Shown one piece after another: positions 1 through 64,000 of a stretch of 64,000 nucleotides of DNA. A program made the position numbers and the translations under genes. Source of the stretch: an uncultured Pseudomonadales bacterium (GTDB taxonomy: Bacteria; Patescibacteriota; Microgenomatia; UBA1400; CAYXSR01); NCBI GenBank assembly GCA_964430265.1, contig CAYSEI010000003.1, positions 65,070-129,069 of the forward strand, in the 5' to 3' direction. How positions within the stretch are numbered: the stretch's first letter is position 1; every line of letters starts with the position of its first letter. The notes beneath the pieces are model-generated. The model made no database searches. It was not told the DNA's origin and saw only the letters and a list, made by a program, of their open reading frames with translations.

Positions 1-59
1 AAATAAAAGTAATACTGTTAAACTAAGTTTAAATAATTTTTTCATATTTTTATTTTAAT

Positions 60-1007
60 TTAGTCGGCGATAAATGTATAGATTAATTGGGATATTTGCG
101 GAATTGTTTCAAATGCTTCTTCTCGCGATAAATCCTGAGTCAAAACACACAGAACATATGGATTTGCTGTTAAAACAATTCCACAATCATGATAAATACG
201 TGTTTTGTTGCCTATCTTATGTACTACTTGTATTTCTGCAGGAACACCTTGCGGAATCCTTTTTTCAAAATCTGTCTTAGTTAGAGCAGAATACAATATT
301 TTTTTATTATGGCTGTTAATTAATTCATTATTAACTATCTTATTTAAAAACTCTCCTACTTCTTTAGCTGTAGTTGTGTTTTTTTCAATAGAGGTTTTTT
401 CCATGCCCCATTCTTCTAATTTCTCCTTCATTTTATTAAATCCTACTTGCTTATGCAGAATGTATGCAGCTGTATTGTCACTTATTTTCCCGCTTTTTAA
501 TAAAAGTTCTTCATAAGTAATCTTATATCCCGGAGATTGATAATGCAGATCTCCTGTTCCATATCCTTGAAAATCTTCTGAAATCATTGTGTATTGTTGC
601 TTAAGATCATACGTTCCCTTTTCAATTTCCTGAAGAAAAGCAACCATAACAAATATCTTGTTTACTGATGCCGCTTCAAAAACCTTATTTTCTTGATAAT
701 TCCATTTTAAATCAGAATTGGGCTGATTAAAATATATTGCATACTCTCCTTCTTTTTTTTCTAAGAGCTCTATCAGCTTCTGCTCTAGAATGTTTATATT
801 TTTAATATTTATGGAAAAATTTTCTTCTTCTTTTTTTGAAGTAGCTTTGAAGCGGTAAGTTCTGGGTTTTATAAATTCTTTAAATTGATTTACAATATAG
901 TTTTTTTTCCATACAAAGGTTGATACAGATACAGTAACTATCAAAATAAATAAGGTTATCTTTCTTCTCTTCGGTTTAGTAAGAATTTTCTCCTCTTTTT
1001 CAGACAT
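60..1007 (-). CDS. Serine hydrolase of the class A beta-lactamase / low-MW PBP type, with N-terminal membrane anchor
   Basis: S-x-x-K motif (ASVNK) and SDN motif (KISDNTAAY) at the expected spacing; N-terminal TM helix; KTG-like box degenerate (HKIGNKT). Confidence 0.55.
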   Translation of the reverse strand: MSEKEEKILTKPKRRKITLFILIVTVSVSTFVWKKNYIVNQFKEFIKPRTYRFKATSKKEEENFSINIKNINILEQKLIELLEKKEGEYAIYFNQPNSDLKWNYQENKVFEAASVNKIFVMVAFLQEIEKGTYDLKQQYTMISEDFQGYGTGDLHYQSPGYKITYEELLLKSGKISDNTAAYILHKQVGFNKMKEKLEEWGMEKTSIEKNTTTAKEVGEFLNKIVNNELINSHNKKILYSALTKTDFEKRIPQGVPAEIQVVHKIGNKTRIYHDCGIVLTANPYVLCVLTQDLSREEAFETIPQISQLIYTFIAD

Positions 1008-1930
1008 TATTGCAAAAATTTATTGATTCCTTTTCTCAAAGATTCACTGTCCAATTTATACTCCCGAATTAATTGCAAATAACTGCGAGCAGTTTTACCA
1101 AATTTACCATTAATTCCAATGTTTAATTTTTGATGGGGAATATTAATATTTGCTGCCACTGCAGAAGCAACTCCTCCTATCTTTTGGTGGTCTTCAATTG
1201 TAATCAGTTTTTGAGTTTTTTGTAAAGAATTAAGAACTGTTTCTTTGTCAAATGGTTTTATTGTGTGTAAATTAATGATTTCCAATCCTCTTATATTTTC
1301 AGCTGCGTCTAAAACTTGCTTTAAAATCGGTCCTGAAGAAACAACCGTTGCACGCGCTCCTTTTTTAAGAACTTGTGCTTTACCAATCTTTATATTTTCA
1401 TTACTTTTAGTAAAAACCGCGGTTGGTTCCCGAGTCATACGCAGATACACCGGTCCCGGATATGCATAAATTTGCGGCAGTAAATTTTCTATCTGTCTTG
1501 CATCTGCCGGATAAACAACAGAAATATTGGGCAAACTTTGCATCAAAGCCAGATCTTCTGTAGCCTGAGCAGTAAACCCGTCAGACGGATGAGATAGCCC
1601 CGCATGTGACCCCACTATTTTAACCGGCAGCTTATTGGCAGCAATACAAACACGAATCAATTCCCAAGCTCTTCCTGTTATAAAAGTAGCAAAAGAACAG
1701 GCAAAAGGAATAAATCCAGCCATTGCCAGTCCAGCACTAATTCCAATTAAATTCTGCTCTGCAACCCCAATCTGATAAAAACGCTCTGGGTACTTTTTAT
1801 TAAAAGATTTTAAACGCGTTGACCCTTCTAAATCTGCAGTTAAAGCAATAATGTCTTTATTTTCTTCTGCTATTTGAGTTATTGCTTTTCCAAAAGCATC
1901 CCTTAAAGCAACTTTTTCTACTTTATTCAT
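1007..1930 (-). CDS. Transketolase, C-terminal subunit (pyrimidine-binding plus C-terminal domains)
   Basis: 307 aa matching the Pyr/C-terminal half of transketolase (…FGKAITQIAEEN…GVAEQNLIGISAGLA…); overlaps the N-terminal subunit gene by 8 nt (split tkt). Confidence 0.85.
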   Translation of the reverse strand: MNKVEKVALRDAFGKAITQIAEENKDIIALTADLEGSTRLKSFNKKYPERFYQIGVAEQNLIGISAGLAMAGFIPFACSFATFITGRAWELIRVCIAANKLPVKIVGSHAGLSHPSDGFTAQATEDLALMQSLPNISVVYPADARQIENLLPQIYAYPGPVYLRMTREPTAVFTKSNENIKIGKAQVLKKGARATVVSSGPILKQVLDAAENIRGLEIINLHTIKPFDKETVLNSLQKTQKLITIEDHQKIGGVASAVAANINIPHQKLNIGINGKFGKTARSYLQLIREYKLDSESLRKGINKFLQ

Positions 1931-2783
1931 TTTTATTTTTCCTATCAGTTATTTTAATTTCAATCTGTCTGAGTTCTTTTAGTGCTTCACTATAAAGTTT
2001 CTCATCAACATGCGGATGATGCACATCACTTCTTTTTTCTAAAAATGAAATGTCTTTACATGGTAAAGTCCTACTGATAATAACACTTGGTCCCCTTTTA
2101 TTATTTAAAGTAGTCTTTAAAACCGGAATTATTTGCGAAAAATCATGTCCATCAACCTCTTTAACATTCCAACCAAAACTCTCATACTTTTCTTTTAAGG
2201 GAGAAATTTGCATTTGATTTTTTGTGAACCCTCCTATTTGTACTCCATTACGATCAATAATTGCTGTTAAGTTGTTAAGTTTAAAGTAGCTAGCTGCCAT
2301 AACTGCTTCCCAAGTACTACCTTCTTGTTGCTCACCGTCACTCATCATTACTACTACTCTGTTATTCAGATTTTTCTGCCTAATTCCTAGAGCAATCCCG
2401 ATCCCTTGCGACAAACCCATTCCCAAAGATCCGGAGGAAATTTCAATTCCCTCAAGTCTATTTTTTCTTGGATGTCCTTCCAAACCACTATCCATTTTTC
2501 TTAAATCTTCAATTTTTCCCGTAGGAAAATATCCCTTTTGGGCAAGAATTGCATATAATGCCGGACAGGCATGTCCATTAGATAAAAGAAAATAATCGCG
2601 ATCTTCAGCTTTGGGATTACTTGGATCTAAATTGAGGATATTTCCAAAATACAAAGCCACCAGCATTTCCATAGTTGAAAAAGAACTTCCCAAATGCCCG
2701 CTTTCTGCCTTATATATGCTTTTCAAAACTTTTATTCGTGTTTTAACTGCAATTTTTTTTAAATTAATATAATTAGAATTCAT
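1923..2783 (-). CDS. Transketolase, N-terminal subunit (TPP-binding)
   Basis: GHLGSSFS…; GDG-like TPP-binding box (MMSDGEQQEGSTWEA); 286 aa; immediately upstream of the C-terminal subunit. Confidence 0.85.
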   Translation of the reverse strand: MNSNYINLKKIAVKTRIKVLKSIYKAESGHLGSSFSTMEMLVALYFGNILNLDPSNPKAEDRDYFLLSNGHACPALYAILAQKGYFPTGKIEDLRKMDSGLEGHPRKNRLEGIEISSGSLGMGLSQGIGIALGIRQKNLNNRVVVMMSDGEQQEGSTWEAVMAASYFKLNNLTAIIDRNGVQIGGFTKNQMQISPLKEKYESFGWNVKEVDGHDFSQIIPVLKTTLNNKRGPSVIISRTLPCKDISFLEKRSDVHHPHVDEKLYSEALKELRQIEIKITDRKNKNE

Positions 2784-3427
2784 TGTATGTTTTTGAATTT
2801 ATTATATATTTCCTGATAATCTTTTTGTTTCCAAAAATAGCTGCCAACTGCTACTACCTCTGCCCCTTTTTTAAAACATTTTTTTGCCCTTTTATAATTT
2901 ATACCACCATCAACACATATTTCAAAATCAGCCTTTTGTTCTTTTTTTAATTTATTTAATAATTCAATCTTTTTATAAACTTTTGAGTTAAATTCTTGTC
3001 CGCCAGATCCGGCTTTAACAGCCATGAGTAAAATTTGTCCTAAATGAGTAAATAATTTTTTGTTCAATTTTTTAACTGGCGTATTCAAGTCAATTGCTAA
3101 CCCCGGTTTAATTTTCATTTTAATTGCTTTGTTTACAAATTTTTCTTGATCTTTTAAGGGCTCTATTTGTGTTACAAAATTATTAACTGGGATTTTTTCT
3201 ATTTCTTTAAATAACTGAATCGGCTCTTGGACCATCAGATGTAAATCTACAGCAAAACTCTGAAGAATCTTAATATCCTGTAATTCTTTTATAGAAATAG
3301 TTTTATTGTTAGCAAACTTACCATCTAATATATCAATTTGTACTCGAGGAATAATATTTTTTATATTTTTTAGAAGTTGATTAATTTTTTCTTTTTGGTC
3401 AACTAATACTGCCGGAGTTAATTCCAT
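2780..3427 (-). CDS. rpe: Ribulose-phosphate 3-epimerase
   Basis: IDILDGKF…, HLMVQEP and VDGGIN motifs typical of the RPE TIM-barrel; lies in the pentose-phosphate operon. Confidence 0.7.
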   Translation of the reverse strand: MELTPAVLVDQKEKINQLLKNIKNIIPRVQIDILDGKFANNKTISIKELQDIKILQSFAVDLHLMVQEPIQLFKEIEKIPVNNFVTQIEPLKDQEKFVNKAIKMKIKPGLAIDLNTPVKKLNKKLFTHLGQILLMAVKAGSGGQEFNSKVYKKIELLNKLKKEQKADFEICVDGGINYKRAKKCFKKGAEVVAVGSYFWKQKDYQEIYNKFKNIQ

Positions 3428-4431
3428 TAAGCTCTTGCAATAACTTCTTCCACTAATCTATTTGTATAACCCCATTCATTATCATACCAGGCAAAAACCT
3501 TAACCAAGTTTGAACCTTGAACATTTGTTAGTGAAAGGTCAACTATACTTGAATGGGAATTGCCAATAATATCATTTTGTACAATCGGCTCTTGCGTTAC
3601 ATCAATAATACCTTTAAATTCACCTTGGGAAGCTTTAATTAGAATATTATTTACTTCTTCAGTTGTCGTTTCTTTTTTTGTGTAAAAAACAAAATCCGTT
3701 AAAGAACCAGTAATAGTCGGCACTCGAACCGCCATACCATCAAATTTACCTTTAATTGGTGGATACACTTTAGCAGTTGCTTTTGCAGCTCCTGTTGTTG
3801 TGGGAATCATATTAACAGCAGCTGCCCTGCCTCTGCGTAAATCTTTGGCATGAGAACCATCTAGTAACTGTTGACTTGAGGTATAACTGTGAATTGTTGT
3901 CATTAAGGAATTAACAACGCCAAGCTTTTTGTCAATAAGCTTGACAATGGGAGCAGCACAATTGGTTGTACAGGAAGCAGAAGAAACAATTTTTTCATCT
4001 TTTCTCTGATCGTCATTTACTCCGATCACATACATTGGGATGTCAGGACTTTTTGGAGGAGCTGACATAACTACATTTTTAACAGTTCCTCTTAAATGTT
4101 TTTTTACATCCTTTGATTTTCTAAAAACACCAGTAGATTCAATAACTGTTTTTATTCCATAATTTTCCCAAGGAATCTTTTCCGGATCTCTTTCTCCCAT
4201 TATTGGAATACTTTTCCCCTTTACTAGCATATTGCTACCATCTATTTCAACTTCTCCCGGAAACTTACCATAAGCACTATCATACTTAAAAAGATAAGCC
4301 CATCCCTTTGTATTTACTCTTCCAGACGTATTAATTGCAGCCAAATCAATTTTCTCTGCATGTTTTTGCAAAATAATCCTGGCAGCCAACCTGCCAATTC
4401 TGCCAAAACCATTAATACCAACTTTAAGCAT
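3427..4431 (-). CDS. gap: Glyceraldehyde-3-phosphate dehydrogenase
   Basis: N-terminal GINGFGRIGR Rossmann motif; active-site SCTTNCAAP; 334 aa. Confidence 0.92.
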   Translation of the reverse strand: MLKVGINGFGRIGRLAARIILQKHAEKIDLAAINTSGRVNTKGWAYLFKYDSAYGKFPGEVEIDGSNMLVKGKSIPIMGERDPEKIPWENYGIKTVIESTGVFRKSKDVKKHLRGTVKNVVMSAPPKSPDIPMYVIGVNDDQRKDEKIVSSASCTTNCAAPIVKLIDKKLGVVNSLMTTIHSYTSSQQLLDGSHAKDLRRGRAAAVNMIPTTTGAAKATAKVYPPIKGKFDGMAVRVPTITGSLTDFVFYTKKETTTEEVNNILIKASQGEFKGIIDVTQEPIVQNDIIGNSHSSIVDLSLTNVQGSNLVKVFAWYDNEWGYTNRLVEEVIARA

Positions 4432-4432
4432 T

Positions 4433-4879
4433 TTATTTCTCCCTAAGTTTTTTTATTTGATCAATTCTTCTTTGATGACGCTCTTCTCCACTAAACTCAC
4501 CGGCAACAAAAGTCTTTATAAACCCGGCAGCTTGATCAGCATTAGTCAAATCCGCACCCAAAACTAAAACATTACAATTATTATGTGCTCTACTTTTTAC
4601 CGCTTGTCCCATCCCTGTACATAAAACTGCTCTAACTTCTTTAATTTTATTCGCAGCAATACTCATTCCTATTCCTGATCTACATATTAATACTCCTAAG
4701 GCCTCCGTATCCTCAACTACTTTTTTACCCACATTTTCAGCAAACTCTGGATAATCATCATCTTGCTTTAATACTTTTGCTCCCAAGTCAACTAATTCAA
4801 TATCACTATCACTGAATTTTTTTTTCAAGTCTTCTTTTAGGTTGTATCCTCCGTGATCGGCTCCAATATAAACTATCAT
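4433..4879 (-). CDS. rpiB: Ribose-5-phosphate isomerase B (RpiB/LacA/LacB family)
   Basis: 148 aa; MIVYIGADHGGY…; CRSGIGMSIAANK active-site region. Confidence 0.85.
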   Translation of the reverse strand: MIVYIGADHGGYNLKEDLKKKFSDSDIELVDLGAKVLKQDDDYPEFAENVGKKVVEDTEALGVLICRSGIGMSIAANKIKEVRAVLCTGMGQAVKSRAHNNCNVLVLGADLTNADQAAGFIKTFVAGEFSGEERHQRRIDQIKKLREK

Positions 4880-5562
4880 TTTTCTCCCTCCTTTTTATGG
4901 GATAAATTATCAATATCTTTTTTAAAGTCCGGTCCGTGGTATCCAAGACTCCCTTCAGTAAATGGCTGTTCTTTCGCCGGAATATCAGACTGCAGCATCC
5001 TAGTTTCAAATTCTTTTTCAAATTTTTCTACATGTTTTAATATTTCTTGAGAAGAATTGACATATTCAAAAACCTTGAAATCGTCGTTCCTTAAAAACAT
5101 ATTCTTTTTAATAACCTCAACAATTTCCTTCCAAAATTCACCGTATAATAAAAAGGGCTTATGTACTCCGTAATACAAACGTGCTAAACACCAGGCCGTA
5201 GCAAATTCAGAAAGCGTACCCGTTCCGCCTTTAAAAATAACAAATAGTTCCGCTTCTTTAAAAAGACCAAACATTCTTTCAATATAATCACCTGTTTTTA
5301 TTTCCTTATCTGGAACATTTTGCGGGTACTTGCCTTCAAAATTTACGGCTGCTTGAGGATAAAAAGTTATTGCAACTGTATCTCCCCCCACTTCTTCTGC
5401 ACCCTGGGTTGCTGCATTCATTACTCCCGGACCACCACCATTAACAATTGTGTAGCCGTTTTCTGCTAGAAGTTTAGCTGCTGAATATACTTCTTGATAA
5501 AGGGGTTCGCCTTTTTTGGTGTGTGAAAAGCCAAAAAAGGCAATATTGTTAATTATTCTCAT
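4876..5562 (-). CDS. LOG-family (TIGR00730) Rossmann-fold nucleotide-binding protein
   Basis: GGGPGVMNA motif and FKGGTGTLSEF region characteristic of LOG / lysine decarboxylase-like proteins. Confidence 0.7.
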   Translation of the reverse strand: MRIINNIAFFGFSHTKKGEPLYQEVYSAAKLLAENGYTIVNGGGPGVMNAATQGAEEVGGDTVAITFYPQAAVNFEGKYPQNVPDKEIKTGDYIERMFGLFKEAELFVIFKGGTGTLSEFATAWCLARLYYGVHKPFLLYGEFWKEIVEVIKKNMFLRNDDFKVFEYVNSSQEILKHVEKFEKEFETRMLQSDIPAKEQPFTEGSLGYHGPDFKKDIDNLSHKKEGEK

Positions 5563-5600
5563 TAATATAATTTTAACACAAGTTTGCCAGCAAACCCAAA

Positions 5601-6200
5601 TTAAAACTCAGCTGAAAGAATAATTTCCCCTGGCACATCATCTCCGTTTTCCGGTTCTAGAGTTATGACCATTTTTGAATATTCAGTCAGGTCTTTGTTG
5701 TCCAAATAATACAACGTCCCTTGACCTTCTTGATATCCAACTCTTCCAGTAAAAAGATCATCCATCTCTTCCCCCATCAACCACCCCCCATAGTAATATC
5801 CTTTTGAAAGCATTTCCAAATTTTGTACAGATGCCATCAAATAGAATCTACCGTCTGAAAAAGCTCTTTTAACTGAACCTTTTTCAACTCCTGCTTGATT
5901 ACTCAAACTTACTTGTTCAACTCCTTCTCCTTCTAAAACTGCTTTAACTTCCTGTTTTACTTCTTCAGCTTCTTCTTGACTGAGCTGTTGCTTTTCTTCT
6001 CCTGATTTTCTGACAAATCCATCCTCTTCAATAAAAACTTGTTCAGATGCAGAAGGTTCTTCGTTTTTACCATTATTAGTTCTTGTAAAATACAAAATCC
6101 CTGCTATAACAAGAAAAATTACCCCTAATCCTATAAATACACGCTGTAAATCAAGCTGGCTTATTTGTTTTTTTATTTTTTGTATAACCATTTCTGTCAC
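5601..6200 (-). CDS. Hypothetical membrane-anchored protein
   Basis: Single N-terminal TM helix (FIGLGVIFLVIAGILYF), charged linker, C-terminal globular part; no recognisable family. Confidence 0.5.
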   Translation of the reverse strand: MTEMVIQKIKKQISQLDLQRVFIGLGVIFLVIAGILYFTRTNNGKNEEPSASEQVFIEEDGFVRKSGEEKQQLSQEEAEEVKQEVKAVLEGEGVEQVSLSNQAGVEKGSVKRAFSDGRFYLMASVQNLEMLSKGYYYGGWLMGEEMDDLFTGRVGYQEGQGTLYYLDNKDLTEYSKMVITLEPENGDDVPGEIILSAEF

Positions 6201-6265
6201 CTCCTTTCAAAAAAAGACCCGCAGCGGCAGGCCTATTTTTAGACTATCCGAACTTAACACGAAAG

Positions 6266-6778
6266 TCAATAATCAGTCATACTTTTAAATTCAGGCTCTG
6301 ATATTATTTTTCCAAATATATGTTGGCTAACCCCAAAATATGATTTTTTTCTTACCCCTTCTTTTTTAAGTCCCACTTTATTGTAAAAATCAATTGCTCC
6401 TGGTTGTGAGGCAATTTCAATTTTATGGCAATCTTTTTCTTTTGCTATTTTTATCCATTCTTTAACTAGCCTACTACCAATCCCCTTTTTTTGTTCTTTT
6501 TTAGTTACTCCCAACCAGCGACAAAATGAAACACCACCGTAGGGTCGGTCAATTACAGCAAAGCCTATTATTTTTTCATTTTTTCGGGCAATGATAACGT
6601 TTTTGTAGTTTTTTTCTATCCAAAAACGAAATGAATAAGGGGTATAAATACGACTTAAAAAATAATTGATAATAAGTGGGGGGTAAAAAGTAAATTCCTT
6701 TTTTAATATTCTCTTAAACGTTGGCCAAAATTGATTAACCTGTTCTTTTTTTATCTGTTCTATAATTATATCATTCAT
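6266..6778 (-). CDS. GNAT-family N-acetyltransferase
   Basis: Acetyl-CoA-binding motif (WLGVTKKEQKKGIGSRLV) and C-terminal …FYNKVGLKKEG typical of GNAT. Confidence 0.65.
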   Translation of the reverse strand: MNDIIIEQIKKEQVNQFWPTFKRILKKEFTFYPPLIINYFLSRIYTPYSFRFWIEKNYKNVIIARKNEKIIGFAVIDRPYGGVSFCRWLGVTKKEQKKGIGSRLVKEWIKIAKEKDCHKIEIASQPGAIDFYNKVGLKKEGVRKKSYFGVSQHIFGKIISEPEFKSMTDY

Positions 6779-6831
6779 TAGTTATAGAAAGAGCCAGCAA
6801 TAAAAAAGCTGGCCCTTTCTTTCAAAAAATT

Positions 6832-7044
6832 TTAAACAGTTTTCTTTAAAACTGGCATACCAGTTCTCTTTGTTTCTACTACTTCGTAGCCGAAAGGAAC
6901 TTCATCAATTGCTCCTTCTCTTTCATCACGAGCAAAGTAGTAAATTGTTTGCTGTCTTCCTCCACGAAGGGTAACATCTTTTTTGTGAAGATGATATGTG
7001 TCTCCTTTGCTGTTTGTGTATGTATAAGCCATTCTTCTGTTCAC
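6832..7044 (-). CDS. Small hypothetical protein (70 aa)
   Basis: ORF with good coding appearance; a downstream hairpin (gccagc…gctggc, about 6795-6820) could act as its terminator. Confidence 0.4.
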   Translation of the reverse strand: MNRRMAYTYTNSKGDTYHLHKKDVTLRGGRQQTIYYFARDEREGAIDEVPFGYEVVETKRTGMPVLKKTV

Positions 7045-7146
7045 CTCCTTTTATTAATATTTTTTTCTTTGAATTCATATTAGAGGAATAACAGGCTACT
7101 TGTCAAGAGGAAATCAGAAGAAAATAAAATATTGTATACTTAAAGC

Positions 7147-7734
7147 ATGCAAGATCTACAAAAATTTTTAAAACTCTTTCTTAAAAGACTACTGTTTCCT
7201 TTAAATTATTTTCAAGCCTATTTACCTGATATTGACACTAAATATCTTAGTTTAAATAATATTGTGTCTTTTATTTTGGGAGTTGTTTTGCTGGTTATTT
7301 TTGCTTCCTTTATTTTTACTTCAAAAAACAGCAGTATCCTAGCTGTAAGCCGACAACCTTTATTTCCTGTTAATCACTTTAAAATGGCTGAAGAATTTCT
7401 ATCTAACGGACAATTAAATAAAGCAAAAAAAGAACTTCAATTAGTTAATAATTCCTTTGTTATGAGAAACTTGCTTAAAATTTCACTTTTAAACTATAAA
7501 TACCAGCACACTCAAGATAAAGTATATGAAAGCGACCGCATAAAGGAGCAGTTGTCCCAATTAGATTCAATCTTGGAAAAAAAACCCTTTTATCGTGATC
7601 TTTTATTAAAAAAAAGCATCTTTCTTTGGAAACAATGGAAAAATAAAGAAGCAAAAAATAGTTTGGAAAAAGCTGCTTATTTGGATCCTAATAATTTAAA
7701 AATTAAAAGTTTAAAAAAGAAACTTTCTTTATAA
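7147..7734 (+). CDS. Hypothetical membrane protein with TPR-like C-terminal repeats
   Basis: One TM helix (IVSFILGVVLLVIFASFIF) followed by helical repeat-like sequence (…EAKNSLEKAAYLDPNN). Confidence 0.5.
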   Translation: MQDLQKFLKLFLKRLLFPLNYFQAYLPDIDTKYLSLNNIVSFILGVVLLVIFASFIFTSKNSSILAVSRQPLFPVNHFKMAEEFLSNGQLNKAKKELQLVNNSFVMRNLLKISLLNYKYQHTQDKVYESDRIKEQLSQLDSILEKKPFYRDLLLKKSIFLWKQWKNKEAKNSLEKAAYLDPNNLKIKSLKKKLSL

Positions 7735-7736
7735 AT

Positions 7737-8438
7737 TTATTTTTCTGGAGTTTTTTCTGCTTGTTCAGTCTCTTTTCCCTGTTCTTTTTCTTCTCCCTCT
7801 GCCTCTTCTCCTTCAATTTTTTCTTCCAATCCTTCTTCAAGCGTAATCTCAGGTTCTTCAACCTCTTCAACTTCTTCCTCTGTTGGTTCTTCAATTTTAA
7901 CAATTAATCTTTCTAAATCGTCTGCCATTATAGTCATCTTGTCTTTATCAATAGGTAAATCATTAAGAGAAATTGATTGATCAATTTCTTCTAATTCAGA
8001 AACAGAAATTTCAAGTTTTTCCGGTAACTCCTCTGGAAGAGCCTCAATTTCTACTTCATCCATCATTTGTACTAATACGCCACCCTTATTAACGGCTGGC
8101 GGCTCGCCAATTAATTCAATTGGAACCGATGCCTGAACTTTTTCCTTTAAGTCAATCTGGCGAAATTCAACATGAATCAAGTTGTCACTTAAAGAGTCCT
8201 TTTGCAGATGAGAGATTAATACAGGTTTTTCTTTTCCATTGTTTATCTTAAGTCTAATTACTTTTGTTTCTCCAGCTTCTTCATAAATATCAAGAAATTC
8301 CTTTACATCAATTTTTAAAGCAGTTGATTTAATATCCTTGCCATATACATTGGCCGGAAGATATCCTTTTTCACGAAGTCTTTTTACTTTTCTTCCCAAT
8401 ACTTCGCGTTTTTGTGCACTTAATTTAATTTTATTCAT
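7737..8438 (-). CDS. rplY: 50S ribosomal protein L25 / general stress protein Ctc form, with acidic C-terminal tail
   Basis: N-terminus MNKIKLSAQKREVLGRKVKRLREKGYLPANVYGK matches L25/Ctc; long glutamate-rich C-terminus. Confidence 0.8.
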   Translation of the reverse strand: MNKIKLSAQKREVLGRKVKRLREKGYLPANVYGKDIKSTALKIDVKEFLDIYEEAGETKVIRLKINNGKEKPVLISHLQKDSLSDNLIHVEFRQIDLKEKVQASVPIELIGEPPAVNKGGVLVQMMDEVEIEALPEELPEKLEISVSELEEIDQSISLNDLPIDKDKMTIMADDLERLIVKIEEPTEEEVEEVEEPEITLEEGLEEKIEGEEAEGEEKEQGKETEQAEKTPEK

Positions 8439-8499
8439 GACTTTTAGATTTTAACATTTATGGGAAAATTTTCAAGTTTTTCAGACTTCTAGCTATAAA

Positions 8500-11400
8500 T
8501 TATTTTACCATTTGTACCACAAACAGTTTATCTTTATCCAACTGTTCTTGGTATGAAACTTTTCCTTTTTCTAACTTTCCACCAGGCGAAAGTTTACTAA
8601 CTTGAACATTTTTGGGGTACGAAATTTCCAATTTTACGGGAACATTATTTACTCCCGGCTGCTTTTGCCAGTAGAATTGATAGGTTGCTATATTTTTTTC
8701 AAATTTAATATCTTTTAACTGATATTTTATTTTTAAATATTTTTCATTGCCTACCGGTACATTTAACAAAAAGCCATAACCTTTATAAAAATATTCATTT
8801 GTAATATCAAATTCTTCTTCTGCAATTTTTTCTAGATCAATTGTTGAATTACCTATCCAGATTCCTTCAAGCTTTGCTAAAGAAGGGATAAATATGCGCA
8901 TATAGTTCTTATAGTCCCCTGCTGGCCAACTTTGTTTTTGCGCTTGGTTATTAAAAACAATATTTACTTGTTTTTCCACACTGTTATCCGCGTTTATTTT
9001 AATATTTTGATCAATATTTCTTTTAACATAAAAATTTGCTTTGTTAATTCCCATATTAGCTTCAACTAGCATAAGAAAATCTGAGTAAGTATTTTGCATA
9101 TTTTTTTTAACAATTGCCGAGTCTCTCACTGATCCACGCATTACCCCTGCCCAACCGTTTTCTATTACAGAATCTAAAACTTTTTTGTCTTCAAAGCTTA
9201 ATAAAAGATTCTTTGTTGTTAAGGAATTACTAACAGCTCTCACCATGTTTTTGGTTTTGGTTATATCTGCCATTTTAAATTCATCAAACAAAACAGCTGT
9301 CGTTTCCATAAGAAAATTTTTACTGTCTTCAGAGTTGGGTGTAGCTTGTATATATCCAATTGCCCTTTCATCTATATTGCTTCCGGTAATCTGCTGCCCA
9401 TAAAAGGACGGCATTATTGGACCTGATTCATATAAGATGTTTTTAAGTATTTGCCAATCCAAAGCTATTGTGCCATCCATTTTTTTACCCAATCCTTTTT
9501 CTACAAACCATTGGGCTTGCTCTGCATTTATACGAAAATCAGGACTCCAATTTGAATCTCTCAAATACCATGAGTCCTCTCCTAAATGTTCTTTTAGTTG
9601 CCTTGGAGGATCTATTTTACCGGAAATGTTTTTGTCAATTTTGTAAGTATCAAACAACTGGAAGTCCAAAAATTTTCCATTTTCAAAGGTTAATAAACCA
9701 ACTCCGCTTATATATCCACCACCAGGACGTATTTCCATATTATCTTGGAAAAGGACTAAATATACTTTTTTACCTTGATAAGCAAAAACTTTTGAGAGTT
9801 CATTTATAAATTTGCTTGATTTTTGTAATTGTAGTCTTTTTTGGGCAACGACTTTTTTATATTCAGATCCTTCATTAAATACCCAGGGCAGAAAATTCCT
9901 AATTACTTTTGTTTGGTATTCATCCTTTTTGCCCAAGCTGCTTTCAATCAGTCCTAACTGGTTATACAAATTTTCAATTCCTGTCTTAATATTGTCTGTA
10001 AGAGAAATTAAATCCCCCTGTTTATTATTAAATACAATTTCTTTATATTGAAATATTTCTTCAGCTAGTTCATTTTCATCTTTGTACAATTCGATATATG
10101 TTTTTGCATCAAGATAATATTTTGACAAGTCATTAATTATCTTCAAGTTGTTAATTGGAGTTAGATTACGTGAGATCGTAAACAAAATATTTTGTCCTCT
10201 TTGTATTTCAATATTTGCTTGACTTAAATTTGCGCTTATTTCCTCTTTATCCAATTTTAACTGCCCCTTCTTAATATTTTCAATTCTTTTTGCACTTTTA
10301 AACGAATAATAGCCCAGAATTAGAACAGGAGATAAAAGAATAGTTGTTGTTAAAATAAAGATTAATATAAACTTTAAGAATTTAAAGTGTGATTTTCTAA
10401 CCTTTCCTTGTTTTTTATTTATACTTGTATTTTCTTTTTTTTCATCTGTATTTTCTTCTTTTTTCTTTCCTTTTATTCTTTGCATATTTTTATTACTGTT
10501 GTTTATTGTAAAATCAGTACTCGATTCTTTAATTTGATTTGTTTTTTCTTTTTTTTCAAGTTTATTTTCACTTTTTAAAACCTGTTCTTTTGTTTGCTTT
10601 TCAATTGGTTCCTGTCCATTAATATAATTTTCCCTAATTGATCCCATTTCTTCTGAATCTTTATCTTTTTCTAGTTTTTTTTGTGCTTTGGGTTCTTGCG
10701 TATTTCTTTCTATAAAAGTTCCCACGTTCTGACTTGAATAATCTTCTATATTTTCTTTGTTTTGCTGTACGGTTTCTCCTTTTTTAACATCTTTTGTTAA
10801 AGATTCCTCGACCAATGGTTTTTCCTTGTCTAAACTATTATTAGTTATTGGTTGTCTTTGTTCCTCATGTTTTTTTTGAGCATCATTTGTTCTTACTTTT
10901 ACTTGATTAGTTTCTTGTCTTATTTTATCTTTGTTTTTTTCTGGAATTGTATTAAGATATTCTTTGTTTTTCCGTATCCAGTTAATTGTTTTAAGAAAAC
11001 CTGTTTCAATATCAATCTGTGGTTTCCAATTTAAAAGATGTTGAGAAACCAAAATGTCCTCTTCATCCGGGTTGCTGCCTGTTTCTGTTTTTTCTGCGTA
11101 TTCTATTTCCAATTCTTTTTCTTGGTGTAGATCTTGAATTTTTTTTGCTAATTCACTTAATGTGTACTTATTCAATGAGCCCAAAGTGTATATCTTCCCG
11201 CCGGAATCACTGGAAAACATAGCCTTTAAAAGACCTAAAACAAGATCCTGAATATAAATAGGGTAGACAACTTCTTTCCCTTTTCCCTTTATCAAAATTT
11301 TGTTTTCTGAAGCAATTTTAGAAAATAATCCCTTTGTTAAATCTCCACTGCCAAGATTCATTCCTGGTCCATAAACATCAAAAAGTCTAGCAATCCTTAC

Positions 11401-11949
11401 ATTAACACCGTAATTATTATAATATTGCATTGCTAAAGACTCAGAAAACCGCTTTGCCTCTCCCAAATTAAACATTTCTACCATCTCATTCCCAAAATAG
11501 CTGCTAAGCTCTCTTTTGGTTACTTGTCCTTGAAAAACAGCCAAAGAGGAACCTAATAATAATTTTGCTTTTTTTTCACGCACAAGCTCCAAAAGGTTGT
11601 ATGTTCCTAAAGAATTAACTAAAACAGTATCCAAACTATGAGATTTTTGTCCGTGAAGAAAGTCAAGTCCGGCTAAATGAAAAACGTAATCAAAAGAGGG
11701 AAGTGAAAGACTGTTTAAAGATGTTTTTACATCGTGCTCAATGAAGTTAAAGTTGCTTTTCGCCTGTAAATCACTAATATTATTTTTTGTTCCCGATGTT
11801 AAATTATCCAAACAAAAAACAATACAATTTTGGTCCAACAACAATCTGCACAAACTAGAACCAATAAATCCTGCTCCACCGACAATTAAAACTTTGGATT
11901 CCTGATTTTCAATTTTGGTTTCTTTTCGATATCTTTTCGTTTTTTGCAT
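8500..11949 (-). CDS. Fusion protein: N-terminal NAD-dependent sugar epimerase/dehydratase, low-complexity linker, TM helix, large extracytoplasmic domain of unknown function
   Basis: GGAGFIGSSL Rossmann motif and SDR-extended-fold features in the first ~330 aa; K/E/N-rich linker; TM helix (FLKFILIFILTTTILLSPVLILGYY); ~600-aa C-terminal domain. Confidence 0.7.
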   Translation of the reverse strand: MQKTKRYRKETKIENQESKVLIVGGAGFIGSSLCRLLLDQNCIVFCLDNLTSGTKNNISDLQAKSNFNFIEHDVKTSLNSLSLPSFDYVFHLAGLDFLHGQKSHSLDTVLVNSLGTYNLLELVREKKAKLLLGSSLAVFQGQVTKRELSSYFGNEMVEMFNLGEAKRFSESLAMQYYNNYGVNVRIARLFDVYGPGMNLGSGDLTKGLFSKIASENKILIKGKGKEVVYPIYIQDLVLGLLKAMFSSDSGGKIYTLGSLNKYTLSELAKKIQDLHQEKELEIEYAEKTETGSNPDEEDILVSQHLLNWKPQIDIETGFLKTINWIRKNKEYLNTIPEKNKDKIRQETNQVKVRTNDAQKKHEEQRQPITNNSLDKEKPLVEESLTKDVKKGETVQQNKENIEDYSSQNVGTFIERNTQEPKAQKKLEKDKDSEEMGSIRENYINGQEPIEKQTKEQVLKSENKLEKKEKTNQIKESSTDFTINNSNKNMQRIKGKKKEENTDEKKENTSINKKQGKVRKSHFKFLKFILIFILTTTILLSPVLILGYYSFKSAKRIENIKKGQLKLDKEEISANLSQANIEIQRGQNILFTISRNLTPINNLKIINDLSKYYLDAKTYIELYKDENELAEEIFQYKEIVFNNKQGDLISLTDNIKTGIENLYNQLGLIESSLGKKDEYQTKVIRNFLPWVFNEGSEYKKVVAQKRLQLQKSSKFINELSKVFAYQGKKVYLVLFQDNMEIRPGGGYISGVGLLTFENGKFLDFQLFDTYKIDKNISGKIDPPRQLKEHLGEDSWYLRDSNWSPDFRINAEQAQWFVEKGLGKKMDGTIALDWQILKNILYESGPIMPSFYGQQITGSNIDERAIGYIQATPNSEDSKNFLMETTAVLFDEFKMADITKTKNMVRAVSNSLTTKNLLLSFEDKKVLDSVIENGWAGVMRGSVRDSAIVKKNMQNTYSDFLMLVEANMGINKANFYVKRNIDQNIKINADNSVEKQVNIVFNNQAQKQSWPAGDYKNYMRIFIPSLAKLEGIWIGNSTIDLEKIAEEEFDITNEYFYKGYGFLLNVPVGNEKYLKIKYQLKDIKFEKNIATYQFYWQKQPGVNNVPVKLEISYPKNVQVSKLSPGGKLEKGKVSYQEQLDKDKLFVVQMVK

Positions 11950-12043
11950 TAGGGCAGTATTTTTTCTTAACCTTCATGTGACAATGCTTATTTTTGTCTT
12001 AATAACAATAAATATAGGCTTTAAAAAATAATACTTTAATTAT

Positions 12044-12469
12044 TTAAAGCTTCTCTTTTTCCAGATCTAACGCCTCATTTAGAAGGCTGTCTGCTTCCGT
12101 GTTTTTTTCTCTTCTCACATGATGATAATAAATGTCAAAATTTGCTTGTTTTTCTAACCTTTTTATCTTCATTACCAAGGTTTGCAAATGATTGCTTTTG
12201 ATTTTATATTCTCCGTTTAACTGTTTAACCACTAATTGTGAATCTATGTAAAAATCAACTCTTTGTGGTTTTGCTTGAAGTTTATCCAACCAATGCCAAG
12301 CTAATAAAACACCGTTGTATTCTGCAACATTATTGGTTGTTTTTCCCAAAAAAATGTTTTCCTGGCCAATCCTTTTATTGTTCTGCGACTTGGCTACAAA
12401 TGCAGCTGCTGCTGGACCCGGATTGCCTCTTGAACCGCCGTCACTGTATATGGAAATTTTCTTGTACAT
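12044..12469 (-). CDS. rnhA: Ribonuclease HI
   Basis: MYKKISIYSDGGSRGNPGPAAAAFV… and conserved DEDD-type catalytic residues; 141 aa. Confidence 0.85.
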   Translation of the reverse strand: MYKKISIYSDGGSRGNPGPAAAAFVAKSQNNKRIGQENIFLGKTTNNVAEYNGVLLAWHWLDKLQAKPQRVDFYIDSQLVVKQLNGEYKIKSNHLQTLVMKIKRLEKQANFDIYYHHVRREKNTEADSLLNEALDLEKEKL

Positions 12470-12472
12470 AAT

Positions 12473-12931
12473 TTATTTGGGCTCAACAATTAATCTCCGC
12501 TCGCCCTTTTCTCCTTCAGAACGGGTACTTACATTAGGATTGTCTGACAATGTGATATGAATAATTCTGCGTTCATATGGAGACAAATTTGCCAATACTA
12601 TTGGCCTGCCGCTCATTTCTACTTTGTGTGCTGTCTCTAATGCTTTTTCTGCAAGCCTTTTTTTTTGTTTTTCACGATAACCATCAACATCAAGAATGAT
12701 TTTTTGCCAATCTTCTGTTTCTTGATTTACTAAAAAGCGCAAAATTAATTGAAGAGAGTCTATTGTAACTCCGTGTCTTCCGATTAATAAGGCATTTTTT
12801 TCACCGCAGTTAATGCGCAAATGCCAATATTCATCTTTTTTTTCTAAATCAGCTTCCTGAATTTCAATACCTAATAAATTTAAAAGATTTTTTGTGTGTT
12901 TCTTAATTTTATTTTCAATCGTTTCCGCCAT
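12473..12931 (-). CDS. jag: Jag / KhpB-like R3H domain RNA-binding protein
   Basis: Located immediately downstream of yidC as in the canonical rnpA-yidC-jag cluster; KH/R3H-like sequence (…GEKGERRLIVEP). Confidence 0.65.
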   Translation of the reverse strand: MAETIENKIKKHTKNLLNLLGIEIQEADLEKKDEYWHLRINCGEKNALLIGRHGVTIDSLQLILRFLVNQETEDWQKIILDVDGYREKQKKRLAEKALETAHKVEMSGRPIVLANLSPYERRIIHITLSDNPNVSTRSEGEKGERRLIVEPK

Positions 12932-13730
12932 TTTTTCTTGCCTCCATAATTAATTGTTGAATAACCATTACCAAGGAAAATGACAGCCAGTAGAGAACCA
13001 GACCCGAGGGAAAATTCAAACCGACTAAAAGCGTCATTACCGGCATCATATATAACATTTGCTTTTGCATAGCTGCTGCCATATCATCTTCTGCTTCTTT
13101 TGTTTTTTTTGCTTCTTGTTCAGCAACAGTTGCTTGTCCCATCATTTTTTTGGAATATAAAAATTGAGAGATTGATGCACCAATTAGAATTGGTCCGGGC
13201 AAATACTCTTTCATCCAAACAAAAACCCCAGAATTGGGAAGATTAATTAAATCACTTAGCTTATCAGGCTTTGTAAGCTCCAAATACAAAAACTTGGTAT
13301 TTATGCTAGTATCTTTAACAAGTTTTAATGCAGGGTAGAGGATATCATTTAATTTGGAAACAACATCTCCATCAACCTGTAAAGTTTGTCTAAATGCTTG
13401 AAAAAGAGCAATTAAAAGAACAATTCTAACTATTTGTGGAAGACATCCGGAAACAGGATTTACTCCGTGCTTTTTATATAGTTCAAGCTGTGCTTGGGAA
13501 AATTTTTGCGGATTCTCTTTGTGCTTTTTTTTAAGTTTATCAAGTTCTGGTTTTAGTTCCTTCATTTTTTTAGAAGCTTTTAGCGCGGGTAAAGTCAAAG
13601 GTAAAAGAAGTAATCTTATAAATATTGTCATGGCAATAATTGCCAAACCCAAATTGTGACCCAATAGTTTATAAAAAAGAATAAGTCCATTTACAAGCGG
13701 CTGATAAAGTAAAGTAAACCAAATATTCAT
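12915..13730 (-). CDS. yidC: Membrane protein insertase YidC/Oxa1
   Basis: 271 aa polytopic; conserved synteny with yidD/rnpA/rpmH; hydrophobic core typical of short Gram-positive/CPR YidC. Confidence 0.85.
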   Translation of the reverse strand: MNIWFTLLYQPLVNGLILFYKLLGHNLGLAIIAMTIFIRLLLLPLTLPALKASKKMKELKPELDKLKKKHKENPQKFSQAQLELYKKHGVNPVSGCLPQIVRIVLLIALFQAFRQTLQVDGDVVSKLNDILYPALKLVKDTSINTKFLYLELTKPDKLSDLINLPNSGVFVWMKEYLPGPILIGASISQFLYSKKMMGQATVAEQEAKKTKEAEDDMAAAMQKQMLYMMPVMTLLVGLNFPSGLVLYWLSFSLVMVIQQLIMEARKNGGND

Positions 13731-13757
13731 ATTTACTATTTTAACAAATTTTACAAT

Positions 13758-13985
13758 TTAAGATACCGGATCTCTTCCCCCCTTGTTCCAAGGATTACAA
13801 CGAACAATCCGAAAAACACACTTAGGCACGCCTTTTATAATACCATATTGCTTAATTGCCTGCGCACAATAATTTGAACACGTGGGTTTAAAGCGGCAGG
13901 AATTATTCAAAAGACCAATTTTCAACAGTCTTTTTTTTATTTTCTGATATACATTAATTACAAAAAGCAGAAGGTTCCTAATCAT
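13758..13985 (-). CDS. yidD: Membrane protein insertion efficiency factor YidD
   Basis: 75 aa, …[10 protein letters not shown]…[11 protein letters not shown] signature of the YidD/hemolysin-like family; between rnpA and yidC. Confidence 0.85.
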
Positions 13986-14305
13986 TTAATTTTATTAACT
14001 AAACTATCAAAGCTTTCTTTAATTTGATTTTGTTTTTGCCCAATTATTTCTTTTTTTGCAAGAATTACTGCATTAATTTTTATTTCTTCTTTATCTAATT
14101 TCTTTCTTAGTGCTTCTCTAATTAATCTTTTTATTTTGTTTCTTTCAACTGCTTTTTTACTTACTTTTTTTGGGCAAATTATTGTAAATTTGGAATTTCC
14201 ATTTAATTCATAATAAATTTTTAAAAGAGATGATTCCTTTTTAGTTCCTTTTTTTAAAATATTGGGAATTTTACTTCCAGGAAGCCTGTTTTTCTTTGAA
14301 AGCAT
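13982..14305 (-). CDS. rnpA: Ribonuclease P protein component
   Basis: 107 aa basic protein immediately downstream of rpmH; KNRLPGSK… N-terminus typical of RnpA. Confidence 0.75.
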
Positions 14306-14334
14306 TTGCCTCTTTTCTTTTTTAAAGTCAAAGG

Positions 14335-14484
14335 TTATTTGTGTTTTTTTACAGGAGTTAGTTTTTTCCTGCCTTTATTGCGGCGTCTTTTTAGGATTTT
14401 TTTCTTGCTTCCTTTTCTTCGGCTCCTAAATCCGTGTTTTTTTGCTCTCTTTTTTTTACTTGGTTGGTATGTTCTTTTTGGCAT
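14335..14484 (-). CDS. rpmH: 50S ribosomal protein L34
   Basis: MPKRTYQPSKKKRAKKHGFRSRR… matches L34; start trimmed to the internal Met (ATG at 14482-14484) of the 69-aa track ORF. Confidence 0.85.
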   Translation of the reverse strand: MPKRTYQPSKKKRAKKHGFRSRRKGSKKKILKRRRNKGRKKLTPVKKHK

Positions 14485-14545
14485 AGTATTAAGTAGTATA
14501 ACACAGCACAGGCCAATCTGTAAATAAACGAGTTTTATTAACAAT

Positions 14546-14689
14546 TGTGGATTACTATTCTCTATTTTATTATATGTTTGTAATTATTTGTCTATAATAG
14601 TTAATTTATAACAGAGAAAGATCAGGCAATACTTCTATATTCAAGTTTACAAAAATACACGCAACTAATACTTGACTAATTGTGGAAAA
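14546..14689. promoter_or_regulatory. DnaA-box-like 9-mers upstream of dnaA (dnaA promoter / left part of oriC)
   Basis: TGTGGATTA at 14546-14554 and TGTGGAAAA at 14681-14689 in the AT-rich rpmH-dnaA divergent intergenic region. Confidence 0.55.
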
Positions 14690-14754
14690 CTTTGTAGTTT
14701 AGAAGTAGTTATTTAATTTCTCCATTTTGTCCTCTGCCCAAAAAAGATAAACAC

Positions 14755-16140
14755 ATGGATAAACAAAAGCTTTGGAAATCGGTTTTAGAAGAACTACAAA
14801 TCTCTCTTTCTAAAGCTAGTTTTTCTGCTTGGTTTGCCCAAACTCAAATCTTGGATTTAAAAAACGGCGAAAAAAATTCACACCAAAAAATTGAAATTGG
14901 GGTACCAAACCCATTTGTAAAAGAAACAATTAAGAATAAGTACAATAATCAAATAAAAGAAATTTTGGATCGGATTACCAGAAAAAACAATCTCCTCAGT
15001 TTTACAATCAAAACTCACACCAAACAAGGAGAGAGTGATGAATTAGGTCCCCTTTTTAATAAAAAGAAAAAAACAGACAAAGAAAAAAAACACGATCCCA
15101 CAAAACGAGTAATTCAAAAATCAGGTTTAAAAGAGGATTATACTTTTAAAACTTTTGCCGTTTCTTCCACAAATGAAGCTGCTTATGCAGCTGCTGAAAG
15201 TGTTGCTAAAAATCCGGGAATGACATATCAGCTACTTTTTTTGTATGGCGGAGTAGGGGTAGGCAAAACACACTTAATGCATGCGATTGGACATCAAGTT
15301 ATTCAGGATGATCCCAAAACCAAGCTTGTTTACTGCACCGGAGAAGAATTTACCAATGAAATTATAGAAGCAATTCGAAAAAAAAGCACCTCAAACTTCA
15401 GAAGAAAATACCGGTCCGCAAAACTGTTATTAATTGACGACATCCAGTTTATTGGAGGGAAAGATGCAGTCCAAGAAGAATTTTTTCATACATTTAATAC
15501 TATTCACCGCGCAAAGGGTCAAATTATAATAACCAGCGACCGTGATCCTCACGAGATTAAAGGGCTTGAAGACCGTCTACGTTCACGCTTTGAAGGTGGT
15601 TTGGCAATTGATATTCAAAGACCAAACTTTGAACTCCGATCCGCTATTCTTTTAATTAAATCTAAACAAAGAAATATTCACCTGCCAATGGATGTTGCTC
15701 AATTAATTGCTGCCAATATTGAAAGCACCCGGGCCCTAGAAGGATTTTTAATGCGCTTAATAACTGAAGCCCAAAGACAAAACTCTCCAATTAATCCAGA
15801 AATGGCAAATGCCTTGCTAGGAAAAACAAAAAAAGAAAAAGCACAAAAAAAACACACTACTGCCAAGGATATAATGCGTCAAGTTTCCGACTTCTACGAC
15901 TTAAAAATAAAAGATCTCAAAGGAAAAAGAAGAAAAAAAGAGATTGTTGTTCCCAGACAAATTGCAATGTATTTATTGCGAACAGAAATGGGAGTTCCTT
16001 TTATGAAAATTGGAGATCTTTTTGGAGGAAGAGACCACACTACTGCAATGCACTCTGTGGAAAAAATAACCAATGAACTTTCTAACTCTGAGTCTTTAAG
16101 AGTAGACATTGCTGCTTTAAAGAAACAGTTATTCACATAA
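14755..16140 (+). CDS. dnaA: Chromosomal replication initiator protein DnaA
   Basis: AAA+ Walker A GGVGVGKTHL, Walker B LLLIDDIQF, sensor motifs, C-terminal DNA-binding domain (…GGRDHTTAMHS…). Confidence 0.95.
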   Translation: MDKQKLWKSVLEELQISLSKASFSAWFAQTQILDLKNGEKNSHQKIEIGVPNPFVKETIKNKYNNQIKEILDRITRKNNLLSFTIKTHTKQGESDELGPLFNKKKKTDKEKKHDPTKRVIQKSGLKEDYTFKTFAVSSTNEAAYAAAESVAKNPGMTYQLLFLYGGVGVGKTHLMHAIGHQVIQDDPKTKLVYCTGEEFTNEIIEAIRKKSTSNFRRKYRSAKLLLIDDIQFIGGKDAVQEEFFHTFNTIHRAKGQIIITSDRDPHEIKGLEDRLRSRFEGGLAIDIQRPNFELRSAILLIKSKQRNIHLPMDVAQLIAANIESTRALEGFLMRLITEAQRQNSPINPEMANALLGKTKKEKAQKKHTTAKDIMRQVSDFYDLKIKDLKGKRRKKEIVVPRQIAMYLLRTEMGVPFMKIGDLFGGRDHTTAMHSVEKITNELSNSESLRVDIAALKKQLFT

Positions 16141-16141
16141 A

Positions 16142-16480
16142 TGTGGAAAACTACGTGCATAAGTCCGTGGATAATTTTTCCAATTTTGTTAAAAAGTGGA
16201 TTTCTCTTTTTGGGTTTTCCACTTATCCAACTTTTTTAACAAGTTATTCCCATTTTATATCCACAAATCAATTAGATTAAATCCACACTAGTTGATTTAA
16301 AGTATGCCTGTATTTTCATTTTTTCCACGTTTCCACCGTGCCTATTACTACTACTACTGTATATTTACTATAAAGATAATACGAACGTTTTATATTTACG
16401 TATAAATTAAATAATTTTAATTGTTAAAAGTTTAATATTAAATAACCCCTAGCAAATAAACTTCAAAATTGTTAAAATAT
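16142..16480. promoter_or_regulatory. oriC: DnaA-box cluster plus AT-rich DNA-unwinding element between dnaA and dnaN
   Basis: At least 6 near-consensus TTATCCACA/TGTGGATAA 9-mers between 16142 and 16337 (16142, 16166, 16195, 16257, 16280, 16321), followed by ~120 bp of >80% AT (16360-16480). Confidence 0.75.
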
Positions 16481-16485
16481 AAAAG

Positions 16486-17607
16486 ATGAAAGTAAAAGTC
16501 CTTCAGGAAAATCTAGCTAATAGCTTATCAACAGTCAGCAGAGTTGTTGGCAGCGGAACAAATCTTCCGATTTTGGAAAATATACTTTTAAGTGCAGAAG
16601 AAAAAGGTCTAATTGTATCTGCTACTGATTTGGAAACAGGAATTAGTGTTAGGGTACCAGCAAAAGTTGAGCAAAAAGGAAAACTAACTTTACCAGCAAA
16701 AAAAATAACTCAATTTATAGCTTCCCTTCCAGCAGAAAATGTATCCTTGGAAAAAAAAGGGGAAAAACTTGAAGTTGAGTGTCAAAACTTTGAAGCTACT
16801 TTTAACGGAATATCGGCTGAAGAGTTTCCAGAGCTTCCAAGTTTAAAAAACAAAAAGAAGCTTGAAAACGTGGAAGTTTTTAAAATGGATTCAGCTGTTT
16901 TTATATCAGCTATAGAAAAAGTTGTTTTTGCAGCAGCAGTGGATGAAAGTCGTCCGGTTTTGAACGGTGTAAGAATATCAAGCGAGGAAAATGGACTGCA
17001 AATGGTTGCAACTGATGGATATCGTTTGAGCATTGAAACAATTAAGATGGAAGACAAAATACGCCTACCTGAACTTCTAGTTCCGGGAAAAGCCTTAAAA
17101 GAATTAATAAGAATTTTCCCCAGCGATAAAGAGTTTAAAATTGCCTTAACCAGTAGGGAAAATCAAGTTATTTTTGAATTTGAAGATATTGAAATTGTTA
17201 CTCGCTTAATTGAAGGAGAATTTCCTCAGTTTGAAAAAATTATTCCGGAAGAAGGAAAAACAAAGGTAGTTATTGATAAAGAACCTTTGGAAAGGGCAAT
17301 TCGTGCTACAGCAATTTTTGCAAGGGAAAGTGCCAATATTATGAAAATGGAGTCTGACGAACAAAAAATTTATATTAGTTCCAATGCAGCACAAGTTGGT
17401 AAAAACAAGATTGAAATTGAGGTTGAAAAAGAAGGTCCAGAATTTGAAATTGCTTTTAACTGGCGCTTTTTACAGGATTTTTTAAATATTATAGAAAGCG
17501 AAAAAGTGAATTTTGAATTTAGTGGATCCTTAAAACCGGGAATATTTCGCTCGCAAAAAGATAAAGATTTTCTTCATGTAATTATGCCTGTACGCATTCA
17601 GGACTAA
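16486..17607 (+). CDS. dnaN: DNA polymerase III beta sliding clamp
   Basis: 373 aa, three-domain beta-clamp pattern; position directly after dnaA/oriC. Confidence 0.9.
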   Translation: MKVKVLQENLANSLSTVSRVVGSGTNLPILENILLSAEEKGLIVSATDLETGISVRVPAKVEQKGKLTLPAKKITQFIASLPAENVSLEKKGEKLEVECQNFEATFNGISAEEFPELPSLKNKKKLENVEVFKMDSAVFISAIEKVVFAAAVDESRPVLNGVRISSEENGLQMVATDGYRLSIETIKMEDKIRLPELLVPGKALKELIRIFPSDKEFKIALTSRENQVIFEFEDIEIVTRLIEGEFPQFEKIIPEEGKTKVVIDKEPLERAIRATAIFARESANIMKMESDEQKIYISSNAAQVGKNKIEIEVEKEGPEFEIAFNWRFLQDFLNIIESEKVNFEFSGSLKPGIFRSQKDKDFLHVIMPVRIQD

Positions 17608-17611
17608 AAGA

Positions 17612-19579
17612 TTATTCCTTTTTTGGTGGTTTTGGTGGAGTTATTGATCCGCGAATATTACTCTCATTATTTTCTTTCTTCTCTATTTTTGGTTTAGGAG
17701 ATGTTTGGGGTATTGGAGAAGGTGAAGGGGGCGGGGTTGGTTTTGGAGAGGAAGATGAACTGGAAATTGAAGAACGAGGTTTTTTTTGAATATCATTGGG
17801 ATTGGAAGTTATTATTTTATGTTCTTCTTCTGATGCAACAACATTCATGGCAACGTGGTTTGCACCGGCAAAAAATATTCCGTGACCAACGTCAGCTGAC
17901 AAGAGTAGATTTTTTTCACCCTGTGAAAGATAAAAAGTTTTTGCTAGCAGATCAATTGCTGCAGGACTTTGTTTTAAAAGGATTTGAATTGAAGAGTTGG
18001 TAATAATTGCTTTTCCATGGTCGCTGTGTAAAAAGTCTTCAACGTCTTGTGTAATGGTTGTTAGACCCAGATTGTATTTTCTTGCACGTTTAGCAATACT
18101 GTAAAGAAAGTTTGCAGAGTCCTCATGTTGCATTAAGTACCATGCTTCATCAACGATTAAAATGCGCTTCTTGCGGTCACGTTTAATTTTTGTCCAAATG
18201 TAGTCCAAAATCATAAATATTGCTACCGGTCTTAGCTTATCTTCCAATTCCCGTGTTGAAAAAACAGTGAAAGGATTATTAAGTTTTACAGAGCTTTGCT
18301 GGTCAAAAACTCCGCGTAAAGAACCTTTAACAAATCGTTCCAGTTTAGCAGCCATTGTTTCTGACTCCTTTTTTTCCATCCCAACTAGAACCTTATAAAG
18401 ATCTTCCAATAATGGAGGTTGGTTGGAAAAGGTTGCAGGGTCTTGAGTAATACCTTTTTGCTTGTAGGTTAATACAAGTGCCTGGTCAAGAATGGCTTCT
18501 TCAGTGGGAGAAACTTCTCCCATAATAATTTTAAACAAGGCGTGTAAAGAAAGAATTTTTTGACTTAAAGCGCTTTCATTTTCTGATTCCATTCCGGATA
18601 AATCAAAAGGATTAATTTTTTGGGGAGAGTCAAGGGAGAAGTTAATATATTCGCCTCCCACAGACTCACAAAGGTCGCGGTATTCAGATTCCGGGTCAAT
18701 AACCAAAATTTCTGTTCCAAACATTAAGGAACGCAGAGCTTCAAGCTTAACCATGTAGCTTTTTCCGGCTCCCGACTTTGCCAAAACAAGCGTGTTTGCG
18801 TTTTCCAAAGAAAAGCGGTCAAATATTATTAATGATTCATTGTGTTCATTTATTCCGTATAAAATCCCTTTATTTGCTGTTAGTTGAGAAGAAGTAAAAG
18901 GAAAGGTTGTTGCTAATGAGGTTGTATCCATGTTTCTGGTAATGTTTAATTTGTCCTTGCAAGCTGGCAAAGTGCTTTTAAAAGCTTGTTCCATTTGCAA
19001 TGTGGCTGGTTTGGAAACTATCATTAAAGACCCAAGAGTTGACTGCATTTTTTGAGAGATAGAATTAAGGTCTTTTTTATTTTTTTCTGGTAGGGTTATA
19101 TACAAGCCCAACCTAAAGAACTTTTCTGAACCTTTGGCTAGTTGTTCCTGTAAAGAATGTGCGTCTTCCAATTTAACTTTGGTTTGAATATTGGCAATTC
19201 TGCCTCTTTCAAGATCTGTTTGAATCTCGGCTTCCATTTCTCCTATTTTTCTTTTTAGGTTTTCAAGAATACCTTTGCCCTCAATCGGATAAATAAACAT
19301 CGAGATATCCAAAGAATGGTCAAAGTTGATTAAAGGGGAAAGCCAATTTGCGTTAACAAATCTAGGATATCCAGCCACAAAGAAAGTTCGGAAAAAAGTG
19401 TTGGAAATTTTTAAATCATTAAAATCAACTTCAATAGCAGGGGGAGCAATAACGTCTTTTACTGAAACCATGCCTTCGGATAGTTTGTCAATTGTGGACT
19501 TTTTTTGCTCAGGTTTATTGTCTTTTTTTTCTTTTTTCTTTTTTGACAAAAATGGTAAGTCAAAAGGTAAGTCAACCAT
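17612..19579 (-). CDS. VirB4/TrbE/TraC-family type IV secretion ATPase with Pro/Ser-rich C-terminal tail
   Basis: Walker A LVLAKSGAGKSYMV, Walker B KRILIVDEAWYLM, N-terminal …FFVAGYPRFVNANWLSPL… region typical of VirB4/PrgJ-type ATPases; start trimmed to the Met at 19579; low-complexity SSSSSSPKPTPPPSPSPIP tail. Confidence 0.65.
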   Translation of the reverse strand: MVDLPFDLPFLSKKKKEKKDNKPEQKKSTIDKLSEGMVSVKDVIAPPAIEVDFNDLKISNTFFRTFFVAGYPRFVNANWLSPLINFDHSLDISMFIYPIEGKGILENLKRKIGEMEAEIQTDLERGRIANIQTKVKLEDAHSLQEQLAKGSEKFFRLGLYITLPEKNKKDLNSISQKMQSTLGSLMIVSKPATLQMEQAFKSTLPACKDKLNITRNMDTTSLATTFPFTSSQLTANKGILYGINEHNESLIIFDRFSLENANTLVLAKSGAGKSYMVKLEALRSLMFGTEILVIDPESEYRDLCESVGGEYINFSLDSPQKINPFDLSGMESENESALSQKILSLHALFKIIMGEVSPTEEAILDQALVLTYKQKGITQDPATFSNQPPLLEDLYKVLVGMEKKESETMAAKLERFVKGSLRGVFDQQSSVKLNNPFTVFSTRELEDKLRPVAIFMILDYIWTKIKRDRKKRILIVDEAWYLMQHEDSANFLYSIAKRARKYNLGLTTITQDVEDFLHSDHGKAIITNSSIQILLKQSPAAIDLLAKTFYLSQGEKNLLLSADVGHGIFFAGANHVAMNVVASEEEHKIITSNPNDIQKKPRSSISSSSSSPKPTPPPSPSPIPQTSPKPKIEKKENNESNIRGSITPPKPPKKE

Positions 19580-20276
19580 TTTGTTTTTCCTGTTGTTTTT
19601 TAATTGCTGCTTGAACAAGAGAGCGAGTATAGTTTTCAGAAGATGTAAATTTTTGACCTTCACTTTCCGGATTGTATATTTGGTAAAAAAGACGGATCAG
19701 CTCTTTTGTTTCCAGTTGCCGGCTGTTTAGTCCGATTCGGGTTAATTGTTTTATCATATGATCTCTTTTAGGATATAGATTGTTTTTGGCTTTTTCCAGT
19801 ATATAGTCAATTGGATAAGGAAGTTTTTGAGATTTTTTAAATGAAGAACTGATTGAGCTGGCAACTCCCAACTCAGTGGTTGAAAAAGGAATAATAACAT
19901 AAAAGTTTTTATCCAATATTTCTCTGTTTTTAACAGTTTCTTCAATAAACGAGTAATATTTTTTTAACCATTCTTTAATTTGTCTTGGCTTTTTTTTATT
20001 TATTTCATTGTCTAAAAGTTTAAGATAAGAAGAAATATCTTTTTGCTGAGAACGAATAAAAACTTGAATTGTAAAAGAAAGAGAATTTAAAAGCTCTCCG
20101 TATGCATAAATTGTTGCGTCCTGCTCTTTTTCTGATAAAAGACCAAAGTTAACAGCTGTTGTTTGTAAAATAATACAGCAGGAACCGTCTTTAAAAATAA
20201 CGATGTTGTCTTTTACATCTTCAATATCGAGGTGTTCTTGTGTGCTTGCTCTGATTGGAGTTTGGGCAGGGTTCAT
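19572..20276 (-). CDS. Hypothetical protein resembling the CagE/TrbE/VirB4 N-terminal domain (T4SS-associated)
   Basis: …IVIFKDGSCCIILQTTAVNFGLLSEKEQDATIYAYGELLNSLSFTIQVFIRSQ… resembles the N-terminal domain of VirB4/TraC; directly upstream of the ATPase gene with a 5-nt gap. Confidence 0.4.
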   Translation of the reverse strand: MNPAQTPIRASTQEHLDIEDVKDNIVIFKDGSCCIILQTTAVNFGLLSEKEQDATIYAYGELLNSLSFTIQVFIRSQQKDISSYLKLLDNEINKKKPRQIKEWLKKYYSFIEETVKNREILDKNFYVIIPFSTTELGVASSISSSFKKSQKLPYPIDYILEKAKNNLYPKRDHMIKQLTRIGLNSRQLETKELIRLFYQIYNPESEGQKFTSSENYTRSLVQAAIKKQQEKQNG

Positions 20277-20294
20277 TTTTTTATTTATATAATA

Positions 20295-21431
20295 TTAATA
20301 TAGCTCAATGTGCTCTTTTTTTCCTTCTTCTTTTATTTGTTTTTTCTTTTGAGCTTGTATACGTAATGGATCAATAATTTCTCCTTCTAACTCAAGAGTT
20401 ATTATATCAAATTCAAAGAGTTCATGTTCAGGAATTATTTTATAAGAACCGTTTTTTAATGGAGTGGCTGTATAAAATTGTCCCAGCTTGTTTGTTTTAA
20501 GCGCTCGGACAATATTGCCTTTTGAATCTTGAATTTCAATTAAAGCATTAGGGAGAATTTTGGATTCAGTGTCTAAAACCATGCCGACCAAAAGATTTGA
20601 AATGTCTGGTTTCTGTGGAATAGGCAGTTCCTTTTCAAATTCCGCTTCGGAAAACTTTTGGTCTTTTCTGCGGTTTTCTACTTTAAGAGGAGGTGTTAAA
20701 GGCTCTGCGGGTTTAACTTGTGGTTTCTTTTGAAATTTGGATTCGTGGTTGTTGATTAAAGGTTCTTCCCTGTCCTTTTTTATTTTAAGCGGTTTTTCCT
20801 TTTGTATTTCTACGGGCTTTTTTTGTACAAGAGATGTATAAACTGTTTGGTCTTTTTTCAGGTTTCTTTTGCTACTGAGCTTTCTTACTTTTACTTCAGG
20901 CTTTTGTTGTTTTTCTGTTTCTGGCTGAGTTTGTGGTCTTTTTTGTATTGAAACTTTTTGCGGTTGAATATTTTGTAAAAGATTGTTTATTCTGGCTAAT
21001 TGTTGGTCCTCTTCTCCGGCCCCGGCTTGTGCATCAGGAAGTGTTTTTAAAAAGCTTTGCAGATCTTTTGTTTGTTTTTTGTTTTTATCTTCTTTTATAT
21101 TTATTTTTTTATGATAGGTGAATTCAAAAGCGGGGGGAGTAATTGATTTCTTTTTCCAAATAAATTGTGTAGGATGGGTAATTGATTTGATAAAGTTTTT
21201 AAACCAAACGTCTAAAGGTCTTTCCTCTACCGGAAAAAAAGCCATGGCTATACCTGTAAACGCAGAGAGCACTATTAAAGGAATACGGAAAAATGAATGG
21301 ATGGGAAGAATATAAAAAAAGACGGCCACGGCAATGCCGCCGGCAAGTTCAAAAAACTGTTTTAAAGTCATGTCTCCAACCAAGCGGAACTCGTAAGAAG
21401 CAATATCTTGTGGAATTGGGTGTTGTTTCAT
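20295..21431 (-). CDS. Two-TM membrane protein, TcpE/PrgI(VirB3)-like N-terminus with K/Q-rich linker and C-terminal domain
   Basis: N-terminal …YEFRLVGDMTLKQFFELAGGIAVAVFFYILP… plus a second TM helix, a topology common to VirB3/TcpE proteins that precede VirB4; remainder lysine-rich with no homology recognised. Confidence 0.35.
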   Translation of the reverse strand: MKQHPIPQDIASYEFRLVGDMTLKQFFELAGGIAVAVFFYILPIHSFFRIPLIVLSAFTGIAMAFFPVEERPLDVWFKNFIKSITHPTQFIWKKKSITPPAFEFTYHKKINIKEDKNKKQTKDLQSFLKTLPDAQAGAGEEDQQLARINNLLQNIQPQKVSIQKRPQTQPETEKQQKPEVKVRKLSSKRNLKKDQTVYTSLVQKKPVEIQKEKPLKIKKDREEPLINNHESKFQKKPQVKPAEPLTPPLKVENRRKDQKFSEAEFEKELPIPQKPDISNLLVGMVLDTESKILPNALIEIQDSKGNIVRALKTNKLGQFYTATPLKNGSYKIIPEHELFEFDIITLELEGEIIDPLRIQAQKKKQIKEEGKKEHIELY

Positions 21432-21482
21432 ATATGATTAAGTATACAAGATAAAATTAATTCTTAAAAGGAGTTTTTTTCT

Positions 21483-22133
21483 TTACGGATTAAAAGTGTA
21501 TTCTATTTTGTAAGCAGAGGTATCAATACCAATTTCTTCCAATTTTTGCGGAGCTTCTGTTTTTATTTTTTCAATTTGCTCGTTCCTTGATAAAGGTGAG
21601 GTAATATCAATTTTCATTAAAACCCGGAATTGATCTTTAGAACCAAGATACTGAATCTTGTAGTTGTTTGTCTTTATTGGCATATTTGCAATCCATGGTT
21701 TTTCTTTCAGATTTTTTTGCAGTACTTCTCCTGCTGGATCGTCAAGGGTTGGTTTTGCAGTTTTAAAACTCCATTGATAAACTATATTTTGATTGTAGTA
21801 GACATCTATTTTATACTCAGTGCCTTCTTTAAAGTAATTAATTGGGGCGGCTTTCAAAGTTTGTTGATCCAGCCATTTCTTAAGCAGTTGAATTGATGGG
21901 GTGATTTGTATAGAGACTTTGTCTTGTTGTTCGCTGGTCAATTGTTTATGTAATGTAACCAAAATTGGTGTTTCTAGTTTTTCCAAAGTTGAATTTGCAG
22001 CCGGTTGTACTTCTTTTATTTGTGGTTTTTCTTCTATTAACTGATTGACAATTATTAATCCTAGAACTATAAGGGCAAGACTGGTTAAGAGCACGTATTT
22101 GGCTGGTGTTTTTTTAAATATATTTAATCGCAT
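21483..22133 (-). CDS. Hypothetical bitopic membrane protein (possible VirB8-like scaffold)
   Basis: N-terminal TM anchor (VLLTSLALIVLGLIIV) plus ~180-aa extracytoplasmic domain; assignment to VirB8 is by size, topology and context only. Confidence 0.3.
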   Translation of the reverse strand: MRLNIFKKTPAKYVLLTSLALIVLGLIIVNQLIEEKPQIKEVQPAANSTLEKLETPILVTLHKQLTSEQQDKVSIQITPSIQLLKKWLDQQTLKAAPINYFKEGTEYKIDVYYNQNIVYQWSFKTAKPTLDDPAGEVLQKNLKEKPWIANMPIKTNNYKIQYLGSKDQFRVLMKIDITSPLSRNEQIEKIKTEAPQKLEEIGIDTSAYKIEYTFNP

Positions 22134-25100
22134 AGGTGTACAATTGAATTAATTTCCAGTCCGGAATGAGTATCAAACCGGCCGTTTACAAAAGGATAAT
22201 GCTGTCTGTTTTTAGTACCAATGTTTGCTTCACAAGAAACCACTTCATCAGGATGAACTTCGCAAACCAAGCCAACATGGCAGAATCTGCACAAGCCAGT
22301 TGCACGGCGGACATCAAATAGTATCATGTCGCCTTCAGAAACTTCAGAAATATCGACATTTCCATTATTTTTAATTAGTTTTCCTCTATCTTCCCAATTC
22401 TGACTCCAGGGTCCAGGATTCCTGCCGGTAGCGCAAATATCGTCTGCGTCAGGATGTCCAGCTTCACGGTATGAAATACAAACTAAAGAATTACACCAGA
22501 CGCATTCACCTCGGGTGGTTGAATAGTTGTAGTAGTCGCTCCAGTCTGGGCCGCTTACACTACATTCTGGATGGTTCTTTTCCAGGCTATCTCTGATATT
22601 TTCTGCTATTTCTACAATGTCGTTGCAGTTGCCGTTGATAATAACAGAATCAGATCTGGTAATGCTTTCTCCTTCATATTCTGCAGTTGCTGTGACAGTG
22701 TTTCTGATTTTAGTATTGCTGGTTGTACCTGGTTTAGTTGTTGCTGTATAAGTTATTGTTAAACTGTTTCCTGTTTTGGAAAAGTCAAAATCCTCCCAGA
22801 AAAGAGTGTTTCCGTTTATGTTTGTTGGCTGTGGAGAAATAGAATTGGTATTGATATTTAAACTTTGTTCATCAAACGTGTCTTTAATTACTACATTTTG
22901 CACGTCATCAACTGAAGCGGAAATGTCAATAGTGTAAGTGATTGTTTCCCCGCCGCTGTTTACGGTTTTGGGACTAGATTGTTTGTTTACCTTTAAGTAT
23001 TTCTGTGTGCTTGGACCTGGTCCTCCGACGCCAAAATAGGGAACGTATGTAGAAGCATAAATAGTCATTACCAGCATTGCAAGACTGCTTAAACCAACAC
23101 CTGCTCCTACCATAGGGGTTACAATTTCCGCGCTGGAAACTCCAGTATTAACAACTTGATTAGCTGCTTTTGCTGCTGCATTTTTTGCTCCTTTAAACAT
23201 TCCAGTGATTCCGTTCCATATTTTCCCGCCAAATTTAATAATTGTAGCGGCAGCAGTGACAATAGGTACAATAATTGTCAAAGCAGGTAAAATAAAGTTC
23301 ATAAAAAAGAGAGCTATTGGTAGAAAAGGTAAAAGAATTTTAATTGCTTTTTTAACATCTTCGGGAAGCTTGTCCCAGGAGTGTTTTTTAATGAATCCGA
23401 TTGTATGTTTACCAATAAACTTAATTAGGCGGTAGCCTACTTCAAAAACGAGGGTGCCAATAATCCAGCCTATTGCTTGTCCTACCACAGGAATTGGAAT
23501 TACAGATCCGATTGCAGCTCCAATCGTTCCTCCAAGTCCTTCAACAGCAGCATAGCGTAGTAAAGACTTGAAACCTTCTTTTAAAAGTTTATCGGCTGCC
23601 TTTTCTAAACCTTTTTCCAGAAGCTTTTTAGCAACTTTTTTTCGTGCCCAATGCGAAACTTTATTTTTTACTGTTTTGCCAATTTTACCCGGCATCCATT
23701 TTCTTACTTTTTTGCGTGTTTTATTTAGTTTAGGATGTTTATCTAAAAATTTTGCTACTTTGACTCTTGTTTTGTAGCGCGGAGTTAAAAGCCAGCCGAC
23801 AGGTCTTTTTTTAATTTCTTCAACAACCTTATCTTGAACTTTAAATTTAATTTCGTAATATTTGTCAGTGACATACTGTTTTCCAAATACAAGCGGACGG
23901 AAGGGGTTGAGTTTGTTTGCTTGGTCAACAAAGGTGTAGCGCATATTATTAATGTGGGCGCGGACTTGTAAGGTTTTAAACAGGTTTCTGGTAAATAATT
24001 GACCGGAAAAATCCTGCGGAGTGATGTTTTCAAGTTTTTCCAGTTGGTCTGCAAATTCAAGTATTTTAGTAACTCTAGGATCCAAAGGGTTGAGTTGTTC
24101 AGTCAGTTTTATTCCTGCAAACTGATATCCTCTTTGAAGTGAAGTCGCCAAGTCGCGCAAAGTCTGTGCGTTGTGTCCTTTTAAAAACGCATGCAAAGCA
24201 AGATAATCAACGTCAATTTTTTCTGCCAAAACAAGAATTTGCGCGTCTGTTAATTTTCCCGGCTTTGAAAGAAAACTAACAGCATAGTCCTTTACTAGCT
24301 GTGGATCTGAAGATAAAAGGGCTTGTGAAATTGTTAGACCGGGAAGGCTTTCTCCAGATTCAAGCGCTTGGAAGTGAAATTCAAGAAATTCTTTTGTTTG
24401 AGGTTCAATTTTTTCGGAAAGTTCGCTTGCTGCACGGGAAATAACTTGGTCGTCAACTTTAAGAAGAGAAGAGGGAATATCATAGTCTGCTTTTCTGATA
24501 AAATCCTGACGGGCATTATTAATTATAACTTCTAGATTTTCGCGAGTTGTTTTGTGAATATTGTTTTCAATTTGGGTTTGTAAAAGACTGTCTTGCTGGT
24601 ATTGTTCCCAGAGGTTATGTTCAAGTCTGTTTATCTGAATTCCGGTTCTTTGTGAGATTATTTCTTCATTTTCTGTAGCATAATCTTGTAAGTGGTCAGC
24701 AAATTGAGATTGATAAATCTGTTTTTGTGTTGGTGTTTCTTCTTCAGAAAGGCTGGGTTTAATTTTTTCTGCAATTGTTTTTACTTTTTCCTGATAAACC
24801 CTAACGAATTCCTTTTCAATTCTGTTTCTCTTAGGTGGGGGTGCAACTATGGTTTTAAGATTTTCTTTCTTTGTTGTTTTAGTTTGGTGTTGGTCCCACT
24901 CTTTTTTTTGTTCAAAAACTTGTTCTTGATTAAAGTTCTGGAAATCTTGTCTATTTAAGGTCTGTGTAATTGTTTGTGATAGAAGTTTTTTTCCCTCGCT
25001 ATGCATGAAATATGCTTGGTTTGGATCTTGAATCTGGTTCAGCCTATTTATTGTGTTTTTTTGCGCTTTTTGCAGAGCTGCTTGGTGGGCTTGTTGAGCA

Positions 25101-25813
25101 GATATTCCAGGTTGTTGAATCTGTTTTTCAAATTCTTGGGTATATTCATTAAGAGCTGTTTCAGATATTAGAGTTGTATAGGATTGGCGGATTTTTTTTC
25201 TTGTTTGCAGGGTAATGACATCTTCTTGTTTTTGCAGCACCTCTTTTCCGGTTGTAGGGGTTCCGGTTGGTTTTTTTGCTTCCGCTTGTGCTTTTTTTTG
25301 ATTAAGGTTTTCATATATTTGGTCAAAGTAGGAATCAGTTGCTGTTTGGAGGTCTTTTTTTGTTTGTGCGTATGGATTAGCTGTGACTTTAAACCAATTT
25401 TCAATGTTGTTTTGTTCAGCCGTGTCAATCGTTCTTCTTACTACACTACGAATATCTGCTTGTTGTTGCGGGTTTTCTTTATCCAGTTGTTCCAAATAGT
25501 TTTCAAGTATTTCCTTGGGTGGCAGCTTGCCGGTTTCTTCAACAATTTCTGTTTGGTGAAAGGCAATAAAAGCATAAAGGGATTGCTTTAAAATATTTAA
25601 ATTATTAAGCGGATTTTGGGTTAAAACACTAAATTTATTTGCAGATACGTTTTCTCGAAAAATGTTGTTTAGAAATGTTTGGTACTGAGGGTTTTTAATG
25701 TATTCAAGTATTTGTTGACGGGCATTCGGGTTTCCTGTTTCCTGAAAGTCTGCAATTACAGAAAGGATTTGGTTTGTTTTTTGGACTAACTCTTGCGAAA
25801 CTGTTTCGGCCAT
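22124..25813 (-). CDS. Large multidomain envelope protein: N-terminal soluble region, polytopic membrane core, Ig-like (DUF11-type) domain, C-terminal CHAP peptidoglycan hydrolase domain
   Basis: Multiple TM helices around residues 750-930; …TITYTIDISASVDDVQNVVIKDTF… repeat-domain signature; C-terminal CHAP domain with the Cys (…CVWCNSLVCISYREAG…) and His (…CRFCHVGLVCEVH…) catalytic pair; architecture reminiscent of PrgK/TcpG T4SS cell-wall hydrolases. Confidence 0.6.
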   Translation of the reverse strand: MAETVSQELVQKTNQILSVIADFQETGNPNARQQILEYIKNPQYQTFLNNIFRENVSANKFSVLTQNPLNNLNILKQSLYAFIAFHQTEIVEETGKLPPKEILENYLEQLDKENPQQQADIRSVVRRTIDTAEQNNIENWFKVTANPYAQTKKDLQTATDSYFDQIYENLNQKKAQAEAKKPTGTPTTGKEVLQKQEDVITLQTRKKIRQSYTTLISETALNEYTQEFEKQIQQPGISAQQAHQAALQKAQKNTINRLNQIQDPNQAYFMHSEGKKLLSQTITQTLNRQDFQNFNQEQVFEQKKEWDQHQTKTTKKENLKTIVAPPPKRNRIEKEFVRVYQEKVKTIAEKIKPSLSEEETPTQKQIYQSQFADHLQDYATENEEIISQRTGIQINRLEHNLWEQYQQDSLLQTQIENNIHKTTRENLEVIINNARQDFIRKADYDIPSSLLKVDDQVISRAASELSEKIEPQTKEFLEFHFQALESGESLPGLTISQALLSSDPQLVKDYAVSFLSKPGKLTDAQILVLAEKIDVDYLALHAFLKGHNAQTLRDLATSLQRGYQFAGIKLTEQLNPLDPRVTKILEFADQLEKLENITPQDFSGQLFTRNLFKTLQVRAHINNMRYTFVDQANKLNPFRPLVFGKQYVTDKYYEIKFKVQDKVVEEIKKRPVGWLLTPRYKTRVKVAKFLDKHPKLNKTRKKVRKWMPGKIGKTVKNKVSHWARKKVAKKLLEKGLEKAADKLLKEGFKSLLRYAAVEGLGGTIGAAIGSVIPIPVVGQAIGWIIGTLVFEVGYRLIKFIGKHTIGFIKKHSWDKLPEDVKKAIKILLPFLPIALFFMNFILPALTIIVPIVTAAATIIKFGGKIWNGITGMFKGAKNAAAKAANQVVNTGVSSAEIVTPMVGAGVGLSSLAMLVMTIYASTYVPYFGVGGPGPSTQKYLKVNKQSSPKTVNSGGETITYTIDISASVDDVQNVVIKDTFDEQSLNINTNSISPQPTNINGNTLFWEDFDFSKTGNSLTITYTATTKPGTTSNTKIRNTVTATAEYEGESITRSDSVIINGNCNDIVEIAENIRDSLEKNHPECSVSGPDWSDYYNYSTTRGECVWCNSLVCISYREAGHPDADDICATGRNPGPWSQNWEDRGKLIKNNGNVDISEVSEGDMILFDVRRATGLCRFCHVGLVCEVHPDEVVSCEANIGTKNRQHYPFVNGRFDTHSGLEINSIVHLCD

Positions 25814-25859
25814 TTGTTATATATGATATCAGAAAGAGGATTTTTTCGTAATTGCCAAT

Positions 25860-26612
25860 CTATTGCTTAATTTTTTCTAAAACTCTTCTTCCCAATATTT
25901 TTTGGGAAATAATTGTTAAGATTTTGGCTAACAATAAAAAAACAATGTCAATGCTAATGGTTGCTAACAAAGAATAGTTTAGGCTTTGTAAGATATTTAA
26001 AAAGAAGTCGCGTGTTTGTTGATTTAAGCTTACTTTGATTGTTATGCCCCCGATTTGTAAAGCAACTACCAGGATAATTAATAAAACAATGGGATAAATT
26101 GCTTGCTCCAGGTCTTTTTTTGAAGAAAACATGGTGTTGGAAACAACAAAAAGGGCATAGCTTGACAAGCCAAAAAGTAAATAATACTGCCAGTTGTTAT
26201 TTAAAAATAAAGAAGGATTTTTAATTATTGGTAGAATTTGCAAGTAAAAAAGGACGCTAATGAGTACTAATCCAAGAAAAATTGGAGACACTCCAATAAT
26301 GGTTCTTCTTATTGGATCGGATTTGGCTATTTTAATCCCGCCAATTCTTATTTCATTACTGTTTTCTTTTTTCTGCGGCATAAAATTAAACTCTCCGGTT
26401 CTTACTCCAAGAATTTCAGCAACTAACATGTGGGAGACTTCATGAATTACAGTACCGGGAAGCAGAAGAACTGCCATTAAGGAAATGCTTAGTTGTTTGC
26501 TTTTGGTTAATAAGTAAAAAAACAAATAGAGTTTTTTCTGGTAGTTAGTTGATACAAGATAAAGAACAAAAAGTTGCAGGATGAATAAAAAAAACCAGAT
26601 AAGTAAGCTCAT
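25860..26612 (-). CDS. Polytopic membrane protein with HExxH motif (putative intramembrane metalloprotease)
   Basis: HEVSHMLVAEILG within a TM segment; no LDG motif seen, so an M50 assignment is uncertain. Confidence 0.3.
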   Translation of the reverse strand: MSLLIWFFLFILQLFVLYLVSTNYQKKLYLFFYLLTKSKQLSISLMAVLLLPGTVIHEVSHMLVAEILGVRTGEFNFMPQKKENSNEIRIGGIKIAKSDPIRRTIIGVSPIFLGLVLISVLFYLQILPIIKNPSLFLNNNWQYYLLFGLSSYALFVVSNTMFSSKKDLEQAIYPIVLLIILVVALQIGGITIKVSLNQQTRDFFLNILQSLNYSLLATISIDIVFLLLAKILTIISQKILGRRVLEKIKQ

Positions 26613-26630
26613 AAATCTAATTATACAAAA

Positions 26631-27806
26631 CTATTTTTCATATATGAAATAAAAAGCAAAAGCTGTTAGTAAAAGTCCTTGCTGTAAAGTGTAAAAATAA
26701 TGATCAAACAAAGATAGTAAAAGCCAGCTTAGCAAATATATTAAAACAAAAGGATTTTTTTCCACTTTTAAAAAGGCTCTTTTAAATGATTTTGTAAGAA
26801 AACAAATAAAAATTATCAGTCCTGTAACTCCCATTTCCGAAGATAACAATAAAAAGAAATTATGTACGGGCTGAAAAAAATTAATATTTGCTGGACGCAA
26901 ATAATTAGGCAGTATAACCAAAAAATTATTTAATCCTGCACCAAATAAAATATTATCCTTTATTATTTGAAAAGAAGCCTTTATAAGAGTTAGGCGTTTA
27001 TAAAAAGAATCTAAAATTGTTTCTGATAAATAATCGTAAAAAGCTATTGCAATTCCCACAAATACAGCTGCAAACACTAAGCCAATCTTTTTGTTTTTAT
27101 TAAATATATAAAAAACCAAAACTAAAAAAGACAAGAAAATTGCCGGCAAAGAAAAAGTTAAAACTAAAGCTGTTTCAATAATAAACAATATAAACCACTG
27201 CCATAATTTTTTAAGTCTTTTAATATTTAAAGCAAGTGTAAAAGCCAAAAAAGCAGCTAAAATGTTGGAGTGGGGAAATGTTCCCATAGAAACTGCTCTT
27301 AAAGCGCCATTGGGAAGAATAATTTTTTTAATATCAGGTGAATTTATTGTGAATGGTTGTTCACCAAAAGGTACATAAGAAAGAACAGAACCGCCTTTTA
27401 AAAACTGTGCGATTGCCAAAAGTGATTGAGCTAAAGCAGAAAAAAATAGTATTTGTACAATTTTTTTTTGCTTAATCTTTTTAGTTCTTAAATAATAAAA
27501 AAGTAGGATAATTTCAGAAAACTTTAGTGCTTTATAAAATGCAATTCCTTTTCTTTGGGCAAATAAAATAAAGAAAAAAGGAAGGATAGTAAACAAAACT
27601 TTTTTTGGGTCTTTAAATATTTTTTTAAAACTGGAAAAATTAAGAATAAAAAGAAAAAAGATTAAGATATCAGTTAAATATATAGTAGGAATTAAATAGT
27701 CCTGATATATTCCCAAAACCAAAGCAGAAGAATTTTTAAAGTGCAAAGCTAAGTTGGAAGGAAGAAAAAAAATAAGTAGGTATAAAACAACAGTTTTAAA
27801 TTTCAT
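26631..27806 (-). CDS. Polytopic membrane protein (O-antigen ligase/Wzy-like polymerase candidate)
   Basis: 391 aa, ~10 predicted TM helices with a larger loop near the C-terminal third; family call from topology only. Confidence 0.3.
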   Translation of the reverse strand: MKFKTVVLYLLIFFLPSNLALHFKNSSALVLGIYQDYLIPTIYLTDILIFFLFILNFSSFKKIFKDPKKVLFTILPFFFILFAQRKGIAFYKALKFSEIILLFYYLRTKKIKQKKIVQILFFSALAQSLLAIAQFLKGGSVLSYVPFGEQPFTINSPDIKKIILPNGALRAVSMGTFPHSNILAAFLAFTLALNIKRLKKLWQWFILFIIETALVLTFSLPAIFLSFLVLVFYIFNKNKKIGLVFAAVFVGIAIAFYDYLSETILDSFYKRLTLIKASFQIIKDNILFGAGLNNFLVILPNYLRPANINFFQPVHNFFLLLSSEMGVTGLIIFICFLTKSFKRAFLKVEKNPFVLIYLLSWLLLSLFDHYFYTLQQGLLLTAFAFYFIYEK

Positions 27807-27901
27807 TAAGTAAAGTTTAACATAAAGAGTAAGTCTGTTGAATTTTAAAATGAATCCTTATAATATTTCTAATATATTATTTAATTTTTAGAAAGGTTTA
27901 A

Positions 27902-28255
27902 ATGGCAGAAACAAATGCAGAAATTAATTTAAAAAAAGAAGTAGCTCAAACTGATGGATCAGAAAATATTCAAATTGAAAACAAGACTTATTCACGAGAA
28001 GAGGTTGCAGAAATGGCAGAAGAAATGTGGGAGAGTCATATTGATTCCCATCCTTCTTTAAAGAAAATTGTTAAGAGAATAGAAGAACTTGACGAAGGGT
28101 CAAAGTTAGCACTTTTACTTCTTAAAAGAGGACATTTTGACCGAGCAATTGTTGAAGGTGCGGGCCCATATGTAACTGTTGCAGCTAATGAGGTTTTGCC
28201 TTCCTTAAACAATAGAATAGATGAATTAATGCAAGTAGGGAGAGAAGATTTATAA
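27902..28255 (+). CDS. Hypothetical protein (117 aa)
   Basis: Clean ORF convergent with the giant gene; no family recognised. Confidence 0.4.
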   Translation: MAETNAEINLKKEVAQTDGSENIQIENKTYSREEVAEMAEEMWESHIDSHPSLKKIVKRIEELDEGSKLALLLLKRGHFDRAIVEGAGPYVTVAANEVLPSLNNRIDELMQVGREDL

Positions 28256-28260
28256 GAGTC

Positions 28261-31200
28261 TTATTTTGTTACCCATTCTGGATGTTCACGTTGCTTGTAT
28301 TTCTCTAACAGGGGTTTAAGTGCTTCAATATCTTTTATTTCTAGGTGAACTCCTTCTTTTAACAAATCCTTAAGTCTTGTTGCTTTGTTTTCAGAAGAAA
28401 AATCTATTTCAAGTCTTTCTGCAGCTTCTTGAAAAGATTGGCACTGGTCAATTTCTTGGTCAAAGCGTAATTGATAACTGTTTTCTGGTAACCCGAGAAA
28501 GAAAAAAGTGCGGTCTAAATATTCTCTTAATTTTTGGCAGGAAGCAGCAAAATCATTTTTTGTATCTACGGGATTGTTTTCTTCTTTATGTCCATAGAGA
28601 TACAGAAGTCTTAGATAGTACCTAATGTAAGTTTCAAAATGCATCTGCATATTTTCTTTTGTGAGTTCAGCATTAGGTGGTAGGGGTTGTTTTAGAATAC
28701 TGTCAATTCCTTTGTCTGAAATTCTTTCTCGATCTTCAAATTGTAAATATGAATAATGCATTGGTAAACCTTCCCAAATAGCGGCTAGATTTCTTCTAGG
28801 ATCATCAAGTGCCATCAAATATCTACCTCTTCTCCATAGATCTTTTGGCTTTAGTTTTTTTTCTGATGCTTTTTTTCTAATGCTTTTTCTTAATCTCTTG
28901 TTAAGATCAATCTCTTCTGCTAATCTGTAATCTGGATTGAATCCTCCTGCCTCAGAATATAATGAACTACGATAAACGCCACAACCTAATAAACTTTTTC
29001 TTTGTGTGTATTGAAGATTCATGATCTCTCTAAATCTTTCCACAACGTGTAAGAGAGGTATATGTTCGTATATTTCTGGAGAAAAATCTGCTCGAAAATT
29101 ATATTGTTCTATTTGTGGAGATTGTTCGGAAAGCTTTAGTACACGATTGATATATTCAGGGTTTCTTGCAAAAGCATCTGCGCCTCCAGTTTTCATGAGT
29201 AGATTTGCCTTTTCCTCTGAATTTTTTCTTTTTGAATTTCTGAGAACAACAAGGTCTGCGGGAAGGGTGTATACTAATCCCATTCTAACGCCACCTTTGA
29301 CTGTTACTGTTTTATCTCCAAATTTAACTTCTTCGGCTTTTCCTGAAGGAGGAAAATTAAAAGTCTTTTTTATTGTATGAATATTATATCTTTGATAATC
29401 AGGGTGTTCTTTTAATTCTTGGATTTTTTCATACGTTTCATCAAATTCAACATCTTTATTTGGTCTGTTGATCAATACGATTATTTCAAAAAGATCTGGA
29501 TCTAAGGGTTCTCCATTTTCAGTAAATTGTTCAACCCAGTCTTTTAAAGTGTCTTGAATATTTTGTTCCTCTAGATAAGCAGGGATTACAATTGAGAAAC
29601 GACACTCTTCCTTCATTGGTGGAAGCTGAGAATTTATTTGTTTAAGCTCGGCAAAAAAACTTCTTTCTCCGCCATTTAATCTATATAAAGTTTTTAGTAC
29701 TCTTGGATTTGAACTTTCTAATGTCCATCTTTCTTTAAGCCTGTTTAAGTAATTGTCTTGTGCCTGAAGCCTTTCTTTAATAAGTTTTTCTGGAGTTTGA
29801 TGGGAGGATTCTCTTTTATCTAATCGTTCTTGTTTTTTTTTACCAGTTTTGTCAGTATTTTCAAAGCAAACAGCAGAAACATTATCGCCTGAATAAATAC
29901 CAGATTCTTTATTTGTTAGTGTGTTGACTATTTGTTCTGGTGTTTCCATTTCTGAAATATGTTGTTCTAAATGTTTAGCATATATTTCTCTTGTTATTTC
30001 TCTTCTTGCTTCAGGAGTTAATTTTCTCCATTCTTGACTTATGTTTCTTTCGTTTAATATTTGTCTATAAATTTCTTCTAAGGTTCTTGCTGCTTTTTCT
30101 TTGGGTTCTATTCCTTCCCAGACCCCATCGCAACACAATAAGACCCTCTCTCCTTTTTTAATTTCAATTGAAAATGTAGAAATTTTATTTTCGTCTAATT
30201 TTCTCCCTTTTTCTATTGCAGCTAGAATTCCGCTTCTTTGTGGGTGTGTAATCATTTCGGTAGGAGTAATAACTCCTTGAATTGTCTGTTTCCATACCAA
30301 GCTATCATCATCAGTTAATAATTCAACTTTTCCGTCCTTTCCTATTTTATATCCACGAGTGTCTCCTATATTTGCCCCAACAACGTTATTTCCTTGCTGT
30401 AATGAAATGGTTATTGTTGATCCGCTTCCATGTGGGACTGCAGAAAGATTATTAGTGATACTATCTGCTTTAATCAAAGCTTGTTTAAGGAGGTCTTCAT
30501 TAATTGAATATCCTTTTTCCACTTTGCTAACTAAATTTTGGACAGTAGCAAGTACAATTGCTGAAGAATGAATTTCTCCTCCATGGTAACCACCCATTCC
30601 GTCTGCAACTATGCTGATATTATCAATCTTACCTTCTTTTTTAAGCTTATTATATTTTCCCTCCAGTTCTTTAGCATTAATTTGCAGTTGATCTTCAAGA
30701 GTTTTTATATCTTCAGCATTTAAAATAAAGTTTCCGTCGACAAATATTCCATCTTCATCAGTACTCCTTCCTCCTTTTTCAGTTTTTCCGGCAGTTGTTT
30801 CTGTATAAACAGCATTTTCTTCGATTCGTACTTCTGTTTCAAAGCTAACAGTTGATGGGAGATTCTCCTTTGGCTGTATTCTTAGTTTATCTTGAATTTG
30901 TTTTATTTGCTCAACAATTGGTGTCTCTGATAAGCTTACTTTTGTTTTTCTCGCTATTTCTTTAATCCTTTTTTTTGGAGAAAGTCTTCTTAATTCTTGC
31001 TTTTCTGCTTCAGAGATCTCTAATGAATTATATAGTTCTTCATAAGTTGGAATATTTTTGATTGCTTCATACTCTGGATATTCAAATTTTTTTGATTTTA
31101 TCTCGTGTTCTGGATAACTTGTTTTTGAAACAACAAATTCCTGATATTCAGGGTATTCTTGATAATAGTCAGGATATTCTTCTGCGTACTCGTCTTCATA

Positions 31201-34200
31201 AATTGGAGAGACTAAGCTAGGAGAATGTTGTTCTTTTTCTCCCATTTCCAATGCTCTTCTGCCAGGGCGGAAAATGCTTGGCGGCCATGCTGTTATTTCC
31301 TGTATTTTCTGCGGCAATGCAAAAGATATGCTTTTAAGTTGTTCTTCAACAATTTTGGTTACAGGTCTGACCAAATCAATTGCTGCTTTTGGCACTTCTA
31401 TAATATTAGGGACTGTTTCTTCTGTTACGATTTCTCCTACACTGTCAGTGCCTTTGTATGTTGCAACCGGCATAATATCCGTAACTCCTTCTGCTGCGTC
31501 TTTGATCTGGGCAATTTCTACATAAGCGCCCAAAAATTTGCCGTCTTCAAATAGCTGTGCAACCGGGCTTTCCGCAGGAATACGTGCAACTCCGCTGGCA
31601 TTAAATTCAAAGACAAAAGTGCGGGAAGTATCGGCACTGGATGGTGTTATTATTAATTTTGCTGCATTTTGTTTTACAAACTGACCAACATTTAAACTAG
31701 TTCCCGGTAGTTGTGTTGAAGTGGCGTCTCCAAGATCTCTAAATGACTGAATGACATTACCAGCTTCGTCAACTTTGGGAATTGCCAATCCCAGCTCTGA
31801 ATATTCATAAGGGCCGTCCGGGGTCATATTGTCCCACCAACCCCTTCTTATTACACTTTTAACACCCTTGGCATTATGTATCCATTCACTTATTTTTTTG
31901 GTTACCCTAGTTGTTGTTTCGCCGTCTTGAATATATCTTTTTCTGCTTGAGAAGTCGAGTAAACCCGATTTCTGAACCTGCTGGCGGATTACAGCTTGAT
32001 TAACTATTTCTCCATCAGAATTAAGCTGGATGTTTTTTAATAAAGGAATGTCTTCATTATTAGTTAACAAAGAATAAGTATCTTTTCCAGTTGCTTGTAA
32101 GTGTGTTCCTTCCGGAATTTCCAAAGATGCTTGTTCGTGGCCAATTCTTAATCTTTCAAGAGCATCATAAGCTTTTTCAGTTGGCTCTTGGATTACTTCG
32201 GGTCTGCTGATTGTAGCAACACTTGTTCTTAAAGTACTGACGCCGTGATCTTCCAAAGTATTTTTAATTGCATCAATATCTTGGCTGATATTAGTTATTT
32301 TTTCTCCGTTGGGCAGAGTGATGTCAACTGTGTCTGTTGCTTCGTTAATTTCAAAGCTTGAACCTTCGGGCAGAAAAGCTTTTTCTCCATCATCAAGCGC
32401 CATTGCAACAGTTGGTCCCAATTCCGGGGGAGGGGCAGCTTCTTTAAGGATTCCGAGTTTTTGCAGACCTTTTTCAATTAAAGGGACAGTCTCAAGTTCA
32501 TGTCCAAGAACTTTTTCCCTAAACAAGTGGACGCCTTCCTGGGCCAAAGCGCTGATTACAAATCCTTGAGCGGCGCGGCTCACTGCTCTTAGTCCGGAAC
32601 GTTTAACCCGCCACCTGTTAAATGATTTGTTAATTTCCTTTATTCCCTGAATTTCTGCTGTATCAACGTCATTGCTGACTCCGTCCAAAAGCTTATTTCG
32701 GTGGTAATCGGTTAAATCAGCTATTAAATTATCCGGTTCAATAGTTATTTCATCGTGTTCTTTACTGTATTGCTGCAGTCTGACTTCTGCTTCGGCCAGA
32801 TTGGAAACCAAATCTGATTTTTTACCTTCACTTTGCTCCAGCCCAACAATTAAAGTGTCAATTTCATGTTCATTATTTAAAGAAATTCTAGCTTTTGCCT
32901 CGGCAATAATGGCGCTTGCATTAATAACATCTTGTTCAGTCAGTCTGTCTTTTTGCAAAACTGCATCTAAGGGCTGTAAGATTTCTGAATCAATTTCTTT
33001 CGTGTTGTACAAAAAGCGGGTGAATTCCTGCGTTGGAGTTTTTTCAGGTATTTCCCTTTCCTGAGCAGACCAGCGTGAAACCGCTGTTCTTTCCACTTTT
33101 AGTCTGCCCATTTCATGGAAAAAGCCTCTTATTCCGCCGACAGCGGTAGTAAATACGGGCATTGTTCCAGCAGAAACTAGGCTTGCAAGTTCCTGGTTAC
33201 CGGTCAGTCTTAAGGTAAGGCCGGCAAAACGGGCCGGCAATTTTGCTGCTGAGGTAACCCCAGCTGCAATCGCAGACAAAGTTGTTTCGTGTAGTCCGAC
33301 GTTAATAGTTTTACCCAGGATACTTAATTCTGGTTTATTTTTAATAATTTTTTCCACTGCTTGCTCGGTAATATTTCTTTCTTGTTTTGTTCTAGCGCCA
33401 AAATGTGCTGTTCCTAAAGCAACTTGTAGTTCAGTTTCAGACAATTCTCCTAAGCATTGTTCAAGAGTCTCTTGAAGATCTCCTTCAATTCGGGCGCGTC
33501 CGGCTTGGTGGTGCAGCCAGGTTTTCATTTCATTGGCTGTTTCCAAAAGGGTGTCTCCGTAAAAAAGGGAGGAGGGAAGTAATTCAGGTTTTTTCTTAGC
33601 AATTTCCCGGGCATAATCATGGACTTTGCTGATAAAGCCTTCTTCTGTCATACCTTGTGTAGGAATCTCAAACCCTTCAATTGTTTGCGCATCGGGCATT
33701 AATCCTGATGCCGCATATTCAATTGCCAAGTTTCTTAGACTATCAACAATCCCTTTATGAAACGTATCAGCTTCAGGATTTAGAAGAACAACTCTTTCTC
33801 CGCTGGAAGTGATGAGTTCTTTTTTCTTAGCAAATATATCTTCCGCCTCAGGCAGGAAACGCTGTGCCATTTCTGTCATTGCTTTTCTGTGGGCTTCCAT
33901 CCCGGCCTGACCAGCAAAAATGTTTTCTTCTTGCTCAATTCTTTTTTGTGCGTCTGCAGTTGCCCTAAAGTCAAAATATTCTTTGGCCAAATCATGCTTC
34001 CAGACTCGAACCGCAAATTCCTTTGCCCGCTTAAAAAATCCAGCTTCTTTGTATGCTTCAACAGCGCCAGTAAAAACACTGCCCATTTTATTTAGGAATC
34101 CTGAGGAATTTTTAAAATGTTTTCTTACATAAGAAAGTACACCTTTCTGACTACCGACGGTTTCAGTTCTTTCAAGCATCCCCATATCTCTTGCCATTTC

Positions 34201-37164
34201 AACTTCTGCCCGTGGAGCAGCTGCAAGAGCTGCTCTAAATACTTCACTCAATTCCGGCTCCGGTTCTTTCCCAGAAACTGTTATGTCTTCAGAATCATCA
34301 TATTCTTCAGTGTGAGTATTTTCTTCATATTCAGTATCTTCGTATTCAACGTCGGGATATTCTGTTTGGGAAGTAGGAGTTTCTGTAGAAGTTTCTAGAT
34401 CAGAGGCTTCAGCTTTTTCCTCAATTTCAAGATCATCTTTAGGTATGCCTATTTGTTCATAAACTGTAACTTTTTCTTGGTCAGGCAATGATTCCAAAGT
34501 GTCTTTGTTTTGAATAAATTTTCTTTCCGGAATTGTTTTTGATTTTAGAATATCAGGTCTTTCCGGAGAAGTAGGCTTATCCGGAAATTCGGGAACGTCG
34601 ACTGCTCGGCGTCTTTCAAAAAGAGTGAGACCTTTTAAAACGTGTTCGGAAATGTCACTCATCCGCAATTCTCTTGGAGATCCGTCTTTTCCCTCGCCGA
34701 CCTTCCGTGTCCAGCGAGTTCTTAATTTATCTCCTTGTTTTGTAAAGCTTCTGCCTTGCTGTTTTTCTTCTTCAGTAAAATATTCGTCCATAAACTGTTC
34801 AAAGCTTAATGATCGAAGCCGGTTAAACTCTTCCCAAGCTTGATTTAATTCGGGGTTTTCTTCTGTGTTAAAAGGATTGTTTTCTGTATCAGCATTTTGT
34901 ATGACGGTTTTTAATTTTTCTTTTACTTGTTCAGTTGTTAATTCACCGGTTTGTAAAATTGGGGTAAGTTTTTGGGAAACAATTTGTAAGGTCTGTAAAT
35001 CCATAAAAGGTGTTTCGGAAAATCCTTTTCTTTCTTCTGATAGTGCTTGCATTTCTCCGGTTATATTCTCCAAGCTCCAGTCAATTTGGCTGGCCAGGCT
35101 TTGCCTCTCTCCACTTTTCTGTATTTTGGTTCGTTGTTCTTTTACATTCCCAGTTTGCTGTTCAAAAGCTTGTATTTTTTGTTGGTATTCTTCCAACTGG
35201 TGTTGGTATTCTTGTTGAGCATTTTGGTAGCGGACAACATCTACTGCCATGGACCCAATAACACTGCGCACATTATTTCTGTCCAAACCGCTCAATACTT
35301 TTAAGGCGGTAGAAGTGCGTACACTTGGATCGGAGAAATATCCAGAGCGGTCGGCAATTTCTTGAATTTGGCTGAGTAGTTTTTCTACTGAAGTTTCCGA
35401 GTTTTCTTGTTTTAGCTCCTTTAAAATATTTCTGATTGTTTCAACAGCTTTTTGTGACCCTGGTTTGTTTAAAAACTCATCAATGTCTAATTCTTCTCCG
35501 GTTTCAACAACTAAGGGAAACTTAATGTCTTCAATCGTTTCTATTTCCGGTGCTTTAACAGCAACTTCTGCGGTTTCTTCACCTTTGTCTGCAATTTCTG
35601 TTTCTGCTTCCGGTTCTTTATCCGGCTGGTATTCTTCCTCGTAGTCTCCGTGCAATGCATGTTCAGAAGCATCACCCCTTCTGGCATGTTCTGTTTGGAT
35701 ATTTTCATGATCATCCAGTGATTCGGTTTTTTCTGGCTTTTTTAAGGAGAGATTTTCTTTATCAACCAGTATTTTGTCGCCTTCCTGCGGAACTAGGCTG
35801 ATTCTTTTAACAACTTCCCAGTTATAAAAGTCTCCGGGCCTTGTTTGTGTGTGGGCTGGTCCGGATCCGGAATCTGTAATGACTGCAATTTGTTGCAGAT
35901 CCAAGTCTTTTAAATATTCATTGTTTGTATTCAGGGATATTTTTTCCAGTTTTTTACCATTAGGAAGTTCAATAGGCTCATTTAAATAGAGTGTGGTGCC
36001 TTGCTGATCTTCTTGTTCAACTGCTTCTGGGTTGGCTACTTTAATTTTTACAATTTCATCTTTTTGTTTTTCTGTTTCTGTTGGCAGTGGTTCTTCTGAG
36101 ATTTCTTCTCCCGGCACTCCATTTGGATATACGGTTTCAAAAAGGCCGGGAAAATATTGGTCGACCACTTCTCTTGGTAGTCCTTCGGCATAGTCTAAAA
36201 AGTCTTTTTGGTATTCTGCAAGTTCTTGGGCAAGCTTGGGATATTTTTTAATAGCTTCTGGACTAGTAAGCGTTTTCTGTTCAGTAATTGCTTGTTTGTT
36301 TCTCCAGTCAAGAAGACCCTTTTCCATTAATTCTTTTACGCTTGTACTGGGAAAATCAAACTTTTGTGTCTGATCAGTTGCAATTGCTGCCTCACCAACA
36401 CCTTTGTTTTTTAATTCAATTGAAAGATTATTAATTGCTTCTTGAACTTCGCTTAGATATGAATCCAAGCTTTCTTTATTTTCTTGATAATATGAATTTC
36501 TTTGCTCTACGGACATAATTTCTTGCTCTTTTTGCCCGGTTTCTTCTGTTGAAGCCTGGGGTTGTTCTTCCTGGTTTAAAACGCGTCCGCTTTCATCAAA
36601 GTCTTGTTGAGGTTGTACTTCTTGTTCAGTTTTAATATCGCCGTATTCGTCAATTTCTGGTTTCTTTTGGGTTTGCATATTGGGTTCTTGTTCAGGTTCA
36701 TCTTGTTTTTTTGACTCTTTTAAAATTGATGTTGGTGCTTTTTTATGAATTTCTCTGATTTGTGCCATAATTCTGTAAGAAGACTTGTTCAATCGTTTGA
36801 TTGTCTCCCCACTTATCCCCGGTTTTTTTACTGCTTCAATTAACTGTTGACTTTTTTCATTTAATTGTTGCAAGGTTTGTTTTAAAGCCTCTTTGCCTCC
36901 TGGATAGTTTTGAACCCACTCAGCTTTTTTTTCCGGAGTCCATTCCTTTTGTTCTTGGATGTCAGGACCTGAAGTGGTTTCGGTTGTTTCTTTTTGTTTT
37001 GGTTGGGCTGTTTCAATTTCCGGAGTGCTTTCCGCGGCAGGTTTTTCTTGGACAGGGACTTCTGCATCCGGAGTTTCTACAGAGCCGGGCTCTTCTACTG
37101 AAGCGGGTGATTCTTTTGGTACATCGGGATTAATATTAGCTTCTGGATTCTTGGTTTCCGGCAT
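28261..37164 (-). CDS. Giant (2967 aa) multidomain protein with PP2C-type Ser/Thr phosphatase domain and C-terminal GT-A (family 2-like) glycosyltransferase domain
   Basis: Uninterrupted 8.9-kb ORF; PP2C motifs ISIVADGMGGYHGGE (about nt 30600) and LLCCDGVWEGIEP (about nt 30120); GT-A signature RFSIVIPAYLEEQNIQDTL…IIVLINRPN (about nt 29520-29600); acidic, repeat-poor N-terminal 1800 aa. Confidence 0.75.
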   Translation of the reverse strand: MPETKNPEANINPDVPKESPASVEEPGSVETPDAEVPVQEKPAAESTPEIETAQPKQKETTETTSGPDIQEQKEWTPEKKAEWVQNYPGGKEALKQTLQQLNEKSQQLIEAVKKPGISGETIKRLNKSSYRIMAQIREIHKKAPTSILKESKKQDEPEQEPNMQTQKKPEIDEYGDIKTEQEVQPQQDFDESGRVLNQEEQPQASTEETGQKEQEIMSVEQRNSYYQENKESLDSYLSEVQEAINNLSIELKNKGVGEAAIATDQTQKFDFPSTSVKELMEKGLLDWRNKQAITEQKTLTSPEAIKKYPKLAQELAEYQKDFLDYAEGLPREVVDQYFPGLFETVYPNGVPGEEISEEPLPTETEKQKDEIVKIKVANPEAVEQEDQQGTTLYLNEPIELPNGKKLEKISLNTNNEYLKDLDLQQIAVITDSGSGPAHTQTRPGDFYNWEVVKRISLVPQEGDKILVDKENLSLKKPEKTESLDDHENIQTEHARRGDASEHALHGDYEEEYQPDKEPEAETEIADKGEETAEVAVKAPEIETIEDIKFPLVVETGEELDIDEFLNKPGSQKAVETIRNILKELKQENSETSVEKLLSQIQEIADRSGYFSDPSVRTSTALKVLSGLDRNNVRSVIGSMAVDVVRYQNAQQEYQHQLEEYQQKIQAFEQQTGNVKEQRTKIQKSGERQSLASQIDWSLENITGEMQALSEERKGFSETPFMDLQTLQIVSQKLTPILQTGELTTEQVKEKLKTVIQNADTENNPFNTEENPELNQAWEEFNRLRSLSFEQFMDEYFTEEEKQQGRSFTKQGDKLRTRWTRKVGEGKDGSPRELRMSDISEHVLKGLTLFERRRAVDVPEFPDKPTSPERPDILKSKTIPERKFIQNKDTLESLPDQEKVTVYEQIGIPKDDLEIEEKAEASDLETSTETPTSQTEYPDVEYEDTEYEENTHTEEYDDSEDITVSGKEPEPELSEVFRAALAAAPRAEVEMARDMGMLERTETVGSQKGVLSYVRKHFKNSSGFLNKMGSVFTGAVEAYKEAGFFKRAKEFAVRVWKHDLAKEYFDFRATADAQKRIEQEENIFAGQAGMEAHRKAMTEMAQRFLPEAEDIFAKKKELITSSGERVVLLNPEADTFHKGIVDSLRNLAIEYAASGLMPDAQTIEGFEIPTQGMTEEGFISKVHDYAREIAKKKPELLPSSLFYGDTLLETANEMKTWLHHQAGRARIEGDLQETLEQCLGELSETELQVALGTAHFGARTKQERNITEQAVEKIIKNKPELSILGKTINVGLHETTLSAIAAGVTSAAKLPARFAGLTLRLTGNQELASLVSAGTMPVFTTAVGGIRGFFHEMGRLKVERTAVSRWSAQEREIPEKTPTQEFTRFLYNTKEIDSEILQPLDAVLQKDRLTEQDVINASAIIAEAKARISLNNEHEIDTLIVGLEQSEGKKSDLVSNLAEAEVRLQQYSKEHDEITIEPDNLIADLTDYHRNKLLDGVSNDVDTAEIQGIKEINKSFNRWRVKRSGLRAVSRAAQGFVISALAQEGVHLFREKVLGHELETVPLIEKGLQKLGILKEAAPPPELGPTVAMALDDGEKAFLPEGSSFEINEATDTVDITLPNGEKITNISQDIDAIKNTLEDHGVSTLRTSVATISRPEVIQEPTEKAYDALERLRIGHEQASLEIPEGTHLQATGKDTYSLLTNNEDIPLLKNIQLNSDGEIVNQAVIRQQVQKSGLLDFSSRKRYIQDGETTTRVTKKISEWIHNAKGVKSVIRRGWWDNMTPDGPYEYSELGLAIPKVDEAGNVIQSFRDLGDATSTQLPGTSLNVGQFVKQNAAKLIITPSSADTSRTFVFEFNASGVARIPAESPVAQLFEDGKFLGAYVEIAQIKDAAEGVTDIMPVATYKGTDSVGEIVTEETVPNIIEVPKAAIDLVRPVTKIVEEQLKSISFALPQKIQEITAWPPSIFRPGRRALEMGEKEQHSPSLVSPIYEDEYAEEYPDYYQEYPEYQEFVVSKTSYPEHEIKSKKFEYPEYEAIKNIPTYEELYNSLEISEAEKQELRRLSPKKRIKEIARKTKVSLSETPIVEQIKQIQDKLRIQPKENLPSTVSFETEVRIEENAVYTETTAGKTEKGGRSTDEDGIFVDGNFILNAEDIKTLEDQLQINAKELEGKYNKLKKEGKIDNISIVADGMGGYHGGEIHSSAIVLATVQNLVSKVEKGYSINEDLLKQALIKADSITNNLSAVPHGSGSTITISLQQGNNVVGANIGDTRGYKIGKDGKVELLTDDDSLVWKQTIQGVITPTEMITHPQRSGILAAIEKGRKLDENKISTFSIEIKKGERVLLCCDGVWEGIEPKEKAARTLEEIYRQILNERNISQEWRKLTPEARREITREIYAKHLEQHISEMETPEQIVNTLTNKESGIYSGDNVSAVCFENTDKTGKKKQERLDKRESSHQTPEKLIKERLQAQDNYLNRLKERWTLESSNPRVLKTLYRLNGGERSFFAELKQINSQLPPMKEECRFSIVIPAYLEEQNIQDTLKDWVEQFTENGEPLDPDLFEIIVLINRPNKDVEFDETYEKIQELKEHPDYQRYNIHTIKKTFNFPPSGKAEEVKFGDKTVTVKGGVRMGLVYTLPADLVVLRNSKRKNSEEKANLLMKTGGADAFARNPEYINRVLKLSEQSPQIEQYNFRADFSPEIYEHIPLLHVVERFREIMNLQYTQRKSLLGCGVYRSSLYSEAGGFNPDYRLAEEIDLNKRLRKSIRKKASEKKLKPKDLWRRGRYLMALDDPRRNLAAIWEGLPMHYSYLQFEDRERISDKGIDSILKQPLPPNAELTKENMQMHFETYIRYYLRLLYLYGHKEENNPVDTKNDFAASCQKLREYLDRTFFFLGLPENSYQLRFDQEIDQCQSFQEAAERLEIDFSSENKATRLKDLLKEGVHLEIKDIEALKPLLEKYKQREHPEWVTK

Positions 37165-37517
37165 TATATTTTCCCTAGATATTTTTTACGGAAATTGGAA
37201 AGGACGTCAATTAAAAAACTATCAATATCCGGTATCTTTTCTTTGATAAAGTCCTGGGTCTCTTTTTCAGTGGCATTGTTTTCCACCATTTGGACAAATT
37301 CTTTTCTATCTTCTTCCTCCATTTTAGCCAGTATTTTGGCATTAATGGTTCTTTGCAGCAAGTCTTGAAGATCAGCTTTTATTTTTTCAATTACCTGGGG
37401 GTCCATTTTGGCGGGATATTTTTTTTCTTTAACTAGTTGGTCAATAAAAGTTTCAAGGGAAGTATCAGCTTTGCTTTCTTCCGGGGGAGAATTTGTTTGG
37501 TCACTTTGGGCAGGCAT
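37164..37517 (-). CDS. Small helical hypothetical protein (117 aa), co-operonic with the giant gene
   Basis: Stop overlaps the start region of the giant ORF; charged helical sequence. Confidence 0.45.
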   Translation of the reverse strand: MPAQSDQTNSPPEESKADTSLETFIDQLVKEKKYPAKMDPQVIEKIKADLQDLLQRTINAKILAKMEEEDRKEFVQMVENNATEKETQDFIKEKIPDIDSFLIDVLSNFRKKYLGKI

Positions 37518-37660
37518 AATCGGCTCCTTTAATAATCATAATATTGATTAAAGTTACTATATCATGAAAAAAATCTCTGGTTCAACTGCTAATAATTGAA
37601 AGTTAACATGAGATATACTATTCTAAGATTAGTTAATAATTAAGTTAAAAGGATTTTAAA

Positions 37661-38575
37661 ATGGAAACAGGAGGAAAACCAATGCCGGAAGAAATACAAA
37701 CAAATGTTTCGCAAACAAATGCGGAAGCAGAAGCAGGAAGTGAGAAACAAGTATTAGCCTTGCTGGAGGAAACAGAAAACTTTATAGAAAAAACTGAAAA
37801 AGCAATTGAACAAGCGGATGCAGCAGTAGGTGGGAAAAAAGAAAAAATAGAATCAGAAAACTCAAGCCAGGATGAAAACTCAGATGAAAATTTGGATTTA
37901 GCTACTGCTGAAGCAGTGGCAGACCATTTGGAGGAAGTTGCTAAAAAGGAAGAAGAAAAACTTAATTCTGATCAAACTTCGGCTGAAGTAGGTGCTTTAG
38001 ATACTGCAGAGCAAGGACTGGAAACTGATAGCGCTGATGGAGAAGGTGTGGAATCAACAGAAGATAAAGAAGCTGATGTTAGTGAAGAGCAAATACAAGC
38101 AGGCGAAGAGGCAATGGAAATTTTAGACGAGGAAATTGATCCGGACGATCCGCAGTCTGCGGAAAAATTTACTGAATATAGGCAGAAACTAGTACAGTTG
38201 CTTAAAGATCATTATCACTTTGATAAGTTAAATTCTGAGCAAAAGCAGGCATTACTGGAAAAAATCAGTAATCTAACAATTAAGGATCTAGAAAAGCAAA
38301 ACTTGCAAGTTTTGGCAGAGCAACTGGGTATTGAACCACAACGTTTTTTTGATTTTAAGAATATGGCCTTGTCAGCTTTATTAAAAGGTCATGCACGTAA
38401 AAAAGACGGAAGTTTGGATTTGGACAAGATAGAAAAAGTAAACAAAGCATATTCCAAGTGGTTGAAAGCCAAAGAGATTGCGGATGCGCCGATCGGAGCT
38501 TACAATAATGCAAAAAGCTGGTTTGTCTTTATTTTTGAACAGTTTATGCAGCATGTTGTTGAAGAGAGGGTATAA
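37661..38575 (+). CDS. Acidic hypothetical protein (304 aa)
   Basis: Very glutamate/aspartate-rich N-terminal half, more structured C-terminal half; divergent from the giant-gene operon. Confidence 0.45.
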   Translation: METGGKPMPEEIQTNVSQTNAEAEAGSEKQVLALLEETENFIEKTEKAIEQADAAVGGKKEKIESENSSQDENSDENLDLATAEAVADHLEEVAKKEEEKLNSDQTSAEVGALDTAEQGLETDSADGEGVESTEDKEADVSEEQIQAGEEAMEILDEEIDPDDPQSAEKFTEYRQKLVQLLKDHYHFDKLNSEQKQALLEKISNLTIKDLEKQNLQVLAEQLGIEPQRFFDFKNMALSALLKGHARKKDGSLDLDKIEKVNKAYSKWLKAKEIADAPIGAYNNAKSWFVFIFEQFMQHVVEERV

Positions 38576-38626
38576 TTTCCTTTTCGGGCTTAATTTGGTA
38601 TAATAACTCCTTAAGAAAGGAGAAGA

Positions 38627-41600
38627 ATGAACGATTTAAACACACAACAAACTACTTCCACAACTCCGGAAAATGAACCAATGCCTGTTATTGATTTGGA
38701 AAGAGAAGAGAAAAAGGAAACTAAAAAGGAGAAAGAAAGTGTTGAAAAAAAACTACAAGATTTGAAGAATAAAGCAGAAGATCAAGTTCAAAACAAAACC
38801 TTGCGCGAGGAAGTGCAAAAAGAAATCGGAGAAATTGAAAAACTCCATCAAGCTTTGGAAGGTACATTTTTAGGTATTTTTTTGGAAGGAATAGACGACC
38901 GTATTCAAAGGGTCAATTCAGTAATTAATAAGGCAAAAGAAATAGAAGAGACAGAAACTATTGATGAAGCAAAAATGCAAAGAGTTGGCTTAAAAGAGCT
39001 TCAGAAACAACCAGTAAAAGAACAATTTTTAAATAGTGTGCAACAAAAGGCGATTGATATTTCTAAAGAAGAAACAGTAGAACAAACACTTTCTCAGGAT
39101 GAACTGAGTAGGTATCGTCAACAAGTGCTGGAGGTTGTTGAAAAAGCAAAACAAGAAGGAGATCTAGAAAGTACAACCAAAGCAGTGGAAAGATTAAAAA
39201 ATGGATTAAGTCAACTTGCGGAAAGCAAGGAAAGGACTGAGCAGGCGGAAAGAAGTCGGGAAAGACAGGTAGCAGTTGAAAGAGCCAGGGAAAAAGCGGA
39301 AGAAAAAGAACAAAAAATCAAAGAAAAAAGTAGGGTGACTGAGGAGGAAAAAGAGGAAGTTGTTGATCTTGCAGAACAATTAAAAGCAAGGCTGCGAAGA
39401 AGTGAAATTACAGAAGCTGGGAGGAAGATTATAAGGGATGAGGAATTAAAAAGTGTTTTACAGGGGCAAAGAGAGTCTGGATTGGATGTTGTAGACAATT
39501 TTCTGGATCAATTTAATGAATTAACAAATGAGGATATTTTAAATACTTTGGAAAGGGCGGGCAAAGAGCACATTGAAGAAGTAAAAAATCAGTTTGCCAG
39601 GTCCGCAGGTAGAATCAGGGAAAGGTTGATAAGCGAAAATTACAATACCCAAGATTTTGACGAAGCAATCAATAAAGTTTTTGTAAGACTGGACCAGCTT
39701 GCTGATCCGGAGCAAGCAAGGGAAGAGCAACAAGAACAAGAGGCAGAAAGACTAGAACACAATTTTGGCGGTAGAAGGGAAGAAAGCGGTCTGTTTGCTT
39801 TTAGAATGACAGAAAAAGATAGAGAACAAATGCAAGCCAGGCCATATTTTTATATCCGTAAACTTTTGGCTCAAGTTCATAGTGCAGGAGGAGAAAAAAG
39901 AATATTAATGGATACTTTGGAAACTGCGCAAAGATATTGGGAAGATTTGTACATTAATCATAAAGGAGAAATATTTAGCAAAGACTCAAAGTATACACAA
40001 GAAGAAAAACAAGAAATTTATAAACTGGTAAAAGAAACTTTTAGTAATGAAAAGCTTTTTATTGCTGCATACGGTAGTGCAGGTGTAGGTCAGAGTTTGG
40101 AAGGCAGGCAAAGAACCCGTGACTATTTTGATATTGAACAGATGCTGTTTTTTGATGAAGATTGGAGAATGCGTTTGTTTAAATCTGTTTATGAACAGGA
40201 AGATGTATCTTTTTTGCTGATGCGTTTGGGAGATCGGGTCAGAGAAGGAACCAATATCAGCGGATCTCTAGAAAATATGCGTGAATTTGCTAATAGTCTT
40301 CTTAAAGATGCTTTATCAGCAGAAAACCCCAATGCAGAACAAAGACGTCTGATTGAAAATGCTTTTTCAGGCATGTTTGATAATCCTTTGGAAAAAATGG
40401 ATTTGATCCGGGATATTACCGGGTTTAGTTCTGGAAAAGAAGAGGATTTTGGTATTTTAGAAGAGGAAATGGAGATGTTTTGGAGCTATGAAGACTGGAT
40501 TGGCAAGAACCCAGGTCTTGATATTTTATACCAGGACAAACATTATTGGCTGCCGGTTCATAGGGAAGGTGAAGAAGAAAACACAAGAGATCTGGGCAAT
40601 CCTTATTTAGACGAAGGATCAAGAATGGAAGTGATGATGGTGAAATTGGAAAAACTTAAAGGTAAGGAATTAAGTGAAGTGCTTGATAAATTAAGGTCTG
40701 TAGGGAAATATCGTTTTGAAACAGACAAAGGAAGTTTGGAAATTGATTTTGAAGAAGTTTTAGAAGGAGTTTCTGATAAAAAAGGAGCGGAAAGAATAAG
40801 AAATCAATTGCTTGAAACTCTGCTTAAAATAGAAGAAAAAAAACCAAGAAGTGAAAGAAAATCTAAACAGGAAATTATTCGCTCAGCAAAACAAAAAGCC
40901 CATGTTTTTGAACAGTTTTTTGAATACTGTAGAAGAGCGGATATGGGAGGAAGTCTTAGGGAATTGATTTCAATTAAAACAACTGCTAGAAGAAACAACT
41001 GGGATGGAGTGGAAAGTCTTGTTGATGATATTCAAAGAACAGCACCAGCAGGCGACTTTCATACAGAGTTTTTAGATTCGGCAGTTTTTAAAGGCAAAAA
41101 AAGAGCAATTGAACATGATGTTAAACAGGAAAAGTTTAGTAAAGAAGTTTTAAAAGGAAGAAAAGATGTTTCTGACGAAGAAAGGGACATGCTTTATGAA
41201 GAGTGGGAGCAAGAGTTAGGCAAGGAAGATAAAGAAAGTGAAAGAAACAAAATTAAGGATGAGGTTGATAAAAGGTTTTCCGAATGGAAAAAGGAATATG
41301 TTTTAGGAGAGGCAGCCCAGTTAATAGGTCCGGTGGGACAAGAAATTGGTGCACGTTTGGTTGAAGAAGGAGGCGGATGGATGATAAAAATGCCGGAGAT
41401 TGGTAGCAAAGCTAACATGGAACAAGTCTTAAAAAAGTTTAACCATGCTTTGGAAACCTGGAGTGCACTTTCAAAAGATGCATATGCGCATAAAAAAGTT
41501 GGTAATGCTGGAGACTGGCACGGGAGGTATGCAACTACGCATAAGGCACTAGAACATTTAAAAGAAATTGTGCGAATGGGAAGAAACAAGGCATTTATGG

Positions 41601-42091
41601 AAGGCAAAATTGGAGAACTATATGAATCATTAGGAGCGGACAATTATAAAACACCACCTAATGAAGGTAAAGCTGAATGGTATGATAGGCCGTTTGAAAT
41701 TCTTTTGGGTGGTGAACCTTTGGTAAAAACCCGGGCTGAAGAAGGGAAATTAAGGTCTTATCAAAACTGGTTGCGTGTGGCTCCTTTTCCAATTGAAGCA
41801 AAAGAAACAATATTAAGAAGCTTGCTTGCAGATCAATTGCCGGATGTTGATGCTTCAGAACCAATATATAAACAGTGGAAAGATAGATTAAAAAGGGAAA
41901 TTACTTATCAACGCTGGAAATTTAATGTATTAGGGCTTTATGAGACTATTGGTAAAAAATCCGCTCGCTGGGCATGGCTATTTTTACTGGGCCATTTAAT
42001 TGCTTCTGTTAATGTTTTGTTGAGTGAAACTGAGGGAATCGGAGATGTGGATGTTACTCCGTTTTTTGATCCGTTACAGGTTCTAAAATAA
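38627..42091 (+). CDS. Large (1154 aa) hypothetical protein with charged coiled-coil N-terminal region
   Basis: ~400 aa of E/K/R-rich heptad-like sequence, then a ~750-aa globular region; no NTP-binding motifs seen. Confidence 0.55.
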   Translation: MNDLNTQQTTSTTPENEPMPVIDLEREEKKETKKEKESVEKKLQDLKNKAEDQVQNKTLREEVQKEIGEIEKLHQALEGTFLGIFLEGIDDRIQRVNSVINKAKEIEETETIDEAKMQRVGLKELQKQPVKEQFLNSVQQKAIDISKEETVEQTLSQDELSRYRQQVLEVVEKAKQEGDLESTTKAVERLKNGLSQLAESKERTEQAERSRERQVAVERAREKAEEKEQKIKEKSRVTEEEKEEVVDLAEQLKARLRRSEITEAGRKIIRDEELKSVLQGQRESGLDVVDNFLDQFNELTNEDILNTLERAGKEHIEEVKNQFARSAGRIRERLISENYNTQDFDEAINKVFVRLDQLADPEQAREEQQEQEAERLEHNFGGRREESGLFAFRMTEKDREQMQARPYFYIRKLLAQVHSAGGEKRILMDTLETAQRYWEDLYINHKGEIFSKDSKYTQEEKQEIYKLVKETFSNEKLFIAAYGSAGVGQSLEGRQRTRDYFDIEQMLFFDEDWRMRLFKSVYEQEDVSFLLMRLGDRVREGTNISGSLENMREFANSLLKDALSAENPNAEQRRLIENAFSGMFDNPLEKMDLIRDITGFSSGKEEDFGILEEEMEMFWSYEDWIGKNPGLDILYQDKHYWLPVHREGEEENTRDLGNPYLDEGSRMEVMMVKLEKLKGKELSEVLDKLRSVGKYRFETDKGSLEIDFEEVLEGVSDKKGAERIRNQLLETLLKIEEKKPRSERKSKQEIIRSAKQKAHVFEQFFEYCRRADMGGSLRELISIKTTARRNNWDGVESLVDDIQRTAPAGDFHTEFLDSAVFKGKKRAIEHDVKQEKFSKEVLKGRKDVSDEERDMLYEEWEQELGKEDKESERNKIKDEVDKRFSEWKKEYVLGEAAQLIGPVGQEIGARLVEEGGGWMIKMPEIGSKANMEQVLKKFNHALETWSALSKDAYAHKKVGNAGDWHGRYATTHKALEHLKEIVRMGRNKAFMEGKIGELYESLGADNYKTPPNEGKAEWYDRPFEILLGGEPLVKTRAEEGKLRSYQNWLRVAPFPIEAKETILRSLLADQLPDVDASEPIYKQWKDRLKREITYQRWKFNVLGLYETIGKKSARWAWLFLLGHLIASVNVLLSETEGIGDVDVTPFFDPLQVLK

Positions 42092-42094
42092 GAA

Positions 42095-43579
42095 TTAGGT
42101 TCTTCTGTTTCTTTCTGAAAGCTGTGCTTTAGTAAGCGCATCGCTTCTTCTCTGACGTCTCCATTGCTGATAAGATTGACGTACTTGCATAGGTCTTGCC
42201 ATACTGCCGGCAATTTGTTGGGCAACCATTCCACCCATTTTATCTTCAACACCAAAAGCTCCCTTAACAATTTCAGGTACTTTGGTAATCATTAAGATCA
42301 TGCCAAAGCCGATTACGGACAGAATTGGATTACCAAGAGAATTTCCTGATGTATTGAAGAATCCGAATAATGGAGGGACCCAAACGTTTTCATCGTTTTC
42401 AGTTGCACTATAATAACCCACATCGCAAGAAACACACCAAGGGTTTGAATCATCATTACATGCAGAATCACAATCTCCTGGTGTTACGTGTGATCTATTT
42501 CCCATCATTAAAGCGGCAACAAGAAACATTATCCCTACGGCGGGAAAAACTAAGATATTTGCAAGCAGGCTTTTAATCCAGTTTTTAAAACTGTCATTTC
42601 CGGGAATAGCGTTAAATAGAATTACTAAAGGTGAAAAAACAATTTGAACAACAACACTGACATATGTTTTTGCCAGTGAAAAGAAAATTTTGGCAATGTT
42701 AAAGAAAAGAACAAAAAACATAAAGGTAAACCCCAAATTTCCAACAAGTTTTCCTGAGATCCACCCAAGTCCTCGTCGGACTAAATTTTCATCACCAAAA
42801 AGACTATTGACTAAGTTATCCAATGCATGAGCAGGAGCTCTGGCAAAAAGCTTTTTACCAGAGAAGGTTATTTCAAACAGGTTTTTTCTTAATAAGTTTT
42901 GAATTACTTCTTCGGAACTAGTAATTAAACCGGAAAATTGTAAAAGACCGACAAAACCGTAAATAATAATATAAATAAGGTCAATTAGTAATCCGGCAAT
43001 TGCATAGGAAAAAGTAATTAAAAGCAATGTAACTACAATCCTTGGGAGGGCGGATTGCACAGTAATAACTGTTTGCGGGTCAATCTTGCTTCTAAACATT
43101 ATCATGAAGCCAACTATTATAAATATAAAAACAAAAAATACATAAGAGAGATTTCTAAAAGCCTTCCAGATTTCCAAAAAAGGAGCCAGTGCACGCCATC
43201 CTGTTGAATTTTCTTGTGCAAAAGCAGGGGAAGCAATCCCAATCCTTTGTCCAATATCTGCAAAATATTCAATACTGCTTGCGGGTGGACTGTCAATCAT
43301 GTAAGCAACTTGATTGGTTAACATTGGAATTAAACCGCTGGTACTTCCGTCTTGTTCGGAAGTTTCATACATGACTGTATTCAAGGATCCTGAGGTTGCT
43401 GCTACTGTTTGTGCCACCCAGCATTCTTGGTTCATCTGACCTTCTTCACATTTCTCCAGTGCATTTTTAAAGCTTTGTTGAGCTTCAGATTGGGCAATAG
43501 CAGGATTAGGGGATAAGAAAAGGAAAGCGGTAAAAACAAACAGTAAACTAACAAATATAATAGTTTTTAAATTTTTCAT
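42095..43579 (-). CDS. Polytopic membrane protein with signal peptide and large N-terminal extracytoplasmic domain (VirB6/TrbL-like candidate)
   Basis: Signal peptide ending AIAQ, ~150-aa periplasmic domain, at least 5 TM helices, Cys-rich loop; immediately downstream of the pilin array. Confidence 0.45.
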   Translation of the reverse strand: MKNLKTIIFVSLLFVFTAFLFLSPNPAIAQSEAQQSFKNALEKCEEGQMNQECWVAQTVAATSGSLNTVMYETSEQDGSTSGLIPMLTNQVAYMIDSPPASSIEYFADIGQRIGIASPAFAQENSTGWRALAPFLEIWKAFRNLSYVFFVFIFIIVGFMIMFRSKIDPQTVITVQSALPRIVVTLLLITFSYAIAGLLIDLIYIIIYGFVGLLQFSGLITSSEEVIQNLLRKNLFEITFSGKKLFARAPAHALDNLVNSLFGDENLVRRGLGWISGKLVGNLGFTFMFFVLFFNIAKIFFSLAKTYVSVVVQIVFSPLVILFNAIPGNDSFKNWIKSLLANILVFPAVGIMFLVAALMMGNRSHVTPGDCDSACNDDSNPWCVSCDVGYYSATENDENVWVPPLFGFFNTSGNSLGNPILSVIGFGMILMITKVPEIVKGAFGVEDKMGGMVAQQIAGSMARPMQVRQSYQQWRRQRRSDALTKAQLSERNRRT

Positions 43580-43623
43580 TGCTTTGATTTTAATTAATTT
43601 TACTCTTATTTACAAGCTGATGT

Positions 43624-43953
43624 TTAGTTAACAATTTTAAAAACAGTTACTTCAACACCGGTAAAGGATTCAATTATTCGGAATATAAACCAGACTCCTA
43701 TTATCAATATTAATCCAATTAATGCAGTAGTAATTGTTTTTTTTGCTTGCTGGGTTTGTTCTGGGTTTGCTCCTGCGGTAAGGAATTGGAAACCTCCAAT
43801 TAAAAGCATAATAAAAAGTACAATTGCACCGGCAGTGGTGATCAAAGATAAAATATTGCCAATCAATATTTCCAGATCGCCAAAGTCTGCCGGTTCATTT
43901 GCAGGAGAATCCCATTCTTCTAATTGAGCATAAACAGTTGATACTAGGCTCAT
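43624..43953 (-). CDS. VirB2/TrbC-like pilin paralog
   Basis: Leader ending VYAQ; helix 1, GGFQFLTAGANPEQ…AKKTITTALIGLILI, helix 2: a two-helix pilin pattern shared with the neighbours. Confidence 0.5.
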   Translation of the reverse strand: MSLVSTVYAQLEEWDSPANEPADFGDLEILIGNILSLITTAGAIVLFIMLLIGGFQFLTAGANPEQTQQAKKTITTALIGLILIIGVWFIFRIIESFTGVEVTVFKIVN

Positions 43954-43962
43954 AAATATGTT

Positions 43963-44343
43963 TTATCTAATAGATGGGATGTCAATTTCGCTAAAGCTGA
44001 CGCCAAAGAATTGACCCACCAATTGCATAACTGCCCAAGCTGCGGCAACAATTGCCAAGCCAACTAAAGCAGCAGTTATTTTGTTGCGTGCCTCTTCATA
44101 TTGTGCTTTGTCTCCACCTGAGGTTATCCATTGAATTCCGCCCCAGACTAGGTATACAAAGGTTAAAAGTCCGGCGATTGCCAAAATAACAGTAATGCCA
44201 TTTTGAATTAATTGTCCTAATCTGCCTTCGGGAACGCCTTGTTCTGGCGGTTCCACTACAATGTCTTGTGCATAAGCAACAGATCCAGACAATAAAGTTG
44301 TTAAAACTGAACTGCCTAATTTTGCTAATTTTTTCATATTCAC
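43963..44343 (-). CDS. VirB2/TrbC-like pilin paralog
   Basis: Signal peptide ending AYAQ; WGGIQWITSGGDKAQYEEARNKITAALVGLAIVAAAW core. Confidence 0.5.
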   Translation of the reverse strand: MNMKKLAKLGSSVLTTLLSGSVAYAQDIVVEPPEQGVPEGRLGQLIQNGITVILAIAGLLTFVYLVWGGIQWITSGGDKAQYEEARNKITAALVGLAIVAAAWAVMQLVGQFFGVSFSEIDIPSIR

Positions 44344-44399
44344 CTCCTTTAATCTTATTTTTTAATTATAACTATCCCTTCTCTGTTGTCAAGGGAAAA

Positions 44400-44756
44400 T
44401 TAGATACCGAGATTAAATACTGCGTTTGTTCCGGTTGTCCCAATACCCAAGAATTTAATTGCCAGCCGCCAAATTACCCAAGCCACTGCTAGTAATGCAA
44501 GTCCAATCAAAGAATGAAGCATTTTGTTGCGTGCATCTTCTACCCGTGACTTGTCGCCTTCAGCAGTAATATATTCTAAAGCACCCCATACAAAATATCC
44601 CAGTGTAAGAAGGGCTCCAATAGCAATTGCAAAGGTAACTATATTAGAAACAAGAGTTCCAATATTTTTGATTTCAAACAATGCATCTGCTTCATCCCGG
44701 ATATTAGTGTTTACGGGTTGTGCGTATACTGGAGGAATAATGTTTAATAAATTCAT
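44400..44756 (-). CDS. VirB2/TrbC-like pilin paralog
   Basis: VYAQ leader; WGALEYITAEGDKSRVEDARNKMLHSLIGLALLAVAW core. Confidence 0.5.
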   Translation of the reverse strand: MNLLNIIPPVYAQPVNTNIRDEADALFEIKNIGTLVSNIVTFAIAIGALLTLGYFVWGALEYITAEGDKSRVEDARNKMLHSLIGLALLAVAWVIWRLAIKFLGIGTTGTNAVFNLGI

Positions 44757-44757
44757 T

Positions 44758-45093
44758 TTATTGTGGTGTTGGCCAAACTATATTTAATATATCAAAACCA
44801 AAGATTGCTTCCGCCAGGATCATAATAGCAAAGGATCCGGCTAAAAGAGCCATACCAATGAAAGCATGAGTGATTTTATTTTTAGCTGCTTCCAGTTTAT
44901 CTGGTTTGCCTTCACTCATCAGCCAGTCAACTGCACCCCAGACAAAGTATAGAAGAAGAGCCACACCGCCTACGACAACAACAGTCCTCCATAAACGGAC
45001 AAATAATGGTGCAAGTGGGTTACCGGCAACGCCAGTATATCCGCCTTCTGAATTTGGCAAAACTGGATTAGTAATTTGTGCTATTTTTTTCAT
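44758..45093 (-). CDS. VirB2/TrbC-like pilin paralog
   Basis: WGAVDWLMSEGKPDKLEAAKNKITHAFIGMALLAGSF core. Confidence 0.5.
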   Translation of the reverse strand: MKKIAQITNPVLPNSEGGYTGVAGNPLAPLFVRLWRTVVVVGGVALLLYFVWGAVDWLMSEGKPDKLEAAKNKITHAFIGMALLAGSFAIMILAEAIFGFDILNIVWPTPQ

Positions 45094-45473
45094 CAGCTCC
45101 AGAAATTTCTTATATATTCTCCCGGGTTTAATATATTTACTCCCAGGATTGATCCTACTATAAATATTACTGCATAAGCTGCCACAACTACAATAAGACC
45201 AATAGCAGCGTCTGTCAGCATTTTTTTGGATTTTTCCACTTGGTCCTGCTTACCTCCAGCAGTTATCCAATTCAGCCCGCCAATAAAAAAGTAGATAATA
45301 AAAAGAATTCCGGCAACAATTGTAAATGTGCCAATTACATTGGAAAGAATTTTTTCAAGTGTAGGAATTCCGTAATCTCCGGTATTGGGATTATAAGCTC
45401 CGGTAATTCCTTCTATTGCACCAAGATTCTCTTGGGCATAGACTTCTGTTATTAAGTTATTTAAAATTTTCAT
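45093..45473 (-). CDS. VirB2/TrbC-like pilin paralog
   Basis: VYAQ leader; IGGLNWITAGGKQDQVEKSKKMLTDAAIGLIVVVAAY core. Confidence 0.5.
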   Translation of the reverse strand: MKILNNLITEVYAQENLGAIEGITGAYNPNTGDYGIPTLEKILSNVIGTFTIVAGILFIIYFFIGGLNWITAGGKQDQVEKSKKMLTDAAIGLIVVVAAYAVIFIVGSILGVNILNPGEYIRNFWS

Positions 45474-45856
45474 ATTCCTGGTCCATAAATTTTAGGTTGT
45501 AATATTGCTGTTGCATCTTTAAAGATCAGCCATCCAAGTAAAGCAGCGATAGTAAATGAAGCAACAATGATTACCAGACCAAGAAGTGAATTAAATATTT
45601 TTTGCCAGGCGTTTTGAATTTTCTCAGGATCACCACTGGCAGTAATAAAGTCAAATCCGGCCAGAAGAAGATTAAAAAAAGTCCAAATTCCGGCAACAAT
45701 AGTTAAGGTTTTAACAATATTGCTGAGAAATCCTACCAGTCCGCCGTTGGGATTATTGTAGTCTCCATATCCGTCTTGAAGAGGGTTGCTGATATTGCCA
45801 AAAACGTCTTGCGCATAGGCAGTGGAAACAATTTTGTTATATATTTTATTAATCAT
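45470..45856 (-). CDS. VirB2/TrbC-like pilin paralog
   Basis: AYAQ leader; LAGFDFITASGDPEKIQNAWQKIFNSLLGLVIIVASF core; start trimmed to the Met giving an ATGA overlap with the upstream gene. Confidence 0.5.
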   Translation of the reverse strand: MINKIYNKIVSTAYAQDVFGNISNPLQDGYGDYNNPNGGLVGFLSNIVKTLTIVAGIWTFFNLLLAGFDFITASGDPEKIQNAWQKIFNSLLGLVIIVASFTIAALLGWLIFKDATAILQPKIYGPGI

Positions 45857-46173
45857 ATTCCAGTACCTTCCAAAATTGGCACTCCTGTAATGTATTGTAC
45901 TATTTGAATAATCCAAAAAGCAGCAAATACCAAAATAAATCCAATTATTGCTGCTGTGATCGCTTTACTGCCTTGTGCTTTTTGCTGCGGATCATTTCCA
46001 CTCGTTATTATAGCAAAACCGCCTCCTATGAGCAAAAAGAAAAGTAATAGGCCTGCTACCATTAGGACGTTGGGTAAAATAGCGGTAATAAATTCGCCAA
46101 TGCTGCCGTAGCCGGTTTTATTGGCTATTCCTTCGTTTCCAAGTTTAAATTTGTCTCCAATATCTACTGGCAT
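45853..46173 (-). CDS. VirB2/TrbC-like pilin paralog (first gene of the array)
   Basis: IGGGFAIITSGNDPQQKAQGSKAITAAIIGFILVFAAF core; a TGcTATAAT-like -10 element lies ~8 nt upstream of the ATG on the minus strand (about 46180-46190). Confidence 0.5.
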   Translation of the reverse strand: MPVDIGDKFKLGNEGIANKTGYGSIGEFITAILPNVLMVAGLLLFFLLIGGGFAIITSGNDPQQKAQGSKAITAAIIGFILVFAAFWIIQIVQYITGVPILEGTGI

Positions 46174-46253
46174 TTGCAGATATTATAGCATGTAAAACTA
46201 AAAGAGTGAAAGAGGGGAAGCTTTTTAATTGTAGGTGTTGATATAATACGTTT

Positions 46254-47237
46254 ATGCTGAAAAAAGAAATTTTAAAGTTTAAAAACCAGTTTGATCCGCT
46301 GTTAAAGAAAAAACTAAAAAAGGAAGAAAGTCTTTTTTTTAAAGAATATTCACTGCTTATTAGAGAGATTGAAAGAGTAACCTTTTCTGGAGGAAAACGG
46401 ATCAGGCCATTGTTGGTATGTTGGGGGTATCAAGCAGTTGGTGGAGGAAATTTTGCAGATGTAGTTGATGCATGCTTTAGTATTGAACTTTTTCATACAT
46501 TTGCTTTGATACACGATGATATTATGGATAAATCAGAAAAACGTAGAGGTAAAATAACTACTTGGAAAAAAATAGGAGTTGATAAAGCAATTTTGACAGG
46601 AGACTTGTGTTTAAGTTTAGCGGATGAATACTTTCCTCAAAAAGCAAATAAAAAATATTTTAATTTATTAAAAAAAGAAACCTGTCTGGGTCAGTATTTG
46701 GATATTCAGAACAATAAAGAATTTAGTGAAAAACAAGTAAGAAAAATTTTAGATTTTAAAACTGCAAAATATACAATTGTCCGTCCTTTGCAGATTGGTG
46801 CTAGTTTTAAAACGCAAGATGATAAAATTATGAAGCTTTTTTTGAAATATGGTAAAAGAATGGGAACAGCATTTCAAATAAAAGATGATTTATTGGGTGT
46901 TTTTGGAGAAGATAATAAAACAGGCAAGCCAGTTGGAGAAGATATTAGTGAAGGGAAAAAAACCTTGCTGATTGCAAAGTTAAAAAAAATAGGAAAAAGT
47001 ATGAAAAAAAAGGAGAAAGAAAAATTTTCAAATTTGTTTAACTGTAAAAAAAGATTAAACAAGAGTGAACAGAAATTCATTATTAACCTTTTTAAAAAAT
47101 ATAATATAGACAAAGAAGTAATTGCAGAAATGCAAAAAGAAGCAGAACAGGCAAGAAAGATAATCAACAATTCGGATATAAAAGAAAAAGAAAAACTTTT
47201 ACAAATGACTCAATATCTTATTAATAGAGAACATTAA
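46254..47237 (+). CDS. Short-chain trans-polyprenyl diphosphate synthase (GGPP/FPP synthase type)
   Basis: First DDxxD motif LIHDDIMD and second FQIKDDLLG; 327 aa. Confidence 0.85.
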   Translation: MLKKEILKFKNQFDPLLKKKLKKEESLFFKEYSLLIREIERVTFSGGKRIRPLLVCWGYQAVGGGNFADVVDACFSIELFHTFALIHDDIMDKSEKRRGKITTWKKIGVDKAILTGDLCLSLADEYFPQKANKKYFNLLKKETCLGQYLDIQNNKEFSEKQVRKILDFKTAKYTIVRPLQIGASFKTQDDKIMKLFLKYGKRMGTAFQIKDDLLGVFGEDNKTGKPVGEDISEGKKTLLIAKLKKIGKSMKKKEKEKFSNLFNCKKRLNKSEQKFIINLFKKYNIDKEVIAEMQKEAEQARKIINNSDIKEKEKLLQMTQYLINREH

Positions 47238-47780
47238 ATGAACGAAAAAAAACTGATTAGCAAAATACTTAAAGGAAACAAGCGAGCAAAAAAGAAATTT
47301 TATCAGTATTATAAGCCGCGGCTGGTTAAATATATCCAAATAAAAACGCCAAATAAACAAGATGCAGAAGAGATTTTACAAGATACATTTATGTCTGCTT
47401 TTTTATCTTTGCCTAATTTTAAACAGGACAGTTCTTTGTATACATGGCTTTGTTCAATAGCCCGGCATGAAATAGCGGATTTTTACCGCAAAAAAAAGAT
47501 TAAGACTATTGTTTTTTCCCGCTTGCCTTTTCTAGAAAATTTATTTTCTGAAGCTTTGGGACCGGAATTAAAATACAAGGAAAAGAAGATAAAGGAAAAG
47601 ATTAGTGATTCTTTTGGCAGTTTAAAAAAAGAATACGTGCAAATTCTCAAACTTAAATATATTCATAACAAATCGGTGAAAGAGATTGCTAAAATACTGG
47701 GTAAGAGTTTTAAAGCAACAGAATCACTTCTTTACCGGGCAAGAAAAGCATTTCAAAGGGAATACTTATTGCTTGATTAA
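47238..47780 (+). CDS. ECF-type RNA polymerase sigma-70 family factor
   Basis: Region 2 (…DTFMSAFLSLPNF…YTWLCSIARHEIADFYRKK) and region 4 HTH (…VKEIAKILGKSFKATESLLYRARKAF…). Confidence 0.65.
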   Translation: MNEKKLISKILKGNKRAKKKFYQYYKPRLVKYIQIKTPNKQDAEEILQDTFMSAFLSLPNFKQDSSLYTWLCSIARHEIADFYRKKKIKTIVFSRLPFLENLFSEALGPELKYKEKKIKEKISDSFGSLKKEYVQILKLKYIHNKSVKEIAKILGKSFKATESLLYRARKAFQREYLLLD

Positions 47781-47824
47781 AAGCAAATTCGAATGATTTT
47801 TCTTTTTTTTACGACAGATATAGT

Positions 47825-48166
47825 GTGACTAACAAAGTAAAAAAAGTTTGTAAATACACGATATTGTTTTCTATCAAAGAATCTTATCTTTTTGTGCGCA
47901 ATTTACTGGGTTTATGGACACATCCGTATAAAACACTGCGTTTAATTAAAAAAGAAAAAGATTATAGTCAGGCAATTCTTGTATTAGGATTCCCTTTTTA
48001 CATTATTTTCTTTGGCACCTTTTTTATATTCTTTTCTCGGATACTGATTGGTGCTCCCTCTGATTGGGGAAGATTAGCGCAAGCAAGTTTTTATTCATTG
48101 TTTTTTATTTCTTTTATGGTTTTTATATACATTACTTATTGGGGAATGAAGGTTAGAAAGGATTAA
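47825..48166 (+). CDS. Small membrane protein (possible anti-sigma factor partner)
   Basis: 113 aa with 2-3 TM helices immediately downstream of the ECF sigma gene; function from context only. Confidence 0.3.
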   Translation: MTNKVKKVCKYTILFSIKESYLFVRNLLGLWTHPYKTLRLIKKEKDYSQAILVLGFPFYIIFFGTFFIFFSRILIGAPSDWGRLAQASFYSLFFISFMVFIYITYWGMKVRKD

Positions 48167-48167
48167 A

Positions 48168-48464
48168 ATGGGAAAATATGAACGATATCGTAGTGAACGA
48201 TTATTTAGGGCAAGTTTTTCCCGGGATGGATTTGAAAATGGTTTAGGATTAGCTCATAGAACAGGATTACAGAAAGAGATGATTACCATTCCCAAAAGTG
48301 TTTGGGGGATACAAAGGTCTTCGCCTACTGAAAGTTTAGGCGAGGAGAAAATAATTGAAATGAGAGAAGATGTTGAAGCAATGTTAAAGCTAAGAAGCAA
48401 TGGCCATAATTTGGATGGACTTTATACTATTAAAGATTTTGAAGAAGTAGGAATATTGGAATGA
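48168..48464 (+). CDS. Hypothetical protein (98 aa)
   Basis: ORF translationally coupled with idi (overlap ATGA at 48461); no family recognised. Confidence 0.4.
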   Translation: MGKYERYRSERLFRASFSRDGFENGLGLAHRTGLQKEMITIPKSVWGIQRSSPTESLGEEKIIEMREDVEAMLKLRSNGHNLDGLYTIKDFEEVGILE

Positions 48465-48970
48465 AAGTTGTTGTAGTTAATAAAAATGACAAAGAAATAA
48501 GTTTTTTGGGCAAAATAAAAGCACACAAAAAAGGAAAACTACACCGCGCATTTTCTATTTTTGTGTTTAATGATCAAGGTGAATTATTAATTCAAAAACG
48601 TTCCAAACACAAATTGTTGTGGCCGGAATTTTGGTCAAATACTGTATGTTCACATCCTTTACCAAAAGAAGAAACTATTGATGCCGCACAAAGAAGGCTA
48701 AAGGAAGAATTTGGTTTTTCAACAGAATTAGGGCTGGAGTATAGATTTCAGTATTATGCTGAATATGGTGATGTGGGAATAGAACATGAGCTTTGCCATG
48801 TTCTTATCGGGAATTACAATGGTAAAGTAAAGCCGGACAAAAAAGAAATTGCTGATTATAAATGGATAAATATTAACAAATTAAAACAACAGATTAAAAG
48901 AAGTCCGGATAAGTTTACTCCTTGGTTTAAAAAGGAGTTTAAAGAATTAGTAAAAAGGGGAATAATTTAA
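48461..48970 (+). CDS. idi: Isopentenyl-diphosphate delta-isomerase, type 1 (Nudix)
   Basis: HRAFSIFVFNDQGELLIQKRSKHKLLWPEFWSNTVCSHP and Nudix-box-like ETIDAAQRRLKEEFG. Confidence 0.85.
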   Translation: MKVVVVNKNDKEISFLGKIKAHKKGKLHRAFSIFVFNDQGELLIQKRSKHKLLWPEFWSNTVCSHPLPKEETIDAAQRRLKEEFGFSTELGLEYRFQYYAEYGDVGIEHELCHVLIGNYNGKVKPDKKEIADYKWININKLKQQIKRSPDKFTPWFKKEFKELVKRGII

Positions 48971-49929
48971 TGGTTAAAGTTTCTGCGCCTGGGAAAATCC
49001 ATTTATCCGGTGAACACAGTGTCGTTTACAAAGAGCCAGCTCTTTTATCAACTCTTAATAAGAGACTGTATATAGAGATACAAGAAAAGGAAAATCAAGG
49101 ATTTATAATTGAAGATTTAGAACAAAAGCTAGAAGAAAAAATTAATTTTCCAGAATTAAAGGAATTTTCAAAAAAAACAGTAGAAGTTTGGAAGAATAAT
49201 GATAGATTAGGATTAGTGAAGGCTAGTATTGTGGAGTTTTTTAAATATTTAAACCAAGAGCCGAAAAAGGGGTTTCAGGTAAAAATTAAATCACAAATTC
49301 CTATTGGAGTAGGATTGGGTTCTTCAGCTGCATTGTCAGTCTCTTTAGCAGGAGCATTTTTAAAATATTATAAAAAATGGTCATTGAGTGAAATAAACAA
49401 GGTAGCCTATTTAATTGAAAAAAGGCAGCATAAAAGTCCTAGTGGTGGTGACAATACTGTATCGACGTATGGTGGATATATTTACTATGTTAAAAATGAA
49501 GAGATACAAAAATTTAATGGAAAGACATTAAAAGATTTTTATATTATAAACTCAGGAAGACCATTGGAATCAACAGGAGAAATGGTGGATTTGGTAAGTA
49601 ACAATTTAAATAAAAAAACTATAAAAAAAATGGGGGAAACTACAGTTGCTTTAAAAAATGCAATTGAGAAAAAAGAATATCAAGAAATAAAAAAGCTAAT
49701 TAAGAGAAATGAAAGATTGTTAGAAGAAATTGGAGTTGTGGGAGAAAGAGCGAAAAGAATAATTAGAGAGATTGAGAAAAATAGAGGTTCTGCTAAAATA
49801 TGCGGAGCTGGAGCGGTAAAGCAAGGATCAGGTATAATATTAGCCTATAAGCCGGATATTGATAGTTTAAATGTGGAATTTGAAAAACTAAAATTAGGGG
49901 TGGAAGGAGTCAGAATTGAAAAAAGTTAA
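48970..49929 (+). CDS. GHMP kinase, mevalonate kinase
   Basis: N-terminal APGKIHLSGEHSVVY; ATP-binding PIGVGLGSSAALSVS; 319 aa. Confidence 0.65.
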   Translation: MVKVSAPGKIHLSGEHSVVYKEPALLSTLNKRLYIEIQEKENQGFIIEDLEQKLEEKINFPELKEFSKKTVEVWKNNDRLGLVKASIVEFFKYLNQEPKKGFQVKIKSQIPIGVGLGSSAALSVSLAGAFLKYYKKWSLSEINKVAYLIEKRQHKSPSGGDNTVSTYGGYIYYVKNEEIQKFNGKTLKDFYIINSGRPLESTGEMVDLVSNNLNKKTIKKMGETTVALKNAIEKKEYQEIKKLIKRNERLLEEIGVVGERAKRIIREIEKNRGSAKICGAGAVKQGSGIILAYKPDIDSLNVEFEKLKLGVEGVRIEKS

Positions 49930-50890
49930 ATGCTCTGCACCAGGTAAATTAATGCTTTTTGGTGAACATGCAGTTGTACACGGAAAGCCTTGCATTGTAA
50001 CTGCGGTTGACCAAAGGATTCATGTAGAGGCAGAAGAGAATGGAAAAGATGAATTGGTTGTAAATGCTCCCCAGTTAGGGATTAAAAACTATCATAAAAC
50101 AGTAAAAGAGCTTTGTAACCAGGAAATGCCTAAACAGGTCAGTTTTATTGAAGCTTTGGTAAAGCGGTTTTATGAAAAATATGGACTTGAAAAAGGTTTA
50201 AATATTACTACCAATTCAGAGTTTTCCCATACATACGGTTTTGGGTCTTCATCAGGAGTAACAATTGCTACTACAAAAGCTTTGTCACTTTTATATGATA
50301 TTCAGCTGTCGGAAAAAGAGATCTTTGACCTTGGGTATCAAGCGGTTCTTGATATCCAAAAAGTCGGCAGCGGATTTGACTTGGCTGCAGCTTTATGGGG
50401 GAAGATTATTTATTACAAAAAAGGTGCAGAAATAGTAGAAAGACTAAGTGTGCATAATCTCCCCCTTGTTGTTTGTTATTCAGGAATTAAAGCAGATACA
50501 CCTACGCTTGTAGAGCAAGTTAATGAATTTAAAAGAAAAAAACCTAAAAAAGTTGCAAACATTTTTAAACAAATGCAGGAAATTGTAGATCTAGCAAAAA
50601 AACTTATACCCCAGAATAAATGGGAGGAGTTAGGTAAACTAATGAATCAAAACCAGGAATTATTGGAAGAATTAGGTGTTTCAACCTACAGATTGGAAAA
50701 CTTGATTAGTGCGGCAAGAGATGCGGATGCATTGGGTGCTAAATTGTCTGGAGCTGGAGGGGGAGATTGTATTATTGCCTTGGTTGAGGAAAATAAAAAG
50801 ATAAAAGTTAAAAAGGAACTGGAAAATGCAGGCGGACAAATAATGGATGTTAAATTAAATTCCAAGGGGGTTAAATGTCAGGAAATATGA
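49916..50890 (+). CDS. GHMP kinase, probable phosphomevalonate kinase
   Basis: APGKLMLFGEHAVVHG; GFGSSSGVTIA; second GHMP kinase, placed between mvk and mvaD. Confidence 0.5.
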   Translation: MKKVKCSAPGKLMLFGEHAVVHGKPCIVTAVDQRIHVEAEENGKDELVVNAPQLGIKNYHKTVKELCNQEMPKQVSFIEALVKRFYEKYGLEKGLNITTNSEFSHTYGFGSSSGVTIATTKALSLLYDIQLSEKEIFDLGYQAVLDIQKVGSGFDLAAALWGKIIYYKKGAEIVERLSVHNLPLVVCYSGIKADTPTLVEQVNEFKRKKPKKVANIFKQMQEIVDLAKKLIPQNKWEELGKLMNQNQELLEELGVSTYRLENLISAARDADALGAKLSGAGGGDCIIALVEENKKIKVKKELENAGGQIMDVKLNSKGVKCQEI

Positions 50891-51870
50891 AAGCCAGCTG
50901 CAAGTCTCCGGCAAACATTGCTTTTATAAAATATTGGGGAAAGACTGATCCTGAAACACGTGTGCCGCAGAACAATTCCATTTCAATGTGTTTGTCTAAT
51001 CTTTACAGTATATGTACTGTAAAATTTGATGAAAAATATGCTGAAGACGAAGTCCAATTTTTAAATGAAAAAGTAGTTAAGGATAGGGAAATTAAAAGAA
51101 TAATTGAAACTTTGGATCGGGTGAGGAATAAAGCAGGGATAAGTTATAAAGCAAAAGTAGTAACTAAAAACAACTTTCCCAAAGCAACTGGGATTGCTTC
51201 TTCAGCTTCCGGACTGTCTTCTTTAACTGTGGCTGCGGCAAAAGCAGCTGGATTAGATTTGAATAAAAAAGAGATGTCGAAGCTGGCAAGACTGGCTTCA
51301 GGTACTGCTTGTAGGTCAATACCGGATGGTTTTGTGGAATGGGAAAAAGGAACGTGTAAAAAAGACTCATATGCAAAACAAATATATCCCACCGATTACT
51401 GGGATATAGTGGATATTGTAGCTATTGTGACTAAGAAAATGAAAAAAATTTCCTCAACCAATGGCCACAGTATGGCGGATACCAGCCCTTTTCAAGAAAC
51501 AAGAATTAAAAATATGCCAGAAAAAATTAAAAGATTTAAAAAAACACTTGAAAAAAAGGATTTTTATGAATTTGGCAATATTTTGGAAAAAGAAAGTTTA
51601 AATATGCATGCAATCTGTTTAACCAGTAAGCCGCCGATCCTTTATTGGGAAGCAACAACCATGACAATAATGCGTAAAGTTCGGGAGTGGCGTTCAAAGG
51701 GTTTGCCTGTGTATTTTACAATTGATGCTGGTCCAAGTGTGCACATAATTTGTAAAGGTAAAAGTGCGGAAATTGTGCAGGAAAAGCTGAAAAAAATAAA
51801 AGGGATTGACAGGATTTCTCTTAACAGGTCTGCAAAAGGGGCAAAAATAATAAAAAAACATTTGTTTTAA
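50875..51870 (+). CDS. mvaD: Diphosphomevalonate decarboxylase
   Basis: SPANIAFIKYWGK N-terminal signature and GHMP-like ATP loop (…TGIASSASGLSSL…). Confidence 0.85.
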   Translation: MSGNMKASCKSPANIAFIKYWGKTDPETRVPQNNSISMCLSNLYSICTVKFDEKYAEDEVQFLNEKVVKDREIKRIIETLDRVRNKAGISYKAKVVTKNNFPKATGIASSASGLSSLTVAAAKAAGLDLNKKEMSKLARLASGTACRSIPDGFVEWEKGTCKKDSYAKQIYPTDYWDIVDIVAIVTKKMKKISSTNGHSMADTSPFQETRIKNMPEKIKRFKKTLEKKDFYEFGNILEKESLNMHAICLTSKPPILYWEATTMTIMRKVREWRSKGLPVYFTIDAGPSVHIICKGKSAEIVQEKLKKIKGIDRISLNRSAKGAKIIKKHLF

Positions 51871-51885
51871 GGAGTTGCGGTAATA

Positions 51886-52584
51886 ATGCAGAAATTATGC
51901 GGTAATAAACTACCTAAACACGTTGCTTTTATAGTTGATGGCAACCGTCGCTGGGCAAAAAAGAATAATCTTTCAAGTATGGCTGGACATCGTCATGCAA
52001 TGTACAATGTTTTGGATCCAATTGCTTTTCATTGCATAAAGTTAGGTATTCCATATTTAACTTACTGGGTTTTTTCCACGGAAAATTGGAAAAGAGGCAA
52101 AAGGTTTTACAATGCGCTTTTTAAGCTTTTGGAAGAAGGGTTAAACAAGGGTTTTGAAAAATATGACAAGGCAGGCATCCGTTTAAATACTATTGGCAAC
52201 TTAAGTGAAATCCCTTCCCATTTGGCAAAGAAAATAAAGGAGTGGGAGGAATTAAGTAAAAATAACAAAAATTTAACAGTTACTATTGCTTTAAATTACG
52301 GTGGTAGAGAGGAAATAGTTCGAGCAGTAAACAAATACAACGAGCAGGAAAAAAGAAAATTAAATGAAGAAAAATTCCCTCAGTATTTAGATACCGCAGA
52401 CTTGCCGGATCCGGATTTAATTATTCGTACTGGAGGAGAAAAAAGACTTTCCGGCTTTTTATTATGGCAGTGCCAGTACTCGGAGCTTTATTTTACTGAC
52501 ACATTAATGCCGGATTTCAGTATAGAAAAATTTGAAAAAGCTTTAAAAGATTTTTGTCAAAGGCAGAGGCGCTTTGGAAAATAA
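51886..52584 (+). CDS. uppS: Undecaprenyl-diphosphate synthase (cis-prenyltransferase)
   Basis: HVAFIVDGNRRWAKK, …YWVFSTENWKR…, and C-terminal RFG. Confidence 0.85.
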   Translation: MQKLCGNKLPKHVAFIVDGNRRWAKKNNLSSMAGHRHAMYNVLDPIAFHCIKLGIPYLTYWVFSTENWKRGKRFYNALFKLLEEGLNKGFEKYDKAGIRLNTIGNLSEIPSHLAKKIKEWEELSKNNKNLTVTIALNYGGREEIVRAVNKYNEQEKRKLNEEKFPQYLDTADLPDPDLIIRTGGEKRLSGFLLWQCQYSELYFTDTLMPDFSIEKFEKALKDFCQRQRRFGK

Positions 52585-52902
52585 TTAGATACCTAGCATG
52601 GCTTTAACAATTTGGTAGATCCAAAAAGAAAGAAAAACAACTCCAAAACCAATAGCTCCATTTGTCAAGCTTTTTTTAGCATTAGCCATTGTTTCTTCAT
52701 TACCAGCAGAAGTCATTAATTGAAAGCCACTGCCTAAAATGATAAAAAGAAGAATTAAGCCAGCGATTACAAAAACATAGTCTAAAGCAGAAGTAATAAC
52801 TGTTCCTAAAGTTGCATCTGGACCACTAAATTTAAAACCGCTTGGATCATTTACGTGTCCTGAGCCGGTTAGTCCTGGCAAAGACAGCCATAATAACATC
52901 AT
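52585..52902 (-). CDS. VirB2/TrbC-like pilin paralog
   Basis: LGSGFQLMTSAGNEETMANAKKSLTNGAIGFGVVFLSF core matching the 43.6-46.2 kb array. Confidence 0.45.
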   Translation of the reverse strand: MMLLWLSLPGLTGSGHVNDPSGFKFSGPDATLGTVITSALDYVFVIAGLILLFIILGSGFQLMTSAGNEETMANAKKSLTNGAIGFGVVFLSFWIYQIVKAMLGI

Positions 52903-52903
52903 T

Positions 52904-53755
52904 TTATAACCCCCATCCTGGTATTTTTAATATTCTGTACCCGATTAATTCTAGTATAAAAACAGAGAAGATAATAAACAAAAGGCCGGCACCAGCAGAA
53001 ACTAAAATGTTTTTACCTTCTTGTAATTTTTCCGGATCCCCGGAGCTAGTCATTACTTGGAAAGCTCCCCAAATCATAATTAAAAAAGCTATACCGCCGC
53101 CAATTGAGATTGCTTTGTTTAAAAACCAGCGGATAAAAATTGTGGATTGGGTGGGAACACATCCAAGAACAGTTTCAATACCTTCAAAATAGTCATTAGG
53201 ATTACTTCCTACAGGAATTCTGCAATCATTAGGTTCATAAAAAGTTTTTGTGTTGTCATTGGTATTAGAGGGATCTTGACACCTAAATACTCCTGCTTGA
53301 ATTTCTGTACATACTTGAGATCCAGGGCATGTACATACACCTCCGCCGCAGTTGTCATTAGGGCCACATTCGTCAGTTGCGCTTTCCTCACATGTTCCAA
53401 TGAAATATCCGGAAGCTGTGCATGTATTAGGACAGTTTCCTGGAAAATGAGAACCATCACATTTATCATCGTAATATTCACAAAAACTACCTTGTTGAGT
53501 ACAGATATATTCGTTGGTGGAAAAATCAACAAGTTGGCATTCGCGAGGATCTATTGTGCACTCAGTTATATCTAATCCAGAACAGTCACCAGGAATAAAT
53601 CCGCTTTCGCAGTTATTGCTACCGGATAACTCACATTGTCCGGGTGGTTGCCATACACATTGATATGTCCCTTGTGAATAGACACCCCTTGTAAAAAATA
53701 AAAAAAAGTTACAGAACAAAAAAAGGTTTAATATTAATTTTAATTTTTTCTTCAT
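52904..53755 (-). CDS. Cysteine-rich extracellular domain fused to a C-terminal VirB2/TrbC-like pilin module
   Basis: Signal peptide; ~170-aa domain with ~30 Cys (…CVWQPPGQCELSGSNNCESGF…CTCPGSQVCTE…); C-terminal …WGAFQVMTSSGDPEKLQEGKNILVSAGAGLLFIIFSVF… pilin core. Confidence 0.5.
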   Translation of the reverse strand: MKKKLKLILNLFLFCNFFLFFTRGVYSQGTYQCVWQPPGQCELSGSNNCESGFIPGDCSGLDITECTIDPRECQLVDFSTNEYICTQQGSFCEYYDDKCDGSHFPGNCPNTCTASGYFIGTCEESATDECGPNDNCGGGVCTCPGSQVCTEIQAGVFRCQDPSNTNDNTKTFYEPNDCRIPVGSNPNDYFEGIETVLGCVPTQSTIFIRWFLNKAISIGGGIAFLIMIWGAFQVMTSSGDPEKLQEGKNILVSAGAGLLFIIFSVFILELIGYRILKIPGWGL

Positions 53756-53801
53756 TAGTTCAATATTTTATCAAAAAAAATTTAAAATAGTAAATGATAT
53801 A

Positions 53802-55517
53802 ATGGTGAGGATGAAAAAACTGCTCAAATTTTCTATTTCTATTTTTGTGGTTTTAAGCGTATTTTCTGCTGCTGTTTTACCGGCCAAAGGATATGATGAA
53901 ATTGAAAAGCTGCAAAAAGAGATTGAAGAACTGGAAAAAGCAAAAAAAATGAGTGAAGAGGCAACTGAGCCTTTGGAAGCAGAGCTTGTGAGATTACAGC
54001 AAAAACTACAAAATATCCAAGCGGGAATTGCACAAGCGGAAAATGATTTGAATAAGTTGGAGCAGAGTATAAATACACGGGAAAAAGAGTTTGAGGATCA
54101 GTATGTTATTTTAGCTGAAAGAGCTTCACGATATTATAAGTCTTTACGTATGCCGTCACGGATGATGTTTTTATTGTCTTCGGAAACAGCTTCTTCTTTA
54201 ACCAAGAATATTGCTTACAAAAACGCAGTCACCCAGGAGGATAAAAAAATTATTTCACAAATCAGCAAAGATCTTTTAAAGCTGGAAGAAGATAAGCTTA
54301 AGCTTGAGCAGCAAACAAAGCAACTGGCTTCTTTAAAAGCAAAAACTGATAATCAAGCAGCATTTTTTCAAAAAGAAATTGCTGGTGCAAAAGATTATCA
54401 AGAAGATTTAAGTCAAAAAATAGAGGAGCTTACCGAAAAACAAAAGGAAATTTTGGCAGCCAGATCAGGAACTTTTACTACGAGTGTAGGTAATGTGCCT
54501 GACAGCAGTATTCCTTGTTCTGGTCCTCCAGGAACTCCATCATATTGTGATCCGGGCGGTGGAACCTGGTTTGCTGCTTTTTCTTTTGGCGCTTGGACTC
54601 ACAGAAAAGGAATGAGTCAGTACGGAGCCAAAGCAAGGGCGGAATCTGGCCAGAATTACAAAGATATATTAAAAGCTTATTATGGAAAAGAGCCGGTAAG
54701 CAAAGATACAGGTGGAAATATTTCCGTACAGGGATTTGGGGACTTGAATTTTGAAGATTACTATTTAATGGGAATTGCAGAAATGCCTTCAAGTTGGCCG
54801 GAAGATGCTTTAAAAGCACAAGCAATAGCAGCCAGAACATATGCTTACCGCTATAAAAAGGAAGGCAGTGCAATTTGTACCACCCAAAGTTGCCAGGTGT
54901 TTAATAATGGCAAAGCTGCCAGCCCGCCGGAAAAATGGAAAAAGGCAGTCCAGGATACAAAAGGACAAATAATAGAGGATGTAACCACTTTTTATTCTTC
55001 TACTTCGGGAGGATATTTAACCACACATACTGGCTGGGATACCAAGTGTGGGAGCAAAGATTGCTGGCCGGATGATGCCTGGGAAGTTGAAGCAAATTCT
55101 CCCTGGTTTTATAGTGCCTGGTACACTGATACGTATAATCCAAATTCTGCTAAATGCGGCAGAGGTAATCCTTGGCTGAACTCAGAAGAAATGGCAGATA
55201 TTTTAAATGCTTGGAAAGTTTTGCAAAAAGAGAATGATGAAAGAATCTTGCCGGTGACAATTAATGAATGTCCGATTGGCGGTAACACTGGGAATCCGTA
55301 TTCAATGGAAGAGTTGCGCAGTAAAGGAGGCGGTTATTCCAGTATTTCTTCTGTAAGTGTAAGTTACAGTAATGGTGGAGAAACAGGTTCAATCTCATTT
55401 CAGACAGATAAAGGATCAGTAACAGTTTCTGGTTCAGAATTTAAAAAGGCGTTTAATTTACGTGCACCCGGATATATTGCAATCCGCAGTCCCTTGTTTA
55501 ATATTGAGAAAAAATGA
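53802..55517 (+). CDS. SpoIID/LytB-domain protein with N-terminal coiled coil (peptidoglycan remodelling)
   Basis: Signal/anchor, ~200-aa coiled coil; SpoIID/LytB signature …WTHRKGMSQYGAKARAESGQNYKDILKAYYGK…. Confidence 0.5.
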   Translation: MVRMKKLLKFSISIFVVLSVFSAAVLPAKGYDEIEKLQKEIEELEKAKKMSEEATEPLEAELVRLQQKLQNIQAGIAQAENDLNKLEQSINTREKEFEDQYVILAERASRYYKSLRMPSRMMFLLSSETASSLTKNIAYKNAVTQEDKKIISQISKDLLKLEEDKLKLEQQTKQLASLKAKTDNQAAFFQKEIAGAKDYQEDLSQKIEELTEKQKEILAARSGTFTTSVGNVPDSSIPCSGPPGTPSYCDPGGGTWFAAFSFGAWTHRKGMSQYGAKARAESGQNYKDILKAYYGKEPVSKDTGGNISVQGFGDLNFEDYYLMGIAEMPSSWPEDALKAQAIAARTYAYRYKKEGSAICTTQSCQVFNNGKAASPPEKWKKAVQDTKGQIIEDVTTFYSSTSGGYLTTHTGWDTKCGSKDCWPDDAWEVEANSPWFYSAWYTDTYNPNSAKCGRGNPWLNSEEMADILNAWKVLQKENDERILPVTINECPIGGNTGNPYSMEELRSKGGGYSSISSVSVSYSNGGETGSISFQTDKGSVTVSGSEFKKAFNLRAPGYIAIRSPLFNIEKK

Positions 55518-55532
55518 TAAAATAAGGCTCAA

Positions 55533-56312
55533 ATGCCGGATATTTACGTTGCCTCTGAAGAAAAAAACAAAGAAAATAAGAATGAAACTGTTCAGAAAGA
55601 GGATAATCAAGTGGTTTCCAAAGAAAAAGAAGATAAAAAAAACAAAAAAGAAAATCAGAAAAACGATCATACAAAGACAAGTATAAAAAGGGAAGCAAAA
55701 GAGATTAAAAAAAAGGTTAAACAAGTTATTGAAGAAGTTGGAGAGAAAAAAACACATGAAGGATTGACTGCTTTTGCTGTCTGGCCGGATAAAGTTCGTT
55801 TTGAAACCCAGGAAAGCAAGGAAGAAATAATCCTTTTATTAAGGCGGCACATAATAACTAACGTTGCCTGGATTTTAACAGCTGTTTTTATGTTTTTTGT
55901 ACCGTTTTTTTTACGCTTTATACCGGTTCTTGATTTTCTGCCTTTTAGGTTTCAATTTATTATTGTCTTAATGTGGTATTTGATTATTCTAGCTTTTATT
56001 TTTGAAAAGTTTCTTTCCTGGTATTTTAATGTTTTTATTGTTACTGATGAAAGAATAATTGATGTAGATTTTCTCAGTTTGGTTTACAAGGAAATTACCG
56101 AAAGCAAAATCGATAGAATTCAGGATGTAACTTTAACAATGGGAGGAATTTGCTGTTCAATATTTAATTACGGAACTGTGTATATTCAAACAGCAGGGGA
56201 CGTACCAAAAATTGAATTTGAACAAGTGCCTAAGCCGCAAAAAGTTGTAAAAATTCTAAATCAACTGCAGATTCAAGAAGAACAGGAACAAATTGAAGGA
56301 AGGGTAAGATAA
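55533..56312 (+). CDS. Membrane protein with K/E-rich N-terminus and bacterial PH (YdbS/YdbT-like) domain
   Basis: Two TM helices followed by …FIVTDERIIDVDFLSLVYKEITESKIDRIQDVTL…GTVYIQTAGDVPKIEFEQVPKPQKV, typical of bPH_2. Confidence 0.45.
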   Translation: MPDIYVASEEKNKENKNETVQKEDNQVVSKEKEDKKNKKENQKNDHTKTSIKREAKEIKKKVKQVIEEVGEKKTHEGLTAFAVWPDKVRFETQESKEEIILLLRRHIITNVAWILTAVFMFFVPFFLRFIPVLDFLPFRFQFIIVLMWYLIILAFIFEKFLSWYFNVFIVTDERIIDVDFLSLVYKEITESKIDRIQDVTLTMGGICCSIFNYGTVYIQTAGDVPKIEFEQVPKPQKVVKILNQLQIQEEQEQIEGRVR

Positions 56313-56542
56313 TGGAAGATTTTTTATATGAAGCAATCGGAATCTCAATTTGGTCTGTGGCAAAGTTTGCTGTAGTTTTTGCGTTGTTTGTTTATGTTCT
56401 TTTTGCAGTGATAGTGGTACGTCAAGTTAAACTGATGGGAAAGACATTAAACGGTAATTTAAACCTGCCGTTGAAGGTTATTTCTTGGATCCATTTATTA
56501 TTGGCACTTTTGGTGGTGTTTTTGGCTTTTGTAATTTTATGA
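56312..56542 (+). CDS. Small two-TM membrane protein (76 aa)
   Basis: ATGA-coupled to flanking genes; hydrophobic. Confidence 0.4.
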   Translation: MEDFLYEAIGISIWSVAKFAVVFALFVYVLFAVIVVRQVKLMGKTLNGNLNLPLKVISWIHLLLALLVVFLAFVIL

Positions 56543-58479
56543 AACAGCTTAAATTGGAATATGCCAAAATTGTAGGGGCAGGACCTGAGGCTATACCTGA
56601 ATTGGATAATAAACAAGGATGGGCGCAAACGCACATTTTTATTCCTCAAGACAACAAAAAAAAACAAGCTGGTAATTTACTGGCAACTTTTTCTTTAAAA
56701 GCCAGGCAAAAAGGAATTGATGTAATATCATATGGTAAAGAAATAATTACCCGTTTCCACGAAATTTATTATTCTTCTGCAGAAAATGAGATTTTTAAGC
56801 GTTTAGAAGAAAGTTTAAAAAATTTACAAAATGAATTTATAAACGAGGTTAACCTTTCAGTTATTGCCGGTGTTGTTTTTGAAAAAAAGGACAAAAGTAT
56901 TGGATATTTTAGCAAAACCGGAGAAGGTGGAGCCTTTTTATTCAGAAACGATAAACTAATAACTTTGCTTGCTCCACAGAGTGGAAAAAAAACAGTCTCT
57001 GGAGTGCTTGAATCACAGGACAAATTATTGCTGGCAACAGAACAATTTTTTACTCCTTTGTCTTTGGGTGTTTTAAGGGCTGGATTCAAAAAAGAAAAAA
57101 CTGAAGAAATAGCAGAAGAATGGTCAACTATAATTCACGGACGACAAAACAATACAGAGACAGCAGCGGTTATTGTAAAGGTTGAAATAGAACAAGTTTT
57201 TGAAAAAAAAGAAGTTTCTTTGCAGCCGGTTGCAAAGAAAAAACAAACAAAAAAAAAGAACCTAAAGGATAAATTAGATGCTTTAAAAAAGTTTCCTTCA
57301 ATTTTTAAAGGATTTTTAAAGGATTTTAAAAGGGAGCGAAGCAGATATTACCAAAGTAAAAAGAAAAAAAAGAAAAGTAAAAAAACAACTTTAATAGTGG
57401 CAGTAGGTTTAATTATTCTTTTATTAGTCAGTGTATTTTTTGGTGCAAAACAAAAAACACAGCAGCAAGAAAAAGCAGCTTATCAAACAGTTGCTGAGGA
57501 AGTAAATCATTTATATGATGAAGCAGTTTCACAAATTGAAGTAAATCCGGTACGTAGTCAAAGTCTTTTAAAAGAAAGCAAAATTCTTTTGGAAGAGAAA
57601 ATGCCTGAGATAAGTGAAGAGTATCAAGCGGACCTTGAACAAATGCAAAAAAAAGTGGAAGCAAAAATTGAGGAACTCTCACGCAGCTACCAAATAAAAG
57701 AACCTGATCTTTGGCTGGATTTGAATCTGGCAAAAGAAGGTTTTTCCGGTAATGTATGGGGAGTAACAGAAAAAAAACTATATATTCTACAAGAAAACGC
57801 AGAAAGTATTTTAAGTGTGGATCAAAAAAGCAAGTCTTACCAAATTGCTGCTGGCGGTGATGAATATGTATCTACTGAAAAAGTGGCGGCAGTTAATGAT
57901 CGGCTATTTTTAAACACTTCAAGCAATAATTTATGGGTAATTGATGTTTTAGAAAAAGAATCAATTCAGAAAAAGCAAGAGCAAGAATGGGGGGAGATAA
58001 CTGATACAGTTGGATTTGGCAGCAACTTGTATTTGTTGGATAAAGGAGAAAAGCAAATATGGAAGTATGTAGGTATAGAGGCAGGATTAGGGGACAAAAC
58101 AAAATATTTGCAAGAAGATGTTGATCTTTTACAAGAAGCTGAGTCATTGGCTATCGACGGATCAATTTGGGTATTGACGAAAAACGGGGGAATTTTAAAG
58201 TTTATCCGTGGTGAAAGGGATCATTTTGTGGTTACAAGTCTTTTAGATCCCTTTATTGAACCCACTGATTTATATACCAGCCCTGAAGTTGACAATCTTT
58301 ATATCTTAGATAGAAAAGGATTACGGATTGTATTGATTGACAAAAAAACCGGTGAATACAAAGCGCAATACAAATGGTCGGGATTAGCTGCAGCAAAACA
58401 GATATTTGCTGACGAAGAAAACGGATATATCTTGGTTTTAACAGGAAATAGAATATATGAGTTGGAGCTGAAAAAATGA
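56539..58479 (+). CDS. Hypothetical membrane-anchored protein (646 aa)
   Basis: N-terminal cytoplasmic domain, K-rich segment, TM helix (TLIVAVGLIILLLVSVFF), C-terminal extracytoplasmic domain; start trimmed to the Met at 56539. Confidence 0.5.
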   Translation: MKQLKLEYAKIVGAGPEAIPELDNKQGWAQTHIFIPQDNKKKQAGNLLATFSLKARQKGIDVISYGKEIITRFHEIYYSSAENEIFKRLEESLKNLQNEFINEVNLSVIAGVVFEKKDKSIGYFSKTGEGGAFLFRNDKLITLLAPQSGKKTVSGVLESQDKLLLATEQFFTPLSLGVLRAGFKKEKTEEIAEEWSTIIHGRQNNTETAAVIVKVEIEQVFEKKEVSLQPVAKKKQTKKKNLKDKLDALKKFPSIFKGFLKDFKRERSRYYQSKKKKKKSKKTTLIVAVGLIILLLVSVFFGAKQKTQQQEKAAYQTVAEEVNHLYDEAVSQIEVNPVRSQSLLKESKILLEEKMPEISEEYQADLEQMQKKVEAKIEELSRSYQIKEPDLWLDLNLAKEGFSGNVWGVTEKKLYILQENAESILSVDQKSKSYQIAAGGDEYVSTEKVAAVNDRLFLNTSSNNLWVIDVLEKESIQKKQEQEWGEITDTVGFGSNLYLLDKGEKQIWKYVGIEAGLGDKTKYLQEDVDLLQEAESLAIDGSIWVLTKNGGILKFIRGERDHFVVTSLLDPFIEPTDLYTSPEVDNLYILDRKGLRIVLIDKKTGEYKAQYKWSGLAAAKQIFADEENGYILVLTGNRIYELELKK

Positions 58480-58907
58480 AAGTTGTAAACAGAAAAGCAC
58501 GCTATGAATATGAAATTTTGGAAAAGTATGAAGCAGGAATAAAACTCAAAGGACACGAGGTTAAAAGTATTAAAGAAGGAAGAATTAAACTAGAAGGAAG
58601 TTATGTCAAAATAATTGACAATGAAGCATATTTAATTAATGCCCATATTCCTCTTTATCAATATTCGGTTGATCCGGATTATGAACCCAGCCGCAGCCGT
58701 AAACTGCTTTTGCATAAAAAAGAAATTCTTAATCTTAAAGACAATGTAAAAGAAAAAAATTTAACAATTGTCCCTTTAGCCTGTTATGCCCTTAAGGGAA
58801 ATATAAAAGTACAAATTGGACTTGCCAGGGGTAAGAAGAAATGGGATAAGAGAAGAAAAATCAAGGAAAGAGAACTACAAAGAAGAAAAAAACAGATTAT
58901 CAAATAA
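58476..58907 (+). CDS. smpB: SsrA-binding protein
   Basis: MKVVNRKARYEYEILEKYEAGIKLKGHEVKSIKEG… canonical SmpB N-terminus, basic C-terminal tail. Confidence 0.9.
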   Translation: MKVVNRKARYEYEILEKYEAGIKLKGHEVKSIKEGRIKLEGSYVKIIDNEAYLINAHIPLYQYSVDPDYEPSRSRKLLLHKKEILNLKDNVKEKNLTIVPLACYALKGNIKVQIGLARGKKKWDKRRKIKERELQRRKKQIIK

Positions 58908-58965
58908 TAAGCCTGTTAAAGTCTATTTACATTCATCCTATAATTTAGTAAAATATACCTGTAAT

Positions 58966-59400
58966 GGGGATGAAGAGATTCGACGGAAAGGGTTCTTTAA
59001 AAACTGCAAGCCGACTTTGAACAATAGTCGCAAAACAGGTTTAAAAAAATAAACGTCAGCAAATTATCTGACAAACTAGCCGATCTAGGCAACGAAGTTG
59101 CTGCTACTTTTAGTCAGCAACCACGCGTAGTTTACGCTTAAAGTTACTAGAAAAGCTACTCCACCTTGATGTGGAGCGTTTTAGTCCGTTTTCCCTGGGG
59201 AATTGGCTAAGGCGAGAACTTACTCAGGGCGTCATTTTTAAAACATTGAGGCCGGTTTTAAAAAGGAGTTAAATTAAAGGTCTTATTCCCAAAGAATTTG
59301 TTTTGTTTGTTTCTCTCTTTGGGTTATAAAACAGACTAAGCTTGTAGAAGTTTTTACTGAGGCTTTTCGGACGGGAGTTCACTGCTCCCCATCTCCACCA
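58966..59400 (+). ncRNA. ssrA: tmRNA (transfer-messenger RNA)
   Basis: 5' GGGGATGAAGAGATTCGACGG… and resume region AATAGTCGCAAAACAGG…GCAAACGAAGTTGCTGCT…TAA (tag ANEVAATFSQQPRVVYA); 3' tRNA-like end GGACGGGAGTTCACTGCTCCCCATCTCCACCA with acceptor pairing GGGGATG/CATCTCC that includes a G3:U wobble (alanine identity); directly after smpB. Confidence 0.8.
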
Positions 59401-59404
59401 CTTT

Positions 59405-59428
59405 GGGGCTTTTTAAAGCCCCTTTTTT
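59405..59428 (+). terminator. Rho-independent terminator after ssrA
   Basis: GGGGCTTT/AAAGCCCC hairpin followed by TTTTTT. Confidence 0.7.
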
Positions 59429-59444
59429 GTTTTATGCTAAATTA

Positions 59445-60137
59445 ATGGTTTTGGATTTTTTCTTCCCTAAGAAATGTCTGGGCTGCTCAAAAAGCGGAGG
59501 ATACTTGTGTGAGCAATGTTGGAGTAAGCTTCAATTTCAGCATGAACAGATTTGTCCTTACTGTGAAAAAGATTCTCTTGAGGGGAAAGCGCACTTTAAT
59601 TGTTTAAAGCAAAGCTGTTTGTCAGGAAACATTTCTGTTTTAAAATACTCAAACCCACTAAGCAAAAGAATTTTGCACCAGTTTAAATATGCATATATCT
59701 CAGATTTAAAAACACTGATAGGACAAATAATTTATAAATACTTGAGTACAAACAATAAAATAACAAGCTTTACAAACTTTATTAAAAGCAGACCCGTAAT
59801 TATACCGATACCTTTGCATAAAAAAAGACAATCTTGGAGGGGATTTAACCAGTCAGAGCTGATAAGCAAGGAAATTGCAAAATATTTTGATTTAAAAGTA
59901 AACAATAATTGTTTATACCGTAAAAAGGAAACTCTGCCGCAAGTTGATTTAAGAAGAAAGCAAAGAAAAGAAAATATTAAAGGTGTTTTTAGGGTTGATA
60001 AAAGCAATCCTCTTGAAAATAAAAAAGTGCTGCTTATTGATGATGTTTGGACAACCGGGAGCACGCTTAGAGAAGCTGCCAAGAGTTTGAGAGGAAATTT
60101 TGATTGTAAAGTTTGGTCTTTTACTCTTTGCCGCTGA
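59445..60137 (+). CDS. comFC: ComF-family competence protein (double zinc ribbon plus phosphoribosyltransferase domain)
   Basis: CLGCSKSGGYLCEQC…CPYC zinc-ribbon cysteines and C-terminal PRT motif VLLIDDVWTTGSTL; start taken at the ATG at 59445 downstream of the ssrA terminator. Confidence 0.75.
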   Translation: MVLDFFFPKKCLGCSKSGGYLCEQCWSKLQFQHEQICPYCEKDSLEGKAHFNCLKQSCLSGNISVLKYSNPLSKRILHQFKYAYISDLKTLIGQIIYKYLSTNNKITSFTNFIKSRPVIIPIPLHKKRQSWRGFNQSELISKEIAKYFDLKVNNNCLYRKKETLPQVDLRRKQRKENIKGVFRVDKSNPLENKKVLLIDDVWTTGSTLREAAKSLRGNFDCKVWSFTLCR

Positions 60138-61152
60138 ATCGCAAAGGTTTGAATTTTAAAAGTAAATTTTGCGCTTTATTTTTAGTTTTTAAATCCACTT
60201 TTACTGCAACTAGACCTTTACCCGGTTGGCCGTAGAAAACAAAAGTTTTTAAAGGGGATAAGAGAATAAGCGGCAATACGCTCAAATCTTCCTCACCTAA
60301 AAGAGTTATTATTTGTTTTTTGCCTTTTAAACTTTTATTGATTGCAACAATGATAGTTTGGATTAAATCTTTAGTAATTGTTCCGGAGGGATTTTGTGTA
60401 TGTAATTTGTTTGCTTTAAGAGAGAAAAGGGGTTGGTGCAAATGCGCACTGATTTTTTCTCTGCGGTGCTTAAAATCAAGTACAGCAATATTAAAAGGTA
60501 AGTTATTTTTAATAAAAGAATGCGTAGTTATATCACCGACTGTAATAATCAAGAGGGGATTGTTTTTTTTAATAATTTTCTTTGCTTGTAACGCAGACCA
60601 GCGTAAGGAATGATCTGAACCGGAAAGAAGCTTTCCCATTGGTTTTTTAAAGTGTTTGCGTTGTTTTTCTGGAAGTAAAAGGGTGTTTTTAAAAAGATTA
60701 AGATGATTTATCCCTTTTTTGTTTGCTTTTCCCATGCGGATTTTTGTTGAGGAAACATTTTTATGCAAGGGTATTTTTTCAATTTTAAGCGAAGGAAGGT
60801 TTAGAATCTGTCTTTGTCTGTTTAAATATTTTGCACCGGAGAAAGTATTCTGGGTTGCAAAAATTGCTTGCAAAGACTGATTGGTAAAATAAGGGCCTAA
60901 GGGATTTTTAATAGGAAAAAGCCGGGTACGGTGCCAGTAGTTATTTTGTTTTAAGAACTTTTTTAGGTTTTTCTGGCGAAGCGTATATGGCTCAATCAGG
61001 TTATTTAAAGCTTTGTTTTTGGTTTTTTTGACTAAACCGCAGTAAATATATTGTGCTTTTTGATAAGCTTTGTTAAGAAACTTTTTGTGTCCCTGATGCA
61101 GGTGGTCAAATGTTCCGCCCAGAATTGCGTGTTTGTATTTGTATTGTGTCAT
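60121..61152 (-). CDS. Nucleotidyltransferase (HxGH cytidylyltransferase-like) fusion protein
   Basis: GGTFDHLHQGHKKFL (HxGH motif of CoaD/TagD-like nucleotidyltransferases) near the true N-terminus; start trimmed to the Met at 61152 because the track ORF extends across tRNA-Ser (spurious …GFEPL… translation). Confidence 0.55.
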   Translation of the reverse strand: MTQYKYKHAILGGTFDHLHQGHKKFLNKAYQKAQYIYCGLVKKTKNKALNNLIEPYTLRQKNLKKFLKQNNYWHRTRLFPIKNPLGPYFTNQSLQAIFATQNTFSGAKYLNRQRQILNLPSLKIEKIPLHKNVSSTKIRMGKANKKGINHLNLFKNTLLLPEKQRKHFKKPMGKLLSGSDHSLRWSALQAKKIIKKNNPLLIITVGDITTHSFIKNNLPFNIAVLDFKHRREKISAHLHQPLFSLKANKLHTQNPSGTITKDLIQTIIVAINKSLKGKKQIITLLGEEDLSVLPLILLSPLKTFVFYGQPGKGLVAVKVDLKTKNKAQNLLLKFKPLRFSGKE

Positions 61153-61218
61153 ACAGAGATTGTAGAATTCGGATTTATTGAAGTCAAGAAAGAATGATAT
61201 AATATATAAGCTTAACAG

Positions 61219-61304
61219 AGGAGGGTTGGCTGAGCGGTCAAAAGCGATGGTCTTGAAAACCATTGGGGTTAAACCCCGCAGAGGTTCGAATCCTCTACCC
61301 TCCG
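61219..61304 (+). tRNA. tRNA-Ser (anticodon TGA)
   Basis: GGAGGGT acceptor arm, anticodon loop CTTGAAA, long variable arm (TGGGGTTAAACCCCGC), T-arm GGTTCGAATCC. Confidence 0.8.
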
Positions 61305-61345
61305 CCTTTTTTTGCAATTTTGAATCAGATATAATTAAGCATATT

Positions 61346-61433
61346 GGAGGAGTCGCATAGTCCGGTCAAGTGCGTCGGTTTGCTAAACCGATGAGCCTTA
61401 AAGCTCACGTGGGTTCGAATCCCACCTCCTCCG
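61346..61433 (+). tRNA. tRNA-Ser (anticodon GCT)
   Basis: GGAGGAG acceptor, anticodon loop TTGCTAA, long variable arm, GGGTTCGAATCCC T-arm. Confidence 0.8.
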
Positions 61434-61434
61434 C

Positions 61435-63651
61435 ATGGATAAAAATTACGATCCGGATAAATCAGAAATTGATATATATAAATTTTGGGAGAAAAAAGGA
61501 TACTTTACTCCTAAAATAAAAGAGGGGGAAGCCCCTTTTTGTGTTTTACTGCCTCCGCCCAATGCAAATGATCCTTTACATTTAGGCCATGCTCTATTTG
61601 TAGTTGAAGATATTTTGTGCCGTTGGCACAGAATGATGGGTGATCCGACTTTGTTTTTACCGGGAACGGACCATGCAGGTATTGAAACTCAGTTTGTTTT
61701 TGAAAAAAAACTGCAGGAAAAAGGGAAATCCCGTTTTGATTTTGAAAGAAGCAAATTGTATGAAATGATTGAAGAATATGTGGAAGAGAACAGAGGGATA
61801 GCTAAAAAACAGTTAAAAAGGCTGGGATTTTCTCTGGATTGGTCAAGGGAAAGATACAGTCTGGATCCTGAAGCTTTAGATATTGTTTTTGAAACATTTA
61901 GAAAATTACATAAAGACGGATTGATTTATCGCGGGAAGAGAATTGTTAATTACTGTCCTCACTGCGGTACTGCTTTTTCTGATCTTGAAGTGGAATATAT
62001 AGAAAGAAAAGATTTTTTATATTATTTAGATTATGGTTCCATAACTATAGCTACAACGCGGCCGGAAACAATTTTTGCTGATGTTGCAGTAGCAGTTAAT
62101 CCGAAGGACAAACGCTACAAGGGTTTAGTGGGTAAAAAAGCAGTTTTACCTATATTAAACAAAAAACTACCTATTATTGCAGATGATTTGGTTGAAAAGG
62201 AATTTGGAACCGGAGCTTTAAAAATAACGCCTGGGCATGATAAAACTGATTTTGAAATTGGTGAAAAACATGGCTTGCCGGTTAAAAAGGTAATTAATAT
62301 TAAGGGAAAGATGATTAATGTGCCGGAAAAATATACGGGAATGAAAGTATTGGAGGCAAGAAAAGAGGTTCTTAAAGAACTGGAAGAAAAAGACAAGTTG
62401 GTTAAGAAAAAGAAAATTGAGCATGCAGTGGGAACCTGTTACCGTTGTGACAATCTAATTGAACCTTTGACCATGCCGCAGTGGTATGTAAAGATCAAAC
62501 CTCTGGCAGAAAAAGCAATGCAGGTTGTTAAAAAAGGCGAAGTTAAATTTATTCCCAAAAGGTTTGAAAAACTCTTTTTTAACTGGATGGAGAATATTGA
62601 AGATTGGAATATCAGCCGCCAAATTGTTTGGGGGCCAAGGATTCCTGCCTGGTATTGTTTAGACTGTAACCAGGAAATTATTGTTTCATATATAAATGAT
62701 AAGGGAGAAAAAATTACCCAAAGGTTTAAAAAAGTTAAAGATGATTTTAAAATCGTTAAAAAAGGATTACAGTCTTTGACAGCACCTGTAGATGCAAAAT
62801 ATATTTTACAAAATGTAGAAGCATGTCCAAAGTGTGGTGGTAAGAAAATATTGCAGGAGACAGATACGTTTGATACCTGGTTTTCTTCCGGACAGTGGCC
62901 TTTAACAACTTTACGTTTTCCTGATTCAGAAGATTTTGAATATTTTTATCCTACTTCTGTTTTGGATACGATGTGGGATATTCTCTTTTTCTGGGTAGCA
63001 AGAATGATTATGCTTTGTACGTACAGGGCTGAAAAAGTTCCTTTTAAACTTTCACACATGCACTCCCGAGTAGTGGATGAAAAAGGACAGAAAATGAGTA
63101 AGAGCAGGGGGAATGTAATCAATCCTATGCAAATGGTTAACAAATACGGTGCAGACGCCTTGCGAATGGCTTTAATTTATGGTGTGGCTCCGGCAAGCGA
63201 TGTTTCCTTGGGAGAGAAAAAGATTGAAGCAATGCGGAATTTTTGCAACAAGATATGGAATGCAACCCGATTTTTAATGTTTTATGTGCCCGAAGGGCTG
63301 GAATACAAAAAACCAGAACAAGTAAAACACGAAGATGACCAATGGATATTAAGTGAATTAAACAGGACAATTAAGGAAGTGAATTCTGATTTGGATAAAT
63401 ACCGTTTTGGTCAAGCCTTGGAAAAGATTTATCAGTTTTTCTGGCACGGATTTTGTGATGAATATATTGAAAAAGTAAAAGACCGTAAAGAAGAAACAAT
63501 GCCAATTCTTTTGTATGTCCTAATTACCAGCTTAAAATTAATCCATCCTTTTGCTCCTTATGTTAGTGAACAAATTTTCCAGATTCTAAAAGATGAAAAG
63601 AATATTCAGGGACTTGAGGAAGCAATTATCATTGAATCTTGGCCAAAATGA
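61435..63651 (+). CDS. valS: Valyl-tRNA synthetase (compact form lacking the long C-terminal coiled coil)
   Basis: Class I HIGH region PPPNANDPLHLGHA (ValRS-type PPPN…G.LH.GHA), KMSKS motif; editing/CP1 region present; 738 aa. Confidence 0.8.
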   Translation: MDKNYDPDKSEIDIYKFWEKKGYFTPKIKEGEAPFCVLLPPPNANDPLHLGHALFVVEDILCRWHRMMGDPTLFLPGTDHAGIETQFVFEKKLQEKGKSRFDFERSKLYEMIEEYVEENRGIAKKQLKRLGFSLDWSRERYSLDPEALDIVFETFRKLHKDGLIYRGKRIVNYCPHCGTAFSDLEVEYIERKDFLYYLDYGSITIATTRPETIFADVAVAVNPKDKRYKGLVGKKAVLPILNKKLPIIADDLVEKEFGTGALKITPGHDKTDFEIGEKHGLPVKKVINIKGKMINVPEKYTGMKVLEARKEVLKELEEKDKLVKKKKIEHAVGTCYRCDNLIEPLTMPQWYVKIKPLAEKAMQVVKKGEVKFIPKRFEKLFFNWMENIEDWNISRQIVWGPRIPAWYCLDCNQEIIVSYINDKGEKITQRFKKVKDDFKIVKKGLQSLTAPVDAKYILQNVEACPKCGGKKILQETDTFDTWFSSGQWPLTTLRFPDSEDFEYFYPTSVLDTMWDILFFWVARMIMLCTYRAEKVPFKLSHMHSRVVDEKGQKMSKSRGNVINPMQMVNKYGADALRMALIYGVAPASDVSLGEKKIEAMRNFCNKIWNATRFLMFYVPEGLEYKKPEQVKHEDDQWILSELNRTIKEVNSDLDKYRFGQALEKIYQFFWHGFCDEYIEKVKDRKEETMPILLYVLITSLKLIHPFAPYVSEQIFQILKDEKNIQGLEEAIIIESWPK

Positions 63652-63688
63652 TTTTGCTTGGATCTGAAATTGGTATATAATGATTAAA

Positions 63689-64000
63689 ATGGCAGATATA
63701 AAAAAAGCTCTTCCAAAAGAAGAACAAATCAATCCACAGGAAGTTTCCTTTGTCCCACCACCATTAAAAACACTTCTGGAATGGGAATCGCCTGCCAGAC
63801 CGTTTAAAAAAAGAGACCGTGAATATTTTACCACCATTGCTGCAATTGTTTTTTTAGTCTCGGTAATTTTACTATTTATCCAGGAGTGGCTTTTAATTGC
63901 AGTAATAATTTCTCTAATGTTTATTTCCTATGTTTTGGCAACTGTCAAGCCTGAGAACGTGAAGCATAAAATAACTACCCGGGGAATAAAAACAGGTAAA
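63689..64000 (+). CDS. Hypothetical membrane protein, 3'-truncated by the window end
   Basis: ATG at 63689 then an open frame to the window edge; two TM helices (…IAAIVFLVSVILLF…LLIAVIISLMFISYVL…). Confidence 0.4.
   Translation, partial: MADIKKALPKEEQINPQEVSFVPPPLKTLLEWESPARPFKKRDREYFTTIAAIVFLVSVILLFIQEWLLIAVIISLMFISYVLATVKPENVKHKITTRGIKTGK

Follow-up and report, generated by a model that had tools for sequence, protein, structure and literature searches.

The T4SS of a Saccharibacterium is essential, includes a pilin array and operates without a relaxase and a coupling protein (PMC10633639). Such systems are phylum-wide in Patescibacteria, are nested in MPF-FATA and frequently comprise TrsD and PrgI; they are typically encoded close to dnaA/dnaN, and in Microgenomatia pilin arrays abound (PMC12102498; review PMC12857230). 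The survey also reported that VirB6 is scarce and VirB1 rarely virB4-linked in this class, and that T4CP homologues are common in Patescibacteria, located far from virB4 (PMC12102498).

The locus presented here is of a kind that has already been published (Wang 2023; Quinonero-Coronel 2025; Christie-group review 2025). Its five genes very probably represent the core of a chromosomal, non-conjugative, origin-proximal Patescibacteria T4SS that was derived from MPF-FATA conjugation machinery and has lost the DNA-processing parts.

Genomic context and conservation

The host genome is that of a Microgenomatia-type member of the ultrasmall Patescibacteria (CPR). The analysis covered 64 kb of this genome, hereafter the window, and every statement that a coupling protein or relaxase is lacking refers to this stretch. 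The skew profile places the cumulative GC-skew minimum, which marks the replication origin, at about 14 to 16 kb of the window. The genes around this position are as follows:

14755-16140, plus strand: dnaA (Pfam Bac_DnaA, 2e-62)
16486-17607, plus strand: dnaN (three Pfam DNA_pol3_beta domains)
17612-19582, minus strand: VirB4 ATPase, 656 aa from ATG 19582 (NCBIfam conju_CD1110, Pfam)
19572-20276, minus strand: TrsD-like protein, 234 aa (NCBIfam VirB4_plasma and TrsD, hhalign)
20295-21431, minus strand: PrgI/VirB3-like protein, 378 aa (Pfam PrgI above GA)
21483-22133, minus strand: bitopic membrane protein ORF4, 216 aa (transmembrane prediction)
22124-25813, minus strand: polytopic protein ORF5, 1229 aa (iterated HMM search, topology inference)

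The VirB4 stop lies 4 nt from the end of dnaN at 17607, the two genes being convergent. All five genes of the cluster (17612-25813) are intact, codirectional and tightly packed at the coordinates given in the original prediction. Its spacing of 5 to 60 nt was roughly right for the gaps between TrsD and PrgI (18 nt) and between PrgI and ORF4 (51 nt), but VirB4 and TrsD overlap by 8 nt (ATGGTTGA), given a VirB4 start at ATG 19582 and not at GTG 19663, to which the frame can be extended, and ORF4 and ORF5 overlap by 10 nt. The GC content of the cluster is similar to that of its flanks, without compositional anomaly, the only tRNA genes of the window are 35 kb away, and att-like repeats were not found in the 64 kb. 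As previously noted, no T4CP/VirD4, relaxase or integrase was detected by Pfam among the long ORFs of the window (at least 100 aa, un-nested in longer ones).

A set of 45 related CPR loci was fetched for comparison. The order PrgI-TrsD-VirB4 is kept in 42 of them, TrsD is a gene of its own in 43, and the three genes are located beside dnaN and/or dnaA in 34. The conserved order and adjacency indicate that the cluster is ancestral at this position. Its earlier description as inserted downstream of dnaN is therefore misleading, the position being conserved across Microgenomatia and typical of the phylum (PMC12102498).

VirB4, TrsD and PrgI

The identification of the first gene product as a VirB4-family ATPase is corroborated by the motifs GAGKS (Walker A, residue 271) and IVDEAW (Walker B, residue 476) and by NCBIfam conju_CD1110, whose curated cut-off of 325 is passed with 389.8 bits (2.4e-116, profile positions 172-733 of 752). 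Pfam P-loop_TraG (3.3e-32), AAA_10 and CagE_TrbE_VirB were also matched; the C-terminal tail is S-, P- and K-rich. VirB4 identity tracks taxonomy: the closest relatives (56-71%) are all from Microgenomatia-type CPR MAGs, and the non-CPR relatives recovered (28%) belong to Clostridia, Bacilli and Spiroplasma. Together with the best models, which are monoderm (the CD1110 family and the Mbov_0397 mycoplasma ICE), this agrees with the proposed Gram-positive style of the system.

The second gene product, whose N-terminus had been likened to the CagE N-domain, matched NCBIfam VirB4_plasma (positions 110-292, 2.8e-8) and weakly TrsD (4e-4). In hhalign comparisons, 44 CPR TrsD sequences aligned to residues 13-190 of Clostridial VirB4 (E 4e-5, probability 70%), and VirB4 itself aligned from residue 207 onward. 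A concatenate of the two proteins matched VirB4_plasma (111-893) and TIGR00929 (18-725) in a single stretch. These alignments identify the TrsD-like protein as the VirB4 N-terminal domain in detached form, collinear with the full-length models, and the ATPase as a two-piece VirB4.

The third gene product, predicted to be TcpE/VirB3-like, exceeds the Pfam GA of PrgI (5.4e-10, 40.1 bits versus 27). The PrgI domain is located at its N-terminus and includes a hydrophobic hairpin (residues 23-70); a K/Q/E/P-rich linker and a C-terminal beta-sandwich follow, the latter weakly CarboxypepD_reg-like (Pfam 4.4e-4, below GA). In 29 of the 45 CPR loci, the protein can be aligned over almost its whole length (about residues 1-360).

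The large polytopic protein and its bitopic partner

Three regions of ORF5 could be assigned in addition to its N-terminal part:

23042-23539, minus strand: transmembrane (TM) block, residues 759-924 (hydropathy)
22649-22996, minus strand: Ig-like beta-sandwich of the DUF11/DUF7507 type, residues ~940-1055 (Pfam, Foldseek)
22127-22630, minus strand: C-terminal NlpC/P60-CHAP-superfamily domain, residues 1062-1229 (homologues, PDB profile)

The first ~700 residues form a Q/K/E-rich helical domain that is probably cytoplasmic and passes into a basic stretch (23 K/R versus 6 D/E across residues 690-765). Hydropathy segments at 759-792, 820-865 and 897-924 correspond to about 4-5 TM segments, and the first hairpin is glycine-zipper-like, with Gly-zipper Pfam matches in up to 3 of 25 family members. 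The Ig-like domain (AF2 pLDDT 55-82) matched Pfam DUF7507 at 0.014 in ORF5 and DUF11, DUF7927 and DUF7507 in homologues; Foldseek returned the Gram-positive pilins/adhesins EbpB, ACE19 and BcpA (E 1e-4 to 1e-3). ORF5 is rare, with only 33 matches among 1.84 billion representatives in an exhaustive HMMER search. Homologues are detectable by phmmer in loci L001 and L002 only and by iteration in L006, and the iterated HMM search yielded 25 positional equivalents in CPR loci. Pfam gave no VirB6/TrbL match in the ORF5 family, and no sequence or profile similarity links ORF5 to Clostridial ICE membrane proteins.

The original prediction of a polytopic protein with a terminal CHAP hydrolase holds for the topology and, via homologues, for the superfamily, but neither Pfam nor NCBIfam detected CHAP in ORF5 itself. 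The candidate catalytic residues are Cys1107, His1179, Glu1195 and Asn1197; across 11 homologous domains, Cys and His never vary and Asn hardly does. Pfam CHAP was matched below threshold in six of nine homologues scanned (E 1.8e-5 to 9.5e-3, best 25.6 bits versus GA 26) and at 1.9e-6 in one member of the ORF5 locus family. When the family profile was compared with the PDB, 15 of the 18 top matches were NlpC/P60 or CHAP enzymes, including wall hydrolases of Tn916-like conjugative elements, and Cys and His were aligned with those of CwlO; the AF2 model was unusable for this domain. The evidence from homologues thus indirectly supports a predicted hydrolase of the NlpC/P60-CHAP superfamily. Activity should not be assumed for the CHAP-like domain, given that PrgK shows no catalysis by its CHAP and LytM domains in vitro (PMC11323569). 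Within the ORF5 family, the C-terminal hydrolase domain differs across species (M23, CHAP-like, HExxH or GH5).

ORF4 has a single predicted N-terminal TM segment (residues 9-35), consistent with the bitopic protein first proposed. A sequence homologue was found only in L001, but in 22 of 24 loci a bitopic gene comes after that of the ORF5-family protein. By position, ORF4 is the partner of the large polytopic protein. Pfam detected neither VirB8 nor PrgL in 23 positional equivalents, the AF2 single-sequence model was poor, and the fold search gave no informative matches; the role of a VirB8 analogue is an unproven candidate for ORF4.

Pilins and possible accessory proteins

Beyond the five-gene core, which was recognized correctly, the original prediction missed the pilin and polytopic half of the system at 42095-46173 and 52585-53755. 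It is separated from VirB4 and its neighbors by about 17 kb encoding a 2967-aa protein, a Wzy-like gene and others, including genes of unknown function. The additional features are as follows:

25860-26612, minus strand: 250-aa polytopic protein with an intramembrane HExxH motif, HEVSH (Pfam Peptidase_M50 1.7e-3, below GA)
42095-43579, minus strand: 494-aa polytopic protein directly downstream of the pilin array, with homologues in CPR loci
43624-46173, minus strand: seven VirB2-like T4SS pilin genes, 106-148 aa (Pfam T4SS_pilin above GA)
52585-53755, minus strand: two more pilin-domain genes, 105 aa and 283 aa (Pfam T4SS_pilin)

All seven array pilins exceed the T4SS_pilin GA of 26.6 (29.1-45.5 bits), five of them with a short leader ending in YAQ, as do the two further pilin-domain proteins (43.6 and 32.5 bits), the 283-aa one having a Cys-rich N-terminal extension of ~200 aa. 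Mean pairwise identity among the nine sequences is 27% (range 19-35%).

The 494-aa protein has a signal peptide, a pilin-like N-terminal module and ~8-10 TM segments. Its six full-length homologues (E 4e-56 to 4e-34) are all encoded upstream of PrgI-TrsD-VirB4, at a distance of at most 10 kb, in L023, L039 and L041 together with pilin genes and in L008, L012 and L033 with no pilin gene detected. Among the seven family members, the sole Pfam match was TrbC/VirB2 (two members, best 4.4e-6), and VirB6/TrbL was not matched; the protein is a candidate VirB6-type channel subunit. The 250-aa protein, weakly similar to site-2 protease (M50), is possibly an accessory of the system; its homologue immediately precedes the ORF5-family gene in L001 and L002 and is separated from it by one gene in L006.

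Proposed function and alternative explanations

In the proposed mechanism, VirB3 would anchor the VirB4 hexamer at the membrane, and VirB4 would pull pilins out of the membrane and provide the energy with which a short pilus or conduit is assembled through a channel. This channel may consist of one or both polytopic proteins, no VirB6 or VirB8 having been recognized by sequence. The external hydrolase domain would open the peptidoglycan, either the cell's own or that of the host, and could be positioned by the bitopic partner in analogy to PrgL for PrgK. The epibiont and its host bacterium would then be linked by a machine that moves proteins or other macromolecules between them. DNA conjugation is not expected, since neither a coupling protein nor a relaxase is encoded alongside. 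The initial preference for a secretion or surface-filament system over a conjugative element agrees with the published view (PMC10633639, PMC12102498) and is strengthened by the nine VirB2-like pilin genes.

Instead of exporting effectors, the system might be an importer resembling H. pylori ComB or archaeal Ced, with DNA, other macromolecules or nutrients being taken from the host; we regard this as rather unlikely. Patescibacteria are devoid of nucleotide synthesis, competence is dispensable in the model, and reviews have proposed T4SS-mediated uptake (PMC11665869, PMC12857230), with which the absence of a coupling protein is compatible. The similarity of VirB4 to CedB, a DNA import protein, is weak (8e-15, far below the cut-off) and scores much below the conjugative VirB4 families; moreover, the cluster contains no ComEC-like or nuclease partner, and nothing in the sequence indicates the direction.

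Even less probable is a VirB2-like pilus with variable pilins that mediates adhesion only, without substrate transfer. Nine divergent pilin paralogues, a Cys-rich extension that could act as tip adhesin and a window devoid of a coupling protein would suit such a filament, but adhesion of Patescibacteria is already served by type IV pili (PMC12857230), and the class has kept a wall hydrolase and a VirB3/VirB4 translocon core, as expected of a channel. A decayed ICE downstream of dnaN that has lost integrase, relaxase and coupling protein is highly improbable: despite best VirB4 matches to ICE/conjugative-transposon models (CD1110, Mbov_0397) and a conjugative ultimate ancestry (PMC12102498), gene order and dnaN/dnaA adjacency are shared by most of the CPR loci, VirB4 identity follows taxonomy, composition is inconspicuous, every cluster gene is intact, Pfam detected neither an integrase nor a relaxase or T4CP among the long ORFs of the window, and the cluster is without a tRNA gene close by or repeats at its flanks.

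Comparison with known systems

The closest counterparts of the chromosomal, non-conjugative T4SS favored here are SEML1_0006-0019 of Southlakia epibionticum (Wang et al. 2023, PMC10633639) and the systems surveyed by Quinonero-Coronel et al. (2025, PMC12102498). Shared with these are VirB4 with a separate TrsD-like protein and PrgI/VirB3, an array of VirB2-like pilins (paralogues ~25% identical), the absence of a relaxase or coupling protein nearby, the dnaA/dnaN-adjacent position and a wall hydrolase in the cluster. The present member is of the Microgenomatia type and not a Saccharibacterium, and its pilin and polytopic genes are ~17 kb from the VirB4 core. For the roles of VirB6 and VirB1, which in the survey were scarce and rarely virB4-linked, respectively, the 1229-aa protein with its terminal hydrolase and the 494-aa protein are candidates.

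The MPF-FATA systems (pCF10 Prg, pIP501 Tra, pGO1/pSK41 Trs and the C. difficile CTn) share the VirB4 family, for which the CD1110 cut-off was passed, the PrgI-type VirB3 and the lack of an outer-membrane core; pGO1 also encodes a TrsD-type protein, and PrgK/PrgL likewise pair a multidomain wall hydrolase anchored in the membrane with a bitopic protein. In contrast to them, the present cluster lacks a relaxase, a coupling protein and a PrgB-type adhesin, possesses VirB2-like pilins that are absent from the Gram-positive systems, and is chromosomal and vertically inherited, its VirB4 being 28% identical to Firmicutes.

The description of ORF5 as PrgK-like was loosely correct. With the VirB1-type hydrolases PrgK (pCF10), TraG (pIP501) and Orf14 (Tn916), ORF5 shares a papain-like Cys-His domain (CHAP or NlpC/P60) outside the cell and a gene position within a T4SS cluster; PrgK has a long intracellular N-terminal part as well, and its other domain type, M23/LytM, is present instead in ORF5 orthologues. 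ORF5 differs from PrgK, TraG and Orf14 by the lack of an SLT/muramidase domain, ~4-5 TM segments instead of one, ~700 cytoplasmic residues and an Ig-like stalk, and no sequence match to PrgK was detected outside the catalytic-domain superfamily. With the extended VirB6 proteins of MPF-FA (700-900 aa, e.g., Tn916 Orf15 and ICEBs1 ConG), ORF5 shares at least five hydrophobic helices, big hydrophilic domains and the VirB4/VirB3 neighborhood, a resemblance of position and architecture only. In eight relatives, an ORF5-like gene directly follows virB4, and the resulting order VirB3-VirB4-polytopic protein(+hydrolase)-bitopic protein parallels orf16-orf15-orf14-orf13 of Tn916. The ORF5 family with its bitopic partner and species-variable C-terminal hydrolase is a modest addition to the known system.

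Gene layout around the replication origin

The region around dnaA and dnaN is the replication-origin region of this low-G+C window (G+C content, about 0.30-0.41), and the cumulative GC skew reaches its minimum by dnaA, at about 14-16 kb. The genes in question are arranged as follows.

14755-16140, plus: dnaA
16486-17607, plus: dnaN
At the GC-skew minimum, minus: rnpA, yidD, yidC, and a jag-like KH/R3H gene
17612-19582/19663, minus: ORF1, VirB4 ATPase
19572-20276, minus: ORF2, TrsD-like protein
20295-21431, minus: ORF3, PrgI/VirB3-like protein
21483-22133, minus: ORF4, bitopic protein
22124-25813, minus: ORF5, polytopic protein
25860-26612, minus: ORF6, M50-like protein
26631-27806, minus: ORF7, Wzy-like protein

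The spacings from ORF1 to ORF7 are, in order, -8, 18, 51, -10, 46, and 18 nt; the overlap of ORF2 and ORF1 reads AATGGTTGA, and the ATG of ORF1 is located inside the final codons of ORF2. The stop codon of virB4 lies 4 nt from the end of dnaN, and the two genes are convergent. Between this stop (17.6 kb) and 37.5 kb, the long genes are encoded on the minus strand with a single exception and, given the origin by dnaA, these genes are therefore transcribed head-on to replication. A scan for promoters and terminators yielded no signal above the shuffled expectation.

VirB4 and the TrsD-like protein

The original prediction of a VirB4 ATPase was confirmed for ORF1, which scored 389.8 bits (cut-off, 325) against the NCBIfam model "VirB4-like conjugal transfer ATPase, CD1110 family" (conju_CD1110) and has intact Walker A (GAGKS, residue 271) and Walker B (IVDEAW, residue 476) motifs. 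All remaining NCBIfam matches belong to VirB4, TraC, TrbE, or CedB families, and Pfam reported P-loop_TraG, AAA_10, and CagE_TrbE_VirB. An ATPase of the FtsK/HerA type had been named as the alternative, but the HerA/DUF87 match amounts to just 32.8 bits (Pfam), as expected from the shared superfamily.

ORF1 spans positions 172-733 of the 752 positions of the CD1110 profile and aligns solely to residues 207-774 of the 776-aa Clostridial VirB4s. ORF2 matches positions 110-292 of the VirB4 model of mycoplasma ICEs (integrative conjugative elements) and, weakly, the TrsD family (NCBIfam); a profile of its 44 orthologues from CPR (Patescibacteria) genomes aligned with residues 13-190 of Clostridial VirB4 (hhalign E value, 4e-5). 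An artificial concatenate of ORF2 and ORF1 resulted in one unbroken alignment to VirB4_plasma (positions 111-893 of 894), with the score rising from 287 to 312 upon joining, and was likewise unbroken against TIGR00929 (positions 18-725 of 792). Because the NCBIfam TrsD score of 20.2 is far under the cut-off of 200, the TrsD identity is based on profile-profile comparison and collinearity. ORF2, correctly described as CagE-N-like originally, is thus the detached N-terminal domain of VirB4, of the TrsD type, which fills the part missing from ORF1. A frameshifted virB4 pseudogene was rejected, since a separate TrsD-like gene is found in 43 of the 45 related CPR loci recovered with VirB4. The C terminus of ORF1 carries an unusual extension for a VirB4 protein, i.e., a tail of some 55 aa in which S, P, and K are abundant (window positions 17612-17770).

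The PrgI-like and bitopic proteins

The first 89 residues of ORF3 exceed the gathering score of Pfam PrgI (VirB3; 40.1 bits versus 27), in agreement with the proposed TcpE/VirB3-like nature of the protein. The PrgI domain is followed by a long charged linker and a weakly CarboxypepD_reg-like beta-sandwich. The linker comprises about 170 aa with many K, Q, E, and P residues (window positions 20300-21150) and, ahead of a conserved C-terminal beta-sandwich, is unusual for VirB3.

A lone transmembrane segment at the N terminus makes ORF4 bitopic, as had been assumed. Its only Pfam match is a weak one to the Ig-like domain Big_5, and none of the 23 positional equivalents of ORF4 matched VirB8 or PrgL in Pfam. 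The single-sequence AF2 model was poor (pLDDT, 53), and its fold-search matches were noise.

The 1,229-aa protein and its predicted wall hydrolase domain

According to hydropathy and partial models, the N-terminal approximately 700 residues of ORF5 are helical and rich in Q, K, and E. The protein also contains a strongly basic stretch (23 K/R versus 6 D/E), hydrophobic blocks at residues 759-792, 820-865, and 897-924 that correspond to about 4-5 helices, and, beyond this membrane block, a beta-sandwich and a Cys/His-rich C-terminal domain. In the single-sequence AF2 model of residues 912-1229, the beta-sandwich reached a pLDDT of 55-82 and the remainder was poor, including the catalytic domain, which stayed below 50 without an alignment. 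A fold search placed the beta-sandwich with Ig-like domains of the Gram-positive pilins and adhesins EbpB, ACE19, and BcpA, with which weak DUF11/DUF7507 matches agree.

ORF5 itself matched nothing in Pfam or NCBIfam at normal thresholds (no CHAP at an E value of ≤1), and sequence searches of the PDB returned spurious matches only, whether the query was ORF5 alone or a two-sequence profile. Word-indexed homologue searches with the full protein, its C-terminal 198 aa, or an 11-sequence alignment returned the query or nothing; the candidate lists were probably overrun by low-complexity words rich in G, A, and K. Among 1.84 billion representatives, just 33 relatives were recovered by an exhaustive HMMER scan. 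CHAP was the top Pfam match of the equivalent C-terminal domain in six of nine relatives scanned, with 17-25.6 bits versus a gathering score of 26. An alignment of 11 domains shows no variation at Cys1107, His1179, and two glycines and hardly any at Asn1197; the residue pattern in ORF5 is C...H...E-x-N. When the profile of these 11 domains was compared with the PDB, NlpC/P60 or CHAP enzymes accounted for 15 of the 18 best matches, each with a weak E value (0.012-1), among them CwlO, wall hydrolases of Tn916-like conjugative transposons, glutathionylspermidine amidase, and a phage lysin. In the alignment with CwlO, its catalytic Cys and His coincide with those of the ORF5 family.

We regard the C-terminal domain of ORF5 as a predicted papain-like wall amidase/peptidase of the NlpC/P60-CHAP superfamily. 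The CHAP assignment of the original prediction accordingly stands at the level of the superfamily, via the homologues, but not as formal membership in Pfam CHAP (PF05257), whose profile threshold ORF5 did not reach. The proposed likeness to PrgK is confined to the CHAP-like domain, as Pfam detected no SLT, lysozyme, or LytM domain in ORF5, and the protein has about 4-5 transmembrane segments rather than a single anchor.

The ORF5 family in related loci

Among the CPR loci, an iterated profile built from ORF5 collected 25 proteins, each a positional equivalent of ORF5. Their genes are located either upstream of the PrgI gene, as in the window, or between virB4 and dnaN, and in 22 of 24 loci they are followed by the gene of a bitopic partner protein. 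Nineteen of these partners form one sequence family, and ORF4 and its orthologue in locus L001 form another with no detectable link to the first; hhalign of the ORF4 ectodomain against the 19-member family aligned the transmembrane helix only.

The C-terminal enzyme varies by species: 16 of the 25 proteins carry Peptidase_M23 (best E value, 2.5e-21), one has CHAP by Pfam (E value, 1.9e-6), one a GH5 cellulase, and four an HExxH zincin motif. The members ending in the zincin (HE[LTA]GH) or, once, the cellulase are those of loci L031, L024, L016, and L006 and one further member. The lytic module, as predicted from these domain matches, is exchangeable. Neither the ORF5 family nor the family of a second, 494-aa polytopic protein matched VirB6, TrbL, PrgH, VirB8, or PrgL in Pfam, the bitopic proteins likewise matched neither VirB6 nor TrbL, and hhalign revealed no link between the ORF5 family and proteins of Clostridial ICEs.

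ORF6 (250 aa) is polytopic, has an HEVSH motif within the membrane, and weakly matches Peptidase_M50. A homologue is encoded directly upstream of the ORF5-family gene in loci L001 and L002 and one gene off in L006. ORF6 may be a processing protease for the T4SS.

Pilins and the second polytopic protein

Beyond the core, the window encodes the following further components.

42095-43579, minus: 494-aa polytopic protein, directly downstream of the pilin array
43624-46173, minus: seven tandem VirB2-like pilin genes (106-148 aa), all above the Pfam T4SS_pilin gathering score
52585-53755, minus: two further pilin-domain genes, above the T4SS_pilin gathering score

The nine pilin-domain sequences share a mean pairwise identity of 27%. 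The 494-aa protein has a signal peptide, about 8-10 hydrophobic segments, and an N-terminal module that is weakly TrbC/VirB2-like. Pilin genes together with a homologue of this protein are present ≤10 kb upstream of PrgI-TrsD-VirB4 in loci L023, L039, and L041; in L008, L012, and L033 the homologue occupies such a position, and a pilin gene was not detected. This adjoining arrangement in related loci supports the assignment of the pilins and the 494-aa protein to the same putative T4SS as the VirB4 core. The module originally delimited at positions 17612-25813 hence comprises the five core genes but leaves out the pilin half, which lies about 17 kb away; the interval holds M50-like and Wzy-like genes, the gene of a 2,967-aa protein, and several genes of unknown function.

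Five of the seven array pilins (window positions 43624-45916) have a very short leader ending in (V/A)YAQ, e.g., MSLVSTVYAQ, and the 494-aa protein has SPAFAQ ahead of its pilin-like module, which suggests a dedicated processing site. In one of the two pilin-domain proteins encoded at 52585-53755 (283 aa), the pilin domain is preceded by a Cys-rich N-terminal extension of about 200 aa; this protein may function as an adhesin or as a minor or tip pilin.

The 2,967-aa protein (28261-37164, minus) contains an internal PP2C phosphatase domain (E value, 2.3e-10) and long acidic low-complexity regions; no homologue was found in the 45 related loci. Two co-directional ORFs of 304 and 1,154 aa (37661-42091, plus) are very rich in E and K and have neither a Pfam match nor a homologue in the related loci; as read from the translation, the longer one has a C-terminal hydrophobic stretch resembling a membrane helix.

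Conserved position and the question of a mobile element

A VirB4 scan of species-representative genomes retrieved the 45 CPR loci at 56-71% identity and, after a large gap, 13 VirB4 loci of Clostridia, Bacilli, and Spiroplasma at 28%. Where their names are informative, the CPR loci belong to the Microgenomates group (Beckwith-, Chisholm-, Shapiro-, Gottesman-, Woese-, and Pacebacteria); several records from binning pipelines are implausibly named. The best profile models for ORF1 are monoderm, namely, CD1110 and that of the mycoplasma ICE Mbov_0397; its placement near Patescibacteria and monoderm VirB4s is a ranking by similarity and profile scores.

Of the 45 CPR loci, 42 share the gene order PrgI-TrsD-VirB4, and 34 have the cluster beside dnaN and/or dnaA, mostly with rnpA, yidC, or jag adjoining. 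The module had originally been described as inserted downstream of dnaN. Because order and neighborhood are kept across the CPR loci, the comparison of loci instead indicates that the dnaN-proximal position is ancestral for the class. In accordance with the original reading, no Pfam domain of a relaxase, a coupling protein (VirD4), or an integrase was detected among the long ORFs of the 64-kb window (≥100 aa and not contained within a longer ORF). A direct-repeat scan for att-like repeats gave low-complexity chance matches only, there is no compositional step at the cluster, and the only tRNA genes of the window are located at 61 kb. The window thus lacks the integrase, relaxase, coupling protein, and att repeats of an ICE, and an ICE remnant was rejected on the basis of the conserved synteny across the CPR loci.

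Other genes of the window

A 1,149-aa fusion protein (8500-11949, minus) combines an N-terminal NAD-dependent sugar epimerase/dehydratase with DUF4012. Mevalonate-pathway genes for two GHMP kinases and diphosphomevalonate decarboxylase (48970-52584) are grouped with those for undecaprenyl-diphosphate synthase and a polyprenyl synthetase (46254-47237). Two tRNA-Ser genes are located in tandem at 61220-61434; the 5' end of a TTG-started ORF (60121-61317, minus) overlaps a tRNA-Ser gene, and its true start is probably further downstream.

Discussion

Overall, the combination of component identities, conservation, and chromosomal position is best explained by a VirB4-powered, VirB3-anchored pilin-conduit machine at the epibiont-host interface. 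VirB4 would power a membrane machine anchored by VirB3, VirB2-like pilins would be assembled into a short conduit across the wall, and a hydrolase exposed on the outside by a polytopic scaffold, together with its bitopic partner, would help to breach the wall. We infer the composition of this channel, the target and activity of the hydrolase, and the cargo with its direction. Such a machine would serve macromolecule transfer rather than conjugation, and the lack of DNA-processing genes in the window agrees with the original suggestion of a secretion or surface-filament system. It is possible that the machine works as an importer, and it is likewise possible that it builds a filament only.

A further-reaching idea, which we consider rather unlikely, is that the ORF5 family supplies the VirB6-like channel subunit missing from the Microgenomatia T4SS and joins it to an enzyme that breaches the wall. 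Its lytic module would then be swapped to match the host wall of each epibiont and would act as a host-range determinant on the host envelope, not on the own wall.

The cargo of the Patescibacteria T4SS and its direction are a central question that concerns about one-fourth of bacterial diversity. The window adds no testability of function, because the organism is uncultivated, and leaves the picture of these systems unchanged. It contributes a complete example from the Microgenomatia, whose parts are all encoded within 64 kb, and two uncharacterized membrane-protein families, i.e., the polytopic protein with exchangeable hydrolase domain plus bitopic partner and the polytopic protein beside the pilins, as candidates for the VirB6, VirB8, and VirB1 roles that were left unfilled for this class by a survey from 2025.

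This survey of 3,035 genomes (Quinonero-Coronel et al. 2025, PMC12102498) found VirB4 in about 80% of them, as a monophyletic clade nested in MPF-FATA, the monoderm class of conjugative T4SSs, with TrsD as the most abundant accessory component, PrgI frequent, and relaxases nearly absent. In Paceibacteria and Microgenomatia, dnaA, dnaN, rnpA, and rpmH were typical neighbors, and in Microgenomatia VirB6 was scarce, VirB8 almost undetectable, and VirB1 rarely linked to virB4 (PMC12102498). In the sole tractable model, a Saccharibacterium, epibiotic growth requires the T4SS encoded at SEML1_0006-0019 (Wang et al. 2023, PMC10633639); this system is similar to the conjugative ones of Gram-positive bacteria, has essential pilins, and is devoid of a relaxase and a coupling protein (PMC10633639). 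A nomenclature review from 2025 lists the Patescibacteria T4SS as a recognized newcomer to the superfamily (PMC12857230).

The locus described here shares the separate TrsD, the PrgI-type VirB3, the array of VirB2-like pilins, the proximity to dnaA/dnaN, and, among the window's long ORFs, the absence of a relaxase and a coupling protein. The arrangement VirB3-VirB4-[polytopic protein plus hydrolase]-[bitopic protein], found in eight relatives, mirrors orf17-16-15-14-13 of Tn916. The pair formed by the last two proteins mirrors the PrgK-PrgL partnership of pCF10 (PMC11323569, PMC12857230). PrgK has an SLT/muramidase domain flanked by LytM and CHAP and one anchor, whereas ORF5 has the CHAP-like domain alone and orthologues carry M23 instead. 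By analogy, the ORF5-family and bitopic proteins would take the roles of VirB6 and VirB8. All main features of the locus have already been described for known systems, of which the window provides a new and complete member.

Follow-up and report, generated by a model that had tools for sequence, protein, structure and literature searches.

What does a peptidase-like domain do at the end of a large membrane protein encoded in a type IV secretion system (T4SS) operon? The question is raised by a gene in the 64,000-nucleotide stretch of DNA analysed here (the window), which comes from an uncultured bacterium of the Microgenomatia (Patescibacteria). A preliminary description of this DNA had assigned a C-terminal CHAP domain to the 1229-aa product of the gene and had suggested that, as in Gram-positive T4SSs, such a domain opens the cell wall for assembly of the channel or, in an episymbiont, acts on the wall of the host.

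The T4SS Operon

The gene for this protein, termed the scaffold below, is a complete open reading frame on the minus strand (22124..25813, with the stop codon at 22124-22126), and its product is identical to the NCBI protein P0001. It is the first gene of an operon that continues with a single-TM protein, PrgI/VirB3, a TrsD-like protein and VirB4, all on one strand and with short or overlapping junctions. The second gene (21483..22133, minus strand), which overlaps the scaffold stop by 10 nt, encodes a 216-aa protein with a TM segment at residues 9-35 and a weak match to Big_5; in all of the related loci, an ORF for a 160-360-aa protein with one TM segment follows the scaffold. The third gene (20295..21431, minus strand) encodes a 378-aa PrgI/VirB3-like protein with a C-terminal CarboxypepD_reg-like domain (Pfam PrgI, E=5.4e-10, 40.1 bits against a gathering score of 27). 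It is followed by the gene for a 234-aa TrsD/TraC-like protein (19572..20276, minus strand; NCBIfam TrsD NF041427, E=4e-4; VirB4_plasma N-terminal region, E=2.8e-8), the orthologues of which are annotated as PF26593 TraC-like, and by that for a 683-aa VirB4-like T4SS ATPase of the CD1110 family (17612..19663, minus strand; NCBIfam NF045971, E=3e-116, 389 bits against a cutoff of 325; Pfam TraG P-loop). This VirB4 is 56-70% identical to the VirB4 proteins of 45 Microgenomatia loci. The PrgI, TrsD-like and CD1110-family VirB4 proteins bear out the earlier proposal that the membrane scaffold belongs to a T4SS of the Gram-positive type.

The same gene order was found in four related loci (L001 and those of P0004, P0006 and P0008, namely L060, L062 and L063), the last of which additionally carries dnaN and dnaA. 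Directly upstream of the scaffold lies a gene (25860..26612, minus strand) for a 250-aa polytopic protein with five hydrophobic segments, one of which contains the motif HEVSH, as in site-2 proteases of the M50 type (weak match to Peptidase_M50, E=0.0017). A gene of this kind occupies the same position in L001, L002 and L006, and the protein may be part of the T4SS. Elsewhere in the window are an ORF with a weak similarity to TrbC/VirB2 and genes for two wall-related proteins, SpoIID and a Wzy_C-like protein.

Architecture of the Scaffold

Orthologues of the scaffold, at the matching operon position, were found in L001, L002, L006, L011, L013, L014, L016, L020 and L032 and as the proteins P0002, P0004, P0005, P0006, P0007 and P0008. 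The N-terminal region of some 758 aa (23540..25813, minus strand) is rich in Gln, Lys and Glu and is presumed to be cytoplasmic. It matched no Pfam or NCBIfam family, and no similarity was detectable between this region and the ORFs of related loci; an iterated search recovered partial similarity in P0004, P0005 and L002 only. Next comes a TM cluster at residues 759-924 (23042..23539, minus strand), in which a Kyte-Doolittle scan found hydrophobic segments at 759-792, 822-863 and 897-924, corresponding to around four or five helices, the number being uncertain from hydrophobicity. The region of the cluster is homologous across the orthologues, some of which have Gly-zipper matches there.

The TM cluster is followed by an Ig-like stalk (residues 940-1059; 22637..22996, minus strand) of the DUF11/DUF7507 kind, a beta-sandwich of the pilin CnaA/B type. 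The match of the window sequence to Pfam DUF7507 is weak (E=0.014), and about 10 of the 19 orthologues match DUF11, DUF7927 or DUF7507. The AlphaFold2 (AF2) model of the stalk is all-beta with a pLDDT of about 90-97, and Foldseek relates it to the Gram-positive pilins EbpB, BcpA, LrpA and RrgB, with E-values down to 4.5e-7. Taken together, the family match, the model and the pilin matches confirm the Ig-like domain that had been described ahead of the CHAP domain. Four of its residues (K944, Y960, D978 and N1038) are invariant across the 19 orthologues.

The stalk and the C-terminal head are both predicted to be extracytoplasmic: they come after the last TM segment in a topology derived from hydrophobicity alone, the stalk resembles pilins, the head is rich in Cys, and orthologues carry M23 peptidases at the same place (see below). 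All 11 cysteines of the scaffold lie within the C-terminal domain, and the number of cysteines is odd in nine of the ten members of its family, as would fit a set of disulfides with a single unpaired thiol and a location outside the cytoplasm.

A Divergent CHAP Domain

The C-terminal domain (residues 1060-1229; 22127..22636, minus strand) is somewhat longer than was thought. The segment originally proposed, 22124-22560, corresponds to residues 1086-1229 plus the stop codon and amounts to the catalytic core; the fold itself starts earlier, at around residue 1060 (nt 22636), where a helical extension forms its N-terminus. A Pfam search with the full-length 1229-aa protein gave no CHAP match. With the C-terminal fragment, CHAP (PF05257) was the sole sensible match (19.1-19.4 bits, E=0.0015-0.0019, profile positions ~5-81 of 81). 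The family named in the preliminary description is therefore the best match in Pfam, but at 19 bits the window domain falls below the gathering score of 26 bits.

Support for the assignment comes from the relatives. CHAP is the best match in seven of nine homologous domains (best E=1.2e-5), and the domain of the L001 orthologue, which matches an HMM of the window-domain family with E=9e-22, passes the Pfam threshold at 32.1 bits. A profile-profile alignment (hhalign) to CHAP domains of the PrgK/SsaA type gave a probability of 83% and E=9e-6, and four of the nine members matched PHROGs endolysin families. NLPC_P60 (PF00877) was matched weakly by two of the nine (best E=0.001). Searches for solved structures, whether with the one sequence or with the profile, gave no match at a significant sequence E-value; against NlpC/P60 enzymes in the PDB, the profile reached E-values of 0.1-0.8 over some 30 residues, confined to the GD..F..HVG block.

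The AF2 model of the domain (pLDDT 79, pTM 0.80) points in the same direction. Its top Foldseek matches in the PDB, nearly all of which are NlpC/P60 or CHAP, include MepS, the CHAP lysin Ly7917 and the CHAP domains of Gsp and trypanothione amidase, albeit with weak scores (best E 2e-3, TM 0.3-0.5); papain and the C39 peptidase domains of PCAT transporters rank lower. CHAP-domain proteins in BFVD were matched at E-values of 2.5e-4 and 9.2e-4 with a probability of 1.0. Since the TM-scores are just 0.3-0.5, the domain would be a distant member of the papain-like alpha+beta fold, and residues 1060-1229 are predicted to adopt this fold within the CHAP/NlpC-P60 superfamily. It is the orthologues, the profile-profile alignment and the predicted fold that place the window sequence in a CHAP-related family, in which, by its own Pfam score, it is an outlier. 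A CHAP domain at the C-terminus of the scaffold had been claimed, and such a domain is real and above chance, given the seven matching relatives, the passage of L001 above 26 bits and the invariant Cys, His, Glu and Asn described next.

The Predicted Catalytic Residues

Both of the motifs previously quoted, RGECVWCNSLVCISYREAGHP for the Cys and CRFCHVGLVCEVHPDE for the His, are present in the translation. The former holds three cysteines, among which the preliminary description did not single out a catalytic one; conservation points to Cys1107, which is the second Cys in CVWC. Cys1107 (codon 22493-22495, minus strand; W-C-N-S-L-V) is the predicted nucleophile. It is invariant in all ten members of the family; its equivalent is the lone Cys of the P0010 domain and the only one of the Cys pair retained in L001, which reads FWCTW. 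The catalytic helix starts with Cys1107 in both AF2 models (H48-58 and H183-193). The other candidate, Cys1104 (codon 22502-22504, minus strand), forms a C-x-x-C with Cys1107 and was rejected as nucleophile; it is a Cys in eight of the ten members only (Met in P0010, Leu in L001), and hhalign, which is ambiguous between C1104 and C1107 in this region, paired it with the CHAP Cys only through a three-residue gap. An ungapped register instead aligns the window C-N-S-L-V with C766-T-W-Y-V of PrgK. Cys1104 might be a redox partner of Cys1107.

His1179 (codon 22277-22279, minus strand; C-H-V-G-L-V), the predicted catalytic His, is invariant in the family and sits in a beta-strand of the AF2 model (E114-128). 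It aligns with His828 of PrgK and hence with His109 of 2K3A (PMC4126393). Glu1195 and Asn1197, in Glu-Ala-Asn (22223..22231, minus strand), are 16 and 18 residues past His1179, are again invariant, and align with E845-M-N847 of PrgK; they are the putative third residue of the triad and the putative oxyanion-hole Asn. CHAPK (Glu134/Asn136) and 2K3A (Glu126) likewise have an E-x-N at 16-17 residues past the His (PMC4126393), and the residues designated catalytic in PrgK (PMC11323569) correspond to C57/H109/E126 of 2K3A. Apart from the invariant Cys, His, Glu and Asn, identity within the family is 31-39%. From sequence and model, then, the predicted catalytic set is complete: Cys1107, His1179, Glu1195 and the oxyanion-hole Asn1197.

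The order Cys-then-His that had been put forward is correct and extends to a Glu-x-Asn; all of these residues are invariant, with the last three in register with PrgK. The alignment of catalytic residues with PrgK holds outright for His1179, Glu1195 and Asn1197; the Cys is Cys1107 by the ungapped register, although hhalign had paired C1104.

Exchangeable Heads

The TM and Ig core is common to the scaffold orthologues, which end in a CHAP, a Peptidase_M23 or an HExxH metallopeptidase-like module. Peptidase_M23 is above threshold at the head position in L011, L013, L019, L020 and L032, and an M23 head is present in 8 of 19 scaffolds overall; these heads keep metal-ligand motifs of the H-x-x-x-D and H-x-H types (read by eye). 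The CHAP head itself is rare: a search of 1.84 billion representative proteins gave only 8 relatives, and it occurs in 1 of the 45 related loci. Since related genomes have an M23 or HExxH module in its place, the CHAP head is most likely the swappable cell-wall-cutting head of the machine.

Comparison with Known Systems

PrgK (pCF10, Enterococcus faecalis), TraG (pIP501) and the TrsG/CD419 VirB1-like hydrolases are encoded, like the window scaffold, in T4SS operons with PrgI/VirB3 and a CD1110-type VirB4. In PrgK, a cytoplasmic N-terminal part rich in Lys is followed by a membrane anchor and, outside the membrane, by a CHAP domain at the C-terminus, an arrangement that the scaffold shares in its predicted topology; the PrgK residues C766/H828/E845/N847 are in register with C1107/H1179/E1195/N1197. 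The single-TM protein of around 200 aa encoded after the scaffold parallels PrgL, encoded after PrgK in pCF10. The two peptidase modules of PrgK are CHAP and M23/LytM (PMC11323569), and the latter type is the alternative head of the orthologous Microgenomatia scaffolds.

The differences are also numerous. The scaffold has one enzymatic module and is without an SLT or muramidase domain (neither it nor its 19 orthologues had an SLT or lysozyme-type Pfam match), whereas PrgK and TraG have a glycosidase domain. Its anchor is a polytopic TM cluster, compared with one helix in PrgK, its N-terminal region is about 750 aa long, compared with about 250 aa, and it has a pilin-type Ig stalk. The scaffold gene lies upstream of prgI and virB4, and the gene of the PrgK class downstream; moreover, the window operon is chromosomal, oriC-proximal and off any mobile element, in which it departs from the PrgK/TraG class. 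When the scaffold was aligned with PrgK by hhalign, similarity was limited to the CHAP core, which is itself sub-threshold for Pfam. The known hydrolases of Gram-positive T4SSs, PrgK and TraG among them, combine several hydrolase domains behind a single TM anchor and are not fused to a polytopic scaffold of some 900 aa, so the analogy is one of function rather than orthology. Relative to the PrgK/TraG-like peptidoglycan peptidases of T4SSs, what is new is the polytopic scaffold with its swappable head.

The CHAP domains of staphylococcal and phage lysins (LysK CHAPK, 4CSH; S. saprophyticus 2K3A; S. aureus SAOUHSC_02979, 5T1Q; Ly7917, 5D76) have the papain-like alpha+beta fold predicted for the window domain, and they share with it the Cys at the N-terminus of a helix, the His in a beta-strand preceded by a G-D-x-x-x-F strand, and the Glu-x-Asn 16-17 residues on. 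Identity in structural alignments is, however, about 15-18%. The window domain differs in its Cys-to-His spacing (72 residues, compared with 52-63), in an additional helical extension at the N-terminus and a loop modelled with low confidence, and in its 11 cysteines with a C-x-x-C around the nucleophile, and it is without the calcium-binding lobe motif of CHAPK. The NlpC/P60 DL-endopeptidases (MepS/Spr, CwlO and the Tn916-like Orf14/CTn7-Orf16 conjugative hydrolases) belong to the same clan; Tn916-type elements use an enzyme of this type for conjugation. They match at the G-D-l-v-f-F...s-H-V-G-i block, and MepS is the top PDB match in Foldseek, but their third catalytic residue is typically a His, where the window domain has the CHAP-type Glu-x-Asn, and their motif at the Cys is D-C-S-G rather than W-C-N-S.

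Like the VirB6/PrgH channel subunits, the scaffold is polytopic and encoded adjacent to VirB3 and VirB4. VirB6 homologues are reported to be scarce in the Microgenomatia (PMC12102498), so a divergent stand-in is to be expected somewhere in the operon. No homology of the scaffold to PrgH/VirB6 was detectable: there was no Pfam match to VirB6, TrbL or PrgH in the 19 orthologues, and hhalign of the TM region against a PrgH family gave a probability of 0.04%.

What Might the Head Cut?

On the observed family and fold, residue register, Ig stalk, operon synteny and exchange of modules, the window scaffold is best read, by analogy, as a PrgK/TraG-like T4SS peptidoglycan peptidase. Its C-terminal head is probably a highly divergent member of the CHAP branch, with a full predicted catalytic set, that cuts peptidoglycan for the channel or pilus. 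The scaffold would be anchored beside the translocon and would hold the peptidase about one stalk length beyond the membrane, where Cys1107, its thiolate activated by His1179 and Glu1195, would cleave peptidoglycan at an amide bond, be it in the stem peptide, in the cross-bridge or between MurNAc and L-Ala; the cut would make room locally for the secretion channel or pilus. Such local opening of the wall is the job of VirB1-class hydrolases, for example PrgK and TraG(pIP501), in Gram-positive T4SSs. For the scaffold, the location outside the membrane, the peptidoglycan substrate and the role in T4SS assembly are what we infer from these comparisons.

The CHAP domain of PrgK nevertheless has the same residues intact and shows no hydrolysis of peptidoglycan in vitro, acting instead in regulation and dimerisation (PMC11323569), so an intact triad is no proof of wall-punching activity. 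The head might, accordingly, have a CHAP fold and yet be a non-hydrolytic module for peptidoglycan binding, regulation or oligomerisation, as reported for the CHAP domain of PrgK, and position or dimerise the scaffold, possibly by redox-dependent disulfides. With Cys766 and His828 intact, that domain has no detectable hydrolysis of peptidoglycan, down-regulates the muramidase domain and mediates redox-dependent dimerisation (PMC11323569); the window domain, for its part, is very rich in Cys and has its nucleophile inside a C-x-x-C. This explanation is nonetheless improbable: the scaffold has no second hydrolase domain to regulate, none of the four predicted catalytic residues varies in a family with otherwise only 31-39% identity, and the alternative M23 heads pass the Pfam threshold and retain their metal-ligand motifs by eye, whereas the LytM module of PrgK is degenerate. 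Still more doubtful is a papain-like peptidase with a substrate other than peptidoglycan, such as one that processes a VirB2-like pilin or a secreted substrate in the manner of C39-type leader peptidases, or a toxin- or transglutaminase-like head. The C39 (PCAT) and papain structures among the lower-ranked Foldseek matches, the weak TrbC/VirB2-like ORF and the adjoining M50-like intramembrane protease, which hints at proteolytic processing, would fit such a role, but CHAP, NlpC/P60 or endolysin proteins, rather than C39, consistently give the closest matches in both sequence and structure, an E-x-N 16 residues past the His is typical of CHAP (PMC4126393), and the alternative M23 heads are classical peptidoglycan endopeptidases.

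A less remote alternative, though still unlikely beside cutting for the channel or pilus, keeps the enzyme and changes the wall: the Ig stalk would present the peptidase at the interface between episymbiont and host, or partner, and host peptidoglycan would be opened for T4SS-mediated uptake or delivery. CHAP, M23 and HExxH heads would then track the chemistry of the host wall, and remodelling of the cell's own wall would be compatible with this. Exchange of heads between scaffolds that are otherwise homologous, as seen here in related genomes, is a typical pattern where an interface is under diversifying or host-specific selection; the rarity of the CHAP head in proteins and loci alike is in keeping with this, as is a fold like that of phage endolysins and tail lysins, which attack foreign walls. 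T4SS genes of Patescibacteria are, moreover, reported to be essential for epibiotic growth, and the T4SS has been proposed to act on hosts (PMC12102498). Against a host target, the sequence has no feature that separates a self from a non-self wall, the membrane-anchored ectodomain, made up of a single Ig domain and the enzyme, is only about 300 aa long and has a short reach, and the SpoIID and Wzy_C-like proteins indicate that the cell has a wall of its own to cross.

A bolder version of action on the host, less likely again, is that the scaffold is an undescribed core component of the Microgenomatia T4SS, in which a stalk stabilised by isopeptide bonds carries an exchangeable "drill head" (CHAP, M23 or HExxH) that acts on host peptidoglycan where episymbiont and host meet, with the C1104-x-x-C1107 disulfide serving as an off-switch until deployment. 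If this were true, the type of head would be a determinant of host range.

A divergent CHAP-like head at the end of the T4SS scaffold

The scaffold, a membrane protein of 1229 aa encoded in the T4SS operon (22124–25813, minus strand), is identical to one NCBI protein without named relatives. The preliminary description had assigned a CHAP domain, preceded by an Ig-like domain, to its C-terminus at nucleotides 22124–22560, which correspond to residues 1086–1229 and the stop codon. The Pfam CHAP profile (PF05257) matched the last 191 aa of the scaffold over profile positions 6–81 of 81, with E = 0.0019 and 19.1 bits, which falls short of the gathering score of 26 bits. No NCBIfam family matched the C-terminal domain, a single-sequence search of the PDB returned only a spurious endoglucanase match (E = 1.7), and a search of the GTDB genomes with the single window domain gave no match. 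When 5.8 billion proteins were searched through a word index, the C-terminal domain had no match and the full-length protein retrieved only the scaffold itself.

An exhaustive HMMER search of 1.84 billion representative proteins then gave eight genuine relatives (P0002–P0008 and P0010), with identities of 36–44%; two other matches, P0009 and P0011, were dropped as low-complexity repeat artefacts. In the alignment of the nine sequences, the invariant residues are Cys1107, Leu1110, Val1111, Tyr1115, Ser1159, Gly1161, Asp1162, Phe1166, His1179, Gly1181, Glu1195, Asn1197, and Ile1224. This pattern is that of the CHAP and NlpC/P60 landmarks, namely, a nucleophile helix (C-x-x-L-V....Y), a G-D-x-x-x-F strand, H-x-G, and E-x-N. 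Pfam CHAP is matched by seven of the nine members (best E = 1.2e-5) and NLPC_P60 by two; a PHROGs 'endolysin' family is matched by four (best E = 1.3e-6), and others match endolysin or tail-lysin families. The orthologous domain of L001, a related genome locus, was matched by the HMM of this alignment with E = 9e-22 and clears the Pfam CHAP threshold (32.1 bits, E = 1.6e-7). When the PDB sequences were searched with a profile, seven weak matches resulted (E 0.1–0.8); six were NlpC/P60 wall hydrolases, one of these a Tn916-like conjugative hydrolase. The CHAP subfamily of the window domain is extremely divergent and rare, and it is not described in PMC12102498 or PMC11323569.

The AF2 model of residues 1060–1229, made with the nine-sequence alignment, has a mean pLDDT of 79.3 and a pTM of 0.80, and it consists of helices followed by a beta-sheet, with one low-confidence loop. 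Foldseek found no PDB match at E below 0.001 for this domain (TM-scores 0.3–0.5); the leading matches were MepS (NlpC/P60) and the CHAP lysin Ly7917 (probability 0.98), and further ones were the CHAP amidase domains of glutathionylspermidine and trypanothione synthetases, Trichomonas NlpC proteins, and then other papain-like peptidases. Against BFVD, there were four matches at E below 0.001. The best (E = 4.8e-5) is nameless, another is called LysM, and the remaining two bear the name 'CHAP domain containing protein' (probability 1.0; E 2.5e-4 and 9.2e-4). More CHAP proteins, lysins, and endolysins came lower in the BFVD results. The consistency of the PDB and BFVD matches places the modelled domain recognisably, if distantly, within the superfamily's CHAP branch.

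Predicted catalytic residues

The CHAP catalytic residues of PrgK, the T4SS hydrolase of pCF10 from Enterococcus faecalis, are Cys766 and His828 (PMC11323569). Both of these, along with Glu845-x-Asn847, were confirmed in the translated PrgK sequence, which matches solved CHAP structures with E-values of 1e-15 to 1e-22. The triad of 2K3A is Cys57/His109/Glu126 (PMC4126393), and a residue count on the 2K3A fragment recovers it. When the family alignment was compared with the PrgK CHAP domain using hhalign, His1179 was equated with His828, and Glu1195-Ala-Asn1197 with Glu845-Met-Asn847. The register was unchanged in a local comparison of the family profile, with L001 added, against a nine-sequence PrgK/SsaA-type CHAP profile (83% probability, E = 9e-6), for which the global mode gave 17%; this reference profile is narrow, the PrgK-seeded database search having yielded seven close CHAP sequences.

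The position of the nucleophile required a choice between two cysteines. The hhalign comparison pairs Cys1104 with the CHAP Cys through a gap of three residues, and an ungapped option, in which C1107-N-S-L-V lies opposite C766-T-W-Y-V of PrgK, is equally compatible. Cys1107 is favoured because it is invariant in all ten members and is the sole cysteine of the P0010 domain, because the nucleophile region of L001 reads F-W-C-T-W, and because a helix starts at Cys1107 in both AlphaFold models (H48–58 and H183–193), where the nucleophile of a papain-like enzyme is expected. Cys1104 was rejected since P0010 has Met, and L001 has Leu, at this position. The Cys-to-His spacing in the window domain is 72 residues and the His-to-Glu spacing 16, against 52–63 and 17 in 2K3A, CHAPK, and PrgK.

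The Cys and His motifs quoted in the preliminary description are both present in the scaffold C-terminus, and their Cys and His lie at the conserved catalytic positions, the Cys being Cys1107. The CHAP assignment itself stands on the family matches, the score of the L001 domain, the hhalign comparison, and the predicted fold, with the window copy lying under the Pfam cut-off.

Together with Cys1104, the predicted nucleophile forms a C-x-x-C motif, Cys1104-Val-Trp-Cys1107 (22493–22504, minus strand), at the N-terminus of the helix. The motif occurs in eight of the ten family members, and the number of cysteines in the domain is odd in nine. One speculation is that the motif and the odd count reflect a number of disulfides alongside a single thiol that is free or redox-gated; C-x-x-C could act as a redox switch by which the predicted nucleophile is masked.

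Membrane region and Ig-like stalk

The N-terminal region of the scaffold, around 750 aa rich in Gln, Lys, and Glu, matched no Pfam or NCBIfam family. A Lys-rich segment precedes three hydrophobic stretches (residues 759–792, 822–863, and 897–924), which correspond to about 4–5 helices in a hydrophobicity scan. All 11 cysteines lie within the last 170 residues. A jackhmmer search of the six-frame ORFs of 58 loci gave no matches to the N-terminal 940 aa; the core formed by the TM and Ig regions was linked only by a full-length iterative search on preselected big ORFs. VirB6, TrbL, and PrgH signatures were found in none of the 19 scaffolds, and the idea that the TM region is VirB6/PrgH-like was rejected, with hhalign giving a probability of 0.04% against a PrgH family from pCF10 and Clostridia loci.

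Between the membrane and the head lies an all-beta domain, residues 940–1059 (22637–22996, minus strand), with a pLDDT of ~90–97 in a model of the ectodomain (residues 925–1229, mean pLDDT 78). Foldseek matched this stalk to the CnaA/CnaB-type Ig-like domains of the Gram-positive pilins EbpB, BcpA, LrpA, and RrgB and of Cna-type adhesins, with E-values down to 4.5e-7. The window copy has a weak Pfam match to DUF7507, and around 10 of the 19 orthologues match DUF11, DUF7927, or DUF7507. The model and the pilin matches confirm the Ig-like domain proposed ahead of CHAP. Lys944, Tyr960, Asp978, and Asn1038 do not vary among the 19 orthologues, whose overall identity is only 12–31%. Intramolecular isopeptide bonds in pilins have the residue pattern Lys, Asp or Glu, and Asn. 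The invariant residues, along with the modelled fold and its match to isopeptide-bonded pilin domains, suggest a stalk with an intramolecular Lys-Asn isopeptide bond.

Exchange of heads among scaffold orthologues

In 13 related loci, an ORF of 946–1370 aa with a TM cluster about two-thirds along occupies the scaffold position and is followed, in order, by a 1-TM ORF, PrgI, a TrsD-like ORF, and VirB4. An iterative profile search showed that these ORFs are homologous to the window scaffold over approximately residues 700–1059, that is, over the TM cluster and the Ig domain; the alignment stops near 1059 in L002, L006, L011, L013, L014, L016, L020, and L032. Beyond the Ig domain, the tails comprise 150–240 residues and are of three types. 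A Peptidase_M23 tail exceeds the Pfam threshold in L011, L013, L019, L020, and L032 (36–67 bits) and is weak in L002; Peptidase_M23 is present in 8 of the 19 full-length scaffolds. The second type, an unclassified HExxH module, forms the C-terminal ~190–240 aa of the scaffolds of L006 (4059–7169), L016 (2739–6479), and L031 (3089–7009). It has the conserved pattern HE(A/T/L)GH...(E/D)(A/F)(F/A)E(A/S) and matches no Pfam family, and this head presumably represents a kind of zinc peptidase module that has not been described. The CHAP-like tail is found in L001 only among the 45 genome loci. The metagenomic contigs that encode the CHAP-bearing P0004, P0006, and P0008 have the operon as in the window, and that of P0008 also carries dnaN, dnaA, and rnpA.

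The Ig/head junction (window ~22625–22650, minus strand) reads '(I/L)x(I/L/F)G(D/N/E)xP...C' before M23 and HExxH heads (tails of L002–L035) and 'I(I/L)N(S/N/G)xC' before CHAP heads. To judge from these motifs, the conserved hinge could be a recombination point for head exchange.

Five other Microgenomatia loci (L008, L012, L024, L033, and L042) are without the scaffold and have, farther upstream of VirB4, a protein of 450–570 aa with 5–7 TM segments; in the first four, a Cys-rich protein of 360–790 aa adjoins it. These loci may represent an alternative layout of the membrane and wall components.

The operon and its neighbourhood

All the T4SS genes of the window considered here are on the minus strand. 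A single-TM protein of 216 aa (21483–22133), with a weak Big_5 match, shares 10 nt with the scaffold stop; its sole retrieved homologue is from L001, and it is placed as the VirB8-like PrgL is after PrgK in pCF10. Next comes a PrgI/VirB3-like protein (20295–21431; PrgI E = 5e-10), unusually long at 378 aa and ending, as it does in L062 (the contig of P0006), in a CarboxypepD_reg-like beta-sandwich. The following 234-aa ORF (19572–20276) was considered as the N-terminal part of a split VirB4, but its family match to TrsD/TraC fits better. Next is a VirB4 of the CD1110 family (E = 3e-116), after which come dnaN and dnaA, so the operon is chromosomal and lies beside the replication origin. This VirB4 is 56–70% identical to those of 45 MAG loci, which are titled Beckwith-, Chisholm-, Shapiro-, Gottesman-, Woese-, or Pacebacteria or 'Patescibacteria group', and ~28% identical to Clostridia ICE-type VirB4s. 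These identities make the source a Patescibacterium of the Microgenomatia type. The operon agrees with the monoderm-type T4SS reported near dnaA/dnaN in Microgenomatia, where VirB6 homologues are 'scarce' and VirB1 homologues rarely linked to virB4 (PMC12102498). Patescibacteria (CPR bacteria) have a Gram-positive-type T4SS beside the replication origin, and its genes are reported to be essential for epibiotic growth in the one lineage tested (PMC12102498).

Directly upstream of the scaffold, in the window as in L001, L002, and L006, is a polytopic ORF of 250 aa (25860–26612, minus strand). It was rejected as a PrgH/VirB6 equivalent because it is S2P-like: one of its TM segments contains HEVSH (an HExxH motif), and it matches Peptidase_M50 weakly. 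The scaffold or some other component of the T4SS might be its substrate. A giant ORF of 2967 aa (28261–37164, minus strand), which has a domain resembling PP2C phosphatases and matches glycosyltransferase-2 weakly, sits just upstream of a Wzy_C-like ORF (26631–27806) and the T4SS block. Around 16 kb from the operon, a 494-aa ORF (42095–43579, minus strand) could, on a weak TrbC/VirB2 pilin match (E = 0.0013), be a pilin-like component. The plus strand (46254–51870, 53802–55517, and 58966–59400) encodes a polyprenyl synthetase, a mevalonate-pathway block of two GHMP kinases and a diphosphomevalonate decarboxylase, and a SpoIID-domain protein. The SpoIID domain indicates that the organism has its own wall and remodels it. 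The window also encodes tmRNA and two tRNAs.

Probable function of the head

M23/LytM, like CHAP, is a peptidase module for peptidoglycan, and the two occur together in PrgK (PMC11323569). On the T4SS-linked scaffolds, a single position is taken by either CHAP or M23 and never both, which is the strongest argument from context for a head that acts on peptidoglycan. The scaffold would be anchored in the membrane and work outside the cytoplasm as a cysteine peptidase or amidase, with Cys1107, His1179, and Glu1195 as putative catalytic residues and Asn1197 as the candidate oxyanion-hole residue, and it would open the peptidoglycan locally for the T4SS. By analogy, the best-supported reading is that it is functionally equivalent to the VirB1-class PrgK and TraG. 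The observations cover the family and fold, the conservation and register of the residues, the Ig stalk, the gene order shared with related loci, and the swap of modules; we infer the outside topology, peptidoglycan as the substrate, and a part in assembling the T4SS. However, the PrgK CHAP domain, which has the same residues as the window domain, has no detectable peptidoglycan-hydrolytic activity in vitro, and regulation and redox-dependent dimerisation have been described for it (PMC11323569).

A CHAP hydrolase is a known and expected component of a Gram-positive-type T4SS. Neither PMC12102498 nor PMC11323569 describes the protein that carries it here, a large polytopic scaffold that evolves fast, has a pilin-like stalk, and keeps its position in the T4SS operons of Microgenomatia, or the way in which CHAP, M23, and HExxH modules replace one another as its head. 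The locus points to the place of at least the putative wall-cutting function in the Microgenomatia T4SS, at the end of a scaffold missed by standard profiles. Cys1107 and His1179 are mutable targets, and the head types form a natural comparative series, which can be used to ask whether the CPR T4SS breaches the wall of its own cell or that of the host and how the head type relates to host wall chemistry.

Follow-up and report, generated by a model that had tools for sequence, protein, structure and literature searches.

A giant gene within a Patescibacteria T4SS locus encodes a predicted PP2C- and GT-A-bearing member of a DUF5663-coupled protein family

The stretch of DNA analyzed here (the window, 64 kb in all) contains T4SS genes in two groups, both on the minus strand. 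One group (17612..21431) consists of VirB4 (17612-19663), TrsD-like (19572-20276) and PrgI/VirB3-like (20295-21431) genes. The other (42095..45916) encodes a polytopic VirB6-like protein of 494 aa (42095-43579) and six tandem VirB2-type (PF18895) pilins (43624-45916). The gene of interest, which we refer to as the giant, sits between these groups, just where an initial annotation of this DNA had placed it. On its downstream side is a minus-strand gene (26631..27806) for a polytopic Wzy_C protein of the O-antigen ligase/O-oligosaccharyltransferase type, with about 7 hydrophobic segments and a PF04932 score of 32.3 bits (cutoff 31.7), and UppS and mevalonate-pathway genes also lie near the giant. 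Neither a relaxase nor a coupling protein (T4CP/VirD4) was found among the scanned ORFs of the window. With VirB4, TrsD, PrgI, a VirB6-like protein and pilin genes in tandem not far from dnaA/dnaN, the window has the layout of the MPF-FATA-like loci with VirB2-pilin arrays found near dnaA in Patescibacteria (Quinonero-Coronel et al. 2025, PMC12102498; Wang et al. 2023, PMC10633639). The parts of these papers drawn upon here describe the CPR T4SS as lacking a relaxase and usually a nearby coupling protein, and as essential for epibiotic growth in one genetically tractable species, with its substrates and function not known. In the same parts, a giant PP2C/GT protein, DUF5663 and a candidate substrate go unmentioned.

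The giant ORF (28261..37164, minus strand) runs from an ATG through 2967 codons to a stop codon without internal stops, which bears out the earlier description of a single uninterrupted 8.9-kb reading frame, and an identical protein is present in NCBI (P0001, from a contig of 130,698 bp). Its ATG shares 1 nt with the TAA of an upstream ORF (TAATG; …aaaataTAATGccg…). This upstream gene (37164..37517, minus strand) encodes a DUF5663 protein of 117 aa (PF18908, 25.3 bits; cutoff 23.7). The overlap supports the earlier claim that the two genes are coupled, and from the arrangement of the junction translational coupling is plausible. A hydropathy scan revealed no hydrophobic segment at the N-terminus of the giant, and we therefore agree that no signal peptide is to be seen.

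A word-indexed search with the full-length giant matched only the giant itself and a 3132-aa relative, P0002. A contig scan of genomes with the giant gave as its sole match an unrelated Ruminococcaceae PP2C, scans of metagenome contigs with the A5 alignment patterns and with the back-translated motif EHALHGDYE gave no matches, and a PADLOC check for defence systems returned only a weak, generic PP2C match. With P0002 as its one known full-length relative, the ORF might be suspected to be an artefact of assembly or annotation, either a chimeric or frameshift-masked gene fusion or a decaying pseudogene. This is extremely improbable. The frame stays open across 8.9 kb, the catalytic motifs are intact and the order of core and glycosyltransferase domains obeys a rule of the family described below. 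Further, the collinear P0002 came from an independent sample, where it occupies the same syntenic position and has the same DUF5663 partner, and a chimera is for this reason disfavored.

P0002 is also embedded in a T4SS locus and carries a different cassette, GT9-FHA-PP2C-like, so that both of these giants combine a glycosyltransferase (GT-A in the window, GT9 in P0002) with a PP2C-type domain. The two loci share the Wzy_C protein, in a syntenic position and with 51% identity between the counterparts, as well as a polyprenyl synthase. Identity between the pilins, VirB6-like and Wzy_C proteins of the two loci is 49-73%, and that between the giant and its relative is 30-46%, in parts only. The last 263 aa of P0002 were considered as a possible CE-clan protease because of a His…Asp…Gln…Cys order noticed by eye, which received no support from Pfam or from PDB sequences.

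The giant is a genuine four-part protein, composed of an acidic N-terminal extension, a family core, a PP2C insert and a GT-A domain. The initial annotation had treated the first two as one acidic region of ~1800 aa with unknown function, and this must be corrected, because the region falls into an extension (aa 1-~1000; 34165..37164, minus strand) and a core (aa ~1035-1975; 31240..34062, minus strand) with net charges of about -91 and about -38, respectively. The extension is devoid of hydrophobic segments. The motif RRGDasEHALHGDYE (aa 495-509) is present in the two giants only, and by local phmmer the extension is shared only with P0002/P0016, in which its modules occur in permuted order. 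A word-indexed search with aa 190-960 found no matches, probably because the candidate list was swamped by acidic low-complexity words, and comparison of the N-terminal 960 aa with PDB sequences gave no meaningful match. The extension is lineage-specific.

Quite different results were obtained with the core. A phmmer search with aa 961-2000 as the query identified 180 representative clusters at E<=1e-3, which sets the minimum number of such clusters in the family. The matches cover aa ~1040-1555 and ~1665-1950 of the giant as separate stretches, and homology extends over both the helical and the beta-rich parts of the core, with conserved columns aligned. Most members are 1200-1700 aa long, with a core of ~850-950 aa (about 1000). 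Pfam holds no model for this core, and a core model found no match among solved structures. The relatives carry names such as Curtissbacteria or Gracilibacteria, and these names, together with GC content, the PF18895 pilin array and DUF5663, point to Patescibacteria as the probable source of the window. Within the 64-kb window no further core or GT family members are present, and the neighboring 1229-aa and 1154-aa proteins, which were considered as core paralogues, have no similarity to the core.

The helical part of the core contains weakly hydrophobic segments, detected by the method of Kyte and Doolittle. Segments 1 and 2 (aa 1298-1345, AIAAGVTSAAKLPARFAGL … ELASLVSAGTMPVFTTAVGGI; 33130..33273, minus strand) reach a peak 19-residue score of 1.29 in the giant, the median of the family being 1.46. 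Segment 3 (aa ~1521-1545; 32530..32604, minus strand), which includes a QE pair conserved in the family, scores 0.87 in the giant and 0.64 in P0002, compared with a minimum of 0.91 and a median of 1.55 among 103 family members. The charges that flank these segments give conflicting orientations. The beta-rich domain (aa ~1670-1930; 31375..32157, minus strand) has strands predicted by AF2 with pLDDT values of 80-94, as well as conserved columns; here the family motif WYDNDTP… reads WWDNMTP in the giant. A Tyr/Glu-rich linker (aa ~1988-2046, YEDEYAEEYPDYYQEYPEYQEF…; 31027..31203, minus strand) follows.

The third part of the protein is a Ser/Thr phosphatase domain of the PP2C (PPM) type (aa ~2118-2436; 29857..30813, minus strand), recognized by Pfam, NCBIfam and PDB matches. 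PF13672 (PP2C_2) scores 40.8 bits over aa 2177-2371, against a cutoff of 24 (E=2.3e-10). Seventeen PDB sequences of PP2C proteins are matched, among them tPphA, Stp1 and MspP; the best is PstP (1txo), with E=1.7e-17, and this improves to 4e-20 when two insertions (aa ~2146-2180, ~35 aa, and aa ~2362-2404, ~43 aa) are removed from the query. The motifs are RSTDED (2133-2138), ADGMGG (2187-2192), CCDG (2344-2347) and GDNVS (2426-2430). In the alignment with PstP, R2133…E2137-D2138 corresponds to RANNED, ADGMGG to ADGMGG and CCDG to CSDG. GDNVS was read directly, and the match to MspP extends to residue 243 of the spliced query, beyond GDNVS at 237-241. As the initial annotation had claimed, the metal-binding motifs are present, and in fact all four (RxxxED, DGxGG, DG and DN) are intact, so that phosphatase activity is predicted; the distance of ~700 aa from the C-terminus given there was too short, since ADGMGG lies 780 aa from that end. 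The equivalog model NF033484 (Stp1_PP2C, for Stp1/IreP) gives 100.2 bits, below its cutoff of 230, and we therefore regard the domain as a member of the PP2C family and not as an Stp1 orthologue. PstP, the streptococcal and staphylococcal Stp1 proteins and the cyanobacterial tPphA share with it the fold family and the four metal-binding motifs. Unlike these enzymes of ~250-500 aa, the domain of the giant is internal to a protein of 2967 aa and carries the two insertions. It is a lineage-specific insertion between the core and the glycosyltransferase.

The C-terminal part (aa 2450-2967; 28264..29817, minus strand) is a divergent, GT2-like GT-A domain with flanking helical subdomains. The GT-A fold, a single Rossmann-like α/β/α unit, is present as had been proposed; the Pfam GT2 model PF00535 scores only 18.5 bits, below its cutoff of 23.3, and covers only positions 1-64 of its 168. 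The signature had been placed within the last ~250 aa; it actually lies 445 aa from the C-terminus, in a domain that occupies the last ~520 aa. A family GT profile, A1, matches 73 of 149 listed representatives directly C-terminal to the core (positions ~860-1400; among the matches listed, E values run from 1e-96 to about 1e-24), and it matches the giant at aa 2404-2966. We take GT-A to be the ancestral domain at the C-terminus of this family, which is widespread in the CPR. Closest to the GT domain of the giant is a stand-alone protein, P0003, with 54% identity. That P0003 might be a piece split off from a giant gene was rejected, because the fragment upstream of it is dissimilar to the giant.

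The key residues of this domain are IPAY (2527-2530), NRPN (2566-2569), G2661-A-D2663, GGF (2740-2742), E2750-E2751 and PRR (2789-2791). In place of DxD the giant has T-G-G-A-D-A (aa 2659-2664), in which only the second Asp is kept. After the GG(F/Y) segment, where GT2 enzymes have the acidic catalytic base, the ED found elsewhere in the family is EE in the giant, and a Glu could serve as the base. In contrast, nearly all of the 61 aligned GT domains from other core-family members have the canonical (N/E)DAD and ED. The x-G-A-D sequence is present in all 16 members of the GT subfamily, and most of them also have EE. The nearest structures are those of GT2 enzymes that act on wall teichoic acid and lipid-linked glycans, not those of toxin glycosyltransferases. 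Staphylococcus aureus TarP/TarS, Listeria monocytogenes RmlT, Bacillus subtilis SpsA, the PglI-like AvpGT and DPMS have an identity of only 8-16% to the GT-A domain. The giant differs from these enzymes in having NRPN for the DGS/DD nucleotide-binding motif, G-A-D for DxD and EE for ED, and in its additional N- and C-terminal helical subdomains.

These substitutions raise the question of whether the GT-A domain of this subfamily has lost transferase activity and is a binding module. The giant would then be a structural or regulatory scaffold that brings PP2C to the T4SS or pilus apparatus, comparable to the post-translational control of type VI secretion by FHA/PppA-type proteins. The replacement of the first Asp of DxD by Gly in 16 of 16 subfamily members, the change of ED to EE in most of them and the subthreshold Pfam score would fit this idea, as would the lack of any match between the subfamily profile and PDB sequences (E<=10) and the presence of an FHA and a PP2C-like domain in P0002. 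We nevertheless consider it decidedly improbable. The substituted positions are themselves invariant in the subfamily, as are N2566, R2567, P2568, D2663, GGF and PRR, which points to purifying selection on the pocket and not to decay. The Asp that is kept is the metal-binding second residue of the motif, and single-Asp and variant motifs are found in active GT-A enzymes.

Nine loci that encode family members were compared, namely those of the window, L001, L002, L003/L004, L005 (twice), L006, L013 and L014. A DUF5663 gene lies directly upstream and on the same strand in all nine. Only in the window and in L001 is the family gene inside a T4SS locus. In the other seven no T4SS genes were called near it, most of those contigs being short, and the neighborhoods are of a housekeeping type, with AlaRS and ribosomal proteins, DnaG, Pol I/MurD/MurI, MurD, Rho or LysM-M23. 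Since DUF5663 precedes the family members in nine of nine loci, seven of which have no T4SS genes nearby, the coupling is best regarded as a trait of the family and not of the T4SS. These comparisons place the giant, as an enlarged form, in a Patescibacteria family not described before and defined by a DUF5663 partner, the core and GT-A. Among the long-tailed members, a Pkinase domain is present in 5 of 27 and GT9 in 3 of 27, and across the family the appended domains include kinase, GT9, calpain-like protease, YkuD, DnaJ and DUF362. With the exception of one YkuD domain, every recognizable catalytic addition requires cytoplasmic co-substrates.

Our preferred, tentative reading, to which we assign a probability of roughly 0.4, is that the giant is a membrane-associated enzyme of glycosylation and phospho-regulation that resides in the cell that produces it. 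The weakly hydrophobic helices of the core would anchor the protein to the membrane from the cytoplasmic side. GT-A would transfer sugar from a nucleotide-sugar donor to an acceptor bound in the envelope, perhaps a polyprenyl-linked glycan or a component of the wall or pilus, and PP2C would remove phosphate from Ser/Thr residues of the giant itself or of the neighboring machinery. Such a regulatory logic would have parallels elsewhere in the family, in members with fused Hanks kinases or an FHA domain; FHA, kinase and PP2C form the standard triad of intracellular Ser/Thr signaling in bacteria. In this lineage the module would have been recruited into a locus with T4SS, pilin and Wzy_C genes, probably to modify or regulate the apparatus. 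Several results argue for this reading. First, the DUF5663 pairing is common to all nine loci, seven of them in housekeeping neighborhoods. Second, the additions to the family, save YkuD, need cytoplasmic co-substrates. Third, the structures nearest to the GT domain belong to envelope enzymes. Fourth, both giants retain a glycosyltransferase together with a PP2C-type domain, and Wzy_C and a polyprenyl synthase are conserved at their loci, with UppS and mevalonate genes near the one described here. Finally, the identities of the PP2C and GT-A domains and the family order of core followed by GT agree with it. Other observations argue against a resident enzyme. The hydrophobic segments are marginal (KD19 <=1.29), and in both giants segment 3 falls below the score of every one of the 103 other members. 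The changes from DxD to G-A-D and from ED to EE leave the GT activity putative, the varied appended domains and fast divergence resemble those of an effector family, and P0003 adjoins a T4SS operon.

Some of these same observations bear on the alternative that the Patescibacteria T4SS translocates the giant as an effector, and perhaps all of its DUF5663-coupled relatives too. In that case DUF5663 would be a chaperone or adaptor, the moderately hydrophobic core helices would enter the host membrane, and in the host cytoplasm PP2C would dephosphorylate, and GT-A glycosylate, proteins or glycans of the host. Two organisms have the gene in the middle of their T4SS locus, and in a third the stand-alone P0003 adjoins PrgI, a TraC-like gene and VirB4. 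The absence of a signal peptide, the tight coupling to a small helical partner upstream, the variable C-terminal enzymatic cassettes and the rapid divergence of the giant also speak for this alternative, as do hydrophobic segments that are weak or intermediate, the third being weakened specifically in the two T4SS-embedded giants. In L005 a HopA1-domain protein adjoins a tandem pair of DUF5663/core modules, and, within the parts of the two papers considered here, a T4SS without relaxase and usually without coupling protein has substrates that are not known (PMC12102498; PMC10633639).

We judge cargo to be somewhat unlikely, though it is the main rival of the resident enzyme. The seven family loci without T4SS genes nearby, most of them on short contigs, do not favor it, and the FHA domain and Hanks kinases of the family are more typical of resident signaling. 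The initial annotation had considered the giant compatible with T4SS-type export; Pfam translocation domains (BID, XVIPCD or a Dot/Icm-type C-terminus) were not found in it, with the proviso that CPR T4SS signals may differ, which makes this negative weak evidence, and a T4CP is likewise absent from the scanned window ORFs. It had also found the pairing of phosphatase and glycosyltransferase reminiscent of secreted host-modifying effectors; the pairing is not one designed for an effector, GT-A being the ancestral domain (73/149) and PP2C a lineage-specific insert. In addition, the GT domain is conserved across the family and not polymorphic, and its fold neighbors serve envelope biosynthesis.

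A bolder form of the same idea would identify the DUF5663-coupled core and GT-A family as the cargo so far missing for the Patescibacteria T4SS that has no relaxase. Its members would be effectors that insert into membranes and glycosylate the host, some with an added kinase, phosphatase or protease, and with DUF5663 as chaperone, the giant being the locus-resident version with its third helix weakened for export. We regard this as quite unlikely. Clostridial TcdA/TcdB, Photorhabdus PaTox and Legionella Lgt/SetA are very large proteins that combine GT-A with other enzymatic domains and weakly hydrophobic helices, and it is in these general features that the giant is like them.

Giant multidomain genes beside T2SS/T4SS-like genes and pilins have been described in the Omnitrophota, in ultra-small or predatory bacteria, and the domains of those proteins include a Ser/Thr phosphatase (West-Roberts et al., bioRxiv 10.1101/2023.11.21.568195). 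They belong to another phylum, reach tens of thousands of amino acids and differ in domain content. In the literature searched, DUF5663 is not mentioned and the two-gene module of DUF5663 and a large core/GT-A protein is undescribed. In at least two lineages this module has been expanded to an enzyme of ~3000 aa and moved to the center of a T4SS/pilin locus. Patescibacteria depend on host cells, and the giant is a candidate T4SS effector or a candidate factor for glycosylation and phospho-regulation of the apparatus. If it is truly a resident envelope enzyme, the significance would be more modest, that of a new CPR-specific GT family recurrently coupled to Ser/Thr signaling.

The giant is encoded by a single open frame of 2967 aa that begins with ATG (28261..37164, minus strand) and is uninterrupted, as the initial annotation had stated. 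Directly upstream on the same strand lies a gene for a 117-aa partner (37164..37517) that matches DUF5663 in Pfam (25.3 bits against a cutoff of 23.7). The TAA of the partner gene overlaps the ATG of the giant by one base (TAATG), and the partner gene carries an AGGAG-type ribosome-binding site of its own. Beside this open frame, the idea that the giant is an artefact deserves almost no weight, and we regard it as firmly established that the gene is real. The N-terminus of the protein is hydrophilic and acidic, and a hydropathy scan of it revealed no hydrophobic stretch. On the plus strand a 117-aa ORF of uncertain coding status (27902-28255) runs towards the giant gene and terminates 6 nt away from the stop of the latter; Pfam does not match this ORF, and L001, the locus of the 3132-aa relative P0002, has no counterpart at that position.

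Much of the giant had been described as an acidic region of unknown function. The acidity is real, with a net charge of about -91 over residues 1-1000 and about -38 over the next 1000, but the middle of the protein can now be placed. When giant aa 961-2000 were run with HMMER against the full set of 1.84 billion representatives, 180 proteins matched at E<=1e-3, of which 59 reached E<=1e-10; nearly all are 1200-1700 aa long. The matches fall in two stretches, in which giant aa ~1040-1555 align with residues ~35-500 of these proteins and giant aa ~1665-1950 with residues ~540-830, so that the middle region is the core of a sizeable family. In 73 of 149 representatives, according to a local profile search, the core is followed immediately by a GT-A domain of the kind seen in the giant. 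Three moderately hydrophobic segments characterize the family (median KD19 1.46 and 1.55). The first pair scores 1.29 in the giant, and the third segment scores 0.87 in the giant and 0.64 in P0002, both below all 103 other family members, whose minimum is 0.91. Tyr/Glu/Pro-rich acidic linkers, read from the sequence, flank the core on both sides: …EYPDVEYEDTEYEE… (aa 913-940, ~34345-34428) and …YEDEYAEEYPDYYQEYPEYQEF… (aa 1988-2046, 31027-31203).

The PP2C domain that had been proposed is borne out by Pfam PP2C_2 (40.8 bits against a cutoff of 24, aa 2177-2371) and by a phmmer search that matched 17 bacterial PP2C sequences in the PDB, the best being M. tuberculosis PstP (E=1.7e-17). NCBIfam Stp1_PP2C scores 100 bits, less than its 230-bit equivalog cutoff, and the domain is therefore a member of the PP2C family and not an Stp1 orthologue. 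It contains two insertions (aa ~2146-2180 and ~2362-2404); when these are spliced out, the PstP alignment reaches through motif 1 (RSTDED opposite RANNED) and that with MspP extends to the last PP2C motif. All the metal-binding residues are present (E2137/D2138, D2188/G2189, D2346 and D2427), and the loss of catalytic residues that the initial annotation had named as grounds for refutation thus does not apply to the phosphatase. It is firmly established that a PP2C domain, catalytically intact to judge from its sequence, is inserted between the core and the GT domain.

The glycosyltransferase assignment fared differently in Pfam, where Glycos_transf_2 remains below threshold (18.5 bits against 23.3), with a match confined to profile positions 1-64. 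With giant aa 2450-2967 as the query, a sequence search retrieved 13 homologues that share 30-54% identity, in none of which a Pfam domain was found; their sources label some of them as Curtissbacteria, Gracilibacteria or a "Nanoarchaeota" MAG. An AlphaFold2 model built from the homologue alignment is confident (pLDDT 91, pTM 0.88), and its top 60 matches include no toxin-type glycosyltransferase. Since a profile of the subfamily matched no PDB sequence even at E<=10, the GT-A relationship is visible through the fold alone. The invariant residues of the subfamily (IPAY.EE, N-R-P, G-A-D, GGF, E-E, P-R-R) gather at the GT2 active-site region, with G-A-D at the position of the canonical DxD motif. 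Aligned GT domains of 61 family members almost always have (N/E)-D-A-D and later ED; among the 16 members of the giant's own subfamily, G-A-D is universal and most have EE. These substitutions bear on whether the giant might be a pseudo-enzyme scaffold. Because the substituted positions are invariant in the subfamily, they suggest a constrained, probably functional pocket with altered chemistry and not decay. We consider a scaffold improbable. The G-A-D subfamily is undescribed in the literature and databases searched.

At every family locus retrieved, nine including the window, the gene immediately upstream and in the same orientation encodes DUF5663, which marks the coupling as characteristic of the family; no mention of DUF5663 was found in the literature searched. 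Besides the window, these are L001 (P0002, at a T4SS locus), L002 (P0024, beside Pif1 and DnaG), L003/L004 (P0020, beside AlaRS and ribosomal proteins), L005 (P0021 and a second member), L006 (P0026, beside MurD), L013 (P0075, beside Pol I, MurD and MurI) and L014 (P0019, beside Rho and LysM-M23). In L005 the two DUF5663 and large-protein modules stand in tandem (1707-20372), the first large protein having 1750 aa and a C-terminal Hanks kinase and the second at least 1422 aa; ahead of both comes a 1066-aa protein whose HopA1 domain takes its name from a type III effector family. A MurD-like ligase is encoded no more than a few kb from family or GT-subfamily genes at three unrelated loci (L006, L013 and L009), together with MurI in L013 and MurL in L009; this may hint at a link to the cell wall, or be coincidence. 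Most family members are away from T4SS genes, a conclusion limited by the shortness of several of those contigs.

The window and L001 are the exceptions. As had been claimed, the giant gene lies between two T4SS halves, with VirB4 (17612-19663, minus), a TrsD-like gene (19572-20276, minus) and PrgI/VirB3-like (20295-21431) on one side, and a polytopic 494-aa VirB6-like protein (42095-43579) and six tandem PF18895 pilin genes (43624-45916) on the other; this placement is firmly established in this lineage. The listed VirB4 ORF has a GTG start and a 92-nt overlap with the upstream TrsD-like ORF; its true start is probably further downstream, and the exact listed sequence is absent from the protein collection. 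With dnaA and dnaN at 14755-17607, next to VirB4, the locus shares the layout published for Patescibacteria, which is MPF-FATA-like and near dnaA, lacks a relaxase and includes pilin arrays (PMC12102498). The window ORFs that were scanned yielded no coupling protein. Three further proteins of the locus, of 304 and 1154 aa (37661-42091, plus) and of 1229 aa (22124-25813, minus; three hydrophobic segments at aa ~759-920), drew no match from Pfam, NCBIfam or PADLOC. A 283-aa protein with a C-terminal T4SS_pilin domain, the seventh and longer, lies 7 kb from the array (52904-53755, minus) and adjoins a 571-aa SpoIID-domain protein (53802-55517, plus), possibly a cell-wall remodelling factor. Adjoining the array is an isoprenoid-carrier supply cluster (46254-52584, plus) with a polyprenyl synthase, an ECF-type sigma factor, two GHMP-kinase-family genes, presumably mevalonate-pathway kinases, diphosphomevalonate decarboxylase and undecaprenyl-diphosphate synthase. 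A 1149-aa protein (8500-11949, minus; Pfam Epimerase, GDP_Man_Dehyd), in which an N-terminal NAD-dependent sugar epimerase/dehydratase is fused to DUF4012 (aa 726-859), is a possible source of nucleotide sugars for local glycosyltransferases. The plus strand also carries, at 58966-59400 and 61220-61434, a tmRNA (Rfam, 108.5 bits) and a pair of neighbouring tRNA-Ser genes (anticodons TGA and GCT), the second tRNA-Ser abutting the start of the LeuRS gene.

The order sigma factor, polyprenyl synthase, pilin array, VirB6-like, ~1100-aa gene, ~250-300-aa gene, DUF5663, giant, Wzy_C, 250-aa gene and ~1230-aa gene is common to the window and L001, where the sigma factor and polyprenyl synthase likewise adjoin the array. 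The pilins are 60-73% identical and the VirB6-like, Wzy_C and 250-aa proteins 49-54%, whereas the giant, 304-aa and 1154-aa proteins align only in parts, at ~30-46%; the 304-, 1154- and 1229-aa proteins all have syntenic counterparts, the first two just ~30% identical. P0002 shares the core and the N-terminal extension (giant aa 206-884, window ~34513-36549, against P0002 aa 3-739; 30-46% identity). Modules of the extension are permuted, giant aa 354-481 corresponding to P0002 aa 3-134 and giant aa 206-368 to aa 135-300, and the motif (R/V)RGDxxEHALHGDYE, found in no other fetched protein, has one copy in the giant and two in P0002. After its core P0002 has GT9, FHA and a weak PP2C/SpoIIE-like domain in place of PP2C and GT-A. 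Among 27 long-tailed family members Pfam detected Pkinase in five and GT9 in three; DUF362, YkuD, a calpain-type protease and DnaJ turned up once each. At aa ~2870-3132 of P0002 a His…Asp…Gln…Cys order (GGHAML…YDP…QEDSHNC) resembles by eye a CE-clan cysteine protease, a reading that neither Pfam nor PDB sequences support.

Large uncharacterised proteins are common in CPR. That the giant is an enlarged representative of a CPR family not yet described, with a DUF5663 partner, a core of unmatched fold and a divergent GT-A domain, and that it carries a lineage-specific acidic N-terminal extension, are firmly established. Its individual domains are of known kinds; the core family, its obligate DUF5663 pairing, the unmatched core fold and the T4SS-embedded architecture are undescribed in the literature and databases searched.

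The closest homologue of the giant's GT domain, the stand-alone P0003 (615 aa, 54% identity), is encoded in a third organism, where its gene is immediately followed by a 242-aa gene, PrgI, a TraC-like gene, VirB4 and a Peptidase_M23 gene; the fragment upstream of P0003 has no similarity to the giant, and a relationship was ruled out. Three independent T4SS adjacencies raise the possibility that the giant is an exported T4SS effector. Consistent with this are the lack of a signal peptide, the marginal hydrophobicity, specifically weakened in the two T4SS-embedded giants, the small helical partner coupled upstream, the varied enzymatic tails of the family and the fast divergence of the giant. 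We regard export as a serious though less likely rival and favour, with a probability of roughly 0.4, a membrane-associated enzyme that resides in the producing cell, because at seven of the nine loci the family lies among housekeeping genes and because its recurrent add-ons of kinase, PP2C and FHA together make up the set usual in intracellular Ser/Thr signalling. The family's recognisable catalytic domains, bar one YkuD, require cytoplasmic co-substrates, the structural neighbours of the GT domain are envelope-polymer and lipid-linked-glycan enzymes, and both giants keep some glycosyltransferase beside conserved Wzy_C and polyprenyl genes, all of which argue for a producer-resident enzyme. 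The last of these points would be in keeping with an envelope or pilus component being glycosylated. In both relevant papers the substrates of the Patescibacteria T4SS are given as unknown (PMC12102498, PMC10633639), which leaves room for the effector reading as well, and the giant makes the question of what this T4SS handles directly testable.
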